DNA of 63,927 nucleotides. It comes from an uncultured Candidatus Saccharibacteria bacterium (GTDB lineage Bacteria; Patescibacteriota; Minisyncoccia; Minisyncoccales; CAYJUL01). Of this stretch, positions 1 through 63,927 are shown piece after piece. The stretch is taken from positions 1 to 63,927 of the forward strand of contig CAYNXX010000003.1 in assembly GCA_964401295.1 (NCBI GenBank), written 5' to 3'. Each line of letters opens with the position of its first letter. Positions within the stretch are counted from its first letter, which is position 1. The notes below the pieces were generated by a model that made no database searches, was not told the origin of the DNA, and worked only from the letters and a program-made list of their open reading frames with translations. The position numbers and the translations under genes are program-made.

Positions 1-1115
1 CAAAATATGCGTATATCGCCCCAACTTACAAGATGGCTAAAAGTGTTGCCTGGGGTATTCTGAAAAAATATACAAGATTTCCTGGTGTGATATGCAAGGA
101 GTCTGAGCTGACGGTAAGTTTTCCGGGCGGATCGAAAATAACGCTATACGGCGCAGAGAATCCGGATCGGCTGAGGGGTATTGGATTAAGCGGTGTTGTG
201 TTCGACGAATACGGCATGCAACCAAACAATATCTTCACGGAAGTAATCCGCCCGACATTACTGGAAAATGGAGGTTATGGAATTTGGATCGGAACACCGA
301 AAGGCAGAAATGAATTTTATCTGCTGTATGAAACGCGCAAAAATGACAGCGAGTGGTTCACCTGCCATTTAACCGTAGATGATACCGGAGTCATTGATCA
401 GAAAGAAATAGAAAATTCAAGAAAAACCATGTCGCATGAAGAATTCATGCAGGAACTTTACTGTTCATTCAATTCTTCTGCGAAGGGTGCGGTTTATGCG
501 TTGCAACTAGAGCGAGCGAGAAAGGATAATCGAATAGGAACCGTTCCATGGCAACGCGAACACAAGGTTTACACGGTTTGGGATATCGGTGTTGGACCGG
601 CAATGGCCGTCGGATTTTATCAGCGGATCGGTGCAATGATGCACATGATTGATTATTGGCAAGGAACTGAAAATGACGGGATCGATCAAGCGGTTCAAGC
701 AGTGAAAAGAAAAGAGTATAACTACGGATTGAATTTTGCTCCGCACGATATCAATGCCCGAGAAACTAGCACCGGAAAATCAAGGCTGGATTTTGCCAAA
801 GATCTTGGACTGCCATTCAGTGTTATTGAGCCAAATAGGGTAGACGACGGAATCCAGGTGGGTCAATTTATGTTTGACAGACTGATGATCGATAAAGAAA
901 AATGTGCGCTGTGGATCGATGCGATTTCCGAATACAAGCGTGAATGGGACGAAAAAAGGAATATGTTCAGGGAAATTCCGTATCATAACTGGACTTCCCA
1001 TGCCGCCGACGTCCACCGCTATGCGGCTCTAGTTGAGAATAAAATGGATGATGGCTATGACAACTATTACGGCGACATACAGGTAAAGGAACCGAACTAC
1101 GATCCTTATTATTAA
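1..1115 (+). CDS. terL: Phage terminase large subunit, 5'-truncated by the window edge
   Basis: The frame is open from nt 3 (KYAYIAPTYK precedes the tracked Met at 33). It has a Walker-B-like VVFDEYG, then a nuclease-half-like C-terminus (WDIGV..., HDINARE). The Walker A region is not in the window. Confidence 0.8.
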   Translation, partial: KYAYIAPTYKMAKSVAWGILKKYTRFPGVICKESELTVSFPGGSKITLYGAENPDRLRGIGLSGVVFDEYGMQPNNIFTEVIRPTLLENGGYGIWIGTPKGRNEFYLLYETRKNDSEWFTCHLTVDDTGVIDQKEIENSRKTMSHEEFMQELYCSFNSSAKGAVYALQLERARKDNRIGTVPWQREHKVYTVWDIGVGPAMAVGFYQRIGAMMHMIDYWQGTENDGIDQAVQAVKRKEYNYGLNFAPHDINARETSTGKSRLDFAKDLGLPFSVIEPNRVDDGIQVGQFMFDRLMIDKEKCALWIDAISEYKREWDEKRNMFREIPYHNWTSHAADVHRYAALVENKMDDGYDNYYGDIQVKEPNYDPYY

Positions 1116-1191
1116 GAAAAACTAGGGATTTTGGGGCAAAAAGTTATCAACTCGGGACGCTCTGGACTCCTTTTAAGGACTGCGTCATCCA

Positions 1192-2541
1192 TTGTGTTGT
1201 ATGGAAAATACAACATTTACGGCTGGTTTGGGGAGCATTAAGGGGCAGACTGCTCAAATACAGCCGACCAAAATCAAATACTGCCTTTATGCAAGAAAAA
1301 GCACTGAGAGCGAGGAAAGGCAAATCCTGTCTATTGATAGCCAGGTAAAAGAGATGATGCAACTCGCCGAGCGAGAAGGTCTTGATATTGCCGAAATCAA
1401 GCGTGAGTCGCACTCGGCAAAAGACACCGGGCAAAGGCCGATCTTCAACGAGATAATTGAGGAAATTCGCCAAAACAAATTTAACGGAATACTGACTTGG
1501 GCGCCGGACCGCATCAGCAGAAATGCCGGGGATCTCGGCAGGATTGTCGATTTGATGGATCAGAAACTGCTGGTTGAAATACGCACTTTCAGCCAAAGAT
1601 TTACCAATAACCCGAATGAGAAATTTCTTCTTATGATTTTGGGATCGCAGGCCAAGCTGGAAAACGACAATAGGGGCATTAATGTAAAGCGCGGACTGCG
1701 GACAAGAGTTGAAATGGGATTGTGGCCGGGAGTGGCCCCACTGGGATATCTCAATCAAAAATTAATGGACCGCAAATGTCAGATTATCGTTGATCAGGCG
1801 CGCGCCCCCATAATCAAAAAGATGTTTGAGAAAGTAGCGTATGAACAATATTCAGGCCGGAAGCTTTATAACTGGCTCAAGTTTGAGCTGAATTTTTACA
1901 CGCGAGGCAATAAGCCGCTGACGCTTTCGGGAGTTTACCGCATACTCGACAATACGTTCTACTACGGACCGTTCGAATATCCAGAAAAGAGCGGCAATTG
2001 GTATCAAGGAAAACATCAGCCGCTGATTACCCAAGAACTTTTTGAAAAAGCCAAGGCACAATTAAAACGCGACCAGATAGTCAGAGAAAATAAAGAATTT
2101 GCTTTTACGAAATTATTTACCTGCGGTTACTGCGGATCGGGCATATCCGCCGAAGAAAAATGGAAACCGCTTAAAGACGGCACATCGGCTCACTATATTT
2201 ATTACGGTTGCAGCCGGGCAAGAGATCGGAACTGCAAAAACAAATATATCCGGGAAGAAGAACTGATTGATGAGCTTTTAAAGATTATGGACAAAGTTAA
2301 TATCAATGAACTCGGCATGAGGCACAAGCTCGAGGATGAGATCAGACGATTCAATAAACTGCAAAAGATTGTGAACGGCCGAAGCGGAAAAGCGCTTGTC
2401 GAAGAAAACGATGTGAATATCCGCCAATATGCCAAATACTTATTAAAAGAAGGCAGCGTATCAGATAAGCGCGAACTACTGGCGAATTTAAGAAGCAGAC
2501 TGAATTACAAAGACAAGAAAATCACTTTGATCGAGGAATAG
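1192..2541 (+). CDS. Large serine recombinase (phage-type integrase)
   Basis: N-terminal resolvase catalytic motif YARKSTESEERQ..SIDSQ; recombinase domain; Zn-ribbon CGYCGSG...YYGCSRARDRNC; C-terminal coiled-coil-like tail. The true start may be the ATG at 1201. Confidence 0.85.
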   Translation: MCCMENTTFTAGLGSIKGQTAQIQPTKIKYCLYARKSTESEERQILSIDSQVKEMMQLAEREGLDIAEIKRESHSAKDTGQRPIFNEIIEEIRQNKFNGILTWAPDRISRNAGDLGRIVDLMDQKLLVEIRTFSQRFTNNPNEKFLLMILGSQAKLENDNRGINVKRGLRTRVEMGLWPGVAPLGYLNQKLMDRKCQIIVDQARAPIIKKMFEKVAYEQYSGRKLYNWLKFELNFYTRGNKPLTLSGVYRILDNTFYYGPFEYPEKSGNWYQGKHQPLITQELFEKAKAQLKRDQIVRENKEFAFTKLFTCGYCGSGISAEEKWKPLKDGTSAHYIYYGCSRARDRNCKNKYIREEELIDELLKIMDKVNINELGMRHKLEDEIRRFNKLQKIVNGRSGKALVEENDVNIRQYAKYLLKEGSVSDKRELLANLRSRLNYKDKKITLIEE

Positions 2542-2553
2542 ATCAAAACAAAA

Positions 2554-2579
2554 AAGAGCGACGCGAATCGTTCTTTTTT
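2554..2579 (+). terminator. Putative intrinsic terminator after the recombinase gene
   Basis: 8-bp stem (AAGAGCGA / TCGTTCTT, one G-U pair) followed by a T6 run, 13 nt after the stop. Confidence 0.4.
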
Positions 2580-2652
2580 GTTCAACTTTTTATAGGCAAT
2601 CGGGTCACAGCTCACTCGCTATCATTCGGGTCATGCCGATAAAAAATTGTCT

Positions 2653-2740
2653 TGGCGGAGGGGGTGGGATTCGAACCCACGAGCCCCTTGCGGGGCACGG
2701 CGCTCCAGGCCGTTCCGTTAGGCCACTCCGGCACCCCTCC
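2653..2740 (-). tRNA. tRNA-Ser (anticodon GGA), long variable arm, CCA encoded
   Basis: The reverse complement folds as a cloverleaf: acceptor GGAGGGG/CCCCTCC, anticodon stem ACGGC/GCCGT with loop CUGGAGC, long variable arm, T-arm GTGGG-TTCGAAT-CCCAC, 3' GCCA. Confidence 0.93.
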
Positions 2741-2773
2741 CATCAAATAGCACTATTTTATTTTTATAATGTT

Positions 2774-3304
2774 TTATCTCGGCACCTCGGAAATAAGCTG
2801 AGCTAAAAGAGAATGTTGAGCGAAAAATTTATGGGCGAAAAGCTTGAGCAAAACCACGAAATCTTCTATTTCATCGCGCAATGATTCCGGTCCTGCGAAA
2901 ATTTCTAAAAATTCTTTTACCGCATATTTGGCAAAATTATGCAGCAATTCTCTATTCGCAGTTTCTTCAAGATAGGCAATAATTTTTTTGAATTCTCCTC
3001 TATCGAGCCACACACCATAACAAATATTGCAAAGATCAACATTTATTTTGCTTTCGCCATAAACGACTTCGTAAAGCGGCAGGCGATCAACAGGACAAAG
3101 CTTTTGTCCGGATGAGACATGAAACTTATGCTCTTTTTCCCATAAATCAGTATCCAGCCATTTTAAATTCTCATCCTTATCATCCTTTGCCCAACGAAGT
3201 TCTTCTTCCTCAAACCACATGCCAAGACAATTCGGACAATAATCAATTTCTACGTTATTTAATATGGCCTTTTCAAGTTTTATTTTACAAACCGGACAAT
3301 TCAC
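2774..3304 (-). CDS. Zinc-ribbon protein with two TFIIB-type zinc-finger modules
   Basis: CPVCK...CPNCLGMWFEEEEL and CPVDR...CNICYGVWLDRGEF repeats. Confidence 0.6.
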   Translation of the reverse strand: MNCPVCKIKLEKAILNNVEIDYCPNCLGMWFEEEELRWAKDDKDENLKWLDTDLWEKEHKFHVSSGQKLCPVDRLPLYEVVYGESKINVDLCNICYGVWLDRGEFKKIIAYLEETANRELLHNFAKYAVKEFLEIFAGPESLRDEIEDFVVLLKLFAHKFFAQHSLLAQLISEVPR

Positions 3305-3318
3305 AAATGTTTATAGAT

Positions 3319-4233
3319 TTAAACTTTTAAATCCTGTAGCGCTTTTATTCTTTCCTCTATTGGCGGATGGGTCATAAATAGTTTACGTAGCCACGACTCT
3401 TTTTGTTTGCCTTTAATCGGGTCTGAAATATAAAGATGCGCCGTAGCATTTGTCGCCGCGCGCAGTGGCGTAGGGTCCTGCGAGATTTTTTCAAGTGCTC
3501 TTATAAGGCCGTCGGGGTATCTTGTAAGCAGAGCGCCCGAAGCATCAGCCAGAAACTCGCGCTTGCGAGATATGGCAAGACGCAGCATGGTTGCAGCTAT
3601 AGGCGCCAAAATTGCTACTAAAAAAGATAGGGCTATGAATAAAATTTGCAGTTGTGATCCTTCGCGTTCTTCATCGCGCCTGCCGCCAAGCCCGCCCCAA
3701 AAAGCCAATCTGAAAAAGAAATCGCTGGCAACGGCGATGACGCCAGCTAGTACTACGGCGATGGCGGAAATAAGCATGTCACGGTTGCCGATGTGCGAAA
3801 GTTCGTGGGCTATGACTCCTTCTAGCTCCACTCTTTCAAGACGGTTTAATAATCCGCGCGTTACCGCGACCACGGCGTGTTTCGGATTACGACCCGTGGC
3901 AAAAGCGTTCGGCGCGTCCTCTTCAATAATATATATTTTCGGCATCGGCAAACCCGCGGTAATGATGAGGTTTTCAACCACACGGTAAAGCTCGGGCGCA
4001 TCCTCTTTTGCAATTGGTTTAGCGCGGCTCATTGCCAAAACAAGTTTATCAGAATACCAGTAGCTGCCGAAACTCATAAGCACGCTGAATATGACCGCGA
4101 TCCACAGTATCCCCGTAGAATTCATGAAGTAACTCAGCGCCCATCCAAAACCAATAACCAAAACCAAAAAAGCAGTCAAATACAGCCACGTCTTATAAAC
4201 ATTGCTTTCCGCGTAAGTATATAGTGTTGCCAT
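3319..4233 (-). CDS. htpX: Zinc metalloprotease HtpX (peptidase M48)
   Basis: HELSHIGNRD (HExxH), multiple TM segments, THPPIEERI C-terminal motif. Confidence 0.9.
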   Translation of the reverse strand: MATLYTYAESNVYKTWLYLTAFLVLVIGFGWALSYFMNSTGILWIAVIFSVLMSFGSYWYSDKLVLAMSRAKPIAKEDAPELYRVVENLIITAGLPMPKIYIIEEDAPNAFATGRNPKHAVVAVTRGLLNRLERVELEGVIAHELSHIGNRDMLISAIAVVLAGVIAVASDFFFRLAFWGGLGGRRDEEREGSQLQILFIALSFLVAILAPIAATMLRLAISRKREFLADASGALLTRYPDGLIRALEKISQDPTPLRAATNATAHLYISDPIKGKQKESWLRKLFMTHPPIEERIKALQDLKV

Positions 4234-4431
4234 ATTGTTTTCAACTAAAAAACTGCATGGGAATTATTATCGATAAATTTCCTACTAAACTAATAATGCA
4301 TAATCTGTATCCTATTTTGGCTGAATTGATTTTGCTCGTTTGCAATTTTAAGGCGAATAGTCCGGAACATAAACCAACTAACTGTAAAAGTTATAGTAAT
4401 CATGGTCGTAATAACACCATAAGTATTTAAA

Positions 4432-4986
4432 TTAAAACTGAACCTTCACAGGCGCTTTTGCAGCTTCTTCTTCCAGCTCAAAAAACTGTTCTTCTTTAAA
4501 ACCTAATGTACGCGCGAAAAGTATATCCGGGAAAGTTTGGATTTTGGTATTGTAGTCGCGCACATTGCCGTTGTAAAAACGCCTCGCGGCCTGGATTTTA
4601 TCTTCGGTATCGCGAAGCTCCTGCTGAAGCTCCAGAAAATTTTGCGACGCCTTAAGTTCGGGGTAATTCTCCGAAACCGCAAAAAGAGTTTTAAGAGTTC
4701 CCGTCAGTATATTTTCCGCCTCCGCCCGCTCGCCCGGGGCCTTCGCGCCCATTGCCATAGTTCTCGCCTCGGTTACTTTTTCAAAAACCTCGCGCTCGTG
4801 CGCGGCGTAACCCTTAACCGTTTCCACCAGATTCGGAATCAAGTCGTAACGGCGTTTTAATTGGACGTCTATGTCCGACCACGCTTCTTTTATGCGGTTG
4901 CGAAGCGTAATCAAACTATTATACATAAATATCGCCCAAACGAAGAAAAGACCGGCAATAATTAAGATTATTTTAAATATATCCAT
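4432..4986 (-). CDS. lemA: LemA family membrane protein
   Basis: N-terminal TM segment then YNSLITLRNRIKEAWSDIDVQLKRRYDLIPNLVETVKGYAAHE, a typical LemA signature. Confidence 0.9.
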   Translation of the reverse strand: MDIFKIILIIAGLFFVWAIFMYNSLITLRNRIKEAWSDIDVQLKRRYDLIPNLVETVKGYAAHEREVFEKVTEARTMAMGAKAPGERAEAENILTGTLKTLFAVSENYPELKASQNFLELQQELRDTEDKIQAARRFYNGNVRDYNTKIQTFPDILFARTLGFKEEQFFELEEEAAKAPVKVQF

Positions 4987-5079
4987 ATTTTTAAATTATT
5001 AATTTAAAACTGACCTTTATATCTTTTGCCACATTTATTTTATGGCTTTTTTGGGACTAAGTCAAACCCGCAATAGATC

Positions 5080-5108
5080 TTGACCGATTAACTAAAACGT
5101 GCTATTTT
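5080..5108 (+). promoter_or_regulatory. Putative sigma70-type promoter for the 5163 ORF
   Basis: TTGACC (5080-5085), 17-bp spacer, TATTTT (5103-5108). Confidence 0.3.
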
Positions 5109-5162
5109 TATGGGCTGCGCCGAAGCTCCTTAAACAACCAAACAAAAAAGAGGAGAAGACAA

Positions 5163-5675
5163 ATGACAACGGAAGAGAGAAATGACCTTTCGCCATTTGA
5201 CGCCTGTTTGGCTGCGCGAAAGCTCGCCCGAAAAATTGGCGACGAAGAATGGAAGAAGGGCAATACGAAATACGCCCTTGAGGCGTATGAAGCTGCCGGC
5301 ATCAATCCTGTAGAATTGCTAAACTTTGCACAGAATCTTCTAACCGCAGAAGGCCTTACTATTGAATGGACGGATGCTTTTAGGGCCGCACAACAGTTGC
5401 CGCGGGGCAAAGAAGGGACCCATACGAACGCCCCAAATTGTCCGCAGGACTCATGCAAAAAGTGCATTCGCTGCAGAACGATTGAAGAGCTTTGGAATGC
5501 ATATTCTTCTCGCATTCGCGAAACTCTCGGCTGGAGCAAAAACACATTTCTTGACATGAATAGCGCGCCATTGCGCGCCGCGGCCGTAGCGTGTCTCAAG
5601 CTAATCAAACGTCTTTCGGTAGATTGGCCCGACATCTATAAAAAAGGGCTGGAGTCTGCAGTCGAACATTCCTAA
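5163..5675 (+). CDS. Hypothetical protein (GC-elevated orphan gene with a Cys cluster, CPQDSCKKCIRC)
   Basis: Strong SD (AAGAGGAGAAG) 5 nt before the ATG, followed by a clean terminator. No family recognised. Confidence 0.6.
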   Translation: MTTEERNDLSPFDACLAARKLARKIGDEEWKKGNTKYALEAYEAAGINPVELLNFAQNLLTAEGLTIEWTDAFRAAQQLPRGKEGTHTNAPNCPQDSCKKCIRCRTIEELWNAYSSRIRETLGWSKNTFLDMNSAPLRAAAVACLKLIKRLSVDWPDIYKKGLESAVEHS

Positions 5676-5728
5676 ATAAATTAATCGGCCGGCAGGCGCA
5701 GCTTCAAAGCCGGCAAAAAATAAAAATC

Positions 5729-5757
5729 AAAGAGGCGACGAAGTCGCCTCTTTTTGC
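5729..5757 (+). terminator. Intrinsic terminator of the 5163 ORF
   Basis: AAAGAGGCGAC-GAA-GTCGCCTCTTT hairpin followed by a T-run. Confidence 0.7.
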
Positions 5758-5783
5758 TGAATATTTATTTTATTTAAAGCGAT

Positions 5784-5822
5784 GCCGCCCCGCGCCTTTT
5801 GCCACAAAAGGCGCGGGGCGGC
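5784..5822 (-). terminator. Very stable GC-rich hairpin downstream of groEL
   Basis: Perfect 17-bp stem GCCGCCCCGCGCCTTTT / AAAAGGCGCGGGGCGGC with a 5-nt loop, 15 nt after the groEL stop. No strong U-run follows. Confidence 0.5.
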
Positions 5823-5837
5823 ATATCAATCGCTTGT

Positions 5838-7481
<1,644 letters not shown>

Positions 7482-7624
7482 TTATGGAGCATCCGGAGGC
7501 AAAATTACTTGGTTTACCGCCTTGATCGGGAAAATTTTGCCGAGGGATATGGGCAAGTTTTGCTGCTGGAGTAAAACGAGCGGCTCCTAAAAATTAAGTT
7601 TTCCGAATATTAATTCCTATTATA

Positions 7625-7915
7625 TTATTCTACGATCGCCAAGACGTCTTCTTCTTTGGCAATTAGATATTCTTTGCCATCTATTTTAATTTCATTTGGC
7701 CCATATTTGGTAAAAAGAACTTTGTCCCCTTCTTTAAGTCCCATCGGAATAAGTTTTCCTTCTTCTGTCTTTCTGCCGGGTCCAATGGCAATAACCTTAC
7801 CGCGCTCCGGCCTTTCCTTTTCCGCGGTATCAGGCAACAAAATCCCCCCTTTTGTTTTTTCTTCTTCCTTGAGCGGCTCAATTAAAATGTGATCCGCAAG
7901 TGGTTTTATTTTCAT
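7625..7915 (-). CDS. groES: Co-chaperonin GroES (Cpn10)
   Basis: MKIKPLADHILIEP...GGILLPDTAKE..., 96 aa. Confidence 0.97.
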   Translation of the reverse strand: MKIKPLADHILIEPLKEEEKTKGGILLPDTAEKERPERGKVIAIGPGRKTEEGKLIPMGLKEGDKVLFTKYGPNEIKIDGKEYLIAKEEDVLAIVE

Positions 7916-7992
7916 TTTTTTATTTTTTATTTATTTTTTGTTTTTTTGCTAATTACGACCTTTCCCTTCGACAAACTCATGTAAATCTTAAA

Positions 7993-8019
7993 ATAGCAAT
8001 CTAATAGCTTAAGTGCTAA
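7993..8019. promoter_or_regulatory. CIRCE-like inverted repeat (possible HrcA operator) upstream of groES
   Basis: ATAGCAATC-N9-AAGTGCTAA versus consensus TTAGCACTC-N9-GAGTGCTAA (7/9 and 8/9 matches). It lies just downstream of a minus-strand TTGCAA-N17-AGTAAT promoter-like pair. Confidence 0.5.
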
Positions 8020-8088
8020 TTACTACTTTTTGATATTAATTTTGCAAGGGCATCATGTCAAGACCCCCCGCCCGCGCATAAACTTTAC

Positions 8089-8116
8089 TTGACAAATATA
8101 GTGTCTCTGATATAAT
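8089..8116 (+). promoter_or_regulatory. Near-consensus sigma70 promoter for the ClpP-like gene
   Basis: TTGACA (8089-8094), 16-bp spacer, TATAAT (8111-8116). An AAGGAG SD sits 8 nt before the ATG at 8159. Confidence 0.55.
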
Positions 8117-8158
8117 TTAGCATCGGTTCTCTCCCAACTTAATACAAGGAGCGCTAGG

Positions 8159-8896
8159 ATGGACGAAGAAATGGAAGAAATCATCGGCTCGTTCTCCTTT
8201 TCAAAACCGTTTCCTAAAAATCCTCGTGTTCTCTCCTTGCGGGGAATAATTCCGCAATGCAACGCTCCCGAATATGAACTTTTTGATAAGTTCCTCTGGG
8301 AACTGGTAAGATTGGACCAGGTGTCTAATTCTCCAATAATTCTTGTCCTGCACAGCTTCGGTGGAAATGTCGAAAGCCTCATCTCGTTTTGCGACTTTAC
8401 GTCAATGATCTCATCGCCTCTTTATACCATCGCCCAGCAGGCTTACAGCGGCGCTGGAATAATGCTTGTATGCGGAACATACGGACATCGTTATGTCTTT
8501 CCGAGCACGATGATTATTTTACATAATGCCCATGCAACCACCAAATGTCTCGCACATAATGGAGAAAACAATACGCCATATTCCAACGAAAAAGAAACAG
8601 AAAACAGCAGTAAGTGCCGAAACTGTAAACTCATAGAAAGATCGCTTGCTATAACCAACCACGAAGTGGCGCTTTTGCTTGACGAACGCACTCGTGGAAG
8701 ATTCTTTGAATTCTTTGATGGCGCGAATGCCCCGAAACATAAGCCAAGCGCGGAAAAGCGCGCCAGGCGCATAACTGCAATTTTAAAGGAGGATCGCCTT
8801 CTTACCGCCACTGAAGCAATCGCTTGCGGCGTTGCTGATAAAATCATCACTCCCGAAATATTTCACGAACTCTTCTATCCCAAAGCCCAGGAATGA
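8159..8896 (+). CDS. Divergent ClpP-like serine protease (S14 family) with an insertion
   Basis: LHSFGGNVES aligns to INSPGG, QQAYSGAG to GQAASMGA (Ser kept), IILHNA to IMIHQP (His kept), and EDRLLTATEAIACGVADKI to RDRFLSAPEAVEYGLVD (Asp kept). An extra segment of about 40 aa containing three Cys lies between His and Asp. Confidence 0.7.
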   Translation: MDEEMEEIIGSFSFSKPFPKNPRVLSLRGIIPQCNAPEYELFDKFLWELVRLDQVSNSPIILVLHSFGGNVESLISFCDFTSMISSPLYTIAQQAYSGAGIMLVCGTYGHRYVFPSTMIILHNAHATTKCLAHNGENNTPYSNEKETENSSKCRNCKLIERSLAITNHEVALLLDERTRGRFFEFFDGANAPKHKPSAEKRARRITAILKEDRLLTATEAIACGVADKIITPEIFHELFYPKAQE

Positions 8897-8923
8897 TCCC
8901 GGGCTTTTACATTTTTGTTATCG

Positions 8924-11764
8924 CTACAAGAACTCTTTCAGATACTGTCCGGTGTAGCTTTTTTTGCGGCGCGCTATTTCTTTCGGCGTTCCTTCGGCGA
9001 CTATCTCTCCTCCACGCTCGCCTCCTTCCGGTCCCAAATCAATTATCCAATCTGAATTTTTAATAAAGTCCAAATTGTGCTCTATGACCACAACCGTATT
9101 GCCTTTCTCAACAAGGCTGCATAAAACCTGAACAAGTTTTCTCACGTCTTCAAAATGCAAACCAGTTGTCGGCTCATCCAAAATGTAAAGTGTTTTTCCG
9201 GTAGTTGTACGCGAAAGCTCGGTGGCAAGTTTGATCCTTTGCGCCTCGCCGCCGGAAAGCGCTGGAGCGGGCTGGCCTAGCTCCACATAGCTCAAACCGA
9301 CTTCATCCAGGACGCGAAGCTTCTGTTCAAGGCCAGGGATATTCTGGAAAAATTGTTTTGCCTCCTCAACTGTCATCGTAAGAACCTGTGCAATATTTTT
9401 ACCGCGATACTCAATTTCTAAAGCATCTTTGTTGTAACGGGTACCGTGACATTCCTGGCATTCAACATAAACATCCGGCAAAAAATACATTTCAATGCGC
9501 CGCAATCCTTGACCCTCGCAAGCTTCACATCTACCGCCCTTAAGGTTAAAGCTAAAGCGGCCTGGGTCGTAACCTCTCACCCTCGCTTCGCGCGTTTTCG
9601 CAAAAAGATCGCGGATATAAGCGAAAGCGCCGGTGTAGGTTGCGGGATTGGAACGCGGCGTGCGGCCTATGGGCGATTGATCTACCAAGACCACCTTATT
9701 GAAATTATCATCGCCGGTGATCTCTTTGTATTCGCCCGGTTCTTCCTTGGCATTGTAAAATTTTCTTAAAAGGGCTTTTGCGAGAATATCGTTCATCAGC
9801 GAGCTTTTTCCGGAACCCGAAACACCGCTGACACAAACTAGCTTGCCAAGCGGAATTTTAACCGTGATATTTTTAAGATTATGCTCTTTCGCGCCCTTGA
9901 TGATTAAATATTTTTCCCTGACCTGGAGTCTTGCGCGACTGGAAACTTCTACTTTTTTGCGGCCGGCTAAATAATCGCCGGTCAAAGTTTTAGATTTTTT
10001 TAATTCCTGCGGCGTGCCGGAAAAAATTATACGTCCGCCATGCTTACCCGCGCCAGGACCGACATCAACAACCCAATCGGCCGACAAAATTGTCTGTGGA
10101 TCGTGCTCAACTACAATAATACTATTGCCCAATTCCTTTAATTTTTTGAGCGTCGCTATTAGACGGCCTTGATCGCGCGCGTGAAGCCCTATGGAAGGTT
10201 CGTCCAATATATATATAACGCCGGTAAGCTGGGACCCGATTTGCGTCGCAAGGCGGATTCTTTGCTCCTCGCCTCCGGCCAAAGTTCCCGCCTTACGGCT
10301 CAATGTCAAATAATCCAAACCAACATCAACGAGAAACTGAAGTCTGTTTAAAATTTCTTTGATTATACCAGGGGCTATTTTTAATTCCTCTTCTTTAAAT
10401 TTTGTCTGCCCGTTTTGTGGGTTTAAAAGGTCTCTAAAAAATTCCTGCGTTTTTGTAATGGGCATCTCTGTAACTTCATGTATATTTTTACCTGCCACGG
10501 TTACGGCCAGCGCCTCTGGCCTCAAGCGTTTTCCCCCGCATGCTTCGCATTTTTTTTCAATCATATATCGCTCTATTTCCTGGCGTGTGTATTCGGAATC
10601 GGTTTCATGGTATCGTCGCTGGAGATTCGGGATAACGCCTTCGAACCGGCCGTCTCCGTTAAAAATAATTTCGGTTATTTTTTGTGGCAAATCTTTAAAC
10701 GGTTCATCTAGCGAGAATTTATATTTTTCGGCAAGCTCCGACAATTGCCACAAATACCAGCCTTGACGGCCGACTCTATGCGATGCTCTCATCCACGGCC
10801 GGATTGCGCCTTCGGAAATGCTCAAATTTTTATTTGGAATAACCAATTCGGGGTCAACTTCTAGCTTTTCTCCCAAACCAGTGCATGCTGGGCAGGCACC
10901 GAATGGAGAATTAAAAGAGAAAAGCCGCGGCTCGATTTCAGGCAAGGAAATATTGCATTCTTCACAGGCAAATTGCTCGCTGAAAAGCTGATCTTTATAT
11001 TTTATCTTTTGAACCGTTCCTTCTTCTGCTGTGACATGAGACTGCGAGATTGTGGCCGTTCCTTTGCCAACTTTGAGCGCCTGCTCAATTGAATCAACCA
11101 GACGCGGCCTGTCAAAATTTTCCTCAACAACCAACCGGTCAACCACAACGTCAATATCGTGTTTTTTCTTACGATCCAATTCTCTTGCCATTGCTTCTTC
11201 AACGCGCTCGATAACGCCGTCGACGCGCACCCTTATAAAACCTGCTCGTTGAATCTCATCCAGAATGCCGCGATGCTCTCCTTTTTTGCCGCGCACAACC
11301 GGACCTAAAACAATTATTTCAGTTCCACGCGGAGCCTTTTGCACGGCTTCAACAATCTGCTGGCTATTTTGCCTGCTAACCTTCTTTCCGCAATTCGGAC
11401 AATGCGGATGACCAATTCTGCCGAAAAGCAAACGAAAATAATCATATATCTCGGTGATTGTGCCGACGGTTGAACGCGGGTTATGTGTTCCTTTTCTCTG
11501 GTCAATGGCAATGGCTGGGCTTATGCCTTCTATTTTTTCAACGTCTGGTTTATCCATCACGCCTAAAAATTGGCGCGCATATGCGGACAAACTTTCTACG
11601 TAACGACGCTGGCCCTCGGCGTACAAAGTATCAAAAGCCAACGAAGATTTTCCGGATCCAGAAATTCCTGTAATAACCACGAGCTTGTTGCGAGGCAAAT
11701 CAACATTAACATTTTTAAGATTGTGCACCCTGGCCCCGCGGATTTTAATAATGTCTTTTGTCAT
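8924..11764 (-). CDS. uvrA: Excinuclease ABC subunit A
   Basis: Two ABC ATPase modules ([20 protein letters not shown]), zinc fingers, 946 aa. Confidence 0.98.
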
Positions 11765-11897
11765 AAATGGCTTATTATACTTCTAATTTAGGGGGTTTGC
11801 AAGGGGGTGGTGTCCTTGAACCACCGATTAAGATGCGGTAATGCTCCAGCTGCACAAATTTCAATTGCAAAACGGACTAAATAAAATAAAAAATCAA

Positions 11898-11920
11898 TGT
11901 TTAAAATATCACTTTAGACA
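11898..11920. repeat. Degenerate copy of the 21-bp palindrome family, embedded in a longer 35-bp inverted repeat (11892-11926)
   Basis: TGTTTAAAATATCACTTTAGACA versus TGTTTAAAGTGTCACTTTAAACA (3 mismatches). The flanks AATCAATGT / ACATTGATT also pair. Confidence 0.45.
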
Positions 11921-11964
11921 TTGATTTAAAAGCGCCCAATCCGCTAATCGGCGGAGAGGACGCT

Positions 11965-12360
11965 TTAATTTTGAATCGGGGGGAACCTAACTATTTCCCA
12001 ATCGCCGTTTCTTGTAGTATATTCTATGGTCTTTATTCCGTACTTTCTCGCAAGTTCTATACACGCCGCATCACTATCGTCGCGCCACGCGCATGGACGA
12101 GCATAAACGAACCTGCCAGTTCTCCACCGACCCGCAACAGTCAAACGCGCGCCGGCAAGCCGCTTTTTGTTGGCGCGGCCAAACGCATGCTCTTCGGCAT
12201 GGACGCCGCGGTTGCCATCTCCGTGATTCCAACCCCAGCTGAAAATGCCATGCCTGTCACTAAGAACTGCCGCAACCTGAACCCGCGTTGTGGAACGTAC
12301 CAGAAGATCAAGCGCAAGTTCGCGCGGACTCTTGTTGGTGTTCAACCGTCTCGCCTCCAA
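11965..12360 (-). CDS. Small cytidine/deoxycytidylate-deaminase-like zinc protein (atypical motif spacing)
   Basis: It has HAEEHA (H-A-E) and ARPC-x8-C...GIKTIEY instead of PCxxC. The tracked start is TTG. A GGAGG SD (12353-12357) points to the TTG at 12345 as the real start. The region is GC-rich. Confidence 0.5.
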   Translation of the reverse strand: MEARRLNTNKSPRELALDLLVRSTTRVQVAAVLSDRHGIFSWGWNHGDGNRGVHAEEHAFGRANKKRLAGARLTVAGRWRTGRFVYARPCAWRDDSDAACIELARKYGIKTIEYTTRNGDWEIVRFPPIQN

Positions 12361-12425
12361 TTTTTTATTGTTAATGACGGCTTATTTTATACTAAATACC
12401 TAATATTGTAAAGATGCCACGCGTA

Positions 12426-12450
12426 ACAAAAAGCCGACTAATGTCGGCTT
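12426..12450 (-). terminator. Intrinsic terminator after the 12487 ORF
   Basis: AAGCCGAC-TAAT-GTCGGCTT hairpin, followed by T5 on the minus strand. Confidence 0.6.
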
Positions 12451-12486
12451 GCCCGCCGAAGTTTTAACAAAGGAGGGCTTTAAAAC

Positions 12487-12867
12487 TTAATGCTTATGCT
12501 CATCGCAATAACAAACTACGGCTCGCCAGTTAATATGGCAACGCCTCTGCCGCGCATACTTTCTTGAGAGTTTTGCGAGCGCCCGCCGGTACCCGGGCAT
12601 TTCCCTTTCTTTGGAATAACGCGAAACATCGCCATCCAAAACCTTAAAACAGATTGCCAGCGATTCATCCTGGAAAAGCGTGAATACATCGCGGCATCCG
12701 CAGCCGATGGCTTTCAAGAATAACGGCATCTGGATATTAGACTGGCGCCGCATATCATCAAAAGATGCCGGCGGCTCCGCAAAACTTTTTTCATATTCAC
12801 GCAGTTCTTCCTCGGTAAGATTATTCCGCAAAAGCGCGTCAAGATCTTTCTGCCAGACAAGACGCAT
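12487..12867 (-). CDS. Hypothetical protein (GC-rich island; Cys/His-rich C-terminus CHINW..VVCYCDEHKH)
   Basis: AAGGAG SD 5 nt upstream of the ATG, with its own promoter-like TTGACC-N17-TATGGT and terminator. Confidence 0.55.
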   Translation of the reverse strand: MRLVWQKDLDALLRNNLTEEELREYEKSFAEPPASFDDMRRQSNIQMPLFLKAIGCGCRDVFTLFQDESLAICFKVLDGDVSRYSKEREMPGYRRALAKLSRKYARQRRCHINWRAVVCYCDEHKH

Positions 12868-12986
12868 GCGTCTCCTTTTTATAATGTGCTAATCCTTTAA
12901 ACCATAGCGCATTAAAAATATGCGGTCAACAAAACAAATGAAAAGGGACGACCGATGGCCATCCCTTTGTTATTTGCCCCTTTGGG

Positions 12987-13349
12987 CTACTTCTTGCTGG
13001 TGAGGGCAAGAAGTTCTGTGAGCGTGCCGGCGCGGCTCCTCTTTGCGGCCGCGCTTGCGGCGAGCCGAACGGAAGTGGAGGTGGCCTGCACCCGGAGCTC
13101 TGCGGCGCGTGCTGCGCCATCCGCCGTCGCCTTCGCGGCGCGGCTGTCACACTCGCTGGCATTCGCCTGAAGCGAAGCCCTCAAAGATGCGGCCTCGTCG
13201 GGCCACGTCACCTTGACGTCAACGGCATCCAGAGCCGTATGCACCAGAAGCACTTCAGATGGCGAAATCGCCCTTCCGGCGCTGCGCCGGTAACCGTTAA
13301 ATACCCTCTCGGCGGCACCCAAGCCAAATCTCTTACTCATCCGGGACAT
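12987..13349 (-). CDS. Hypothetical Ala-rich protein (most GC-rich part of the island)
   Basis: AAAGGAGG abuts the first ATG, so the fourth codon (ATG at 13340) has proper SD spacing and is the likelier start. Confidence 0.5.
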   Translation of the reverse strand: MSRMSKRFGLGAAERVFNGYRRSAGRAISPSEVLLVHTALDAVDVKVTWPDEAASLRASLQANASECDSRAAKATADGAARAAELRVQATSTSVRLAASAAAKRSRAGTLTELLALTSKK

Positions 13350-13394
13350 CCTCCTTTAAAAAATTCTGCTGCAATTATAACTCTCTGAAAAAAA

Positions 13395-13423
13395 TTGTCA
13401 AGGGTCGTAATGAGTGCTATACT
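13395..13423 (+). promoter_or_regulatory. Putative promoter of uvrC, positioned for a leaderless mRNA
   Basis: TTGTCA (13395-13400), 17-bp spacer, TATACT (13418-13423), then 7 nt to the ATG at 13431. Confidence 0.45.
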
Positions 13424-14705
13424 CTTTTGGATGGAAATAAATATCAAATGGACATTCCTAAAAACTCAAGACTTGCCCGGCAAGCCCGGCGTATATCTTT
13501 TCCGTTCGCCGGAAGAACTGCTTTATATTGGAAAAGCCGCAAATCTTAAAAAAAGGATAAAAGATCATTTCCAAAAAAAGGCATTCCGCGACACACTATT
13601 TATGGATAAGGTCTCGCGCGTCGGGTACATTATAACTGACTCGGAAATAGAAGCCCTGCTTTTGGAATCCAAACTGATAAAAAAGTATCGGCCGAAATAT
13701 AACGTAATATGGAAAGACGACAAAAATTATTTTTACGTGGCGATAACGAAAGACACGCTGCCGAAAATATTCATTACACACCAACCGCAAGTGAAAATTG
13801 AAAATTTAAAATTGAAAATTAATTATATTGGGCCCTTCGTGGATGGAAAAGCTCTCAAAAAAACTTTGCGATTCTTGCGGCAGATTTTTCCATATTATAC
13901 GGCTACTAGACACTCTATGCTTCCTTGTCCATATTGCTATCTTGATTTATGTCCCGGGCCGAATCCCAATTCGAAAGAATATAAAAAAAATATAAAAATT
14001 ATCGCGAGCGTTCTGAGGAGCGGAAAAACATCGGTTTTAAAAATTATTGAACACGATATGAAAAGCGCGGCCAAAGCGCAGGATTTTGAACTTGCCGCCA
14101 AAAAACGTGATCAATTTTTTGCGCTTCAAAAAACTTTATCCAATGCCAGAATTTTAGGCTGGGGGGATGTAGAACACGAGAAAAATGAGTGGCAAAAAAT
14201 GCAGAAAATTATGCAAAAAATTCTCGGCCTACCGGTCGTGTGGCGAAGATTGGAAGCCTGCGACATCGCAAATATTCAGGGGCAAGACGCAACCGGATCT
14301 ATCGTAACTTTTATCGACGGCAAACCGGATAAAAATTTTTACCGTAAGTTCAAGATTAAAATCAGCGGCAAGCCAAATGATACCGCCATGATCAAAGAAA
14401 CCATTTCAAGACGATTGCGCCATAAAGAATGGGGCATGCCGGATATTTTATTGATTGACGGCGGAAAAGCCCAGCTTAATGCTGCGCTTAAATCCAAAGT
14501 CCAAAACCCAAAATCCAAAAAAATAAAAATAATCGCGCTTGCCAAAAAAAATAATGAATTATTCATTGGGGGACGGAAAAAACCGCTATTGCTTAAAAAT
14601 CTTCCGCCGGCGGTTTCCAATTTCATTCTTCGCATACGCGACGAAGCCCACCGCTTTTCGAGAGTTTATCACCATCTTTTGCGCGCAAAAACTCTTGCCA
14701 ACTAA
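13395..14705 (+). CDS. uvrC: Excinuclease ABC subunit C, short form lacking the C-terminal (HhH)2 domain
   Basis: GIY-YIG (GVYLF...LYIGKAANLKKR), UVR motif (DFELAAKKRDQFFALQ), and RNase H-like endonuclease domain (ACDIANIQG...LIDGGKAQL). The protein ends after EAHRFS.... The likely true start is the ATG at 13431. Confidence 0.9.
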   Translation: MSRVVMSAILFWMEINIKWTFLKTQDLPGKPGVYLFRSPEELLYIGKAANLKKRIKDHFQKKAFRDTLFMDKVSRVGYIITDSEIEALLLESKLIKKYRPKYNVIWKDDKNYFYVAITKDTLPKIFITHQPQVKIENLKLKINYIGPFVDGKALKKTLRFLRQIFPYYTATRHSMLPCPYCYLDLCPGPNPNSKEYKKNIKIIASVLRSGKTSVLKIIEHDMKSAAKAQDFELAAKKRDQFFALQKTLSNARILGWGDVEHEKNEWQKMQKIMQKILGLPVVWRRLEACDIANIQGQDATGSIVTFIDGKPDKNFYRKFKIKISGKPNDTAMIKETISRRLRHKEWGMPDILLIDGGKAQLNAALKSKVQNPKSKKIKIIALAKKNNELFIGGRKKPLLLKNLPPAVSNFILRIRDEAHRFSRVYHHLLRAKTLAN

Positions 14706-14733
14706 AAATCGCGGAGCCCAGTGCCGCGATTTT
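14705..14733. terminator. Bidirectional terminator between uvrC and the 14745 ORF
   Basis: AAAATCGCGG-N9-CCGCGATTTT, with an A-run and a T-run on either side. Confidence 0.6.
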
Positions 14734-14744
14734 GTTTGATTTAA

Positions 14745-15260
14745 TTAGCGAAACCCGGGGACGAATGCTCCTTTCGCAATGGAATACAAGACCCCATTCG
14801 CGGCTACGTATGAATCCCGGCCAAGATTAAGAAATGCCATCACAGAAGCAAATCCATCAATCTTCAATATAGCCATCTCGGGCTTTTCGCCATAAAAGGG
14901 AGAAGACCAGTACACTTTCGGTCCAATTATCTCGAGCCCGATAGGCGTCCACGGCAAAACATCCTTTTTGTCCGGATCTTGAGTCCCATAAACTTGCCTC
15001 TTAAGGCGCACGGTTACTTCAATGACCCAATAAGATGTCCAACGAAGACGAACTACACGCTCCATATCAAGCGCTTTGTATAACTTTCCATTACCAGCTA
15101 CTTGCTGTAGTTTTTTGGTAATTGCGCTAAACTCTATGAAATCGTACGCACGCTGGGGTAAGGCATGCAATTCCTGCAATCGGTTAACGACTTCTATTGC
15201 CGCCTTTTCAGAGCTTGTTAATGTTCTGCCCCTTGTCATTTCCCTTCCTTTCGAGTCCAT
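14745..15260 (-). CDS. Hypothetical protein (GC-elevated orphan gene)
   Basis: 171-aa ORF. The internal ATG at 15239 is preceded by AAGGAAGGGAA and may be the start. No family recognised. Confidence 0.55.
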   Translation of the reverse strand: MDSKGREMTRGRTLTSSEKAAIEVVNRLQELHALPQRAYDFIEFSAITKKLQQVAGNGKLYKALDMERVVRLRWTSYWVIEVTVRLKRQVYGTQDPDKKDVLPWTPIGLEIIGPKVYWSSPFYGEKPEMAILKIDGFASVMAFLNLGRDSYVAANGVLYSIAKGAFVPGFR

Positions 15261-15371
15261 TTAGGACTATCTTCTTTCGCGGCAGGCATGGGCTTTCCTC
15301 CGCAAAAGGATCCTAAAAGCTAGCATGAATTCAAAGCACCGTCAATACAGCCTTGCCTGCCGGAACCATCT

Positions 15372-15773
15372 ATGCTACACTCCGTAAAGAAGATGCGAAG
15401 ACTGATTATCCAAATAATCATCGGAATTGTAGGCCTTTGGATCGCTACGCACTACATACGCGGCGTAATCATCAAAGGCGAATATTATAAAGAGCTTCTT
15501 CTGGTAGGAACCATTTTGGGACTGGTTAATTTTTTCCTGAAACCTATTGTAAACTTAATAACTTTTCCCTTGCGGCTTCTAACCTTAGGACTTTTTAGTT
15601 TCGTGATAAGCATAGTAATGATCTGGTTGGTTGACATTCTATCGGCAGGTTTTGATATAATAGGTATAATTCCGCTCTTCTGGACCACGGTCCTTATATG
15701 GGCTCTTGGCTTTATTATTCCGGTAATGATGCCGGAGCGCAGAAAGACCGCAGCAAATCTCATCGTAAAATAA
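15372..15773 (+). CDS. DUF360 / holin-superfamily-IV-like 4-TM membrane protein
   Basis: Four hydrophobic segments and LWIATHYIRGV...LVNFFLKPIVNLITFPL, typical of the YvlD/DUF360 family. Confidence 0.7.
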   Translation: MLHSVKKMRRLIIQIIIGIVGLWIATHYIRGVIIKGEYYKELLLVGTILGLVNFFLKPIVNLITFPLRLLTLGLFSFVISIVMIWLVDILSAGFDIIGIIPLFWTTVLIWALGFIIPVMMPERRKTAANLIVK

Positions 15774-15814
15774 TCCGCAACCTTAAATAGAGTTTACGAT
15801 TTTTATTTTTTATT

Positions 15815-16036
15815 ATGGCATTAGCTTCTTATCTTCCAATAATACAAGCGGCGGTAGCCGTTTTATTGATTGTGCTTATACTTCTGCAGCAGCGCGGTAC
15901 GGCGCTCGGTTCTGCTTTCGGTTCGGAAGGAACTTTTTACGGCACAATGCGCGGCGTGCAAAAAAAGTTATTTTACGCAACCATTGGCATAGCTATTCTT
16001 TTCCTTGTTCTTGCCGTTTTACATCTTCTGGTGTAA
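15815..16036 (+). CDS. secG: Preprotein translocase subunit SecG
   Basis: 73 aa, two TM segments, LLIVLILLQQRGTALGSAFG signature. Confidence 0.8.
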   Translation: MALASYLPIIQAAVAVLLIVLILLQQRGTALGSAFGSEGTFYGTMRGVQKKLFYATIGIAILFLVLAVLHLLV

Positions 16037-16051
16037 ACAGACAATAACTCT

Positions 16052-18031
16052 ATGCAGACCACTGGCCCAAAACCATCGTTTTGTTGGCGAAAATCAATAG
16101 GGCTTTGGAGCGTTCTCAATCTAAAAGAGCGCCTTGTATTTACGACACTTCTTTTCTTGCTGGCCGTTTCCTCCATTTATCTCCTGATGTCATTTTATTT
16201 TTCGGTTACAGAAATAAAACCGGCCTTCGGCGGGAATTATAGCGAAGGAATAATCGGCCAGCCGAGGTTTTTAAATCCAATATACAGCCAGGCATCGGAT
16301 GCGGATCGAGACTTAGTTCAACTTCTCTTCGTTGGGCTTATGACTTATTCGTCAAATGGCGACATCATCCCGGATCTTGCCGAGAGCTATCAAGTAAAAG
16401 AAGACGGAAAACGATATGAATTTATGTTAAAGAATGCTTTTTGGTCCGATGGCAAGCCGATTACGGCGGATGATGTGGTCTTCACGATAAAGACTCTGCA
16501 GGATTCAACCTACCAGAGTCCGCTTATAGGATCGTGGCTTGGCGTAGAAGTTGAAAAACTATCTGATAAACAGGTGGCTTTTCGTCTGCAAAAACCATAT
16601 TCCGCCTTTTTGGAGCTGGCTACACTGAAAATAATTCCGAAGCATATATGGGAAGGGGTTAAACCCGAAAATTTCGTGCTGAGCGAGCGCAATTTTAAAA
16701 ATATCGTAACGTCTGGCCCCTATTATCTTAAAAAAATATCGCAGGACAAAGATAACCGTATTAATTCCGCAGAATTAATGGCTAATCCTAAATATTTCGG
16801 CAAAAAACCGTATCTGAAAACTCTCACTTTCTATTTTTTTAACGATGAAAGGGCGCTTATAACCGTGGTCCAACAGGGTTCCATAACGGGATTTGCGCCG
16901 CAATTAGCCAAAAATTATATTTTAAACAATTTTATTGCGCGTAGATTCAGACTTTCTAGATACTTTGCCATATTTTTCAATGAGGATAAATTGGATCTGC
17001 TTAAACAAGACGGGGTGCGCGTTGGTTTAAGCTACGGAATAAATAAACAGGAAATTATAGATAAAGTTTTTAATGGCTCTGCCGTAGCGGCGGATTCCCC
17101 CGTCTTGCCTGAATCTTTTGGTTTGGCGCTGCCGAAAACTATTTATGAATTCAATCCAGATAAAGCCAAGGAACTCTTTGATAAAGCCGGTTTCAAAATA
17201 ACCCCGGGGTCGGATTTTAGACAGAAAATTTCAACCAAAAATCCTTCTTTCCAGTTTAAATCCGATCTTGCGCTAAACTCCTCCGGCAAAGAAGTGGAAG
17301 AATTGCAAAAATGCCTTGCCCAAGATCCGAAAATTTTTTCTGATAAAATCACGGCTTACTTCGGACAACAGACAAAAAGCGCTGTAATCCGCTTCCAGGA
17401 AAAATATAAGGAAGAAATATTGAATCCGGCCGGGCTGAAAAACGGCAATGGAAAAGTTGGAGCGACAACCCGCGCCCAACTCAATACCCTTTGCTTTCCA
17501 AAAACCGAAGAGAAAACGGAACTGGCAATTAGCATTACCACCATCTCTGAATCTCCGCTTCTTGATCTTGCGATGAATTTAAAAGAACAGTTGGGAAGAA
17601 TAGGAGTAAAAGTAAACATAGAACAGATTCCGGCGCAAAACATTATCGGAGACGTTATCAGGACACGAAATTATGAAACTTTGCTTTTTGGCCAAGTCCT
17701 AGGCGCGATTCCCGACCCTCTGCCCTTCTGGCATTCTTCCCAGAAAAAAGATCCGGGTTTAAACTTAACCAGTTTCGGATCAAAAGATGCGGATACCAAG
17801 CTCACCTTAGCGAGAGAAGCCCAATCAGCGGATGAAAGAAACAAAGCGCTATCTGACTTCCAAGATATTCTTTTAAAAGCAACGCCGGCTATATTTTTGG
17901 TTCAACCGGATTATGTTTATTTTGTTTCGCCAACAATTAAGGGTCTTTCCGGGCATTTTATAACCGATCCTTCAAAAAGATTTATAAATATCTCTGATTG
18001 GTATATTAAAACCAAACGGGTTTTCAAATAG
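16052..18031 (+). CDS. Family-5 extracellular solute-binding protein with an embedded peptidoglycan-binding-like module
   Basis: N-terminal TM segment and the SBP_bac_5 pattern (FGGNYSEGIIGQPRFLNP...LAESY...WSDGKPITADDV). The insert GKEVEELQKCLAQ...FGQQTKSAVIRFQEKY...GKVGATTRAQL resembles PG_binding_1. Confidence 0.8.
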   Translation: MQTTGPKPSFCWRKSIGLWSVLNLKERLVFTTLLFLLAVSSIYLLMSFYFSVTEIKPAFGGNYSEGIIGQPRFLNPIYSQASDADRDLVQLLFVGLMTYSSNGDIIPDLAESYQVKEDGKRYEFMLKNAFWSDGKPITADDVVFTIKTLQDSTYQSPLIGSWLGVEVEKLSDKQVAFRLQKPYSAFLELATLKIIPKHIWEGVKPENFVLSERNFKNIVTSGPYYLKKISQDKDNRINSAELMANPKYFGKKPYLKTLTFYFFNDERALITVVQQGSITGFAPQLAKNYILNNFIARRFRLSRYFAIFFNEDKLDLLKQDGVRVGLSYGINKQEIIDKVFNGSAVAADSPVLPESFGLALPKTIYEFNPDKAKELFDKAGFKITPGSDFRQKISTKNPSFQFKSDLALNSSGKEVEELQKCLAQDPKIFSDKITAYFGQQTKSAVIRFQEKYKEEILNPAGLKNGNGKVGATTRAQLNTLCFPKTEEKTELAISITTISESPLLDLAMNLKEQLGRIGVKVNIEQIPAQNIIGDVIRTRNYETLLFGQVLGAIPDPLPFWHSSQKKDPGLNLTSFGSKDADTKLTLAREAQSADERNKALSDFQDILLKATPAIFLVQPDYVYFVSPTIKGLSGHFITDPSKRFINISDWYIKTKRVFK

Positions 18032-18110
18032 CCTGTTGAAACAAGCCAAGCGGGCGTAAATGTATATTTTAGATAGAGATGCGCTGACTGGTTCACCCCG
18101 TTAGAAATAT

Positions 18111-18194
18111 GCTGGGGTGGCGGAATTGGCAGACGCACTAGCTTCAGGAGCTAGCGGTCGCAAGGCCATGAGGGTTCGAATCCCTCCTCCAGCA
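18111..18194 (+). tRNA. tRNA-Leu (anticodon CAG), long variable arm, CCA not encoded
   Basis: Acceptor GCTGGGG/CTCCAGC (one G-U pair), anticodon stem CTAGC/GCTAG with loop TTCAGGA, T-arm GAGGG-TTCGAAT-CCCTC, discriminator A. Confidence 0.93.
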
Positions 18195-18196
18195 CT

Positions 18197-19885
18197 ATGC
18201 AAAAACAAATAACCAAAGACAATAAAGCTTTGCGCATTACGCCGCTCGGCGGAAATGGCGAAGTCGGACGATGTATGATGGTTTTTGAATATGGAAAGGC
18301 CGCATTTATCATTGACCTTGGCATTAAAATGCCCGAAGAATCTATGCCAGGAGTAGACTATGTTATTCCAAACGTATCCTATCTTAGGGGCAAAGAAAAA
18401 AATATCGTAGGTCTCTTTTTGACTCACGGCCACTACGACCACATTGGCGCCGTCCCCTATCTTATAGGAAAAATAGGAAATCCTCCGATTTACACGGCCG
18501 CCCTGACGCGCGGAATAGTTTTGCGCCGGCAGGAAGAATTTCCGGGCGGTCCACAGCTTGAAATCAATACAATCAGGGACGGGTCCAAAGCAAAACTTGG
18601 GCCATTTGATCTTGAGTTTTTCAGAGAAAATCACAATATTCCCGACACACTTGGCGTACTTATCAAAACTCCGATGGGCAATGTATTATATAGTTCTGAA
18701 TTCAAGTTTGATCCCAATCCGGTCAACGAACCACCAAGCGATATGAAGAAGCTTGCGGCTTTGGGACGCCGCGGAATCACGCTCTTGATTTCAGATTCAA
18801 TCGGCGCGGAAACAATAGGCCATTCTTTTTCTGAAAAAACCATTTTTGAAAATCTTGACGAAATTTTTAAACAAACGCGTGGCCGCCTGATAGTCGCAAC
18901 TTTTGCTTCTCTGTTAAACCGCGTGCAACAAGTAATTACCTTGTCGGAAAAATATGGCAGAAAAGTTGTAGTTGAAGGACATTCAATGAAAACAAATGTG
19001 GAAATCACAAGACGCCTTGCTTACCTTAAAATGGAAAAACATACACAAATACAAGCCAAAGATATTGATCACTATCCTCCGGAAAAAATAACGGTTATTT
19101 GTACCGGCGCGCAGGGCGAAGGACAAGCGGTTTTGATGCGAATAGCCACCAAAGAGCACCGCTTCATACAGCTAAGGCGCGGCGATACAGTAATTCTGTC
19201 TTCTTCAGTGGTGCCAGGAAATGAACGCTTAGTCCAGCAGTTAAAAGATGATATTTTGCGTCAGGGCACGAAAGTATTCCATTACAAGATGATGGATATC
19301 CATGCCGGAGGCCATGCTCAAAGCGAAGAAATAGAACAAATGATAAGGATAATGAGGCCAAAATTTTTCATGCCGATTAACGGCCAGTATTCAATGCTTG
19401 TTGCCGGAGGAGAGCTTGCCAAAAAATGTGGCATTCCGGAAAAAAATATCGCCATTGTAGACAATGGCGACGCTGTTGTGGTGGCGCGCGATAAAATTTA
19501 CGTTGAAAAACACGTCGCGCCAGCGAACGATGTAATGGTAGATGGCCTCGGCATAGGCGATGTCGGCGAAATCGTACTGCGCGACAGGCAAGCTCTTTCC
19601 AAAGATGGGATGTTTGTCATTATCGCCGTGGTTGAACGGACAACCGGCAAAGTAAAAGGCAGTCCGGATATTATTTCCCGAGGCTTTGTTTATCTTAAAG
19701 AATCTAAAGATCTGTTAACCCAAACGCGGAAAAAAACTGTGGGCATAATACAACACGCCACGGGCTCGGGAACAACGGTCAACTGGACTTACGTAAAGGA
19801 CGAGATAAGAAACAAAATCGGCGATTTCCTGTATAATAAAACGCAGAGACGGCCGATGGTCCTACCGGTAGTAATCGTTGTATAA
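18197..19885 (+). CDS. rnj: Ribonuclease J
   Basis: Metallo-beta-lactamase motif LTHGHYDHIGAVPY, beta-CASP and C-terminal domains, 562 aa. The ATG lies 2 nt after the tRNA-Leu 3' end. Confidence 0.93.
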   Translation: MQKQITKDNKALRITPLGGNGEVGRCMMVFEYGKAAFIIDLGIKMPEESMPGVDYVIPNVSYLRGKEKNIVGLFLTHGHYDHIGAVPYLIGKIGNPPIYTAALTRGIVLRRQEEFPGGPQLEINTIRDGSKAKLGPFDLEFFRENHNIPDTLGVLIKTPMGNVLYSSEFKFDPNPVNEPPSDMKKLAALGRRGITLLISDSIGAETIGHSFSEKTIFENLDEIFKQTRGRLIVATFASLLNRVQQVITLSEKYGRKVVVEGHSMKTNVEITRRLAYLKMEKHTQIQAKDIDHYPPEKITVICTGAQGEGQAVLMRIATKEHRFIQLRRGDTVILSSSVVPGNERLVQQLKDDILRQGTKVFHYKMMDIHAGGHAQSEEIEQMIRIMRPKFFMPINGQYSMLVAGGELAKKCGIPEKNIAIVDNGDAVVVARDKIYVEKHVAPANDVMVDGLGIGDVGEIVLRDRQALSKDGMFVIIAVVERTTGKVKGSPDIISRGFVYLKESKDLLTQTRKKTVGIIQHATGSGTTVNWTYVKDEIRNKIGDFLYNKTQRRPMVLPVVIVV

Positions 19886-20867
19886 ACATATGCGTGCAAT
19901 CAGCGGCATTCAGCCGACCGGCCAGCTGCATATAGGGAATTATTTGGGAGCAATCAAAAACTGGGCAACCCTTCAGGATAAATATGAATGCTTGTTTTTT
20001 GTCGCGGACTTACACGCCCTTACCACTCCTTACGACTCCCAAAACTTTGCCAGACAAACCAAAGAAAAGGTTGCCGAACTTTTAGCTTTGGGGGTTGATC
20101 CTGAAAGGTGCGTCATTTTCGTGCAGTCAAAAATAAAAGAGCATGCCGAATTAGCCTGGATTCTAAACACTTTGACTCCCGTTGCCGAGCTTGAACGCAT
20201 GATCCAATATAAAGAAAGAGTTAAAAAATTTAAACAAAACGTAAATGCGGGTCTGTTTACTTATCCAGTTTTGCAGGCCGCAGATATACTTCTTTACAGC
20301 TCGGATGTCGTACCGGTGGGACGCGACCAAAAACAGCATATTGAACTTACACAAACCATAGCAAGGCGCTTTAATGCTAGATTCGGCCAAACCCTAAAAG
20401 AGCCAGAAGCGCTTATAATTGAAGGTGGGTCGAAAATTATGTCTCTGGAAGAGCCCAAGAAAAAAATGTCCAAAAGCGACCAACCCCAGTCTTATCTCGG
20501 AGTGTTTGACGAACCGAAAGCCATAGAAAAGAAAATTATGTCCGCCGTGACTGATCTAGGCAAGGAGATAAAATATGACACGGCAAAAAAACCCGGCATT
20601 TCAAACCTGCTTACTATTTATTCGTTGGTAAGCAAGGCGCCGCTTAAAGATATTGAAAGTAAATTCAAGGGACGAGGTTATGCAAAATTTAAAAAGAATC
20701 TCATAAAGTTGCTGGTCGAGGAATTAGAACCATTCCGCAAAAAGAAAAGGGAATTTCTCTCAAGAGAAGTATATATTGACGAAATAATCTCCGGGGGAAC
20801 AAAAAAGGCAAGACAACTCGCCGCCTTTACCATGGAAGAAGTGAGAAAAAAGACGGGTTTAATCTAA
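19878..20867 (+). CDS. trpS: Tryptophan--tRNA ligase
   Basis: GIQPTGQLHIGNYLGA (HIGH) and KMSKS motifs. The start is probably the ATG at 19890. Confidence 0.95.
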   Translation: MYKHMRAISGIQPTGQLHIGNYLGAIKNWATLQDKYECLFFVADLHALTTPYDSQNFARQTKEKVAELLALGVDPERCVIFVQSKIKEHAELAWILNTLTPVAELERMIQYKERVKKFKQNVNAGLFTYPVLQAADILLYSSDVVPVGRDQKQHIELTQTIARRFNARFGQTLKEPEALIIEGGSKIMSLEEPKKKMSKSDQPQSYLGVFDEPKAIEKKIMSAVTDLGKEIKYDTAKKPGISNLLTIYSLVSKAPLKDIESKFKGRGYAKFKKNLIKLLVEELEPFRKKKREFLSREVYIDEIISGGTKKARQLAAFTMEEVRKKTGLI

Positions 20868-22306
20868 AACTCTTCCGCATTGACGTTAATAGAGTTTGAC
20901 CAGTCTATTTCTTTATAGTCGTGGAGTAAAACAGAAATATAATTCCTTAAAAAGTTGTGTCGTTTTTTTGTTTTTGCTTCAAATTTTATGGTCAAGTACG
21001 GCCCATTTTGAGAATAACGGATGACGAACATCGCATCTGAAAAATCAATCCTCACTCCATCTCCTGCGCGTTCGTCGTCAATAATACTGCCGTCGGGAAA
21101 ATCTTTCTCCAGAATGCGACTTAGACTCTGTACGACGCCTATCTTTTTATCATCCGGACAATAAACTTTAATCTCCGGACTGGATATGTACTTAGGTAGA
21201 GCGTCAATTGCCTTGCCCAAGGAAAGATTATTACTGGCAAGATAGCTTAAAAGGCGTAGTGTAGAATGCAGGCCGTCATCGTGATTATAAAAATCTGCAG
21301 AAAAGAAAAAGTGCCCGGAAAGCTCACCTATGAATGCGGCACGTACTTCCTGATTTTTCTTTTTTAAAAATGAATGGCCGGTGCGCCACATAAATGGCTT
21401 GCCGCCGTGTTTTATTATAGTTTCTTCCACTGCACGCGAGCAAAGGGTATTATACATTATCGTGGCCCCCGGATGACGACTTAAAGCGTCGGCAGCGAAA
21501 AGCGCAACCAAAATATCGTTCCAAAGAATCGTACCCATTTCATCAACCACTCCTATGCGATCGCCATCCGCATCATAAGAAAATCCCAGATCGGCGCTGG
21601 CGCTTAAAACTTCGCGACTTAGACGCTTTGCCACTTCAATATCCGTCGGATCGGGAGTGCCGAGAGGAAACGCAGGATCAACTTTGCAGTTTTGCTCTAC
21701 AACTTCGCACCCCATACGCCGCAAAAATTCCGGTGCGATAACCCCAGCCGTGGAATTGCTCGGATCAACTACAACTTTGAACTTTTTTTTCAGGGGCAAA
21801 CGCTGCGATAAATCATCAAAATAAGTCCCTTTTACATCCTGCTCTGTAGCCGAACCGCGGCGCTCGCCGATTTCGCAATCGTCTTCCTCAACCATGCGTC
21901 TCAATTCCTGTATACCTTCGGTCACCAGCGTTTCGGAAAAATCTATGGCAAATTTAAATCCATTGTACTGCGCAGGATTATGCGAAGCCGACACGTAAAC
22001 TCCGGCACGCGAATTAAAATAATACTGTGACCAATAAAACGTTCCTATCAAATTCATGCCGATATCAATAACGTCTATACCGGCCCAATTAAGGCCATTG
22101 ACAATGGCCACGCTGTATGGCGGGCTCGTAGCGCGGCAATCGCGCGAAACGATCGCTTTTTTTATGTTCCTACGCGCCAAAAAAGTGCCATACGCTTTTC
22201 CTATTTGCTCGGCTACCTCTTCGTTAAGATCCTCGCCAACCAAACCTCGCAAATCATAGCCCCGAAAGATAAAAGGATTGATTTTCATATGCTTATATTG
22301 TAGCAT
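20864..22306 (-). CDS. Phosphomannomutase / phosphoglucomutase
   Basis: SASHNPAQYNGFK active-site loop, DADGDR Mg site, GELSGH sugar-binding loop. Confidence 0.9.
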   Translation of the reverse strand: MLQYKHMKINPFIFRGYDLRGLVGEDLNEEVAEQIGKAYGTFLARRNIKKAIVSRDCRATSPPYSVAIVNGLNWAGIDVIDIGMNLIGTFYWSQYYFNSRAGVYVSASHNPAQYNGFKFAIDFSETLVTEGIQELRRMVEEDDCEIGERRGSATEQDVKGTYFDDLSQRLPLKKKFKVVVDPSNSTAGVIAPEFLRRMGCEVVEQNCKVDPAFPLGTPDPTDIEVAKRLSREVLSASADLGFSYDADGDRIGVVDEMGTILWNDILVALFAADALSRHPGATIMYNTLCSRAVEETIIKHGGKPFMWRTGHSFLKKKNQEVRAAFIGELSGHFFFSADFYNHDDGLHSTLRLLSYLASNNLSLGKAIDALPKYISSPEIKVYCPDDKKIGVVQSLSRILEKDFPDGSIIDDERAGDGVRIDFSDAMFVIRYSQNGPYLTIKFEAKTKKRHNFLRNYISVLLHDYKEIDWSNSINVNAEEF

Positions 22307-22346
22307 AGGCGTATATCATTTTTGCAAACATTACGCCTCACGGCGC

Positions 22347-22375
22347 TTGACCTAGCGCTTATTGCTTGTTACACT
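22347..22375 (+). promoter_or_regulatory. Putative promoter of the rpsF-ssb-rpsR operon
   Basis: TTGACC (22347-22352), 17-bp spacer, TACACT (22370-22375). Confidence 0.35.
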
Positions 22376-22444
22376 ATTCTTGATTTACTAAACCAGTGAA
22401 ATGCGTAATTCATATCGGATTAGTAATTTACTAAGACGTGGGTA

Positions 22445-23326
<882 letters not shown>

Positions 23327-23327
<1 letters not shown>

Positions 23328-23524
23328 TGAACTGCTATTTTTGCCAAAAAAATGCACAGGAAATAGACTTCAAAGATACGCTGCTTTTAAGAAAATTCGT
23401 GTCTGGTTCGGCTAAAATAAGAAGGACCGAGAAAACCGGCGTATGCGCTAAACACCAAAGGAAGCTTGCCCGCGCAATCAAAAGAGCTAGATATCTCGCA
23501 TTGCTGCCGTATACCGTAAAATAG
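23327..23524 (+). CDS. rpsR: 30S ribosomal protein S18
   Basis: CYFC...IDFKD...LRKF..., [21 protein letters not shown]. Confidence 0.9.
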
Positions 23525-23538
23525 AATAGATTTTAAAA

Positions 23539-23570
23539 ATATCCCGCCGAATCCGGCGGGATATTTTTTT
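23539..23570. terminator. Bidirectional intrinsic terminator between rpsR and recA
   Basis: ATATCCCGCCG-AATC-CGGCGGGATAT, flanked by A5 and T7 runs. Confidence 0.75.
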
Positions 23571-23574
23571 ATTT

Positions 23575-24630
23575 TTAGCCTTTTTTGAAAAGGTCTTCTT
23601 TTATCTTTTTTACCATTGCCGGATTTTCTTTTAGAAAGTTTCTGGCCTGTTCAACGCCCTGACCCAATTTTGTTTCGCCGTAAAGTACCCAACTTCCGCT
23701 TTTTGTCAAAACCCCAGAAAGTAATCCGGTATTTACTAAATCTCCTTCGGCGGAAATTCCTTCATTGTAATAAATATCAAATTCCGCTGTTTTAAATGGT
23801 GGTGCAACTTTATTTTTGACTATTTTTGCCTTAATTCTTGAGCCTACGATATTATCGCCATGTTTTATTTGCCCGATTCTACGCAAATCAATACGCACCG
23901 AAGAATAGAATTTAAGCGCCATTCCACCAGGAGTGGTTTCGGGATTTCCGAACATAACGCCGATTTTCATTCGCGTCTGATTTAGAAAAATAACGACCGT
24001 CTTAGTTTTCGCCACCGTTGAAGTCAACTTTCTTAGAGCCTGCGACATCAACCTCGCCTGCGTGCCGATAAATTGATCACCTATTTCTCCGGCAATTTCT
24101 GATTTGGGAGTCAACGCTGCCACGGAGTCAACAACAACAACATCAACCTCGCCGGAACGCACCAAAGCCTCAACTATCTGCAAAGCCTGTTCTCCCGAAT
24201 CCGGCTGCGAAATTAAAAGATCGTCAACTCTTACGCCAAGCCTTCTTGCATACTCTGGGTCCAAAGCGTGTTCTGCGTCAATAAACGCGGCGGTTCCGCG
24301 TTTTTTTTGCGCCTCGGCGCAAATATGCAAAGCCAGAGTGCTTTTTCCTGTTGACTCCGGCCCGAAAATCTCAACGATTCTTCCGCGTGGAACGCCTTTA
24401 ACACCGAGCGCCAAATCAAGCGAAATTGCTCCGGTTGGAATGGCATCGATGTCAACTGCCTTCACTTCTTTGAGTGTCATTATCGATCCCTCGCCGAAAC
24501 GCTGTTTAAGTTCGGCTAGCGCCTCATTCAAATCAGTTTTTTCGATTTTCGTTTCTTTTTTCTTTGGCATAAAACGAGAAAACAGAATCTGGCTTCTGTT
24601 TTCTAAATTATAATTTATACTTTCTCCCAC
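23575..24630 (-). CDS. recA: Recombinase RecA
   Basis: [12 protein letters not shown] Walker A with a full RecA core. The tracked start is the GTG at 24630, which overlaps ftsK. The ATG at 24570 (MPKKKE...) is an alternative. Confidence 0.97.
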
Positions 24631-26873
24631 TCGTCATCCTCTTCTTCTTTTGCAACATTGTCAATGGCACGCTGACCATTGGAAACTTCGGGGTCCATCA
24701 ATACGTCACGTGGTTTCGCGCCCTCGCCTGGTCCGACAACTCCTTTTTCTTCCATCATGTCTATAAGCCGCGCGGCCCGCGCGTAGCCAACGCGAAGACG
24801 CCTCTGTAAAAATGATGCCGAAGCTTTTCTTGTTTCAATCACCAATTTTTTTGCCTCTTCATAAAGGGGTTCATCGCCTTCGCCGCCGAAAAATCCCCCA
24901 CCCTCAACTCCGCCGCTTTCAATTGCATGCTCCAAATCTTCAGCCATTTTAATTTTTTCTCTGACATATTCATCATGTTCGGATTTTTCATTAAAAGCTT
25001 CCTCTTTTATAAATTTTACCACTCTTTTAACCTCTTTATCAGAAACATAAGATCCCTGAATTCTTTTAGGCTTTGACATTTCTGCTGAAATAAAAAGCAT
25101 ATCGCCAAGCCCCAGCAGTTTTTCCGCGCCAGAACTATCAAGAACAGTTCTTGAATCCACTTGCGAAGCTACTTGAAACGCCATGCGCGAAGTGATGTTT
25201 GCCTTGATTAAACCGGTGATAACCTCTACCGATGGCCTCTGGGTTGCAACGACTAAATGGATACCTGTTGCCCGCGCCATTTGCGCAAGTCTTACGATAC
25301 CCGCCTCAATATCTCTTCCTCGCGCGGCCATTAAATCCGCCAGCTCATCAACTATAAGTACGATATAGGGCATAGGTTCTTTGTTTTCTTTGAGCATCAC
25401 CGAATTATAACCGAGAATATCACGCGCCTTAACTTCCGCCAGCACGTCAAAACGCCGCTCCATTTCACCTACAAGCCACTTTAATGCATTAACAGTTTTT
25501 TGCGGATCAAAAATCACCGGCGTCAAAAGATGTGGCAAATCATTATAAACCGGAAACTCAACTCTTTTGGGGTCAACCAGAATCAAACGCAAAATATCCG
25601 GCGAACTCTGATAAAGCAAACTCATAATGATTGAGTTTAAGCCTATGGTTTTGCCAGTACCGGTACTGCCGGCGACCAATAAATGCGGCATACGTTCCAA
25701 ATCAGCATAGACATGGTTGCCCGCGACGTCCCGCCCCAAGGCCAACATCAAATGCGAAGCGGCAGTCTGAAAAGCGGGGTTTTCTATTATATTGCGCAAT
25801 CTCACCTGGGCTCGCACGCGATTAGGAACTTCTATTCCCACAAGTGGTCTGCCAGGTATCGGCGCCTCTATTCTGATTGGATGCGCCGCAAGCGAAAGGG
25901 CTAAGTCATTGCTAAGCACTACAATTTTGGAAAGCTTGATGCCCTCCGCCGGCTTCATCGCATACTGAGTCACAGCCGGCCCAATATTAACTTCTGAAAT
26001 CTCAACCGGTATATCAAAATTTTCAAGCGTTCTTTTTATTATTGCAGAATTGACTTTAATGTCCCCGGATTGCGCCCCCCCCCGATCTGGTTCAAGTAAA
26101 TCAATCGGCGGCAAATGGTACGATGAAAAGTTTTTTCCATTTTTGGGGCCGAATGCATCCCCATGCATGCCGACAGCAACGGGTTTAACTTCGGCCGGAA
26201 CAGGATTAATCACTTCCGGCTGGCCTTTCGTATCTAAACTTTTTATTTTTCCAGCCGGCAATTCTTTAATTGTAAACTTCGGAGCCAAAAAATTTTTTAG
26301 TGCCAAGTTTGATTCAGCTTTTACCTCGCCTTTTTCTTCTTCGCCTTGCGGACGTATCTGCCAGGCAATAACCAACGATGCCGCAAGGAAAGCCAAAAAG
26401 ATTACTACGCTAGCCCAAATGCCAAATGCTATCATCGGAAGCCAAGCTAAAATATAACCGACAATTCCACCCATTATGTTTGTTTCTTTGCTATAAAAAA
26501 TCGCAAAGGCTCCAAGTAATCCGTCTATGCCCAAAATCGACAAAACTAAAATAATTATTATGGAGCGCAAAAAATGCTTCTTTTGGGTGTTAAGCAACAT
26601 TATTCCGGCCAAGGCGAATAAAACCGGCATAACAAAAACCGTCCTGCCGATAAACCAGGTTGCCCATTTCAAAAACACAACGCCGCCGCGGCCGGCCAAG
26701 CCAAAAAAAGAAAGGCCGATTATAATGGCCGCTATAAACATGATGGTCCCCCACAAAATTCTGCGGATTTCGGTTGGAACTAGTGAATTCTTTCCCTGTT
26801 TCTGATTCGATTTTTTTCCGCCATAGACGGATCCGCTCCGGCCAGAAATTTTAATCTTTTTGTTTTTTGCCAT
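24615..26873 (-). CDS. ftsK: DNA translocase FtsK/SpoIIIE
   Basis: N-terminal TM segments, motor domain with GSTGTGKT Walker A, C-terminal winged-helix gamma domain ([22 protein letters not shown]). Confidence 0.93.
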
Positions 26874-27059
26874 ACTCTGACGTAGAAATTGGACAGCGAT
26901 ATATTATCCAAACTCAATGTTCTATATATGAGTTATTACAATTATTTCTTGCCCCATTGCAATGAAATATCAATAACTTATCGAAAAATGTCTAATTTTC
27001 ACTTTGGGGCACATCTTATTCTGTTTTATCACAAAATATCGGGATTATAAAATGTATAA

Positions 27060-27094
27060 CAGCGCGCGGCAAAACTAAGTTTAGCCGCGCGCTG
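27060..27094 (-). terminator. GC-rich hairpin downstream of rpoC
   Basis: CAGCGCGCGGC-N13-GCCGCGCGCTG, starting 16 nt after the rpoC stop. Confidence 0.6.
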
Positions 27095-27109
27095 GAAAAT
27101 TACTTCTTT

Positions 27110-30100
27110 TTATTTTTTAAATCCGGTTCCTGCGGGTATCAATTTACCTATGATCACATTTTCTTTAAGGCCGCGCAGCATATCTTCCCTACCCTCAATG
27201 GCGGCTCTTATCAAAACTCTGGATGTTTCCTGGAAAGATGCCGCAGATAAGAAGCTCTCCGTTGAAAGCGATACGCGAGATATGCCGAAAAGCACCGGTG
27301 CGCTCTCAACCTGCCTCTTTTTATCTTTTTTGAGCGCTTTATTTTCTTCCAAAACTTGAGCCGCTTCAACTATCTGGCCTGGCACGAAAAGACTATCACT
27401 GGCGTCTTTGATTTTAACGCGGGAAAACATTTGCCGAACAATCGTTTCTATATGTTTGTCATGGATTGACGCTCCCTGTGATACATATATTTTTTGGACT
27501 TCCTGAACTAGATATTTTCTCGCGGCCTCAAGCCCGGCAACATCAAAAAGTTCCTGCGGGTCAATACTACCGTCGCAAAGCTGCTGTCCTTTTTTAATCT
27601 CTTCTCCTGACTTAACCCAAATACTCATATTTGCTGGAATTGCATATTCTACAACTTTTTCTTGTTGCTTCGTTCCTCCCTTTTTACTCTTTTTTGCCAT
27701 CTTCACTGAGGCTTTTTTAATTATTATTCTTTTATCGTCCGTAATTTTCAAAACTTTCCCATCGACCTCGCTGATAACTGCTTTTCCTGCAGGCATTCTT
27801 GCCTCAAAGAGTTCCTCAACCCTCGGCAAACCTTGAGTAATATCCGCGCCACCGGCAACTCCTCCGGTGTGAAAAGTTCTCATAGTCAGCTGTGTGCCGG
27901 GCTCGCCGATTGCCTGCGCCGCGATTATTCCGACCGCTTCGCCAAGTGGAACCAATTGGTTCAAGCTTAAATCCCAGCCGTAGCAAAACTGGCAAATACC
28001 CCTTATTGATTTGCATGTTAAGGGAGAACGTATATAAATTTCTTCTATGCCCACGGCATCGACTACCCTGACCTTATCCCAATCAATAATCTCGTCTCTT
28101 TTAACAATGATTTTGCCATATTTATCTTTAATATTGGTTGATGCGACCCTGCCGATAAGTTTAAAAATGAGTTTTTGACCCATGGCTTCGGCTTCGGATT
28201 TTAAAACTAAAAATCCGTTTTCATCGCCGCAATCTTTTTCGCTGACAACTATTTCGTGCGCAACGTCAACAAGGCGCCGTGTAAGATAGCCGGCGGTAGA
28301 GGTACGAAGCGCCGTATCCGCCGTGCCCTTTCTAGCGCCGTGCGTTGAAATAAAGTATTCAAGCACATCAAAACCTTCCTTGAACGAGCTTTTAACCGGC
28401 AACTCGATAATCTGGCCGGCCGGGTTAATTACCAAGCCCTTCATTCCAGCCATCTGCACAGGCTGAGACCAGCTACCCCTCGCTCCTGAATCCACGATGG
28501 AAAACACCGACCCGCCCCTAGGAAGGGCTCCGGGTACCGATTTCTCAACTTCATTTTTAGTCTTCTGCCAAAGTTCAATGATCCGCACTTTTTTCTCTTC
28601 CTTGGAAAGTAAACCCTTCATATAATAAGAGTTTATGGCATCCACTTCTTTTTCAGCGGCCGTTATGATTTTTTTCTTTTCCGCAGGGACGAATAAATCA
28701 TCCATACCCCAAGAAACTCCGCTAAGCGTTGCATATTCAAAACCGAGGTCTTTAATTTTATCCAAAACATCGGCAGATAGCTCTACGCCATATTTTTCTA
28801 TGATATCGCTGGTAATTCTGTCTAAGCGCTTGGAATTTATAATATCATTTACGAATGGATAACTATCCGGCAAAACTTTGTTGAAAATTAGCCTTCCCAC
28901 CGTGGTTTCAATTAGTTCGCTGTTTTTAGATTTTGGCTCGGGAACTTTTATTTTTGCTCCAAGGTCAATCTCGCCAAAATCAAGAGTTAAAAGCGCTTCT
29001 TCCGCCGAGCCGAACGGTTTTCCCTCGCCCTTAGCACCTTCCTTTATCATCGTAAGCCGGTAACAACCCAAAACTATATCCTGCGAAGGCGTAACAATTG
29101 GCGTTCCGGTTGCGGGTTTTAACAAATTATTGGCGGAAAGCATTCTTTTTTTAGCTTCCTGTTGAGCCTCATCCGACAAGGGAACGTGAACGGCCATTTG
29201 GTCGCCGTCGAAATCCGCGTTAAACGCTTTGCAGACCAAAGGATGCAAATGGATAGCTTGACCTTCGATCAAAACCGGCTGAAACGCTTGAATGCCAAGT
29301 TTGTGCAGTGTCGGCGCACGATTAAGCAAAACGAGTTTATTTTTAACCACCTCTTCCAAAATGGCCCAAACTTCCGGCGTCTGATCCTCAATCAGGCGCG
29401 ACGCCGCGCGCACGTTAAACGCAAGTTCCAATTCCAAAAGTTTTTTCGTAACCATAGGTCTGAAAAGCTCCAAGGCCATTTGTTTTGGAATGCCGCATTG
29501 GTGCAGTTTTAACTCCGGGCCGACGACGATGACCGAGCGACCGGAGTAATCAACTCTTTTACCCAAAAGGTTTTGTCTAAAACGTCCCTGTTTGCCTTTG
29601 AGCATATCGGCCAAGCTTTTCAGTAGCCTTCTTCCACCGGTTGTGGCAGTAGTCATCTGGCCGACACGCATGCTGTTATCAATTAAAGCGTCAACGGCTT
29701 CTTGCAGCATTCTTTTTTCGTTGCGCACAATCACTTCTGGAGCGTTTATTTCAAGCAAATATTTCAAACGATTGTTGCGGTTTATAACACGCCTGTATAA
29801 ATCGTTAAGGTCGGAGGAGGCGAATCGTCCGCCGCCGAGCTGAACCATCGGCCGCAAATCAGGAGGCAGAACCGGCAACATGGTTGTAAACATCCACTCG
29901 GGCCTGACGCCGGCTTTTTGCATGCTCTGGAGCACACGCAGACGCCGCAGAAGTTTTTTGCGGTCAACAACTCTTTCTTCGGCCAATATTTCTTTTATCG
30001 CAGCGATTTCTTTGACAAGATCCATCTGTTCAAAAATCTTTTTAACTACTTCAGCGCCGGTCCCGGATTCAAATATTTCTCCGTATTTTAAGCTGTAGTC

Positions 30101-30769
30101 GCGGTATTCCGCTTCTGACAAAACCCGTAGTGGCTGGATTGAAAGCACTTCCTGGCGGGCTTTGTCGCGCGCTGCCTTTAAATCCTGCAGGTCTCTCTGT
30201 TTTAATTCTTCAGTCGCCTCAAATTTTTTGGTTTTCGCGCCTCGCTTTTTCGCTTCGGCTTTGTCTTTTCGCGCTTTAGACTCGCTTTCGGATTTTACTT
30301 TTTGCTTGTATTCCCTGTCTATTTCTTCCAAGGTTTTATTTTTAGCCTCCTCATCAACTTTCAGAACGATATAGCTTGAAAAATAAATGGTCTTTTCAAG
30401 CTGCGGCATCGGTATATCCAAAATCAAACCCATCATCGACGGAACTCCTCTTAAAAACCATATGTGGCTGACTGGACTTGCTAATTTTATGTGCCCCATT
30501 CGCTCGCGCCTGACCGAAGACTTGGTAACCTCTACTCCGCACTTGTCACAAATAACGCCTTTGTATCGTATTCTTTGGTATTTACCGCAATAGCACTGGT
30601 AATCTTTTTCTGGACCGAAAATTCTTTCACAGAACAAGCCGTCCTTTTCCGGCCTTTGTGTGCGGTAATTAATGGTTTCGGCTTTTGTAACTTCTCCATG
30701 CGACCAATTCAAAATATCCTGTGGCGAGGCCAATTTTATTCTTATTGCTTGTAAATCTTGGACGCGCAT
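27110..30769 (-). CDS. rpoC: DNA-directed RNA polymerase subunit beta'
   Basis: [12 protein letters not shown] catalytic motif, zinc-binding CYCGKY...CDKCGVEV, 1219 aa. Confidence 0.98.
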
Positions 30770-30783
30770 GATTGAAATTTTAT

Positions 30784-33700
30784 TTATTCCTCTTCTTCTT
30801 TCTCCTCCTTGAGCTTTTCTTTTATTTCAATGCTAAGACCTAATGCCTTCAATTCGTTGACTAAAAGGTTGAACGACGCCGGCACGCCCGGGTATTGAAT
30901 GGGTTCGCCTTTCAAAATTGCTTCATATGCCGCTGCCCTGCCTATAACATCGTCCGATTTTATGGTCAGCATTTCCTGTAACGTATACGCCGAACCGTAG
31001 CCTTCCAACGCCCACACCTCCATTTCTCCGAACCTCTGCCCTCCGAACTGCGCCTTACCCCCCAACGGCTGCTGAGTTATCAGAGAGTACGGACCGATTG
31101 AACGCATATGAATTTTATCTTCAACCATATGCACCAATTTCATCATATATACATATCCCACAGTTATTTTTTCAGGAAAGGACAATCCGGTTCTGCCGTC
31201 GTATAATGTTATCTGGCCGGATCTTGGCAATCCAGCTTTTTGAAGCTCGTCTCTAATATCATCCTCGGTTGCTCCCGAAAGCGGCGTACTAATAGCAATA
31301 TATCCAAGTTTTTTTGCGGCCCAGCCAAGATGCGTTTCCAAAATCTGACCCAAATTCATGCGCGAAGCAACAGAAAGCGGATTTAAAATAATATCAACCG
31401 GTGTACCGTCTTCCGTAAACGGCATTTCTTCTTCCGCCAAAACTTTTGAAATGACTCCTTTGTTTCCGTGACGACCGGCGAGCTTGTCGCCCGCCTGAAT
31501 ACGCCGCGTCTGCGCGATTTCAACCCGCACTCTTTTGATGACTCCTGGCTCCAATTTGTGACCGAGTTCCCGAGAAAAAATCCTAACAGAAATCACGCGG
31601 CCGCGTTTACCGTGTTCCATCCTTAGCGAAGTATCTTTGATATCGCGCGCTTTTTCTCCGAAAATTGCCCGCATCAACCGTTCTTCAGCTGTAAGATCTG
31701 TTTCGCCTTTTGGTGAAATTTTTCCGACCAATATGTCGCCAGGACCGACTTCGGCTCCAACGCGCACAATTCCATCTTCGTCTAAATCTTTAAGTTTTTC
31801 TTCGCCAACGTTCGGAATGTCAGATGTGGTAAGTTCCGGCCCCAGTTTTGTTTCAAGGATATCACAGGTAAAATCTTCTATATGTATTGATGTGTATTTA
31901 TCGTCTTTCACCAAACGCTCGGAAATAATAATTGCGTCCTCGTAGCTTCCGCCGCGCCATGACATAAACGCAACAAAAACATTCGTTCCTAGGGCCAGCC
32001 AGCCGCGATCGGTCGCGCCGCCATCGGCCAAAACATCGCCCTTTTTAACTCGCTGACCGGGTTTTACAACTGGCTTTTGATGAAAACAAGTGTATTGATT
32101 TGTTCTTACGAATATTTTAAGTTCGTGGTTTTTTATCTTGCCGTTTTTTTCCCTGATTTTAACATGCGTGGCGTCAACATCTTCCACAACTCCATCCTCG
32201 TCGGCATAAATCGCGCGCCCGGAATCCCTCGCAACTTTTTCTTCTGTGCCAACGCATACTAGAGGCATCTCGGGTTTTGCAAGCGGCACGGCTTGACGCT
32301 GCATGTTAGACCCCATTAATGCCCTATTTGCGTCGTCATTTTGTAAAAATGGTATGCAGCTTGTTGCTATAGACAAGAATTGCTGGGGCGAAACATCCAT
32401 ATAATCAACCTCATCTCTTACCACCGTTCCAGGCTCGCCTTTGACCCTTGCCGAAACTTTATCGGGAATAATTCTGTTTTGTTTATCAACAAGCACGCCG
32501 CCGTGGGCTATATTAACTCTTTCTTCTTCATAGGCTGTAAGATATTCCAGCTCATCTGTCACTTTCCCTTTTTTAACTTTAAAATATGGGGTTTCTATGA
32601 AGCCGTAGGGATTTATTTTGGCAAATCCGGCCATGTGCCCAACCAAACCGACATTGGGACCTTCGGGAGTTTCTATGGGACAAATGCGTCCATAGTGACT
32701 CGGTTGCACGTCGCGCACTTCAAAACCGGCGCGCTCACGGGTAAGTCCTCCGGGGCCAGTGGCCGAAAGCCGGCGTTTATGCTCAAGTTCTGCCAGCGGA
32801 TTCTCGTTATCCATAAACTGCGCCAGTTGTGAAGAAGTAAAAAATTCTTTAACCGCCGCCATAAAGGGCCGCGGATTGATTATTTGCGATGCGGTTATGG
32901 TCGCTATGTCCAGCGTGGACATCCTGTCTTTTATAATCCTTTCCATACGCATCAAGCCAACGCGCAAACGATTTTGCATCAATTCATTTAATGCGCGCAC
33001 GCGTCTGTTTCCGAGGTGATCTATCTGATCCGGCTGGGCCCCGGGAGTATTGTTCAAACGGATAATTTCGCGCACGACTTCTGCGATATCTTCCAGAGTT
33101 AAAATGCGGTCCTTCACGGTTATTTCGGGTTCATCCTGTTCGCTCTCCGCGGTCTTGGCGGAAGCGGAGTTTTTTTTCTTTGTTTTGCCATCCGGATTTC
33201 CTTTTTGAAGAGATGGAAGCCTCTGCCAAGTCTTCCATCTTCCCACGCGCGAAAGATCATATCTTGAGAAATTGAAAAAAATATTATTCAAAAATTCGCG
33301 TGCGGTATCTGGCGTTACCGGATCTCCTGGCCTCAAACGATGGTATATCTCAACTACCGCCTCATCGCGATTGTGGCTGGCATCGCGCTTTAAACTCTCT
33401 TCTATATATTTGGTTTGGCCGATGTCGGTACCCTTAAAAATCTCCCGTATTTTTTCGTCGGTCTCAACGCCGAAAGAACGCAACAGAGTACTTACCGGAG
33501 CCTTACGTTTACGGTCTATTTTCACGGAAATTACTCCCGATGATTCCGTCTCAAACTCAAGCCAAGCTCCCCTATTCGGAATTATTTTCGCTCCGAAATA
33601 TTTTTTTCCGCCGATTGATGCCGCGGTAAAAAATGCGCCGGGTGAACGGATAAGCTGCGAAATCAAAACTCTTTCAACTCCGTTAACGACAAAAAACCCC

Positions 33701-34038
33701 TGATCGGTCATCAAGGGAAAATCTGCAAAAAAAACTTCCTGTTCTTTTACCTCTTTTGTTTTAAGATTGACCAGGCGCGTTTTTACGCGCAGCGAAGCCT
33801 CGTAAGAGTCGTCGTTAAGCTTGGCCCCAAGATAATCCTTGTATTTTGGCTTATCCAGTTTATAGTCCAAAAAATAGAGCTCAAGCTCTTTTCCGGTGTA
33901 ATCGCGAACCGGCGACATTTCCTGAAAAAGCTCGCGCAGATCGCGCTGCCAAAAAATTTCCCAGGAATCTTTTTGCATTTGCAAAAGATACGGAAGGGGC
34001 AAAGATATCCGCGCTTTTGAAAAAGATTTAAAATTCAT
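30784..34038 (-). CDS. rpoB: DNA-directed RNA polymerase subunit beta
   Basis: Conserved beta-subunit blocks ([31 protein letters not shown]), 1084 aa. Confidence 0.98.
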
Positions 34039-34055
34039 ATTGAAACCTTGCGAAA

Positions 34056-34123
34056 TTACGAATTAAATACGAATTTTATCTTGCATAAAAAATCACAGAA
34101 TTCGCATATTCGTATAGATTCGT
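34056..34123 (-). promoter_or_regulatory. Phased heptamer repeats forming a potential long hairpin in the rpoB 5' leader
   Basis: Plus strand: TACGAAT at 34056 and 34067; ATTCGCA at 34099; ATTCGTA at 34107 and 34117. On the mRNA strand, 2x UACGAAU can pair with 2x AUUCGUA around a U-rich loop. Confidence 0.35.
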
Positions 34124-34327
34124 ACTTCCGTAAGGCGCTCGCGAAATGAAACAAAAAGACCCTTGGAACAATTTTCCCTTAGGGTACAAGGACTTTTTTA
34201 ATTTTATAAAAAGAGGCTGTCCACTGGGAATTTAACCGCTTTATAAATCCGCTTTTGGCGGATATGGCTCTTTTACAAATTCAATTACTATTCTACACCT
34301 CCATAAATATTTGTCAAGGGCTTTGTG

Positions 34328-35677
34328 CTAGTAGCTCAATTGTCCGTAATAGAGCGATCTGTCTTTGGTCATAATCAATTGGCATTGATTGTCTGCAATT
34401 ACGCTAGAACATCCTACCCAAAACAATGAGGAACTTGTTGCCGAGGCGGTAATAACAAGAGTGCTCCCGGGATAATATCTGGCCGTGCAGTCCTGATTGC
34501 CATTGCCGCAGTTAATAGACGTATCAGGACCCGTTCCGCCCGAAGCTGTCAGCGTTGCGGCATTGTAAGGACCGACTTGGACCGCAAGCGAATAACCGGA
34601 GGGGTCAACGTCTTGCTCAAAACAATATATACCCAAGATATTATCACAGCTTTTCCTCGAGTATGCACTCCAATAGCTGTTGGTATAAGCGCTAAAGCCA
34701 TAATAAGAAGAGTCTACAGTACTGCTGCTAGTCCAGTTTCTACATGTGTAGGAAGATGAGTATAATGTGCCAGTATAGTTTGTCCCTGTCCAAATAACAG
34801 AAGTAGCCAAGTCTCCGGTTAAATAATATTTTATCGGATTAGCAAGCGTGCCATCTTTAAGGTCAGTCCAGCTTGTTGCAATACTATTTATGTAAGCAGC
34901 AGTTACGTATCCTCTGGTGTTTTGTGATCCGCAATTTGAAGAAAAGCGCGAGGAAATAGAAGTTGTGGATGCGTCTGTCATCCATGCTTTCCAATTCGCT
35001 GCTCCAAGGTTATAGTCATTTGCGAAACCCTGACAAATAGCATCAGCCTGACCCAAACGGCCGATAGCTCCATTATAAGTACCTTTGGTGGCAAAAACCT
35101 CGCAGGGCTGCGACACTGAATTGGCAAGAGCGTTGCACGATGAGCCCACACACATTGAAGTGCTAGTTCCTGTGCCTGGCTGGTAGCAGGTAGCGATTCT
35201 CCCGACCAGAGAACTTGAGGCATTGCAGTCAGTAGAAGTCGTAGTATTCATTATATTTCTTCTGAATCCGTTTTGAGGCGCGCTTGTCTGCGCGATCTGA
35301 GATAAACTCTCCGGATAACCGTCCCCGTCTACGTCAATCATCCACAAAGGCATTTTGACTATTTTTGCGCCAACCCCTTTATTAAGTATTATCGCCCCGC
35401 CCGGCGAAACGACAATCGTACCCCTTGCAATCGTCTGACTGGCTACCGTACCGACGGTAAGAGTCGCGCTGGAGGAAACAGTTAAGGTTGCGCTGTTTGT
35501 GCTGCCGGTACCGGCGTCCACCCCGTTAACAGCGGAAGAAAAACTGCAGCTTGAAAGAAGAGTTACGTTTCCCGAAATGGGCACACTGCAAGCAACAGCC
35601 TGGACTTTAGCCGCTAAAAGCAACATAAATGCGCTTAAAACGATCGGAAAAATTTGTTGGTTAATTCTATTTTTCAT
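34328..35677 (-). CDS. Secreted Cys-rich protein with an endostatin / C-type-lectin-like (DUF1554-like) domain
   Basis: Signal peptide (LLLAAKVQA). GRLGQADAICQGFANDYNLGAANWKAWMTD...WTGTN...CRNWTSSS...SCDNILGIYCFEQ matches the DUF1554/endostatin-type pattern as I recall it. Confidence 0.5.
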   Translation of the reverse strand: MKNRINQQIFPIVLSAFMLLLAAKVQAVACSVPISGNVTLLSSCSFSSAVNGVDAGTGSTNSATLTVSSSATLTVGTVASQTIARGTIVVSPGGAIILNKGVGAKIVKMPLWMIDVDGDGYPESLSQIAQTSAPQNGFRRNIMNTTTSTDCNASSSLVGRIATCYQPGTGTSTSMCVGSSCNALANSVSQPCEVFATKGTYNGAIGRLGQADAICQGFANDYNLGAANWKAWMTDASTTSISSRFSSNCGSQNTRGYVTAAYINSIATSWTDLKDGTLANPIKYYLTGDLATSVIWTGTNYTGTLYSSSYTCRNWTSSSTVDSSYYGFSAYTNSYWSAYSRKSCDNILGIYCFEQDVDPSGYSLAVQVGPYNAATLTASGGTGPDTSINCGNGNQDCTARYYPGSTLVITASATSSSLFWVGCSSVIADNQCQLIMTKDRSLYYGQLSY

Positions 35678-35686
35678 GTCTATTAA

Positions 35687-36553
35687 TCATCTTATGGCAA
35701 AATCAACTGAAGAACGATTGCCTGCCGCATCCTCGGCGGCGAAGGTAATTATAAAGTTATTGTTGTAAGCGTCGCTGACGGTCCAAGAACCCAACCAAGT
35801 GCCGTCGTTCGGACTGCCGGAAGTAAGATTAAGTGTTTTGGTGAACCATCCATTATCGGTCTGAATGGTTGCCGCTACAGATGTAACATCCGCCTGATCG
35901 TCTTTTACCGAAAGCTGAACTTCCTGTTTTCCGCCCTCAGAAGCCGGATCTATGGTGCTTGTCCAAAGCGAGTACATCTGAGGTATTGCAAGGCGCTGGC
36001 TTATGCTCCAGGTCTGCGGGCCTTGGACGAGCGCGGCTAATTGCCCCGACAAAGGTGGAGGGGTCGGGGTTGGCGTGATTGTTATCGTGGTTGTGGCGGC
36101 GGCAAAAGTCACAAGAGATGAACCCGTCCCGGCGGCTATTCCGGCGTTGTATTTTCCGTCCGGACCGCAAGAGTTAGGGCATGCCCACTGGTTCGGTGGC
36201 GTTGTCTCAAAATTGGCGTAAAGCTGGTAGGTTTTTCCGTCGCTACTTACATATATATATTCTTGCGCAGGGGAAAGCGGGTCTTTAGGCACTCTTTTCA
36301 AATACCCATCCCAGCTTCCACCCCATGGAACTCCGGCGATTTGATATTCCGGCGTTGAAAGCGGATAAGTATTGTTTTTGACATAAAATATTTCAAGGGC
36401 GAGCTGGAGCGCGGCAATGTCGCCGGAACGTTTTGCGTCACGGGCCTGAGCTTTGGGGCTCCGCAACCACACTAAACCAACCGAGGCTATAATTCCGATA
36501 ATTACAATAACGACTAATAATTCAATGATGGTAAAACCTCGTTTCATAATCAT
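35687..36553 (-). CDS. Type IV pilin / GspG-like pseudopilin with a T/P-rich linker and a C-terminal Ig-like domain
   Basis: Prepilin motif KRGFTIIELLVVIVIIGIIA, a GspG-like core (RDAKRSGDIAALQLALEIFY, VPKDP), linker AAATTTITITPTPTPPP, and a beta-rich C-terminal domain of about 110 aa. Confidence 0.8.
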   Translation of the reverse strand: MIMKRGFTIIELLVVIVIIGIIASVGLVWLRSPKAQARDAKRSGDIAALQLALEIFYVKNNTYPLSTPEYQIAGVPWGGSWDGYLKRVPKDPLSPAQEYIYVSSDGKTYQLYANFETTPPNQWACPNSCGPDGKYNAGIAAGTGSSLVTFAAATTTITITPTPTPPPLSGQLAALVQGPQTWSISQRLAIPQMYSLWTSTIDPASEGGKQEVQLSVKDDQADVTSVAATIQTDNGWFTKTLNLTSGSPNDGTWLGSWTVSDAYNNNFIITFAAEDAAGNRSSVDFAIR

Positions 36554-36562
36554 TAATAAATA

Positions 36563-36985
36563 TCATTCTACTTTCAGCGTCCCGAACATGCCCTGCTCTT
36601 TTTGGCCTGGTATTGACGAGTAAAACTTGAAAGTTCCGGATTTTGTCGGGGTGAACTCAATCATCTCAAACCGTTTGCTTAAAGGAACATTGATTCCCAA
36701 TTCGTCTACAGTAAATGTGTGCTCGCCGGTGTTATCAACGAAAATTTTCACAGGCTTGCCTTTTGGCACAGTAAACTCTTCGGGGGAAAAAGCATAATCA
36801 AGAGCCAATAAGTCATATTCCCCCGCCCCTCTTTTTATTAAAGACGAAGGCGGTTGCTGCGGTGGCATTTCTTTTGCCGGTGTTATGTTTTTAATTGCGA
36901 AAAATATATAAAACGCTCCAGCAATACCTGCCAAGCCCAGGATTAGTAAAAAATGCGCCAGCTTCGTATTTTGAATTCTGATCAT
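36563..36985 (-). CDS. Membrane-anchored cupredoxin-fold protein with a degenerate type-1 copper site
   Basis: N-terminal TM segment. The C-terminal FKFYSSIPGQKEQGMFGTLKVE aligns to the cupredoxin Y-C-x-x-x-x-H-x-x-x-G-M motif, with Cys replaced by Ser and His by Gln. Confidence 0.65.
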   Translation of the reverse strand: MIRIQNTKLAHFLLILGLAGIAGAFYIFFAIKNITPAKEMPPQQPPSSLIKRGAGEYDLLALDYAFSPEEFTVPKGKPVKIFVDNTGEHTFTVDELGINVPLSKRFEMIEFTPTKSGTFKFYSSIPGQKEQGMFGTLKVE

Positions 36986-37068
36986 TTTAGCAAGAATCCA
37001 TACGGATTCTCTCTATTTTTATTTTCTCAAATGATAAAACTCTGTCAATAGGTCAAAGAGGCCTCAGT

Positions 37069-39336
37069 TTATTGCGCGATTTTTTCCAATTTTTCTCGAC
37101 CTGTCAGGATTTGGCCAGAATAGGCTGGATACATTTCGGTTAGTTTGTCATACAGCTCCAGGCTTGCCTGCTTATTGCCCTCGCGCCATAAAACCGCAGC
37201 CACATTCTCAAAAATAAAAAGCATTTTTGTATTTTTCGCAATTATCTGTCGCTGTTCTTTCGAACCGGACGCAAAAATTTCATAGACGCCATCCGCAGCC
37301 TTCTTGCCATAGCTGGCAGCCTCTTTAAGATTGCCGGCGCGAAGATACGCGGTGGAAATTTGCATATAGATAGGCGGCAAGAGCCGATTTCTCCCTTCCA
37401 CAAGGGCCAATTCTTTAACAAACGCTTCTGAGGCGGCATTCTCATCTTGTTGGTATAGCTTTGCCGCGCCCAAAATACCATAAAATCGAGACCACTGACC
37501 ATTAAATCCCAGGGCCCTGTTTGCGATATTCTCCATTTCGCGGGCCGCATTTTGGTCCCTGAGCAAAAGAAAGCGTCGCTCCGCAATTGCCGCAAGAACT
37601 TCATAGGTCACCATTGCGCTGGTATCCGGCCTTGCAAACGATGATTCAATGAGAGGCCTAACGCTATTGTCAAGATATTGATTCTTGTAGGCTATAGTTC
37701 CCGGATCGTCCCTAAGAGGGATGATGTGCCTTGCCGAGTCTCGGGCAAAATCCGCGGCCATAAAAACATTTTCTTTTTCCGCAAGGTTTATAAGGCGCAT
37801 TTCAGCCGCAACGTCACCTTTCTGACCGGCCAAAATCGCCTGCAAAAAATTGTAATTGGCCTGGAGAGGCCGAAAAAATCCAAAAAAAGAAACAAGCGCT
37901 AGGATAAAAATCGCAAAAAACAAAAATGATTTTGCCAAAGGGGACGCAATATTTAATTCAAGGCCGGTTCCTTTTCCGCTGGACAGCTTGAATCTGGCAA
38001 AGGCAAGAATTAAAAAAAATGATAGCAAACTGCTTATGGTATCGAAGCTAAAAATATCCTGCACTAAATTCGAAAAGAAAAATGCAATAAGCAGAGCAGC
38101 TGCGAGTCCGAGCCGTTTTCTATTATAAAAAAGCTTCAGTAGCGCCAAAAAGACAATTGCAATCCAGACGAAAGCGCCGATAATGCCGGTTTCGGCCAAA
38201 AGGTTTAACGCTTTATTATGTGCATCAAAAAACAAAGAATCACTTTCAAGAAAACGATAATATCGCGAAATAAAATATTTCTGATAAAGATATGCAAATG
38301 AATATGGTCCCCATCCCAAAAATGGCTTATCTTTGAAGGCGCGAAGTGCAACGTCCCATGCGGGCAGACGATTATTCAATATTTCCGGCCTCAAATCTAG
38401 CAATCGCTTAAAAATAAAACTTTGCTGAAGATAAGCTTTGGCAAAGAGCAAAAAAATTATGCCAAGAAAAATAACAAACAAAAGGCAAGAAAAAATAAAT
38501 ATCCTCTTTTGTTTCTTCAGCCAGTTGGCCAACTCGGCGAAAGATAAAATGGCAAAAATAATAAATCCGGCCGCAAGGCCAAGCAGCGCAGCCCGGCTTG
38601 CCGAGAAAAATAAGGCAATAATAATAAGTATTGCGCTGGATGACCAGATGGCGATAAGTGGTTTATTGCGTTCCTGTCGCAAAAGATATAAAGCCAAAAA
38701 TACTATTGGCGCGAGAAATCCGGCGAAATAAACCGGATTTCCCAGCGTGCCGCCTGAACGCACTGCAACAGCGCTTTTTAATATCTCTGCCAAGCCGAAC
38801 TTCTGTAAAATGCCGGTAAACGAAACTCCTCCCGCAACCAAAACCAAAACTCCCAACAGCCATTTCCATTCTTTATCTTGACTGAATATTGAGGCGAGTA
38901 GAATAAAAAAGATTAAAAAATGAAGCTCTAAGAAGAGTCCTCCGCCAAATTCTGCCGCGCCCCAGAAGCTGCGGCTAAAATTAAATCCAAGAAATGCGGA
39001 GATGATACGGACGGCAAAAAAAAGTAAGACAAGAAATAACAGCGCATCCATCTTCGGAAGGAGCAACCGACCACGCAGCGCAAGCGCCAGCCAAAGAAAA
39101 AGAGCGACTTCGATCAGGACAATAAAATATATCCCCTTTACATATTCCGGCGAGACATATCCAAACGGCAGAATGAATATTAAAAGCGGGGTAAACAAAA
39201 TCAGAAAAAGGCAGATGTGTATGCCGCGATCCAAAATGCTTTCTTCAAAAAAGGCGATTTTGTTCATAAAAATAAACCGATTATCATTCCTCTTGTTTTG
39301 GAAAAATTTCCAGCAAGAAACTGGCGTGATATCCAA
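37069..39336 (-). CDS. O-antigen ligase family (Wzy_C) polytopic membrane protein with C-terminal TPR repeats
   Basis: About 12 TM segments, SASRAALLGL and DAHNKALNLLAETGIIG motifs, TPR-like C-terminus of about 270 aa. The likely start is the ATG at 39267, which gives an ATGA overlap with the upstream GT2 stop. Confidence 0.8.
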   Translation of the reverse strand: MDITPVSCWKFFQNKRNDNRFIFMNKIAFFEESILDRGIHICLFLILFTPLLIFILPFGYVSPEYVKGIYFIVLIEVALFLWLALALRGRLLLPKMDALLFLVLLFFAVRIISAFLGFNFSRSFWGAAEFGGGLFLELHFLIFFILLASIFSQDKEWKWLLGVLVLVAGGVSFTGILQKFGLAEILKSAVAVRSGGTLGNPVYFAGFLAPIVFLALYLLRQERNKPLIAIWSSSAILIIIALFFSASRAALLGLAAGFIIFAILSFAELANWLKKQKRIFIFSCLLFVIFLGIIFLLFAKAYLQQSFIFKRLLDLRPEILNNRLPAWDVALRAFKDKPFLGWGPYSFAYLYQKYFISRYYRFLESDSLFFDAHNKALNLLAETGIIGAFVWIAIVFLALLKLFYNRKRLGLAAALLIAFFFSNLVQDIFSFDTISSLLSFFLILAFARFKLSSGKGTGLELNIASPLAKSFLFFAIFILALVSFFGFFRPLQANYNFLQAILAGQKGDVAAEMRLINLAEKENVFMAADFARDSARHIIPLRDDPGTIAYKNQYLDNSVRPLIESSFARPDTSAMVTYEVLAAIAERRFLLLRDQNAAREMENIANRALGFNGQWSRFYGILGAAKLYQQDENAASEAFVKELALVEGRNRLLPPIYMQISTAYLRAGNLKEAASYGKKAADGVYEIFASGSKEQRQIIAKNTKMLFIFENVAAVLWREGNKQASLELYDKLTEMYPAYSGQILTGREKLEKIAQ

Positions 39337-40157
39337 CCGGCATTGGCGCGATAAAAATTAATCTGAGAAGGAAAAGATTTTTTGCAATTTCGCATAAAAA
39401 TAAGTTTTCTATTTCTGCTTTCTTTTAGGCCGGTTAGAAATGGATGCTCGCCTGAAGAATTTTTATGAAAAAATTTGGCTCTTGGATTTATGATGCAGTG
39501 ATATCCGAGCCTTTTGGCCCGCATAAAAAAATCCGTTTCTTCAAGTGGAACGTGGCCTTCGCAAAATTCAGGAAAACCGCCTATCTTAAGCGCCTTTGTC
39601 CTATTCAAAGAGCAAAAGCAGCCTAACAAATAATATCCCTTGGCGGGCCATGAAATAAAATCATCCCAAACTTGAAATCCTGCGCTGTTCACATCCCAGG
39701 CGCATTGCCCGGAAAGACCAAATATGAAGTTGAAAATTCGCTCTCCGGTCCTTTTCTTTCTTGCGCCTGGCGCTACGCCTCCTACGCCTAGCAAGCGCGG
39801 ATCTTGCCGGTTACGCTGCCATATCTCCATAAGTTCTCTTAGGGCGCCGGGATATAAAACCGCGTCATTATCAAGAAAAACCACGATCTCGTTTGAGGCT
39901 TTGCGCAAACCAATGTTTTTTGAAGTCGCCGTTCCGCGAAGTTCTTCTGTGTGATTCTTTTTATGATAGATAAGTTTGATTTCTTTTTTCTCCGCCTCGC
40001 TTCTAATTTTTTCTAAAAAGAGCTTGTCTGTCTGTGCGTCATCAATTAAAATAATTTCGTTTGGAAGGACGTCTTGCGAGAAAACCGATTCAATGCACTC
40101 TGTCAAGTCTTTCGACCGATTATATGTTGGAATTATGAGGCTGAATAAAATTTTCAT
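39264..40157 (-). CDS. Glycosyltransferase family 2
   Basis: SLIIPTYNRSKDL...IILIDDAQTD...VFLDNDAV (DxD). Confidence 0.85.
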   Translation of the reverse strand: MKILFSLIIPTYNRSKDLTECIESVFSQDVLPNEIILIDDAQTDKLFLEKIRSEAEKKEIKLIYHKKNHTEELRGTATSKNIGLRKASNEIVVFLDNDAVLYPGALRELMEIWQRNRQDPRLLGVGGVAPGARKKRTGERIFNFIFGLSGQCAWDVNSAGFQVWDDFISWPAKGYYLLGCFCSLNRTKALKIGGFPEFCEGHVPLEETDFFMRAKRLGYHCIINPRAKFFHKNSSGEHPFLTGLKESRNRKLIFMRNCKKSFPSQINFYRANAGWISRQFLAGNFSKTRGMIIGLFL

Positions 40158-41241
40158 GGTATACTTTCTTGGTTTTTTCTAGCATTTTATCCAGAGAAAA
40201 TTGCAAAGATTGCCGCCGCGCTTCTCTGGCAAAGCCATCGCGCAGGGCCGCATCTTCAATAAGTGCGGCAAGCGCTTTTTTTATCCCTTCTTTATCCCTG
40301 ACCGGTACCAATATCCCGCATCTGTCGCTAATTAATTCTTTTACTCCGCCGACATTGGAAACAATAATCGCAATGCCAGCGCTCATCGCCTCTAAAACAC
40401 TATAGGGGCAAGCTTCAAAATTTGAAATAAGCGTGAAAATATCAGCCAGTTTCAACATCTGCCACACCATAGGGCGCGGCACTTCTCCAACAAGGCGAAC
40501 AGCTTGCTCCATTTTATGCTGGCGGATAAAACGCTCAAGTTTTGGTCGCAAAGGACCTTCGCCAACAATATCCAAACAAATATTTTTTGTTGCAACCTGC
40601 AGTTCAAAAAATGCCCTTAAAAGCAGTAACGGATCTTTTTGGCTACTCAATCGTCCTACAAAAATTATCCTGACCGGGCTGGATTCCATTTTTCCGCGAA
40701 TTCCATCCGCCGGAACCATTTCTATGCCGTTGTGAATACAGATAAGTTTATTTTTCTCCGCGATGCTCCATTTTTTGGCTAGCTCAACATCAAATTCGGA
40801 AACGCAGATAATTTTTGCAGCGTATCTGGCTGTAATTTGGGCGCTGAGAAAACCAACTATTCGCATCCAAAAAGAAGCCCTGGGCACAAAAGGCCACCCG
40901 TGCGCCGTAAATATCATCGGCCTTCTTGTGAAGATCGAAAGCGCGCCTATCAGTCCGGCAAAAGAACTATTGCAGTGCACAATATCTGGCGTAACTTGGC
41001 CGATCGCTTTTCGGCAACAATGCATCGCTTTCAAAATATTAATTGGTGAAAAATGGTGCGCAAAAAATGGATTTTCGTAGTATCGAATATTGTTCTTTTG
41101 CAGTTCTTGGGATAGCCAACCTGATCCGCGGCTCATTACTGCAACCTCATGTCCGAGTTCTTTCATATGCGAAGCTAGCTGCGCCACGTATGTTTGCGCG
41201 CCGCCGGCATCCGAATTTGTGACAATATATAAAATTTTCAT
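40120..41241 (-). CDS. Glycosyltransferase family 4 (GT-B, Glycos_transf_1)
   Basis: N-terminal GGAQTYV, C-terminal EACPYSVLEAMSAGIAIIVSNVGGVKELI. Confidence 0.88.
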   Translation of the reverse strand: MKILYIVTNSDAGGAQTYVAQLASHMKELGHEVAVMSRGSGWLSQELQKNNIRYYENPFFAHHFSPINILKAMHCCRKAIGQVTPDIVHCNSSFAGLIGALSIFTRRPMIFTAHGWPFVPRASFWMRIVGFLSAQITARYAAKIICVSEFDVELAKKWSIAEKNKLICIHNGIEMVPADGIRGKMESSPVRIIFVGRLSSQKDPLLLLRAFFELQVATKNICLDIVGEGPLRPKLERFIRQHKMEQAVRLVGEVPRPMVWQMLKLADIFTLISNFEACPYSVLEAMSAGIAIIVSNVGGVKELISDRCGILVPVRDKEGIKKALAALIEDAALRDGFAREARRQSLQFSLDKMLEKTKKVYHENFIQPHNSNI

Positions 41242-42242
41242 AGTTCGCCTTCTTTTTTCATATTTTCTCTCAATCCGTCAAAAACGCCTAGGAAAGAATA
41301 GTAAAACACCTGTGGCCGCCGGGCGCGATTCATAAAACCTGTTAAGAATGCCCAGAATGAATAATACAGACCGAGCTTTAACAAGACGAATGCCATGCTT
41401 TCGTTTTTCGTTTTTCTACCGATTATATCCATGTAGACCATGTTGCGGAAAATATAGTAATGTTTCCACGGAGGGGAAAAATTATGCAGGAAAAATTTGG
41501 CAATAAAAAATTTTTTCTCTTTAGGGCTCCATATCGGCACTGAAACCACTTTTATGATTGTTGTTGGGTGATACACGATGCTGGCTGCATGATAATAAAG
41601 ACGGAAGCCATGTTTTCTTAGCCGCTCAAAAAATTCCCACGATCCTCCATGGGTAAAATAAAGAGGGTCAGGCAGGCCGGCCTCGAGTAGGGCATTTTTC
41701 GGAAAAAGTATTCCCGTCCACTGAGCGCCGTGCCCTTCTACCAGTTCACCTATTTTGCATAATTCTTCATAGCTTTGCGTTGCTGAAAATTTTTTGCCGG
41801 CAAGAATAACGCTGACCGGTTCAAAAAAATGCGTCCCGTCTGGCACGAGCGCGCAACTTGCAAAAATTCTTTTTTTCTGCGGTTGCTCGCGGGCAGACTC
41901 CAGGAGTCTTAAAAGAGCATCCTTTGCCGGCACAACGTCCTGCTCTATGGCCCAAATGTAATCAAAACCAGCCGACAGCGCCCTTTTAAGTCCGGCGTTA
42001 AACCCGCCTTCGCTTCCCGTGTTATGCTTGAGTCTCAAATAGTCAATTTTTTTATTCCCAAAATAGCCAAGACTTCTTAAAAATTCCAAGGCGCCGTCTT
42101 CTGAAGCATTATCTATGATAATAATCGCATCCAGCGGCCGCATCTGCAAACACAAAGCCCTAAGGCATTTTTCAAGCGCTTTTTTATTGTTATAAGCAAC
42201 AGTTACGCTAGCAACCGAGAAAGAAGACGCAGTAGGATCCAT
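41238..42242 (-). CDS. Glycosyltransferase family 2 (rhamnosyltransferase-like), paralogue of 43123-44142
   Basis: VTVAYNNKKALEKCLRAL..QMRPLDAIIIIDNASEDGALEFL; the fold pattern is shared with the 339-aa GT2. Confidence 0.8.
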   Translation of the reverse strand: MDPTASSFSVASVTVAYNNKKALEKCLRALCLQMRPLDAIIIIDNASEDGALEFLRSLGYFGNKKIDYLRLKHNTGSEGGFNAGLKRALSAGFDYIWAIEQDVVPAKDALLRLLESAREQPQKKRIFASCALVPDGTHFFEPVSVILAGKKFSATQSYEELCKIGELVEGHGAQWTGILFPKNALLEAGLPDPLYFTHGGSWEFFERLRKHGFRLYYHAASIVYHPTTIIKVVSVPIWSPKEKKFFIAKFFLHNFSPPWKHYYIFRNMVYMDIIGRKTKNESMAFVLLKLGLYYSFWAFLTGFMNRARRPQVFYYSFLGVFDGLRENMKKEGEL

Positions 42243-43126
42243 CTTAAATAAAAAATAAATAAATAAATTTTTTCGGGCAGAAAGGAAAGGATAAGAAGAA
42301 AATACGGAGGAGGATAAATTGGGTAACTCCTTATTGCTTTAATGATTCTATTTCTTGCGCTTTTAATATCGCCCCAGTTCATATAAATATAGGCGTCGAA
42401 AAACAGCCGGCGCGTCAAATGAAACGGATTGGATGTGTAATATAATATATATTTTTGCAGTATCTGGTCCATATCTCTTTGCATCTTAGCGCAATGCTTA
42501 CGGGAGGTCAGACTTTCTTCTGTATTATTTCTTTTCAAAGCTCTTTGCGGAGCGACTATAAAATGGTAGCCGGCCAGCGCGATCCTGCAAAGCAAATCCC
42601 AATCGTCGGCAAAACTAATATTTTCATCTATAAATCCGCAGTTTTGCACGATTTGTTTTTTTATCACCACCGAAGAGAAATAGATGGGCATTTTTGAAAG
42701 AACAGAATCGCCACTTATTGCTCTTGGAACGGAAACCATCCTTGACGTCCTAACATCTTCGCAGGCCACTACCGCCAGCAAAGGATCAGCGCTTTTTTCA
42801 AACAAATCTAATTGAATTTCTAATTTTTCCGGCAACCACTCGCCGTGCTGACAGATAAACGCGAGGTAATCTCCTACGGCCATTTTTATTCCCATATTAC
42901 GCGGCCCGGCCGGACCGCCGGAATTCTTGGAAATAAATATCGGCCGGATTCTTTTATCCTCGCTCGCAAATCTCTGCAATAAATTTTTTGTGCCATCGTT
43001 TGATGCGTCATCTATCAAAAGCAATTCCCAATTTTGCAAAGTCTGATTTTTTATGCTTAAAACCGTGCGCTCCAGCGTGGTCTCGGCATTATATACCGGA
43101 AGGATAACCGAAACTTTGGGCCTCAT
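42203..43126 (-). CDS. Glycosyltransferase family 2
   Basis: VSVILPVYNAETTLERTVLSIKNQTLQNWELLLIDDASNDGT. Confidence 0.85.
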   Translation of the reverse strand: MRPKVSVILPVYNAETTLERTVLSIKNQTLQNWELLLIDDASNDGTKNLLQRFASEDKRIRPIFISKNSGGPAGPRNMGIKMAVGDYLAFICQHGEWLPEKLEIQLDLFEKSADPLLAVVACEDVRTSRMVSVPRAISGDSVLSKMPIYFSSVVIKKQIVQNCGFIDENISFADDWDLLCRIALAGYHFIVAPQRALKRNNTEESLTSRKHCAKMQRDMDQILQKYILYYTSNPFHLTRRLFFDAYIYMNWGDIKSARNRIIKAIRSYPIYPPPYFLLILSFLPEKIYLFIFYLRWILLRLLSRLLA

Positions 43127-44142
43127 AATGTAAATCTGTTAATAAGGCGCTCGTTAAAGCCGTCCCAAAAGCCCAACATGCAATACTTAAAGGCCGGCAA
43201 ACGGTTCTTGTCCATGCTTATAACAACAAAGAGGCGGAAAAGACAATAAGGAACAGCCTTAAAAAACCGCACTAAAAAATTAATGCCGTGTCTTTCGCTT
43301 CTTCTGCCCAAACGCATTATAAGACCATTGCGCATTTGGTAATAATACTTCCAGGCAGGACGCAATCTGTAAAAATATATTTTCCAGCGTTTCGTTGGTC
43401 CCCAGAATAATGTTTTATATCCGTGCGCCAAGCGCGGATGAAATACGATGCTCTTTGTAGAATAATAGAGCGGAAAACCTCTTTGTCTGAGCCTGCGGCA
43501 AAATTCAAAAAATCCATCGTAAAAATATTCCGGATTGGGAAACGCACTAGTAAGCGCCTGGCGCGGCAAAAACAGTCCCGCATAAACCGCACCATGCCCT
43601 TCTACAAGCTCTCCAAATCCGCGCAGCTCTTCATAGCGCTCTATTTCTATATAGGCAACTCCGTCCGGCGTAGTAAAAATAGGCCTCTTGTCGGAATTTG
43701 CGGCTGTCTTAGCAATAAAAATAGGCTCTGAAAAATAAATGCCGCCCGGCGCAAGGTGGGAGCTGTTAAAACATGCTTTTTGCGCCGGAAATTCTTCTGC
43801 GGCGGCCAGAAGATACGCCAGTGCATCGTCTTTAGCTCCAGCATCCTGATCAAAAAGCCAAAAGTAATCAAACCCTTCTTGGTATGCCATCTTAAGGCCT
43901 GCGTAAAATCCTCCATCCGGACCAACATTTACGCTTAGCTTGTAATAGGCTACCTTCGGTTTTGAAAGATATCCCTCCTGGCGTAAAAATTCCTCGGTTC
44001 CATCCCGAGAAGCATTATCCACTAGGAAAATCTTATCCAATGGATAGCTCTGCCGAAGAAGCGAATCAAGGCATTGCCGCACAACAAACTTCGCATTATA
44101 AATCACCACAATGGCGCAAACTTTCGATCTTTTATCTTCCAT
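43123..44142 (-). CDS. Glycosyltransferase family 2 (rhamnosyltransferase-like)
   Basis: AIVVIYNAKFVVRQCLDSLLRQSYPLDKIFLVDNASRDGTEEFL. Confidence 0.8.
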   Translation of the reverse strand: MEDKRSKVCAIVVIYNAKFVVRQCLDSLLRQSYPLDKIFLVDNASRDGTEEFLRQEGYLSKPKVAYYKLSVNVGPDGGFYAGLKMAYQEGFDYFWLFDQDAGAKDDALAYLLAAAEEFPAQKACFNSSHLAPGGIYFSEPIFIAKTAANSDKRPIFTTPDGVAYIEIERYEELRGFGELVEGHGAVYAGLFLPRQALTSAFPNPEYFYDGFFEFCRRLRQRGFPLYYSTKSIVFHPRLAHGYKTLFWGPTKRWKIYFYRLRPAWKYYYQMRNGLIMRLGRRSERHGINFLVRFFKAVPYCLFRLFVVISMDKNRLPAFKYCMLGFWDGFNERLINRFTL

Positions 44143-45172
44143 AATACAGATGCGGATTCAGATATTTATTTTTAACATTTTTACGAATATCCATAAGCCA
44201 ACTCTTATGCTCTTTATACCAACGCATTGTCTCCAAAAAAGCATCGCTAAAAGAAAAATGGGGCCGCCACTCAAACTCTTTTTCTATCTTCCCGCTGTCA
44301 ATGGCATGAAAACGAATATCAGCCGGCCTGTCTTCTACAAATTCAATCCACGAATCATCCTTGCCAAAATAGCGCAAGATCATTCTTGCAATTTCTATGT
44401 TCTGCAGATTTTCTTTTGTGCCTACATTATAGATTTGCCCAGGCGTGCCCCTAAAAAGGCAGCGCTCCAGAGCCGCGCAGGTATCCAGCACATAAATCCA
44501 GTTTCGGACGTGCCTTCCATCGCCATAAAGGGGTAGTTTTTTTCCTTCCATAAGGCGTAGAACAAAAAATGGAATAAATTTTTCAGGGTGCTGAAATGGA
44601 CCGTAATTATTGGCGCATATTGCGACAACTACCGGCAGATTGAAAGTGCTAAAGTACGAAAGACACAAAAGATCTCCGGCGGCTTTTGTCGCTGCGTAGG
44701 GACTTTGCGGCGAAAGACGGTCTTCTTCCCGAAAGCCTCTTTTAAACCTGGATGGCAAGCTTCCATAAACCTCAATACTAGAAACCTCCAAATATTTTTT
44801 TATATGCGGACTCGCCATCCTTACTGCGTCAGCAATGCTTCGCACCCCCTCTATATTTGTCGTTACAAATTCTTCAGTGCCGCAATAAATAGATCTGTCA
44901 ACATGCGTTTCTGCAGCAAAGTTAACCAGATATTGCGGTCGGAACAAAGTGATAGCTCGCCGGAGACGCTGAAAATCTGCGATATCTCCTTTTAAAAATT
45001 TCGTGCGGCTGTTGCCTGCTATGTCCTTAAGTCTGCGCAAATCTCCAGCATAAGTCAGTTTATCATAATTCAAAATTAGCGCCCACGGATATTTTCGCAG
45101 AATATAACGTATAAAATGGGAGCCGATGAAACCTGCCCCTCCGGTCACAAAAATTTTAAGATTTTTCGGCAT
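44132..45172 (-). CDS. rfbB: dTDP-glucose 4,6-dehydratase
   Basis: VTGGAGFIGSHF Rossmann motif, YAATKAAGD (YxxxK), NNYGPFQHPEKFIPFFVLRLMEGKKLPLYGDGRHVRNWIYVLD. Confidence 0.88.
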   Translation of the reverse strand: MPKNLKIFVTGGAGFIGSHFIRYILRKYPWALILNYDKLTYAGDLRRLKDIAGNSRTKFLKGDIADFQRLRRAITLFRPQYLVNFAAETHVDRSIYCGTEEFVTTNIEGVRSIADAVRMASPHIKKYLEVSSIEVYGSLPSRFKRGFREEDRLSPQSPYAATKAAGDLLCLSYFSTFNLPVVVAICANNYGPFQHPEKFIPFFVLRLMEGKKLPLYGDGRHVRNWIYVLDTCAALERCLFRGTPGQIYNVGTKENLQNIEIARMILRYFGKDDSWIEFVEDRPADIRFHAIDSGKIEKEFEWRPHFSFSDAFLETMRWYKEHKSWLMDIRKNVKNKYLNPHLYYGR

Positions 45173-45196
45173 AGGCCACGGAAAATTAATTCTTGA

Positions 45197-46231
45197 TCAG
45201 CGAAGCCAATGGGAAATGTCGCCATCGCCCAGAAGGAGATGCCGCGGAGTTTTCTGCATCAGCGTCTCTTCTAAAAGTAAAATATCATTTCTGAAATACT
45301 TTCGCAATTCGTTGCGAAATTCGTCTCTTATTTTAGCCGAAGGAGCATGTTTTACCAACAACGAATAGGCCGCTGGCCCTAATAAATCTTTAACCCTGGG
45401 CAAAATGTTAAATCTGCGCTTTATGCCTAACTTTTCTTTTGTTTTTTGCACCAGCGGCAAAGGTTTTCTCCAAAAAAGCGGCTCAAAAAATTTTCGACAT
45501 AGTAAAGGCGCTATAAAATTTGCCTTCCACATCCTGCTTCTGTTTATCGCGGGGAAGTCTGATCGGCCGTCGGATGGCACGCCCAAAAATCTCAGCACTT
45601 TTTCATATACCTCTTTGGGATTTTGCCTGAAATAATCCCACATAATAATCAATGCCCTTTCCTGACTGATTAATTGATAAAATCTTTGCATCTGCTTGCC
45701 AAGTTGAAATATATCTCCGTATTGCAACACGCGCGGCTCTCTAATCCAGTCTGGCATATCAGGAATAAATAAACCATTTCTGCGGGCATCTTGAAGCCGC
45801 CATGCTTTTTCAAAATCAGGAGCGTCTTCTGTGCCCAAAAAACGATAGAGAAGGTAGTAAGAAGGCGCTGTTGCAAGCGGCGAGCGCAGTAAGACGATAA
45901 ATTTTGCCTCGGGATTATATCGCAGAATCTCCGGCACGGCTTTTTTGCTGAAAAGATACAAGACCGATCCTTCGCCTGCGGTTTTCCATAGTCTTTGCCT
46001 CAGCCTTGGGAAACATATATTGATATAATCCTCAACGGTGCACATACGCTGGTCCCTCGGAAGATTAAGATCTGTATTAAAAAAATTCGGCTCCTTCGGA
46101 CAAGAACATAATATATCCGGATGCGACTTCAAATATTCAAACAACGCTGTGGTTCCGCTGCGCGGCGCTCCGATGATAAAAAAATTTGGTTTTAACAATC
46201 CACTAGCCATTAAATAAATTTTCTTTAACAA
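45197..46231 (-). CDS. PAPS-dependent sulfotransferase family protein
   Basis: 5'-PSB loop IIGAPRSGTTAL and 3'-PB-like VLLRSPLATAPSYY; cytoplasmic (no signal peptide). Confidence 0.8.
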   Translation of the reverse strand: MLKKIYLMASGLLKPNFFIIGAPRSGTTALFEYLKSHPDILCSCPKEPNFFNTDLNLPRDQRMCTVEDYINICFPRLRQRLWKTAGEGSVLYLFSKKAVPEILRYNPEAKFIVLLRSPLATAPSYYLLYRFLGTEDAPDFEKAWRLQDARRNGLFIPDMPDWIREPRVLQYGDIFQLGKQMQRFYQLISQERALIIMWDYFRQNPKEVYEKVLRFLGVPSDGRSDFPAINRSRMWKANFIAPLLCRKFFEPLFWRKPLPLVQKTKEKLGIKRRFNILPRVKDLLGPAAYSLLVKHAPSAKIRDEFRNELRKYFRNDILLLEETLMQKTPRHLLLGDGDISHWLR

Positions 46232-47840
46232 ATTTTATCACTCTTAGGGCATTTTCTTCTGCGCCTAATTGATGAGTAAAAAGATGGACTTCTGCTTGCT
46301 CTGGCGGTTCATAAGGATCGGATATGCCAGTGAAGTGCAAAATTCTGCCCAACCGCGCCTTTTGATAAAGTCCTTTAGTATCCCTTTTCTCGCATATTTC
46401 CAGCGGACAATCACAAAATACCTCTATAAATCTTCCGCCAGCCTCTTCTACTTTCTTTCTCACAAACGATCGCTGCTGGGCATAGGGCGAAATAAATGAA
46501 CAGACAACTGCAACTCCCCTTTTTGTAAATAATGCCGCGAGAGTTGCAACTCTTCTAATATTTTCATCGCGATCCGCTTTTGAAAATCCAAGGTCGCTGC
46601 TTAGATACTCTCTCGCATCATCTCCGTCTAAACGTTCAGCCGGCCATCCGGCTTCTTCAATGAAACGAAAAACATTATTTGCGATTGTTGTTTTGCCAGA
46701 CTGCGATAAACCCGTAAACCATAATACAAATCCCCCTTTTTTGCTCATGGCTGAAGACTGATACCATTGATCTATCAGCGGCTTTCGGCTGCAAGAAAGT
46801 AGATAGAAAATCTCCGGACGCAAAAGAAAAGAGGGCGGTTGCTCCTTTTTTTCAATTAAATCGCGCAGAAGGGTCGCGCTAAAAGATATATCATCGTTCG
46901 TGATGCATTCGCCAGCGAAACGATGCCGTTTTGCGCCGGAACACCACACCACTTCCGGAAACTTCAAAATTTCAATTCCCAATTCTTTTTTTGAGAAGCT
47001 GTCAAAAATCTGCTGAGCCGCGAACGGAAGATAATAATTGCCTACCCCTGCATGATCCCGCCCCACAATAAAATGAGTGCAGCCATAATTTCTCCGCACT
47101 AGAGCATGAAATACCGCTTCGCGAGGACCAGCATAACGCATTTTCAAAAATGCGACTGCCAAAATTGCTCGTCCTTGGGGATAATAATGGTCAAACAGCA
47201 TTTCGTAGCTCGCAAGAATATATTCGTCCTTAAAATCTGCAAGCTTCTTTCTCCCCACGATTGGCTGTAAAAAAAGTCCGTCTGTCACAGATAGCGCTTG
47301 CTGATGTAAAAACTCATGGCCCCGGTGCGGTACATTTCTCGTCTGAAACGCGGCTATTGTTTTCCATCCTTTTTCATGGAAAATCTTTTTTGTTTCGACG
47401 GGCCTAAAATAATATTCCCTAAATTCGTGAACTTCGGGCAAACTTATAGTTTCCAGCTCTCCACCCAATAAATAATTCTTCATCTGGACGAATTCGTCAA
47501 CTCCCGGATGCTTTCTGTCGGCGGTTCCAAAAATTAATCGCGCGCTGCGTTCTTTGTCATACTCGTAAATTTCGATATCCTTGAGCAAACCTATGATTTT
47601 AGATTCCTCATCCTTTAATAAAACCTCATCTTCTTTTTTAAGTCTATCCGCTGTTTGCTGGTCAATATCCAAAATAATCGGAATCGGCCATATCGCTCCG
47701 TTACTAAGCCGCATTTCGGTGCATACGCTTTCAAAATCCTTTTTCTTTAAAAATCCGGAAAGCGGCGCATATACACCGTCTTTAATATTTCTTAGCTCAT
47801 TTATTTTTTCTGCGCTCAACACGAGTTCTTCATGGGCCAT
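46203..47840 (-). CDS. sat/cysC: Bifunctional sulfate adenylyltransferase (ATP sulfurylase) / adenylylsulfate kinase, i.e. a PAPS synthase
   Basis: QTRNVPHRGHEFL and GRDHAGVGNYY (sulfurylase). The C-terminal domain has GLSQSGKTTIAN (P-loop) and FISPY (APS kinase). Confidence 0.9.
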   Translation of the reverse strand: MAHEELVLSAEKINELRNIKDGVYAPLSGFLKKKDFESVCTEMRLSNGAIWPIPIILDIDQQTADRLKKEDEVLLKDEESKIIGLLKDIEIYEYDKERSARLIFGTADRKHPGVDEFVQMKNYLLGGELETISLPEVHEFREYYFRPVETKKIFHEKGWKTIAAFQTRNVPHRGHEFLHQQALSVTDGLFLQPIVGRKKLADFKDEYILASYEMLFDHYYPQGRAILAVAFLKMRYAGPREAVFHALVRRNYGCTHFIVGRDHAGVGNYYLPFAAQQIFDSFSKKELGIEILKFPEVVWCSGAKRHRFAGECITNDDISFSATLLRDLIEKKEQPPSFLLRPEIFYLLSCSRKPLIDQWYQSSAMSKKGGFVLWFTGLSQSGKTTIANNVFRFIEEAGWPAERLDGDDAREYLSSDLGFSKADRDENIRRVATLAALFTKRGVAVVCSFISPYAQQRSFVRKKVEEAGGRFIEVFCDCPLEICEKRDTKGLYQKARLGRILHFTGISDPYEPPEQAEVHLFTHQLGAEENALRVIKFVKENLFNG

Positions 47841-48040
47841 ATATTGCTCTTAAAAAGTCTCGGTCTTTTTCGCAAGAATGATAGGATAACTGAAATAGAT
47901 AGTCACTCCGGTTTATATTTCCGTAAGCTCATAGCCATGGAGGTGAATCCACTATCATATTTTATTTCTCTCAAAAATAAAAACGAGCGTCAAGCAGTGA
48001 AAAGATGAGTGCGTATGTAGTGCCGAGCAGCTGCCTTGCG

Positions 48041-50773
48041 CTATCCGCTAGGCGTAGACGATGCCTGATCAGCTCCGGCCGGCTGCGCGGCGCTAGTGCT
48101 TGTCGATTGGGAATCGTTTACAGTTGGCGATTGCGTAGAGCTCGTTGTGCTAACACCTGCAGCTGTTGTAGTTGCGTTCTCGCTTGCCACACCGCTAGTT
48201 GTGGACGTGGCAATAGATGTAGTGGTGATTGTAGATGTGGTTGTGGTTGTAGCGGTGGGAGTAGACGTAGCGGTGCCAAGCGAGATTATATCGCCGGTGA
48301 TCGTGACGCCGCTCTCCGCGCCGCCCGCAGCTGCGCCATCGGGCGCAGCTGCGGGCGCCAAAGCAGAACTGGTAGAGCTTGCCGAAACGCATTCGCCCTG
48401 AACCAGTGACCAAATGCCGTTTTCAATTTGCGCGCACCAGATTTTGCCGGTTGCCTTGTCAACCATTTCAAGACCTCCTACGCGCGCGGTCCTAGCGAAC
48501 AATTTATCAACCACAAGCTGGCGCAAAGACAAAACGCCATCTTTTATCGTGCCGCCGATGGCCGCCAAAAAATCTTCAAAACCACCCGCAGTACCGGTTA
48601 AGAAACCCTTCAACTGACTAAACAGCGACGCATCGCTGGAAGCGGAGCCAGAAGTAAGGGCATAATTGGAATTTTCCGTACTGCTCGACACAACAATGCC
48701 GATGCCCTGATATTCCTTGCCTTGATCGGTCGGCCAATTACGCCAGTCAAAACGAGGCGCGCTAAGCCGCCATGAAACTTCAAGCGGCTTGTCGCCGAAA
48801 ATAATCAGGCGGTTATTTGCCGGATCTTTTTTATAAGAAACCTTAGCGCCATCCTCGGCCGAGAGCAAAACGCTCAATAAATCCATCTTCTCTCCGAAAT
48901 CTGTAACACGTTTGAATACCCATAAATCAGAGCCTTTCTTGGTCTTATTAAAATCAATAACATAGGCAAATAATCCCTCTTCTAAGCTCGGCAAAAGCTT
49001 GGCATTGCCGGCAACTTCTTCTTTAAGGCCAAGCATACTTGGCCCATAAGTTGCGTAAAGTAAATTATCGATGCTGTACAGCGGGTCCTGAACGCCAAAA
49101 GTAATTTTTGAATTGGCGCCTCCGTCGCCGATTATCAAATTAGTCGTGCTGGCGCTGGTTACCGCGCTGATGGTAAATGCGCTGGTCGCGGAGCGCCACA
49201 TCCTGAGCGGATCAGTCGTCCCAAACTGAATAGCGCTTGAAGAAGCAATCGGCGAGCTGTCAGCAACCGTAAGCAATGTTCCAGGTTGTGTCGTGCCGAT
49301 ACCGACACGTTTATTGGTGCTATCGAAAGTAACATAAGGTGTATTGGTACTATATGTGGCGATCTGAAGAGAGGTCGTAGAATCAGTATCTTGTGGCCTA
49401 ATACGCCCTCCGGCTTTTATCATGAAATCTGGATTGCTATTAAACGCAAATTGGGCGGTGCCGCTAGTATCTCTAATATTAATAAATCCTGCAGCGCCCA
49501 TCTGAATGTAGAGGTTATCATTACTTCCTTGGTATATCCCCCCACCCGTTGGTGCGCTGACGTCAGCGCTATTTCTAAAACGGATCCCTCGATTCCCCGT
49601 CCAATCTCCGTTATCTAGGGCCAGAATTCCACCTACGATATCCAATTTTGCTGACGGTGCTATCGTCCCAATCCCGACTTTGCCGCCTAAGGTTGCGAGC
49701 GTTGTGGTCGCGGTAGTGATTGCGGTTCCAACAACATGCAAGGTGCTAGACGCCTGCGTTGTCCCGATGCCTAAACGATTGTTAGTGTTATCCCAAAAGA
49801 AGTTAGCATTGTTTTGAGCAATAACTCCGCTCACGCCGGCAAACAAAACAGAACCAGAAGTCAGCCCTGAAATAGTCGTGCTTGCGGTTGATAAGGTTCC
49901 TGCCGCAGTAACATTGCCCGAGGAATCAACAAGAAACTTCTGCGTACCATTCACCGCCGCTCCGAAAAGCGTCCAGCCTGCCGTGGCGTTGACCGGGTTG
50001 ATATAGATAGAGCCTTGCGATACGCCGGTGCCTGTCGGCAATGCGTCAAAGGTTATCAAACCGTCTGCATTGTCAGCAACGTCGCTTCGCAAAAATTGGG
50101 TTGAATCCAGATTATCCAATTTATCCGCATCAAACGCTGCGGGTGCGGCACCGAGTTTTTTGCGTGGAATCATTTCTGAATCAGAACCAACGGTAACGCC
50201 AAGCCACAAAGTTTGGCCGAAATCAATGCTCGCCAAACTCGTAAGAGTTCCCAGCATTGTTGAAAATAATCCGGATTTGGTATATATTTGGTTCGTAACG
50301 GTATCGCCATTTGACCAAGTGGAAAATGTGCTATAAACGCAGATAAAATTATTCGTTGTGTCAACCGATTTTATAACCGCGGACTCTTTTTTATTCGTAT
50401 CCCAGAGATATTGGCCTGCCGCCAAGGTGTTTTCGTTGGTGTTATTAGTGTATGCTACTTTGTCGTCGCCGCCACAGTTAGTTGCATCAGACTTAGTAAA
50501 AGTTATGTTTGTGTCTGTGAAAAGCGCGGATGCGATCCAAGATTCGGTCCAAATCGCGATTCCCCCGCCGGCCGCGGCGTAAAGCTTGAAAACCATATCC
50601 CGCGTCGCGTCCGCGACCGCCACTCCGGTTGAATCAGTAAGTTTGCCCTGATAATTTAGCTCGGGGTTGAAAGCGGCGCGCGAAATTTGATTGGCTCCAA
50701 AAATAAGTCCGCCAAATATAGCTACGACTACGACTAAAATTATTGTTATTTTATTTTGGAACCATTTTTCCAT
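48041..50773 (-). CDS. Large N-terminally anchored surface fibre protein with tail-fibre-like motifs and an S/T/A-rich tail
   Basis: N-terminal TM segment. It has three xxxGIGTxxxxxxLxV motifs (NNRLGIGTTQASSTLHV, GGKVGIGTIAPSAKLDI, NKRVGIGTTQPGTLLTV). The C-terminal 120 aa or so are low-complexity S/T/A. Confidence 0.6.
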   Translation of the reverse strand: MEKWFQNKITIILVVVVAIFGGLIFGANQISRAAFNPELNYQGKLTDSTGVAVADATRDMVFKLYAAAGGGIAIWTESWIASALFTDTNITFTKSDATNCGGDDKVAYTNNTNENTLAAGQYLWDTNKKESAVIKSVDTTNNFICVYSTFSTWSNGDTVTNQIYTKSGLFSTMLGTLTSLASIDFGQTLWLGVTVGSDSEMIPRKKLGAAPAAFDADKLDNLDSTQFLRSDVADNADGLITFDALPTGTGVSQGSIYINPVNATAGWTLFGAAVNGTQKFLVDSSGNVTAAGTLSTASTTISGLTSGSVLFAGVSGVIAQNNANFFWDNTNNRLGIGTTQASSTLHVVGTAITTATTTLATLGGKVGIGTIAPSAKLDIVGGILALDNGDWTGNRGIRFRNSADVSAPTGGGIYQGSNDNLYIQMGAAGFINIRDTSGTAQFAFNSNPDFMIKAGGRIRPQDTDSTTSLQIATYSTNTPYVTFDSTNKRVGIGTTQPGTLLTVADSSPIASSSAIQFGTTDPLRMWRSATSAFTISAVTSASTTNLIIGDGGANSKITFGVQDPLYSIDNLLYATYGPSMLGLKEEVAGNAKLLPSLEEGLFAYVIDFNKTKKGSDLWVFKRVTDFGEKMDLLSVLLSAEDGAKVSYKKDPANNRLIIFGDKPLEVSWRLSAPRFDWRNWPTDQGKEYQGIGIVVSSSTENSNYALTSGSASSDASLFSQLKGFLTGTAGGFEDFLAAIGGTIKDGVLSLRQLVVDKLFARTARVGGLEMVDKATGKIWCAQIENGIWSLVQGECVSASSTSSALAPAAAPDGAAAGGAESGVTITGDIISLGTATSTPTATTTTTSTITTTSIATSTTSGVASENATTTAAGVSTTSSTQSPTVNDSQSTSTSAAQPAGADQASSTPSG

Positions 50774-50797
50774 ACTTTTTTGTCCTACGTTTTAAAT

Positions 50798-50818
50798 GTT
50801 TAAAGTGTCACTTTAAAC
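50798..50818. repeat. Perfect 21-bp palindrome GTTTAAAGTG-T-CACTTTAAAC, copy a
   Basis: Exact match to the copies at 54714, 59596 and 60472. Pairing extends to 50795-50821. It lies 25 nt upstream of the start codon at 50773. Confidence 0.9.
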
Positions 50819-52431
50819 ATTGGGGCGTCGTTTCTAGAAAGTTGCTGAATTAATCTTATTCGCGACGGCTTATCCTGTTGTCTGGTCGGCGGGATTTGCG
50901 CCGATGTTAAGATTGATCTTTGGGGCGTTGACCGCGCAACGGCCCGCACTTGCGCCGGTGCCTGCGGCATATGTGCAGTCTGAATAGCGGGTCGGCGCAG
51001 GATCGGCTGATGCGCAGATGGCGCCTGTGACGCGGGCGCCGCTTTATTACGCAATTTTTTTAATTTTTTCGCGGCGAGCAATAAAATCAGCAATAGTAAT
51101 ATATATGGAAGCCATCGCCAGATTCCCGGGCGAACCGGCTGTGGCGCTGGTGCCATAGCTGCCAGCAAAATCTCTATTTCCCCTGCCATGCGTTTTCTGA
51201 CCTGATTTTTAAAATCCATCACGCTGATGTAAAGCGGATAAGTTATTGGGCTATCGGGTGGAAAAATTCTTGCCTCGTATGCGGTTTTATCACCATTGAT
51301 GCGCAAAATAAAGGAAAATAATCTTCTCGTTGCCAGCGCCTGAGCCAGCGAAGCCTGCTGATTTTCCAATCCACTCTGATCTGTAGATTTGACATCTGCA
51401 TTACGGTCCTGCGGTTTTTCCAAAGTAACCAGTATGGTTTTTAAAACTTTCGGTGCTTTTTCATAGGCAAGTTTTACCGTAATCGGTGGACCTATCTGCG
51501 CCTGTACTTTTCCCTCGATCATCGGCAAACGTTTTCCTTCCTGCCAGAATTCAAAATCGGATAACTGCAGCGCTTTAAGTTCGGGCAGAATCCCTGCGGT
51601 TGGCGGAAAAAGTTCGGGGGGCACAGTTGTCGGCGCGCCGGGCGTGGCGAACGCGATCGCGCCAGATGCATACTTGCCAGATTTATCATAGGCGAAAGCC
51701 GTATAATAATAACCCACGCCGTTGATCAAACCATTATCAACAAACGATTCGCCATTAGAATTATAGATAACTTCGCCGTCGTAGAGATCCTGTGGATAAA
51801 AGAAAGTGCTGCGCAAAATTCTCACTCCTTTGAAATTTGGATCCTTCGGATTTTGCCAGGTTAAATTTACCTGCCCATCGCCGGCCACCGCCTGGAAATT
51901 TTGCACGTTTGGCGGTGGCGCTGGCACAAATAATGTTCTAAAGGTTTTATCCGTGGTAAAGCCCAACCTGTTTTTGTTATCTCGCGCTTCAATCTTGAAG
52001 TGATATAAAGTGTCTTGGTTTAAATCTATAAGCGCAACCGAGTGTTCGGTGGAAGGTTTTATTTCGGCAATCGTTTCAATTTCATATTCGGCGGTGCGTC
52101 CCAAGAAAAATTGTGAAATAGCCGGCTTTGACGTTTTCCAAGAAATAATCGCGCTGTTATAACTTGGCCTTACAACAATATCCGTGATACGCGGGGGAAA
52201 TATATCCACGAATCCTCCTCCCGGGATGGACACAGGACAATCCGTAGGACAGTTCGTTGAGTTTTCTCCCGACTCGCAAATACCATTGCCGCAGACTGGC
52301 CCGACAACACTAGCTACGACATCTTGCGTAATAATCACTTTGTCCGAAGTTAAATCAGCGCTCGTTTCTGAAAACCCCGTCAACGAAGCCGCAAATGCAA
52401 ATATTAAAATGTAAATCAAGATCTGCTTCAT
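50800..52431 (-). CDS. Secreted/anchored protein with FN3-like domains, a C-terminal TM segment and a P/Q/A-rich tail
   Basis: Signal peptide, Cys knot CGNGICESGENSTNCPTDC, FN3-like PPPNVQNFQAVAGDGQVNLTWQNP...YYYTAFAYD, TM segment WLPYILLLLILLLAA. The last 6 codons and the stop lie inside palindrome copy a. Confidence 0.65.
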   Translation of the reverse strand: MKQILIYILIFAFAASLTGFSETSADLTSDKVIITQDVVASVVGPVCGNGICESGENSTNCPTDCPVSIPGGGFVDIFPPRITDIVVRPSYNSAIISWKTSKPAISQFFLGRTAEYEIETIAEIKPSTEHSVALIDLNQDTLYHFKIEARDNKNRLGFTTDKTFRTLFVPAPPPNVQNFQAVAGDGQVNLTWQNPKDPNFKGVRILRSTFFYPQDLYDGEVIYNSNGESFVDNGLINGVGYYYTAFAYDKSGKYASGAIAFATPGAPTTVPPELFPPTAGILPELKALQLSDFEFWQEGKRLPMIEGKVQAQIGPPITVKLAYEKAPKVLKTILVTLEKPQDRNADVKSTDQSGLENQQASLAQALATRRLFSFILRINGDKTAYEARIFPPDSPITYPLYISVMDFKNQVRKRMAGEIEILLAAMAPAPQPVRPGIWRWLPYILLLLILLLAAKKLKKLRNKAAPASQAPSAHQPILRRPAIQTAHMPQAPAQVRAVARSTPQRSILTSAQIPPTRQQDKPSRIRLIQQLSRNDAPMFKVTL

Positions 52432-54686
52432 TTGGTCTTTGCTGGATTTTGATTGGAATTTTGATCCGGACTTGGCGCCGTCAATTTTTCGGCATCAGCC
52501 TTCAATTTATCTGCGTAAAACGGGTAAACCTCGATCGCCTTTTGATATATATCTTTGGCCGTATTTTGATCCCCGAGCTGCCCGAAAAGCCAGGCCGTTG
52601 CTTCAAAAAATGTAATCTCTGGGCTGGCTTCCTGACGCATACGCGCTATGGTTTCGGGACTAAATCCCGGTAATTGTTTCAATAATTCTTTAACCCCGCC
52701 CATCCTCTCTGTGTATTTGAGCTCAATTCCGTTTTTAAAGTGCTCCGCGGCTTTCTGTGATTGACTAGAGCGCAGGTATACGATACCCATAATTCTTTGC
52801 ATTTCAAAAGCATCTTGAGGTCTTTGTAATGAAAGTTGATAGCCGCGGTTAAAATACTCTTCGCCTTTGGCGTAATCTCCTTCATAGATGTAAAAACGGC
52901 CCAAAATATAATAGTATTGCAGCCATTGTTTGTTAAAAGCCAGGGCCTTTTTTGATATATCCTCTCCTTCGCGCAGAAAATCTTTATTTTGACTGACCAG
53001 ATAGAGCCATTCGTCAGATCTAGCGGCAGCTTCATAGAAATTAAGGTACCTTATCTCCGGCTGATCCAAACTTTTCAGCAGTTCCGGCCGGAACTGCGCA
53101 AGATTTTCCAAGATTTCTTTTTGCCATTGGCCGCCGGCCTGCTGATCAAGAACTGTAAGATCGCGCCCGACCATATTAAGAAGGATTTCTCTTCTGTACT
53201 GAGTGGTGCGATCCATGGCGCGCTGGTAATACTTAAGCGCGCCCGGAAAATCTTTCTGTTCCATAAAAAATCCACGCACCGTATCATAGCTTGCGAGGAC
53301 CGATTTTACATTGACAAAATATATGCTTAAAATCGCCAATGGCAGAAACGCTATAATGATTGCCTGTTTTAACGGCGCCAGATTCACTGGGAAACGCCGC
53401 TCGACGAAATAATTATTATTAACAAAGGCAAGTACGAGAAATAAAACAAGATAAGTGCTAAGAGTATCAAATGCAAAAATATTCTGTAAAAAATATGAAA
53501 TAAATAACGATATTAAGAGGAAAGTCGGAAGCTCCCCCATTTTTTTCCTACCACGCCATAAAGCCGCGAAGGCTAAAACTAGAATTAAAATATAACTTAA
53601 TGCGCCAACCATTCCGGTCTCGGCCATAAAATTTAAAATCTCATTATGCGCATCGCTAAAAACGTAATAAGCCTGAATATATTGCTGATAACGAGCTTCG
53701 AAATATTTGTAATAAAGATAGTTGAAAGATTCGGCGCCCCAACCAAATATAGGTCTGTCGCGCCATGCTTTGATCGCTGTTTCCCATCCTGGGAAACGAC
53801 CCATTATGCTGGCCGGATTAAATCCCTGCAAGAATCTAGCGCCTAACGATCCTTGTTTAAAAAGGATTTTTGATTCAAACACAATAAGCAAGAGCAATAA
53901 AATGCTTATTGCCAATGCGCCGATTAAAATATATTTTCTGAGGTTTTTTCTTGAATTAAGAAGCGGTAGGAAATAGAAAAAACCCGTTATTGCAAGCCCC
54001 AATAAAAGACCCAGGAGCGCAGACCTCCCGCCAGACAAGAAAAGAGCGACTGCTTCAAGTGCGGCAAGCGCAAGCCAGACATTTCTTAAAATTTTTTCCT
54101 TTTCAACGGCAGCAAGATATAAAGCCAGAAAAATAGTCATTGCCAGAAAAAAACCGAAATAAACTGGATTGGAAAGAGTCCCGCTTATTCTGCCCGTCTG
54201 AATACCCACCCCGTAAAATCCAGCTATGCCTAGTTTTTGGACGAATCCAGCTAAGGTGGAAACAAAACTTATCAGCACTATTGCGCGCAAAGGAAACAAC
54301 CAACTATTATATGTCTGGAAAAGACCTGATGCGATTACAAAAAAAACTAAATAATGCAAAATTGTCACAAGGCCGCCACCACCCTCTAAACTTCCCCAAA
54401 AACTTCGTATAATGTTAAATCCAGTGATAGAAGATATAAGCATTGCGGCGAAAAATATCAGTAACATGCCCGTCAATAAGGTAAATTTTGGGGCATAACG
54501 GCTATCTATTAACAGCAAGATCAGATATAAAATTGCCACCACCTCAACTGCGGTTCTAAAATATATGGTTTTTGGATATTCCGAGAAAGATAAACCGAAT
54601 GGTCCCAAAACCAATGGCGCGAATAAGGTAATAAAAATCCCTATTTTTGCGGCTTCGAAAATATATTTTTTAATATTCTTCTCCAT
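52428..54686 (-). CDS. Second O-antigen ligase family (Wzy_C) membrane protein with C-terminal TPR repeats
   Basis: SGGRSALLGL and DAHNEILNFMAETGMVG motifs, with the same architecture as 37069-39336. ATGA overlap with the downstream FN3 gene. Confidence 0.8.
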   Translation of the reverse strand: MEKNIKKYIFEAAKIGIFITLFAPLVLGPFGLSFSEYPKTIYFRTAVEVVAILYLILLLIDSRYAPKFTLLTGMLLIFFAAMLISSITGFNIIRSFWGSLEGGGGLVTILHYLVFFVIASGLFQTYNSWLFPLRAIVLISFVSTLAGFVQKLGIAGFYGVGIQTGRISGTLSNPVYFGFFLAMTIFLALYLAAVEKEKILRNVWLALAALEAVALFLSGGRSALLGLLLGLAITGFFYFLPLLNSRKNLRKYILIGALAISILLLLLIVFESKILFKQGSLGARFLQGFNPASIMGRFPGWETAIKAWRDRPIFGWGAESFNYLYYKYFEARYQQYIQAYYVFSDAHNEILNFMAETGMVGALSYILILVLAFAALWRGRKKMGELPTFLLISLFISYFLQNIFAFDTLSTYLVLFLVLAFVNNNYFVERRFPVNLAPLKQAIIIAFLPLAILSIYFVNVKSVLASYDTVRGFFMEQKDFPGALKYYQRAMDRTTQYRREILLNMVGRDLTVLDQQAGGQWQKEILENLAQFRPELLKSLDQPEIRYLNFYEAAARSDEWLYLVSQNKDFLREGEDISKKALAFNKQWLQYYYILGRFYIYEGDYAKGEEYFNRGYQLSLQRPQDAFEMQRIMGIVYLRSSQSQKAAEHFKNGIELKYTERMGGVKELLKQLPGFSPETIARMRQEASPEITFFEATAWLFGQLGDQNTAKDIYQKAIEVYPFYADKLKADAEKLTAPSPDQNSNQNPAKTK

Positions 54687-54713
54687 TATTATTTATTATT
54701 TTATTATTTATCT

Positions 54714-54734
54714 GTTTAAAGTGTCACTTTAAAC
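54714..54734. repeat. Perfect 21-bp palindrome, copy b
   Basis: Exact copy, 28 nt upstream of the start codon at 54686 and 9 nt downstream of the stop at 54743. Confidence 0.9.
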
Positions 54735-54742
54735 ATTAAATT

Positions 54743-55501
54743 TTAATTTGGCGTGGCTGTTACGATTATCATAGCTGTATAAGTTCCTGCTGTTTGAGTA
54801 TTGGCGGATCCAGACATTGCCTCTACTTTAATAGTTGTATTGGTGCCGGACGGCTGATTTGCAAAGAGCGAATTGGAAATATTTACGTCTGAGGTGGCAA
54901 AATTATACCAGCAAGCATCCGACGTATTACCAGAACCAACTCCGCATGTTGAACCATTATCAAGGAACTTTTGAACAACATCGGTTCCTTCGGGCGTAAA
55001 TCCGAATTCAGAAGTATTGTTGGCAATAGAAAAGCTAAAATCAGACGTTCCGGATTGAGCCGGCGTATAATCGGCAAAACTATTCCCTCCGCTTTTAAGC
55101 GCTGGCGCCGTAGAGGCCCGCGCAGTAAGCGTATAACCAGCCAAATTGTCGGTTATAACGGTCCAGCTGGCGGATCCTGTGGCCGCTCCCCCGCCTATAC
55201 CTGGAATAACCTGAGACATAGTGATATCCGGAGGCGCACTGATGGAAATAAAGGTTTCAGCCATTTGTTGATAACCAGATTTTATTTTATAATTCGCGCT
55301 TTGCGATTCATCGCTGCCTATTTCACCGATTGTATCTTTGCTTAAATAACTTGATGATTTTTGATCAATGCCTCCTATATTTATTGAATCTGATGGTATG
55401 CGATAATTTTGGCTGGACATAAAAGCCAAAACGGGATTTACCGCAAAAAAAGCGGAAATCCCGAATAAAAGTGATATAAATGTGGTGATAGTTTTGTTCA
55501 T
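54743..55501 (-). CDS. Secreted surface protein, paralogue of 56670-57347 (WxL-like by architecture)
   Basis: Signal peptide and N-terminal SxNYxI...SANYKI motifs. Blocks shared with the paralogue include ITMSQVIPGIGGGAATGSASWTV, FADYTPAQSGTSDF, FLDNGSTCG...DACWYNFAT and GTYTAMIIVTAT. Confidence 0.5.
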   Translation of the reverse strand: MNKTITTFISLLFGISAFFAVNPVLAFMSSQNYRIPSDSINIGGIDQKSSSYLSKDTIGEIGSDESQSANYKIKSGYQQMAETFISISAPPDITMSQVIPGIGGGAATGSASWTVITDNLAGYTLTARASTAPALKSGGNSFADYTPAQSGTSDFSFSIANNTSEFGFTPEGTDVVQKFLDNGSTCGVGSGNTSDACWYNFATSDVNISNSLFANQPSGTNTTIKVEAMSGSANTQTAGTYTAMIIVTATPN

Positions 55502-55557
55502 TGCATATATGTTGTAAACACGTTGTAGACATTATCTTAGAGACTGCACGCAGAGAC

Positions 55558-55586
55558 TTGACATAGAATATGGGGGGGGGCATTAT
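55558..55586 (+). promoter_or_regulatory. Promoter-like element with a G9 homopolymer inside the 17-bp spacer
   Basis: TTGACA (55558-55563), spacer TAGAATATGGGGGGGGG (G9 at 55572-55580), CATTAT (55581-55586). Confidence 0.3.
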
Positions 55587-55655
55587 CAAAATGAAGGCTC
55601 TTGACGCAAAAGTGGCTTAATTTTTACTGTGGGCTACCGATGCGCGGGTCTTCAT

Positions 55656-55690
55656 CCTCCGACTGCAATCGGAGGGTTTATTTTATTTTT
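55656..55690 (+). terminator. Plus-strand intrinsic terminator inside an all-minus-strand gene array
   Basis: CCTCCGA-CTGCAA-TCGGAGG followed by GTTTATTTTATTTTTT. On the minus strand no U-run follows. Confidence 0.45.
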
Positions 55691-56666
55691 TAAATTTTAT
55701 TTCTATCTTGCGCAATAATAAAATAATTATAAATACTATTAAAATTATTGCCGCGAGGCCAACAGCCATGATTTTCCAGGGAACCACCCAAAAATCAACT
55801 TCTTTTTGGTCAATAATATTCTCATATCCCCTGTTTAAACTTAGCGTTGCCGTATAACGTCCCCAAAGCCAGGGCTTATCCCACGTAATCTCGCGCGTCC
55901 GCAAAGAGGTCGGCATTGAGAAAAAAGAATCAACGGGCGCTTCTCCTACCTCTTTACCTAAAAGATTTTTTATTTTGATTGCGCCGTATGGCACAACGTG
56001 AATACTACCGTCATTTTGGTAGGCCAAACTGAAAGAGATCGGTCCTTTTGAATAAAATCTCGCCTGATTTGTAAGTTTAAAACTTTTTAAATAAGCATTC
56101 GCTTGCACTTCGCCGTTCACTCTTACAAAAAATAAACTGGCAATACGAGTTTTCACCGTAACGCTTCCGCTGACATTTTCTGCATTTTCTGTGCTCGTGG
56201 CTCCAGGATTGGTAGATACCAGTATTGCTCCATATCTTCCACCCGGTTCTGCGTCTGACGGCACGTTGACACTTACCTTAAAATTAATTCTCTGGCCGTG
56301 AGCCAATGTAAACTCCGTTATTTCCGGCTTTAAATAATCTTTAAGAGAATAGAGACCCTTTTGATCGCCCAAAAGAACAACTGTCTGCGTCGGATCATAC
56401 GAACCGGTAAAATCTTCTGTTTGTATTTTAAAACTCATCGTCCTGCCCAGTCTATTCATAACGTAAAAATCTTTCACTGCGCTTTCGCCAGGATTTAAGA
56501 AGAATTCGTTTCTCGTTGGACCGACAACAAAATCATTAAGATTGGTGGGTACATCGGGAACTCCCTCTATGCTGTATGCCAAAATAGACGGCGCGCCAAA
56601 AAACATACCGCTTAATATCAACAGAGAACCAATGAAAAATATTTTATTTTTGGTCCAGATGCGCAT
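55683..56666 (-). CDS. Two-domain beta-rich surface protein with a C-terminal TM anchor (DUF916/DUF3324-like architecture)
   Basis: Signal peptide and two Ig-like-looking halves (FLNPGESAVKDFYVMN..., PSDAEPGGRYGAILVS; second half ...GRYTATLSL...FWVVPW). It ends in a C-terminal TM segment plus a basic tail, LLRKIEIKFKK. Confidence 0.5.
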   Translation of the reverse strand: MRIWTKNKIFFIGSLLILSGMFFGAPSILAYSIEGVPDVPTNLNDFVVGPTRNEFFLNPGESAVKDFYVMNRLGRTMSFKIQTEDFTGSYDPTQTVVLLGDQKGLYSLKDYLKPEITEFTLAHGQRINFKVSVNVPSDAEPGGRYGAILVSTNPGATSTENAENVSGSVTVKTRIASLFFVRVNGEVQANAYLKSFKLTNQARFYSKGPISFSLAYQNDGSIHVVPYGAIKIKNLLGKEVGEAPVDSFFSMPTSLRTREITWDKPWLWGRYTATLSLNRGYENIIDQKEVDFWVVPWKIMAVGLAAIILIVFIIILLLRKIEIKFKK

Positions 56667-56669
56667 AAT

Positions 56670-57347
56670 TTATGGGTTATCCGTTGCCGTAGCAGTAATC
56701 TGACTCTGATATGTTCCGGATGTCTGCACTTTTGTTGCTCCGGTTTGCGCCCTGAATTTTATAACCTCGGCTTCTCCGCTTGGAGAGGTAGAGGCAGAAC
56801 GATTAATAACCGTGTAGCCAGCAGTGGCAAAACCAAGCCAGCAGGTATCCGTTCCGGCACTTGCGCCAGTACCGCAGGCACTACCATTGTCCAAAAATTT
56901 CGCAACTGTATCCGCGGCAGTCTGGGCTTCAACTGTATAGCCGAAAGCAGAGGCGGCTGAAGCAACGGTGAAAGCATAATCCGGCGTACCGGACTGCGAT
57001 GGACTATAATCCGAAAAACTATCCGTACTGCTGTGTAAGGCCGGCGTTGAACTGGAATTGGCAAGGCTAAAACTGAATCCTGTGCCGTTTGCGGTTTTGA
57101 CGGTCCACGTACACTGACCCGTAGCCGTGCCGCCACCAAGACCAGGAAGGGTTTGCGACATCGTAAAATTAGCGCAGTCGGTAATGGATATTGCCGAACT
57201 TACCACTTGCGTTATGACAACCGCATCGCTCGCGGTCGCGCCGGCGAGATATTCCGGCTCAAAAAGAATCCCGCTGCCAAGGATAAGAAGCAATAATGCG
57301 AAAGAAATGCTTAATACTTTTGAAATGCCTAATATTTTTATTGTCAT
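56670..57347 (-). CDS. Secreted surface protein, paralogue of 54743-55501 (WxL-like by architecture)
   Basis: Signal peptide; FTMSQTLPGLGGGTATGQCTWTV, FSDYSPSQSGTPDY, FLDNGSACG...DTCWLGFAT, GTYQSQITATAT. Confidence 0.5.
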   Translation of the reverse strand: MTIKILGISKVLSISFALLLLILGSGILFEPEYLAGATASDAVVITQVVSSAISITDCANFTMSQTLPGLGGGTATGQCTWTVKTANGTGFSFSLANSSSTPALHSSTDSFSDYSPSQSGTPDYAFTVASAASAFGYTVEAQTAADTVAKFLDNGSACGTGASAGTDTCWLGFATAGYTVINRSASTSPSGEAEVIKFRAQTGATKVQTSGTYQSQITATATDNP

Positions 57348-57369
57348 ATTTTATTTTTAATTTTTAAAT

Positions 57370-58317
57370 TTAGTTTTTCAGCGGAACCATCATATATATA
57401 TAGCTCTGCTGAGCGACTTCGCGGAAAATCGGACGGATAATCCCAGATGTTTCATCTTGCGGTTCAATCGTGACCTCATCAGAAAAAGATTTTGAAAGTT
57501 TATCTTTTAACACTTTATCCTTATCGCTTGACGGCACCACCACCAATCCTTCTTTGCTGCCGGTAATGCGGGTGATGCCCACGTCTTCTCTGAAAGTATC
57601 AAAGCGTTGTTGAATATCATTTATAATTCCCTGCTCCAGCTGATTTGTCTGATTCACGGCATCTCCGGTTGCTAGCAAGTTATTTTGTGTCGGCGGTGGC
57701 GATTTTCCGAAAACGAGAGATTTGGCGCTATTGAAAATATTTTTAATACTCTGCCAAAAACTTGAAGCATCGGCCAAAGCATTTGTCTCACTGATAGAAC
57801 CGGTAAGATTTATTACGCTTGCAATGATACGTTGCAAATTTTCTATTTCCAGCCTCCCATAATTTTGGACAGTATTTCCCGTTGGCACTAATGAATGGTT
57901 GTTGGCATATGGAATCGCGACCCATATCCCAAACAGAATAATCGTCAATAAAATTGCTGCGCCAATGTGTATTAATGGATTAATCGTTTTAAGCAGTCCG
58001 GCGGTATTATATTGTAAATTCGGCTCGCCGACCGGTAAATTTATCGGCGGATATGATTCCAGTTTCTTAATGATTTTAGGTTGTAAAGAAATCTCCATCA
58101 ATGTTTGTTTCTTTATGCTTTTCGTTTCCGGCGCATACATTCCAATTGTTTTAATATATTCTTTTAGCCACTCTTCCGTAGTTACCCAATTTCTGCCAAT
58201 TTTTACTGATTTCAATTTTCCTTGCCGCGCGCGCAAACTTAAATATTCCTGCGAATAATCGCATTGACTAGATGCTTGCGTAAGAGAAATATATTTTATA
58301 TTTTTTATATTTTCCAT
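57370..58317 (-). CDS. Membrane-anchored protein with an N-terminal excisionase/MerR-type helix-turn-helix
   Basis: YISLTQASSQCDYSQEYLSLRARQGKLKSVKIGRNWVTTEEWLKEY (HTH_17-like), one TM segment (IGAAILLTIILFGIWVAI), and an extracytoplasmic C-terminus of about 170 aa. Confidence 0.5.
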   Translation of the reverse strand: MENIKNIKYISLTQASSQCDYSQEYLSLRARQGKLKSVKIGRNWVTTEEWLKEYIKTIGMYAPETKSIKKQTLMEISLQPKIIKKLESYPPINLPVGEPNLQYNTAGLLKTINPLIHIGAAILLTIILFGIWVAIPYANNHSLVPTGNTVQNYGRLEIENLQRIIASVINLTGSISETNALADASSFWQSIKNIFNSAKSLVFGKSPPPTQNNLLATGDAVNQTNQLEQGIINDIQQRFDTFREDVGITRITGSKEGLVVVPSSDKDKVLKDKLSKSFSDEVTIEPQDETSGIIRPIFREVAQQSYIYMMVPLKN

Positions 58318-58331
58318 TGTTTATATTTATA

Positions 58332-58363
58332 CTTCATATCGGATATCGGAATCCGATATGAAG
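58332..58363. other. 12-bp perfect inverted repeat between the SEDS gene and the HTH-TM gene
   Basis: CTTCATATCGGA-N8-TCCGATATGAAG. Either a terminator or an operator candidate. Confidence 0.4.
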
Positions 58364-58466
58364 ACCTTTGAAATTATTTTATTTTCTCTCGATCATAAAG
58401 AGCAGTCAATAGCCTGATATGTGGATAACTAAAAACCACTCCATAGTGGACTGGTAACTTGAAAGT

Positions 58467-59555
58467 TTAATGAGTTTTTATACTTTGCAGAATTCCCAAT
58501 GCAACATAGTTCATTATCAGCCCAGATCCGCCATAACTGACGAATGGCAAGGGAATGCCAACTACCGGGAAAAGACCTAAATTCACAGCTATATTGAGAA
58601 AAGACTGCGAAGCCAAAACAATAACAAAACCAACCGCAAAAAGTCTAACAAAATTATTTGATGCCGTAATTGCTATATGCAAAATACGCCACCAAAGTAA
58701 TAAAACCAGGATTAGAAGAACGCTCACGCTCAAAAAACCGAATTCTTCAGCAATAGAGGCGAAAATGAAGTCGGTTTGGTTTTCTGGTAAAAAACCGTAC
58801 TGGGTTTGTGGCCCCTGACCAAAACCGCGCCCAAATAATTCGCCAGACCCAACGGCTATTTTAGATTGAGCCTGCTGCCAACCAATCCCTAAATAATCTT
58901 TTTGTGGATAAATAAAGGTTAAAATCCTTTCTTTCTGATAATTTTTAAGGACGAAAAACCAGCTAAGACTAAAAATAATAATAAATAAAGTACACAATAA
59001 TAAAAAATGCTTAATTTTTATACCAGATGCAAATAAAATACCTATCCACATGCTTCCTAATATTAAAATCTGGCCAATATCCGGACGAAGAAAAATTAAT
59101 ATGGCTGGTATGCCAATATATATTCCTGATATAAATATATGCCTTAAATTGTAAAGCTCAATATGCCTTTGGGAAAAATATTTAGCTAATAATAAAATTA
59201 TAATTATTTTCATCGGTTCGGCTGGATCTAATGAAAATGAACCTATTTTGTACCAGCTTTTTGTTCCCCTAATTTCTGGCACTAAAAAAAATAATCCAAT
59301 AAGCAAAAAAATGCCAATGATATAAGAAAATAAAATAAAAAATGATTCATTCCGTAAAAATCTCCAGTCGGAAAATCCAATCATTATCATTAAAATAATT
59401 CCAGATATGAAAAAAAATAATTGTTTTTCGAAATTAATAAAATTATTAATTCTTAAAGATGAGCTATAAATGGAAATTAATCCAAAAAAAACCAAAAATA
59501 TAGGAATAATTATTATTCCGGGGTCAAATTTTTTAACAGTTTGAATAAGATTCAT
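58467..59555 (-). CDS. SEDS family peptidoglycan polymerase (FtsW/RodA/SpoVE)
   Basis: 10-TM pattern, ...QTDFIFASIAEEFGF..., PLPFVSYGGSGLI. Confidence 0.9.
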   Translation of the reverse strand: MNLIQTVKKFDPGIIIIPIFLVFFGLISIYSSSLRINNFINFEKQLFFFISGIILMIMIGFSDWRFLRNESFFILFSYIIGIFLLIGLFFLVPEIRGTKSWYKIGSFSLDPAEPMKIIIILLLAKYFSQRHIELYNLRHIFISGIYIGIPAILIFLRPDIGQILILGSMWIGILFASGIKIKHFLLLCTLFIIIFSLSWFFVLKNYQKERILTFIYPQKDYLGIGWQQAQSKIAVGSGELFGRGFGQGPQTQYGFLPENQTDFIFASIAEEFGFLSVSVLLILVLLLWWRILHIAITASNNFVRLFAVGFVIVLASQSFLNIAVNLGLFPVVGIPLPFVSYGGSGLIMNYVALGILQSIKTH

Positions 59556-59595
59556 TAATTAAAATTAAATTACTTTATTACTTATTTATTTAAGT

Positions 59596-59616
59596 GTTTA
59601 AAGTGTCACTTTAAAC
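59596..59616. repeat. Perfect 21-bp palindrome, copy c (pairing extends to 59594-59618)
   Basis: Exact copy, 31 nt downstream of the Y1 transposase stop and 41 nt upstream of the SEDS start codon. Confidence 0.9.
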
Positions 59617-59646
59617 ACGTTTTGGTAGTCGCTTTAGGCTTTAGGA

Positions 59647-60393
59647 TCAAGATAGTTCGATAAAAATAGGATCTGTGTGGTATTTTTTCTTCTCTAGATA
59701 ATTTTTGGTTAATTTTTTGAGTTCCTCATTTGTTAAGGCTATGCCGCCGGCGAAACAATCATTTATCCATTGGCGCTCACCCATCAAAAGAGATGTTCTA
59801 GCCCCAAACAGGTCTTGGAAGCTGGAATAAGGATACTGTTCCAAAAAATCAAAAAAATCGTTCCATTCTCCCACTCCAAGCTTTTTCCAATCCGGTTTCC
59901 AAACATCTATTGCGTTTTTAATGTTTATATAAAATATTAGCCTTGCCAACTGAACATCATCCTTACATAATACCAACCTATATGGTCGTTCAAAAACATT
60001 TCCAGTTCTGTGATGTTTATTATTGAAATATTTTGAAAAAGCTGTTTTCATTTTTTGTGTATATTTGGAAATACCATTTTTAGTATAGGGAGAGACAAGC
60101 AAATGGAAATGATCACGGACCAATATAAAACTCAATATATTTACCAATGGAGGATGTTCTCTGGTAATTAGATTCTTCTGTGGTTCTAAACCGTTTAATA
60201 TTGCATGGACAGCCCTAGTAGTGTCTTCTCTATATATATTAAGATTTGGTCTGCCTATATTTGCGGCATACATATAAAATAAAAAGCGGTCTCGATCAGC
60301 CTCATTATCAAAAACTGCCTTAGAGTCTATGCCCCTATTATAGATATGATAAAAGGCTCCTTTTTTAAAAATAGAATTTCGCGAGATAGACAC
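59647..60393 (-). CDS. IS200-like Y1 (HUH) transposase family protein, RAYT-like
   Basis: FYHIYNRGIDSKAVFDNEADRDRFL..., HUH-type DHFHLLV, ...HRTGNVFERPYR..., ARLIFYINIKNAI (the YIHxNP-like region). The gene is flanked on both sides by the palindrome. Confidence 0.65.
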   Translation of the reverse strand: MSISRNSIFKKGAFYHIYNRGIDSKAVFDNEADRDRFLFYMYAANIGRPNLNIYREDTTRAVHAILNGLEPQKNLITREHPPLVNILSFILVRDHFHLLVSPYTKNGISKYTQKMKTAFSKYFNNKHHRTGNVFERPYRLVLCKDDVQLARLIFYINIKNAIDVWKPDWKKLGVGEWNDFFDFLEQYPYSSFQDLFGARTSLLMGERQWINDCFAGGIALTNEELKKLTKNYLEKKKYHTDPIFIELS

Positions 60394-60471
60394 AATGACG
60401 CATTATAACAAGTACGAGGAAAAATACAAAACCATTTTAACCGCTCGAGCGTTTGTGGACTATTTAAAGAT

Positions 60472-60492
60472 CGTTTAAAGTGTCACTTTAAA
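60472..60492. repeat. Perfect 21-bp palindrome, copy d (pairing extends to 60471-60493)
   Basis: Exact copy, 79 nt upstream of the Y1 transposase start and 71 nt downstream of the stop at 60563. Confidence 0.9.
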
Positions 60493-60562
60493 CGAAATGC
60501 CGCTTATTATTTAGCGGCATGAATTATTGCTTATATTACTGATTGTGAATTATTTAAATATA

Positions 60563-60961
60563 CTAGAAGGTTATCTCTAGGGCGCGACTAACTTCTTTAT
60601 AATAACCTACGGAACGCAAAATTACAGGACCCGTTTGGACAAGCGTAACTTGGTAACAAACGTCTTCTTTGTCTTGAAGACCGATCGGGCAAGTTGTGGC
60701 TCCTCCGCCATTGCCATTCATATCTATAAACCCGGCGTAAGTAAAACCTGCGCCTTGTGTTGAATAATTCTTTTCATAAAGATCTCTCTCAATACCACTA
60801 TCGGCTGCATATAAACTTATGGTTGAAAAACCAATTGTTTTAAGAAGCTGGAGCTGTCCAAAAATAATCGTAGCAACGCCAAGCGCAATCGCCAATAAAA
60901 CCGCCAAAAACGCTAAAGCCAGATACAAAGATACACCTTTTTGCGAGTTAAAATAAAGCAT
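60563..60961 (-). CDS. PilX-N-like minor pilin / pseudopilin-like protein
   Basis: N-terminus QKGVSLYLALAFLAVLLAIALGV resembles the PilX N-terminal segment. Small beta-rich body. Last gene of the pilin-like triplet. Confidence 0.4.
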   Translation of the reverse strand: MLYFNSQKGVSLYLALAFLAVLLAIALGVATIIFGQLQLLKTIGFSTISLYAADSGIERDLYEKNYSTQGAGFTYAGFIDMNGNGGGATTCPIGLQDKEDVCYQVTLVQTGPVILRSVGYYKEVSRALEITF

Positions 60962-60967
60962 TATTAA

Positions 60968-61546
60968 TTATTGCGCTAGGTTTAAATCTCTTTGACTTAT
61001 AGTGGATTGCACATAAACCGATGCTTGTTCTTCATATCTCTGGCCAACTCTTTGCACCTGCAGTAAAAAAGTTACGCGCGGCTGAAGCAAGCCTTGATCT
61101 GCCACAGCTGCTCCATTAAGCATCAGTTTAAAACTCAAGACCTTTAAAGAGGAGCCGGTTATTATATTTTCTGTACCAGCCCGCGATTCTTTAAGCTTAC
61201 CTACGGTTTGGTCTAGAAAAATTTCTTCGCATTCCTGACGATCGTTGATAAATTTTATGCCCAAGCCATCGCGGCTAAGTTCGTAGTTTGTTCCGGCCGC
61301 GGATAGACAACTGGCATCCGAAGCTTTCTTAGCCGTTCTCAAAGATCTTGAAATATATTCTGTAACATAACTGACTTGATCCAAAAGTTCTTGCCGGACT
61401 AAAATTTTTCGCTGAATGCGTATGGCAAAGATAAAAAGGCCGGCAACCATCGTGGTGACGATCGCGAAGACAGCCACACTCACCATAAGTTCAATCAGGG
61501 TAAAGCCTTTTTTTCTGCGTTGAACTGCTAGGTTTGTCATCTCCAA
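60968..61546 (-). CDS. Prepilin-type N-terminal cleavage/methylation domain protein (PilW/GspJ-like minor pilin)
   Basis: KKGFTLIELMVSVAVFAIVTTMV class-III signal. Confidence 0.75.
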   Translation of the reverse strand: MEMTNLAVQRRKKGFTLIELMVSVAVFAIVTTMVAGLFIFAIRIQRKILVRQELLDQVSYVTEYISRSLRTAKKASDASCLSAAGTNYELSRDGLGIKFINDRQECEEIFLDQTVGKLKESRAGTENIITGSSLKVLSFKLMLNGAAVADQGLLQPRVTFLLQVQRVGQRYEEQASVYVQSTISQRDLNLAQ

Positions 61547-62109
61547 TTATATAAAATTTCTTTGGCTACAAATTTATTAGTCTGCCCGCGTTCATCCCAA
61601 CTAACAGTAACGGTTATCTCAAGTTTATCCCATGGCTTCGTTAAAACAGTTTTTACGCTGCTAATAGTTCTTTTAAAATTAGTCTGTTTTCCGCCGATAT
61701 AATAACTGTAAAATCCATTGCTATCCAGAGTTAAGTAAGTGCTGGCAAGAGCCGGGTCGCAAGGGGTGGCCGACTCAACCATGGTGTAATCTATGCCGCA
61801 GTCCGCGGCCGTACCCCCATTCCAATTATCATCAATAAGCCAGTGATAATCCCTGACATTTCTCATCAACTCCAGACCCTCTTGCGCAAGATAAACGGCG
61901 GTTAGGCGCGAAGAAAGCATATTGGAAATGGAAAGACTTTGATTTACAAGCGCAAAAACGCCTACGACTCCGATCACAAGCACAAAAGTTGCGGCTATAA
62001 CTTCAATAATAGTAAAACCGTAAGGTGATTGTTTAAACATTTTTATTTTTGACAAGCCGGGTCCGCGCAAACAACAAGACCTATGATACTCAGCAGCTGA
62101 TCCATCCAA
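61537..62109 (-). CDS. Prepilin-type minor pilin (PilV/GspI-like)
   Basis: SPYGFTIIEVIAATFVLVIGVVGV class-III signal. The real start is most likely the ATG at 62040 (MFKQSPYGFT), 2 nt after the upstream stop. Confidence 0.7.
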   Translation of the reverse strand: MDGSAAEYHRSCCLRGPGLSKIKMFKQSPYGFTIIEVIAATFVLVIGVVGVFALVNQSLSISNMLSSRLTAVYLAQEGLELMRNVRDYHWLIDDNWNGGTAADCGIDYTMVESATPCDPALASTYLTLDSNGFYSYYIGGKQTNFKRTISSVKTVLTKPWDKLEITVTVSWDERGQTNKFVAKEILYNWR

Positions 62110-63927
62110 ACTACCAATGGATTGCCATCGTTGCCTATGGCCAAATTTATCCCTCTAGAACCGTTGGATCCCCCGGGAAGTTCTACCGTAGTGTTTCCGG
62201 CCGAGCAAAGATTATCGCCGCATTTGGTTAAACAAGTATACTGATAGGATGACGTACAATAACCGAAATAAGCAATGGTCAGCGTGTTATCTGCGGCAAT
62301 AGCCAAATCACCACCATACACGTTGGCAAGGGAAAATGTTTGATTGCCGGAAGAGCAGGAAGCGTCGCCGCAAACAACAATCTTATCGCCATAAAGTATT
62401 CTGGGCTTGCCATCCAAACCAATAGCAATCTTGATCAGGCCCGAGGCCTGATCAAAACTCCCCGTGGAAGCACCAACGGTGTTTATAATATTGCCGGAAG
62501 AACAGGAAGGATTACCGCATTTTGCAACTTTAACATACGTAGTGACCGGAAGCGAAAGCGAACTGGAAGCATAAGCAATAATTGGGTTTCCATCCTGACC
62601 AATGGCAATGTCTAAAGAGGCATCAATCATGCTAACTGTGGCGATAGTAGTTGTTGCATTGCCAGAAGAGCAGGAAAAGTTGCCGCATTTTGCAACTCGA
62701 ATAGTCCATGCGCTGTTAATATAGGCCGAATATGCAATTACCGGATTTCCGTCCTGACCAACGGCAAAAGAAATGTCAGCATCATTGTTAATAGAAGCCG
62801 GGTCAGGAGTATTGAGCGTATTTGCCAAGGAACAAGCCTCGTTGCCGCATTTTATAACCTTAAGCCCCGATCCGTCCGGTGAATAGACAATTACAGGTTT
62901 GCCGTCTTTTCCAATACCTATCGGCAAACCACGTGGTGAGGAAATGTACTGACCGCTAGTAGCATCAATAAATGTCTTTTTGCGGTTTCCGGAACAAAAT
63001 GGATCGGCGCATTTAACAACATTAACTCCGACATTAAAACCGCCGCCAGCGCTTTGCGTAGCGTAAGAAATCACGGGATTTCCGTCAGCGCCTATGGCAA
63101 TTCCAGGCCCCGCTGTGCTAACAACCGTGTCAGAAGCAATCGTGTAGTTTCTATCAAAAGAAGAACAGGTATCAGAAGTGCAATGAAAAACAGAAATGCT
63201 ACTGCCATAAGACTGATTCCATTGATCGCTACGTCCAACTATTGGATTATTTGAAGAATCGAGAATAAGGGCGAAGGCGCCGAAAAGATAAGTGCTAGAA
63301 TCCGGTCCGATATCAGCGCTTGCGCGGCTTGAACAGGAATCATTATTGCATTTTACAACGATATTATCCACAACGAATGTATTCTGATCGGATGAGGTAT
63401 AGATAAAGGTCGGATAACCGTTTGTTTTTTTTGCAAGGCCGCCCACTGAAAAAGCAGCGGTTGTTGAGCTTTGAATTGAAACGGTGGTTTTCGATGAACA
63501 AGAAGCATTAGAACATTTTGCGGCGTAAAGCGCGTAAGATTGACCTAAAAGCTGGCCTTGATTCCATTTTACATAGGCATAATCATATATAATAACGGGG
63601 TTGCCGTCGCTAGCGAAAGTTACCTGACCGTTCCAGCCATAAACATAAGTGATGCCATTGCTATCTTGAGTTGCGGTGGTCGGACCGGCAATATTAGATA
63701 CGCTATTGCCGGAAGAGCAGGAAGGATTGCCGCATTTAAGAACTTTAAAAGTAAAAGTTTCTTGATATGTAGGATAACCGCTGGTCTGGGTATCTGTCAT
63801 ATAAAGAAGTATAGGTTTATTATCTGCTCCAACGGCTAAAGCCTCGAGGCCAGATGAACTATCAAGATTATTGTTTGTATTGCCGGAAGAACAGGAAGGG
63901 TTGCCGCATTTTATCAAATTCAAACCA
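62043..63927 (-). CDS. Large repeat protein, 5'-truncated by the window end: at least 12 units of about 45-55 aa, each with a C-x4-C loop (beta-propeller-like)
   Basis: Recurrent (V/A)KCGNPSCSSGN and (I/A)(A/I)xGxDGNP(V/I)IAY motifs. The frame is open to nt 63927, and the tracked first Met is a TTG inside a repeat. Confidence 0.7.
   Translation of the reverse strand, partial: GLNLIKCGNPSCSSGNTNNNLDSSSGLEALAVGADNKPILLYMTDTQTSGYPTYQETFTFKVLKCGNPSCSSGNSVSNIAGPTTATQDSNGITYVYGWNGQVTFASDGNPVIIYDYAYVKWNQGQLLGQSYALYAAKCSNASCSSKTTVSIQSSTTAAFSVGGLAKKTNGYPTFIYTSSDQNTFVVDNIVVKCNNDSCSSRASADIGPDSSTYLFGAFALILDSSNNPIVGRSDQWNQSYGSSISVFHCTSDTCSSFDRNYTIASDTVVSTAGPGIAIGADGNPVISYATQSAGGGFNVGVNVVKCADPFCSGNRKKTFIDATSGQYISSPRGLPIGIGKDGKPVIVYSPDGSGLKVIKCGNEACSLANTLNTPDPASINNDADISFAVGQDGNPVIAYSAYINSAWTIRVAKCGNFSCSSGNATTTIATVSMIDASLDIAIGQDGNPIIAYASSSLSLPVTTYVKVAKCGNPSCSSGNIINTVGASTGSFDQASGLIKIAIGLDGKPRILYGDKIVVCGDASCSSGNQTFSLANVYGGDLAIAADNTLTIAYFGYCTSSYQYTCLTKCGDNLCSAGNTTVELPGGSNGSRGINLAIGNDGNPLVVWMDQLLSIIGLVVCADPACQK

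Follow-up and report, generated by a model that had tools for sequence, protein, structure and literature searches.

The ultrasmall bacteria of the CPR/Patescibacteria spend their lives attached to other microbes; how they recognize their hosts is largely unexplained. The stretch of DNA analyzed here (63,927 nt, hereafter the window) raises a specific question of this kind at its far end, where a large open reading frame (ORF) composed of cysteine-containing repeats directly precedes three prepilin-like genes: is its product an adhesin displayed at the tip of a type IV pilus? The range singled out by the initial annotation, 60563-63927, corresponds to the repeat ORF together with the three pilin-like genes, which are listed below in the order of transcription.

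62043-63927, reverse strand: propeller-repeat ORF, 5'-truncated, 627 codons plus stop, open at the window end
61537-62040, reverse strand: PilV/GspI-like minor prepilin, 167 aa, leader MFKQSPYG followed by FTIIEV
60968-61540, reverse strand: PilW/GspJ-like minor prepilin, 190 aa, ATG at 61540, leader ending in RRKKG followed by FTLIEL
60563-60961, reverse strand: small PilX/GspK-like protein of 132 aa that lacks Glu5 in its hydrophobic N-terminus (KG followed by VSLYLALAFL)

Repeat ORF at the assembly edge

The N-terminus of the repeat protein, and hence the region of its export signal, lies past the assembly break. In the database, the gene is called as P0001 (585 aa, on a contig of 126,470 nt), beginning at the internal M43 of the ORF. 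Logan unitigs from two runs end 59 nt beyond the window end, inside the repeat gene, and the last 78 nt of the window returned zero exact matches in a scan of genome and metagenome contigs. All 627 visible codons are in open frame with every cysteine pair intact, and coverage across the gene is even (~11-15x in run X1). Differences between unitigs are clustered in the repeat gene only and include a compensated pair of 1-nt deletion and insertion.

Gene junctions and minor pilins

The repeat ORF terminates with a TAA codon at 62045-62043, located 2 nt ahead of the PilV-like ATG at 62040, exactly as had been read in the initial annotation. The PilV-like stop and the PilW-like start overlap by 4 nt (ATGA, 61540-61537; leader MTNLAVQRRKKG followed by FTLIEL), and a 6-nt gap separates the PilW-like gene from the 132-aa gene starting at 60961. 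The translational coupling that had been claimed for this arrangement is compatible with such tight spacing, which is nevertheless no proof of coupling, and no clear Shine-Dalgarno sequence was seen upstream of 62040.

The class III leader (G followed by F-T-x-x-E) and the subsequent hydrophobic helix are present in both the PilV-like (I) and PilW-like (J) proteins. The former matches TIGR02523 PilV at E 3.4e-8, below the cut-off, and has 18 homologues, the best named of which originates from Wildermuthbacteria. The latter matches N_methyl (PF07963) at E 4.5e-10, over the curated cut-off, as well as TIGR02532 at E 1e-7, and its Logan gene call is likewise 190 aa long. The PilX-like 132-aa protein returned no family match in Pfam or NCBIfam and its putative assignment to the K type draws on sequence reading and synteny; it is otherwise recorded only on Logan unitigs from the mine-drainage runs SRR5161805 (2.5 kb) and SRR5161795 (1.8 kb).

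Operon order in CPR relatives

In seven syntenic CPR relatives (L069-L075, L119), the minor pilins are preceded by pilM/N/O, pilB, pilT, pilC, a pilin and pilD. The genes following pilD are GspH-like, PilV-like, PilW-like and PilX-like, then rodA and/or ligA. The window and these relatives have in common the PilV-W-X-like genes, rodA, Wzy/TPR and rpoBC. PilX-like orthologues of 122-155 aa, sharing the motifs YAADSGIE and ...EITF, are found 3' of the PilW-like gene in L069, L070, L072, L073, L075 and L119. The leaders, the PF07963 and TIGR02523 scores and this conserved order support, at the sequence level, the earlier designation of the three downstream genes as PilV/PilW/PilX-type (GspI/J/K-type) minor pilins; these genes are conserved in a CPR type IV pilus operon.

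The propeller gene occupies the slot held in the relatives by a GspH/FimT-like minor pilin, before pilV. Based on the shared synteny, it is therefore placed inside the pilus operon, in the GspH position, and the gene order differs from that of the pilV-pilW-pilX-pilY1 operon cited in the initial annotation. None of pilB, pilC and pilD is located within the 64-kb window; synteny suggests that they lie upstream. The relatives are variable both between pilD and pilV and after pilX, where other large surface proteins (fn3/TIG and Ig-like) and mobile genes occur, with a Y1 transposase or toxin genes around the minor pilins. One relative has a modular GspH-like pilin of 378 aa whose C-terminal extension weakly matches PKD (PF18911); in a profile search, no GspH-propeller fusion was present among the 120 best GspH-like relatives listed. 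L119 encodes, beyond rodA in this syntenic block, a 1,906-aa protein that carries a close homologue of the window propeller; the HTH-plus-TM anchor at the N-terminus of this protein shares 51% identity with the 315-aa ORF located at 57370-58317 in the window. The window also contains a Y1_Tnp-like gene at 59647-60393, and glycan biosynthesis genes are plentiful around the locus.

Repeat units and predicted fold

Two regions can be distinguished in the repeat protein:

63165-63927, reverse strand: five N-terminal, more divergent blades, aa 1-254, blade-HMM matches 1-5
62046-63164, reverse strand: seven C-terminal blades, aa 255-627, modelled by AF2 as a single and complete seven-bladed beta-propeller

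The initial annotation had reported at least 12 tandem C-x4-C units, and this number was recovered by two counts. The protein displays 12 C-x4-C motifs, 49-73 aa apart, in units of ~54 aa, which contain 24 of its 26 cysteines; shuffling its sequence 20,000 times yielded 0.97 motifs on average and 6 at most. A 54-residue blade HMM, built from homologues only, produced 12 tiling matches: eight are strong (i-E 1e-8 to 7e-16), and four (the truncated unit 1 together with units 4, 5 and 11) are weak.

The suggestion that these units form one or two propellers could be retained for the C-terminal seven. When provided with a 71-sequence alignment of these units, AF2 returned a confident seven-bladed propeller (pLDDT 89.5, pTM 0.90, 28 strands) in which each blade has its C-x4-C loop between two strands. 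The seven C-x4-C pairs (14 cysteines) are invariant across the alignment, and the loop most likely staples each blade as a short disulfide. A four-cysteine metal site between neighboring blades is unlikely, as seven pairs cannot pair evenly and the cysteines of each pair belong to a single blade, on either side of a five-residue loop. The second propeller is suggested by repeat counts: because those of the family cluster at 7 and 14, the five N-terminal units are probably blades 3-7 of another propeller, whose two remaining blades and leader would lie beyond the assembly. When AF2 was run on the whole visible protein, the first 259 residues scored a pLDDT below 50, and no propeller was recovered for this half.

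The C-terminal propeller was compared to the PDB using Foldseek. The best matches are the Photorhabdus PLL/PHL fucose lectins (PDB 5c9l, 5mxg, 6rg2, 8q83; E 5e-9 to 1e-7, TM 0.54-0.70, ~360 columns; top matches at E 5e-9 with TM 0.55-0.65), which are also built of seven four-stranded blades of ~50 aa each; PilY1 is absent from the 50 best matches. The window propeller differs from these lectins in being only 10-14% identical to them and in its weak score against NF052348 beta_propeller_lectin (19.4 bits for a cut-off of 200, E 4e-4). Moreover, PLL/PHL lectins form soluble oligomers in which a single disulfide connects subunits, whereas the window family has one C-x4-C loop per blade. The putative lectin-like character of the propeller is drawn from fold similarity at this level of identity. 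Propeller glycoside hydrolases, sialidases and polysaccharide lyases were matched as well (E 4e-7 to 3e-6), below all PLL-family lectins. At the sequence level, the 627-aa product matched no Pfam family at E <= 0.01, PF05567 included, in agreement with the earlier view that the repeat is unrelated in sequence to PilY1. Enzyme families in Pfam and NCBIfam gave no sequence match, and nothing meaningful emerged from PDB sequence and profile searches.

The C-x4-C propeller family

The repeat defines a family of 3,094 clusters at 50% identity (E <= 1e-3) distributed over many phyla. Its typical member consists of a Sec signal peptide followed by blades numbering exactly 7 or 14; among 238 representatives, 151 have 7 motifs and 15 have 14, the two peaks of the distribution, and the longest arrays reach 68 blades. 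The window protein matches the blade consensus of this family, ...TSIAIGxDGLPVISYYDxxxxxLKVAKCGNxxCSxGNTxTTVD, which comes in units of seven. No curated model or solved structure was found for the C-x4-C 54-aa propeller repeat family, some members of which weakly match PF09151 DUF1936. Nearly all complete homologues start with a signal peptide or membrane anchor, and a cytoplasmic location of the repeat protein was rejected on account of the signal peptides of its homologues.

The co-occurrence of the repeat with prepilin genes, put forward as a check in the initial annotation, does not hold for the family as a whole. Of 146 sampled loci, 1 has a prepilin ORF at a distance of 3 kb or less. The propeller is fused to a prepilin N-terminus in four of the 238 representatives (P0119, P0304, P0317, P0372), three of which sit in pilus or minor-pilin loci. 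The P0304 fusion, with a GspH-like N-terminus (hhalign probability 95.6%), is encoded directly downstream of pilB-pilC, P0317 belongs to a Saccharibacteria pilB-pilC-pilin locus (L045) and P0372 follows a 178-aa prepilin gene. In all three loci where the family adjoins minor pilins (L045, L078, L079), the propeller is covalently part of a pilin. The prepilin motif is found in none of the ~28 members having 11-15 C-x4-C motifs (probable double propellers), and the complete proteins among them have mostly hydrophobic Sec-type N-termini. The propellers most similar to that of the window (P0002, L119; 38-45% identity) are parts of giant non-pilin surface proteins.

Comparison with known pilus adhesins

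One close parallel is PilX2 of TM7x (Nanosynbacter lyticus, Saccharibacteria T4P-2), a minor pilin whose heptabladed propeller resembles PLL-type lectins; PilX2 was proposed as the pilus adhesin, and its deletion roughly halves host binding (PMC11623550). Both loci are CPR pilus loci encoding a large protein with a PLL-like propeller. PilX2 is described as a pilin-like protein whose signal peptide is non-canonical and whose only propeller consists of RCC1-type repeats (PMC11623550), and this description sets it apart from the window protein, whose blades belong to another family (C-x4-C, 54 aa) and number at least 12. The window gene is moreover located in the GspH slot, and its lineage appears Parcubacteria-like, judging from the best named homologue of the PilV-like protein.

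The PilY1/PilC tip adhesins of proteobacterial type IVa pili (PF05567, IPR008707) are seven-bladed propellers whose genes accompany those of the core minor pilins, and they are presumed to be located on the tip complex (Treuner-Lange 2020, as cited in PMC11623550; PMC8179133). The window protein likewise has a seven-bladed propeller and minor-pilin genes as neighbors. In contrast, PilY1 is encoded after pilX (fimU-pilVWXY1), whereas the window propeller gene precedes the PilV-like gene; the visible protein lacks a vWA-type N-terminal domain, and its blades would be cysteine-stapled and arranged in a tandem propeller, both features being in part predicted. Membership in the PilY1 family was rejected given the lack of a PF05567 match and the different gene order.

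A third parallel is offered by modular type IV pilins such as PilB and PilC of S. sanguinis, in which a functional module is grafted on a pilin for display at the tip; an 860-aa pilin of Falkowbacteria carries 12 copies of a repeat motif (PMC8179133). The window protein similarly possesses a non-pilin C-terminal module, and four members of its family are pilin fusions. Its module is an uncharacterized propeller rather than the vWA or ConA-like domain of the S. sanguinis proteins.

Proposed role and alternative explanations

We infer, with chances that appear evenly balanced, that the ORF encodes an exported tandem-propeller protein, co-expressed with minor pilins, that acts as a lectin-like adhesin at the pilus tip. 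The product would consist of tandem, disulfide-stapled seven-bladed propellers, probably 14 blades in total, and its expression would be shared with three core minor pilins (PilV-, PilW- and PilX-like) of a CPR type IV pilus. From its position at the tip of this pilus, it would bind a glycan on the surface of a partner or host cell. Two modes of attachment may be considered. The lost N-terminus could be a GspH/FimT-type pilin module, making the protein a modular minor pilin, an option given a little under half of the explanation; the remainder, slightly over half, goes to a separate Sec-exported protein docking on the minor-pilin complex like PilY1. The modular pilin is regarded as about as likely as the PilY1-like non-pilin because the gene sits in the GspH/FimT slot.

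The packing of the four genes, the synteny of the relatives and the pilin-propeller fusions elsewhere in the family, all read from sequence, make a pilus role plausible. The same data can be read differently, as the family is rarely linked to pilins, the nearest propellers reside in giant non-pilin proteins and the adjacency could result from an insertion. The protein might then be an independent surface or secreted propeller (a lectin or another binder), Sec-exported or self-anchored and absent from the pilus, its position reflecting a hot spot of surface genes. This possibility is a serious one, although we hold it at clearly less than even strength. It accounts for the 145 of 146 family loci devoid of a prepilin ORF within 3 kb, for the missing prepilin motif of members with 11-15 motifs and the Sec-type N-termini of most complete ones among them, for the 1,906-aa homologue of L119, for the unrelated large surface proteins and the Y1 transposase and toxin genes near the minor pilins of relatives, and for the Y1_Tnp-like gene of the window itself. 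However, a 2-nt same-strand spacing in an otherwise conserved four-gene block is tighter than an unrelated insertion would lead one to expect, the propeller is part of the pilin in each of L045, L078 and L079, and the analogous propeller pilin of TM7x does work in host binding (PMC11623550).

Two further explanations are considered improbable. A propeller enzyme instead of a binder, such as a sialidase, a lyase or another glycoside hydrolase with glycans of the cell wall or capsule as substrate, would agree with the enzyme folds matched by Foldseek and with the nearby abundance of glycan biosynthesis genes, but these folds rank under every PLL-family lectin and no enzyme family of Pfam or NCBIfam is matched. 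The blades are also near-identical, with no obvious unique catalytic blade, and arrays of up to 68 blades are typical for binding or structural repeats. It is similarly improbable that the ORF is a 5'-truncated remnant or a collapsed-repeat assembly artefact without a functional full-length protein. The gene call starting at M43, the breaks within the gene seen both in the contig and in unitigs from two runs, and the clustered unitig differences with their compensated 1-nt pair could be so interpreted; yet tandem-repeat genes commonly break assemblies, the 627 codons are open with intact cysteine pairs under even coverage, and the C-terminal half folds with a pTM of 0.90.

Implications

The idea that pilus tips can bear a propeller adhesin is already established, including in the CPR with TM7x PilX2 (PMC11623550), and the gain provided by the present locus is incremental. 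For host recognition, the foremost candidates are type IV pili equipped with lectin-like minor pilins, and TM7x PilX2 constitutes the single experimental case. If the adhesin reading is true, the lectin-pilus theme would reach a Parcubacteria-like lineage and a different propeller family. A broader generalization, which we regard as rather unlikely, would see in the family new and very widespread disulfide-stapled glycan-binding modules that CPR have repeatedly grafted or docked at pilus tips for the recognition of host cell walls, the window protein being the first tandem (14-blade) version in the GspH/FimU position; such a double lectin would provide a high-avidity pilus tip that is not known from any studied pilus. 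In addition, the locus draws attention to a repeat family that is large (over 3,000 clusters at the 50% identity level) and so far unannotated, and the structure and glycan specificity of this C-x4-C family would help annotate many surface proteins.

Organization of the propeller gene

The minus-strand ORF at the window end contains 12 C-x4-C motifs, spaced by 49-73 residues and accounting for 24 of its 26 cysteines, versus a mean of 0.97 and a maximum of 6 motifs upon shuffling of the same residues (20,000 trials). A 54-residue blade profile, derived from homologues only, produced 12 matches tiling along the protein. Of these, eight score strongly (i-E 1e-8 to 7e-16); the others are the degenerate units 4, 5 and 11 and unit 1, which is interrupted by the window end. 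The gene shares its strand and a tight spacing with three minor-pilin-like genes, listed below together with the transposase-like gene beyond them:

62043-63927, minus: propeller-repeat ORF, 627 open codons, running past the window end
61537-62040, minus (ATG 62040): PilV-like 167-aa prepilin, leader MFKQSPYG/FTIIEV
60968-61540, minus (ATG 61540): PilW-like 190-aa prepilin, leader ...RRKKG/FTLIEL
60563-60961, minus: PilX-like 132-aa protein, PilX/GspK-type hydrophobic N-terminus without Glu5
59647-60393, minus: IS200/Y1 or REP-associated tyrosine-transposase-like (Y1_Tnp-like) gene, PF01797 E 6.5e-7

The propeller stop codon (TAA, 62045-62043) is separated by two bases from the ATG of the 167-aa prepilin gene, whose TGA overlaps the ATG of the 190-aa prepilin gene; the 132-aa protein gene starts six bases past the stop of the latter. 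The initial annotation of at least 12 tandem units adjoining three minor-pilin-like genes is therefore confirmed by the repeat and packing as measured, the spacings being compatible with the translational coupling also proposed.

In its database entry, the protein (P0001, 585 aa) is a gene call beginning at internal Met43 on a 126,470-nt contig, as would be expected if the contig stops at, or close to, the window end. Four runs from one mine-drainage metagenome contain the region. The unitigs of two of these break up within the propeller gene and both end 59 nt beyond the window end; no longer version of the gene was recovered by exact-match scans and identity look-ups. Between 62141 and 63782, Logan unitigs from two runs on this sample differ from the window at 31 clustered positions and by a compensated 1-nt deletion/insertion pair, all except one (62141) within the propeller gene and none in the three pilin genes. 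About half of the differences alter the protein, chiefly at residues 94-101, 177-186 and 324-332, and may reflect either strain microdiversity of an adhesin or repeat cross-talk in the assembly.

Fold and family of the repeat

The last 373 residues were aligned with 70 homologues for fold prediction, and all 14 cysteines of their seven C-x4-C pairs proved invariant. As modelled by AlphaFold2 (pLDDT 89.5, pTM 0.90, 28 strands), this part is a seven-bladed, four-stranded propeller in which C-x4-C occupies the loop joining two strands within each blade. The full-length prediction reproduces this propeller. Since residues 1-259 stay below pLDDT 50 therein, the second, N-terminal propeller is one that we infer from C-x4-C counts in 238 family representatives (7 in 151, 6 in 39 and 14 in 15); the blades of one or two propellers initially proposed are thus predicted confidently for the C-terminal seven.

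The top Foldseek matches in the PDB are the Photorhabdus PLL, PHL and PLL2-5 fucose lectins (E 5e-9 to 1e-7, TM 0.54-0.70, 10-14% identity), followed by propeller glycosidases, sialidases and lyases; PilY1 is absent from the top 50. NCBIfam beta_propeller_lectin is matched weakly (19 bits versus a cut-off of 200), and neither the protein nor the family profile matches any PDB sequence. No dedicated curated model was found for the family, a few members of which weakly match PF09151 (DUF1936) or BNR_4. When 1.84 billion cluster representatives were scanned exhaustively with HMMER, 3,094 of them matched at E <= 1e-3, 2,133 at <= 1e-10 and 515 at <= 1e-30. Members of the family are spread over many bacterial and archaeal phyla, and nearly all complete ones carry an N-terminal signal peptide or membrane anchor. 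Some Peribacteria ORFs contain dozens of blades. At locus L010 (Peribacteria, 19,989 nt), the ORF is open across the entire 20 kb (>6,662 aa, 68 motifs); 23 motifs are found in the giant blade ORF of L032 and 17 at L009.

Pilus operon in relatives

Only 18 homologues of the PilV-like protein were found, the best named being from Wildermuthbacteria. In the seven operon contexts inspected (L069, L070/L071, L072, L073, L074, L075 and L119), a conserved CPR pilus cluster (pilM/N/O, pilB, pilT, pilC, one or two small pilins, pilD) is followed by four small genes, namely GspH/FimT-like (178-199 aa), PilV-like, PilW-like and PilX-like, the last position being held by a 476-aa gene in L074. In most relatives rodA and/or ligA come next, with a Wzy/TPR gene or rpoBC. 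The PilV-W-X-like genes, rodA, Wzy/TPR and rpoB/rpoC are common to the window and its relatives. The propeller gene takes the GspH slot, and the window ends where the GspH-like gene and pilus machinery are expected; pilB, pilC and pilD are absent from the window, and synteny alone would place them upstream, beyond it.

In L069 and L070 the PilX-like gene is directly followed by rodA. In the latter, a similar Y1_Tnp-like gene and a ParE/YafQ-type toxin gene lie immediately upstream of the PilV-like gene. The 378-aa GspH/FimT-like minor pilin of this Wildermuthbacteria relative (L070:2217-3353) has a C-terminal extension with a weak PKD match (PF18911) and 'GYAWSENVGWI'-type repeats, and is thus a modular minor pilin at the operon position that the propeller gene takes in the window. 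A third prepilin gene of the window (35687-36553, minus; 288 aa, MIMKRG/FTIIELL, GspG-like E 8e-15) neighbours a DUF1554-like 449-aa ORF, a cupredoxin-like 140-aa ORF and a second Wzy_C gene.

Other features of the window

39264-54686, minus: surface-glycan cluster with fused ATP sulfurylase/APS kinase, sulfotransferase, dTDP-glucose 4,6-dehydratase, five glycosyltransferases and a Wzy_C/TPR protein

This gene content implies a predicted sulfated surface polysaccharide. The cluster also contains a 910-aa ORF without family match and a 543-aa ORF with weak fn3 and Pur_ac_phosph_N matches only. A 252-aa ORF (54743-55501, minus) weakly matches NCBIfam CPR_pilus_PamT (E 4e-10, 39 bits versus a cut-off of 240) and Pam_pilin_C; the ORFs upstream (55683-56666 and 56670-57347, minus) have no family match. 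For Saccharimonadia and Microgenomatia, a donor-strand 'Pam' pilus has been described in a recent preprint (bioRxiv 10.64898/2026.03.03.709456), and the segment 54743-57347 (minus) may represent such genes, here in a Parcubacteria-like genome. At 33-2541 (plus), a terminase large-subunit-like ORF (PF03237, E 2e-8) beside a large serine recombinase with Resolvase, Recombinase and Zn_ribbon_recom domains may mark the edge of a prophage or integrated element.

Association with pilins and interpretation

PilY1 family membership is ruled out by the lack of a PF05567 match and a different gene order. The initial analogy with PilY1, drawn through an unrelated repeat family, agrees with the former and fails on the latter; the likeness to PilY1 or to a modular pilin would lie in the mode of working. 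Modular pilins bearing repeat modules have previously been noted in CPR (PMC8179133). Among published systems, the nearest is PilX2 of TM7x, a minor pilin that carries a PLL-like heptabladed propeller; deleting PilX2 approximately halves host binding (PMC11623550). PilX2 blades are of RCC1 type, whereas those described here are C-x4-C blades, and the tandem arrangement, lineage and operon slot also differ.

Flanks of up to 10 kb were scanned for class III leader ORFs at 68 species-representative genome loci and 78 metagenome loci. L045 alone has a prepilin ORF no more than 3 kb from the propeller ORF; at L112 and L119 the distance exceeds 5 kb. The check initially proposed, whether the repeat co-occurs with prepilin genes, thus shows linkage to be mostly absent across the family. 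A C-terminal seven-blade module is borne by prepilins in 4 of the 238 representatives: P0317 (Saccharibacteria, L045; PilV-like N-terminus, locus pilB-pilC-pilin), P0304 (GspH/FimT-like N-terminus, hhalign probability 95.6% versus a CPR GspH-like profile, immediately after pilB-pilC), P0372 (gene preceded by a 178-aa prepilin) and P0119 (on a short contig). The first three indicate that elsewhere, when next to minor pilins, the family is a covalent part of a pilin.

On our preferred reading, to which we give an even chance, the propeller protein would be a disulfide-stapled tandem-propeller adhesin with lectin-like binding, presented on the pilus either as the C-terminal module of the GspH-type minor pilin or as a separate PilY1-like partner. 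In the main alternative, somewhat less probable, it would be a lectin-like protein independent of the pilus, secreted or at the surface, that just happens to lie in a variable surface-gene neighbourhood. In favour of such independence, the prepilin motif occurs in none of some 28 members that have 11-15 motifs and are probably double propellers, of which the complete ones have mostly hydrophobic, Sec-type N-termini, and the C-x4-C repeat in none of 120 GspH-like relatives among the matches listed. The most similar propellers (P0002, 41-45% identity; L119, 38% over 360 residues) both form part of giant surface proteins that are not pilins. Located after rodA in the block syntenic with the window, L119:6920-12640 encodes a 1,906-aa protein that carries the C-x4-C seven-blade propeller; the HTH-plus-TM anchor at the N-terminus of this protein shares 51% identity (E 7e-24) with a 315-aa ORF of the window (57370-58317, minus), located after rodA as well. 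This sharing suggests that the propeller module has been exchanged between surface-protein genes lying around the minor-pilin operon.

Relatives vary in what flanks the minor pilins: surface proteins of fn3/TIG or Ig-like type, a gene resembling a Y1 transposase, and a toxin gene. The Y1_Tnp-like gene of the window has the PilX-like gene on one side and rodA on the other. The variable flanks, surface-protein kin and Y1_Tnp-like gene therefore make hot-spot insertion of a surface-protein gene a serious rival to the pilus-presented adhesin. That the protein is an enzyme is improbable, and equally so that it is a truncated remnant.
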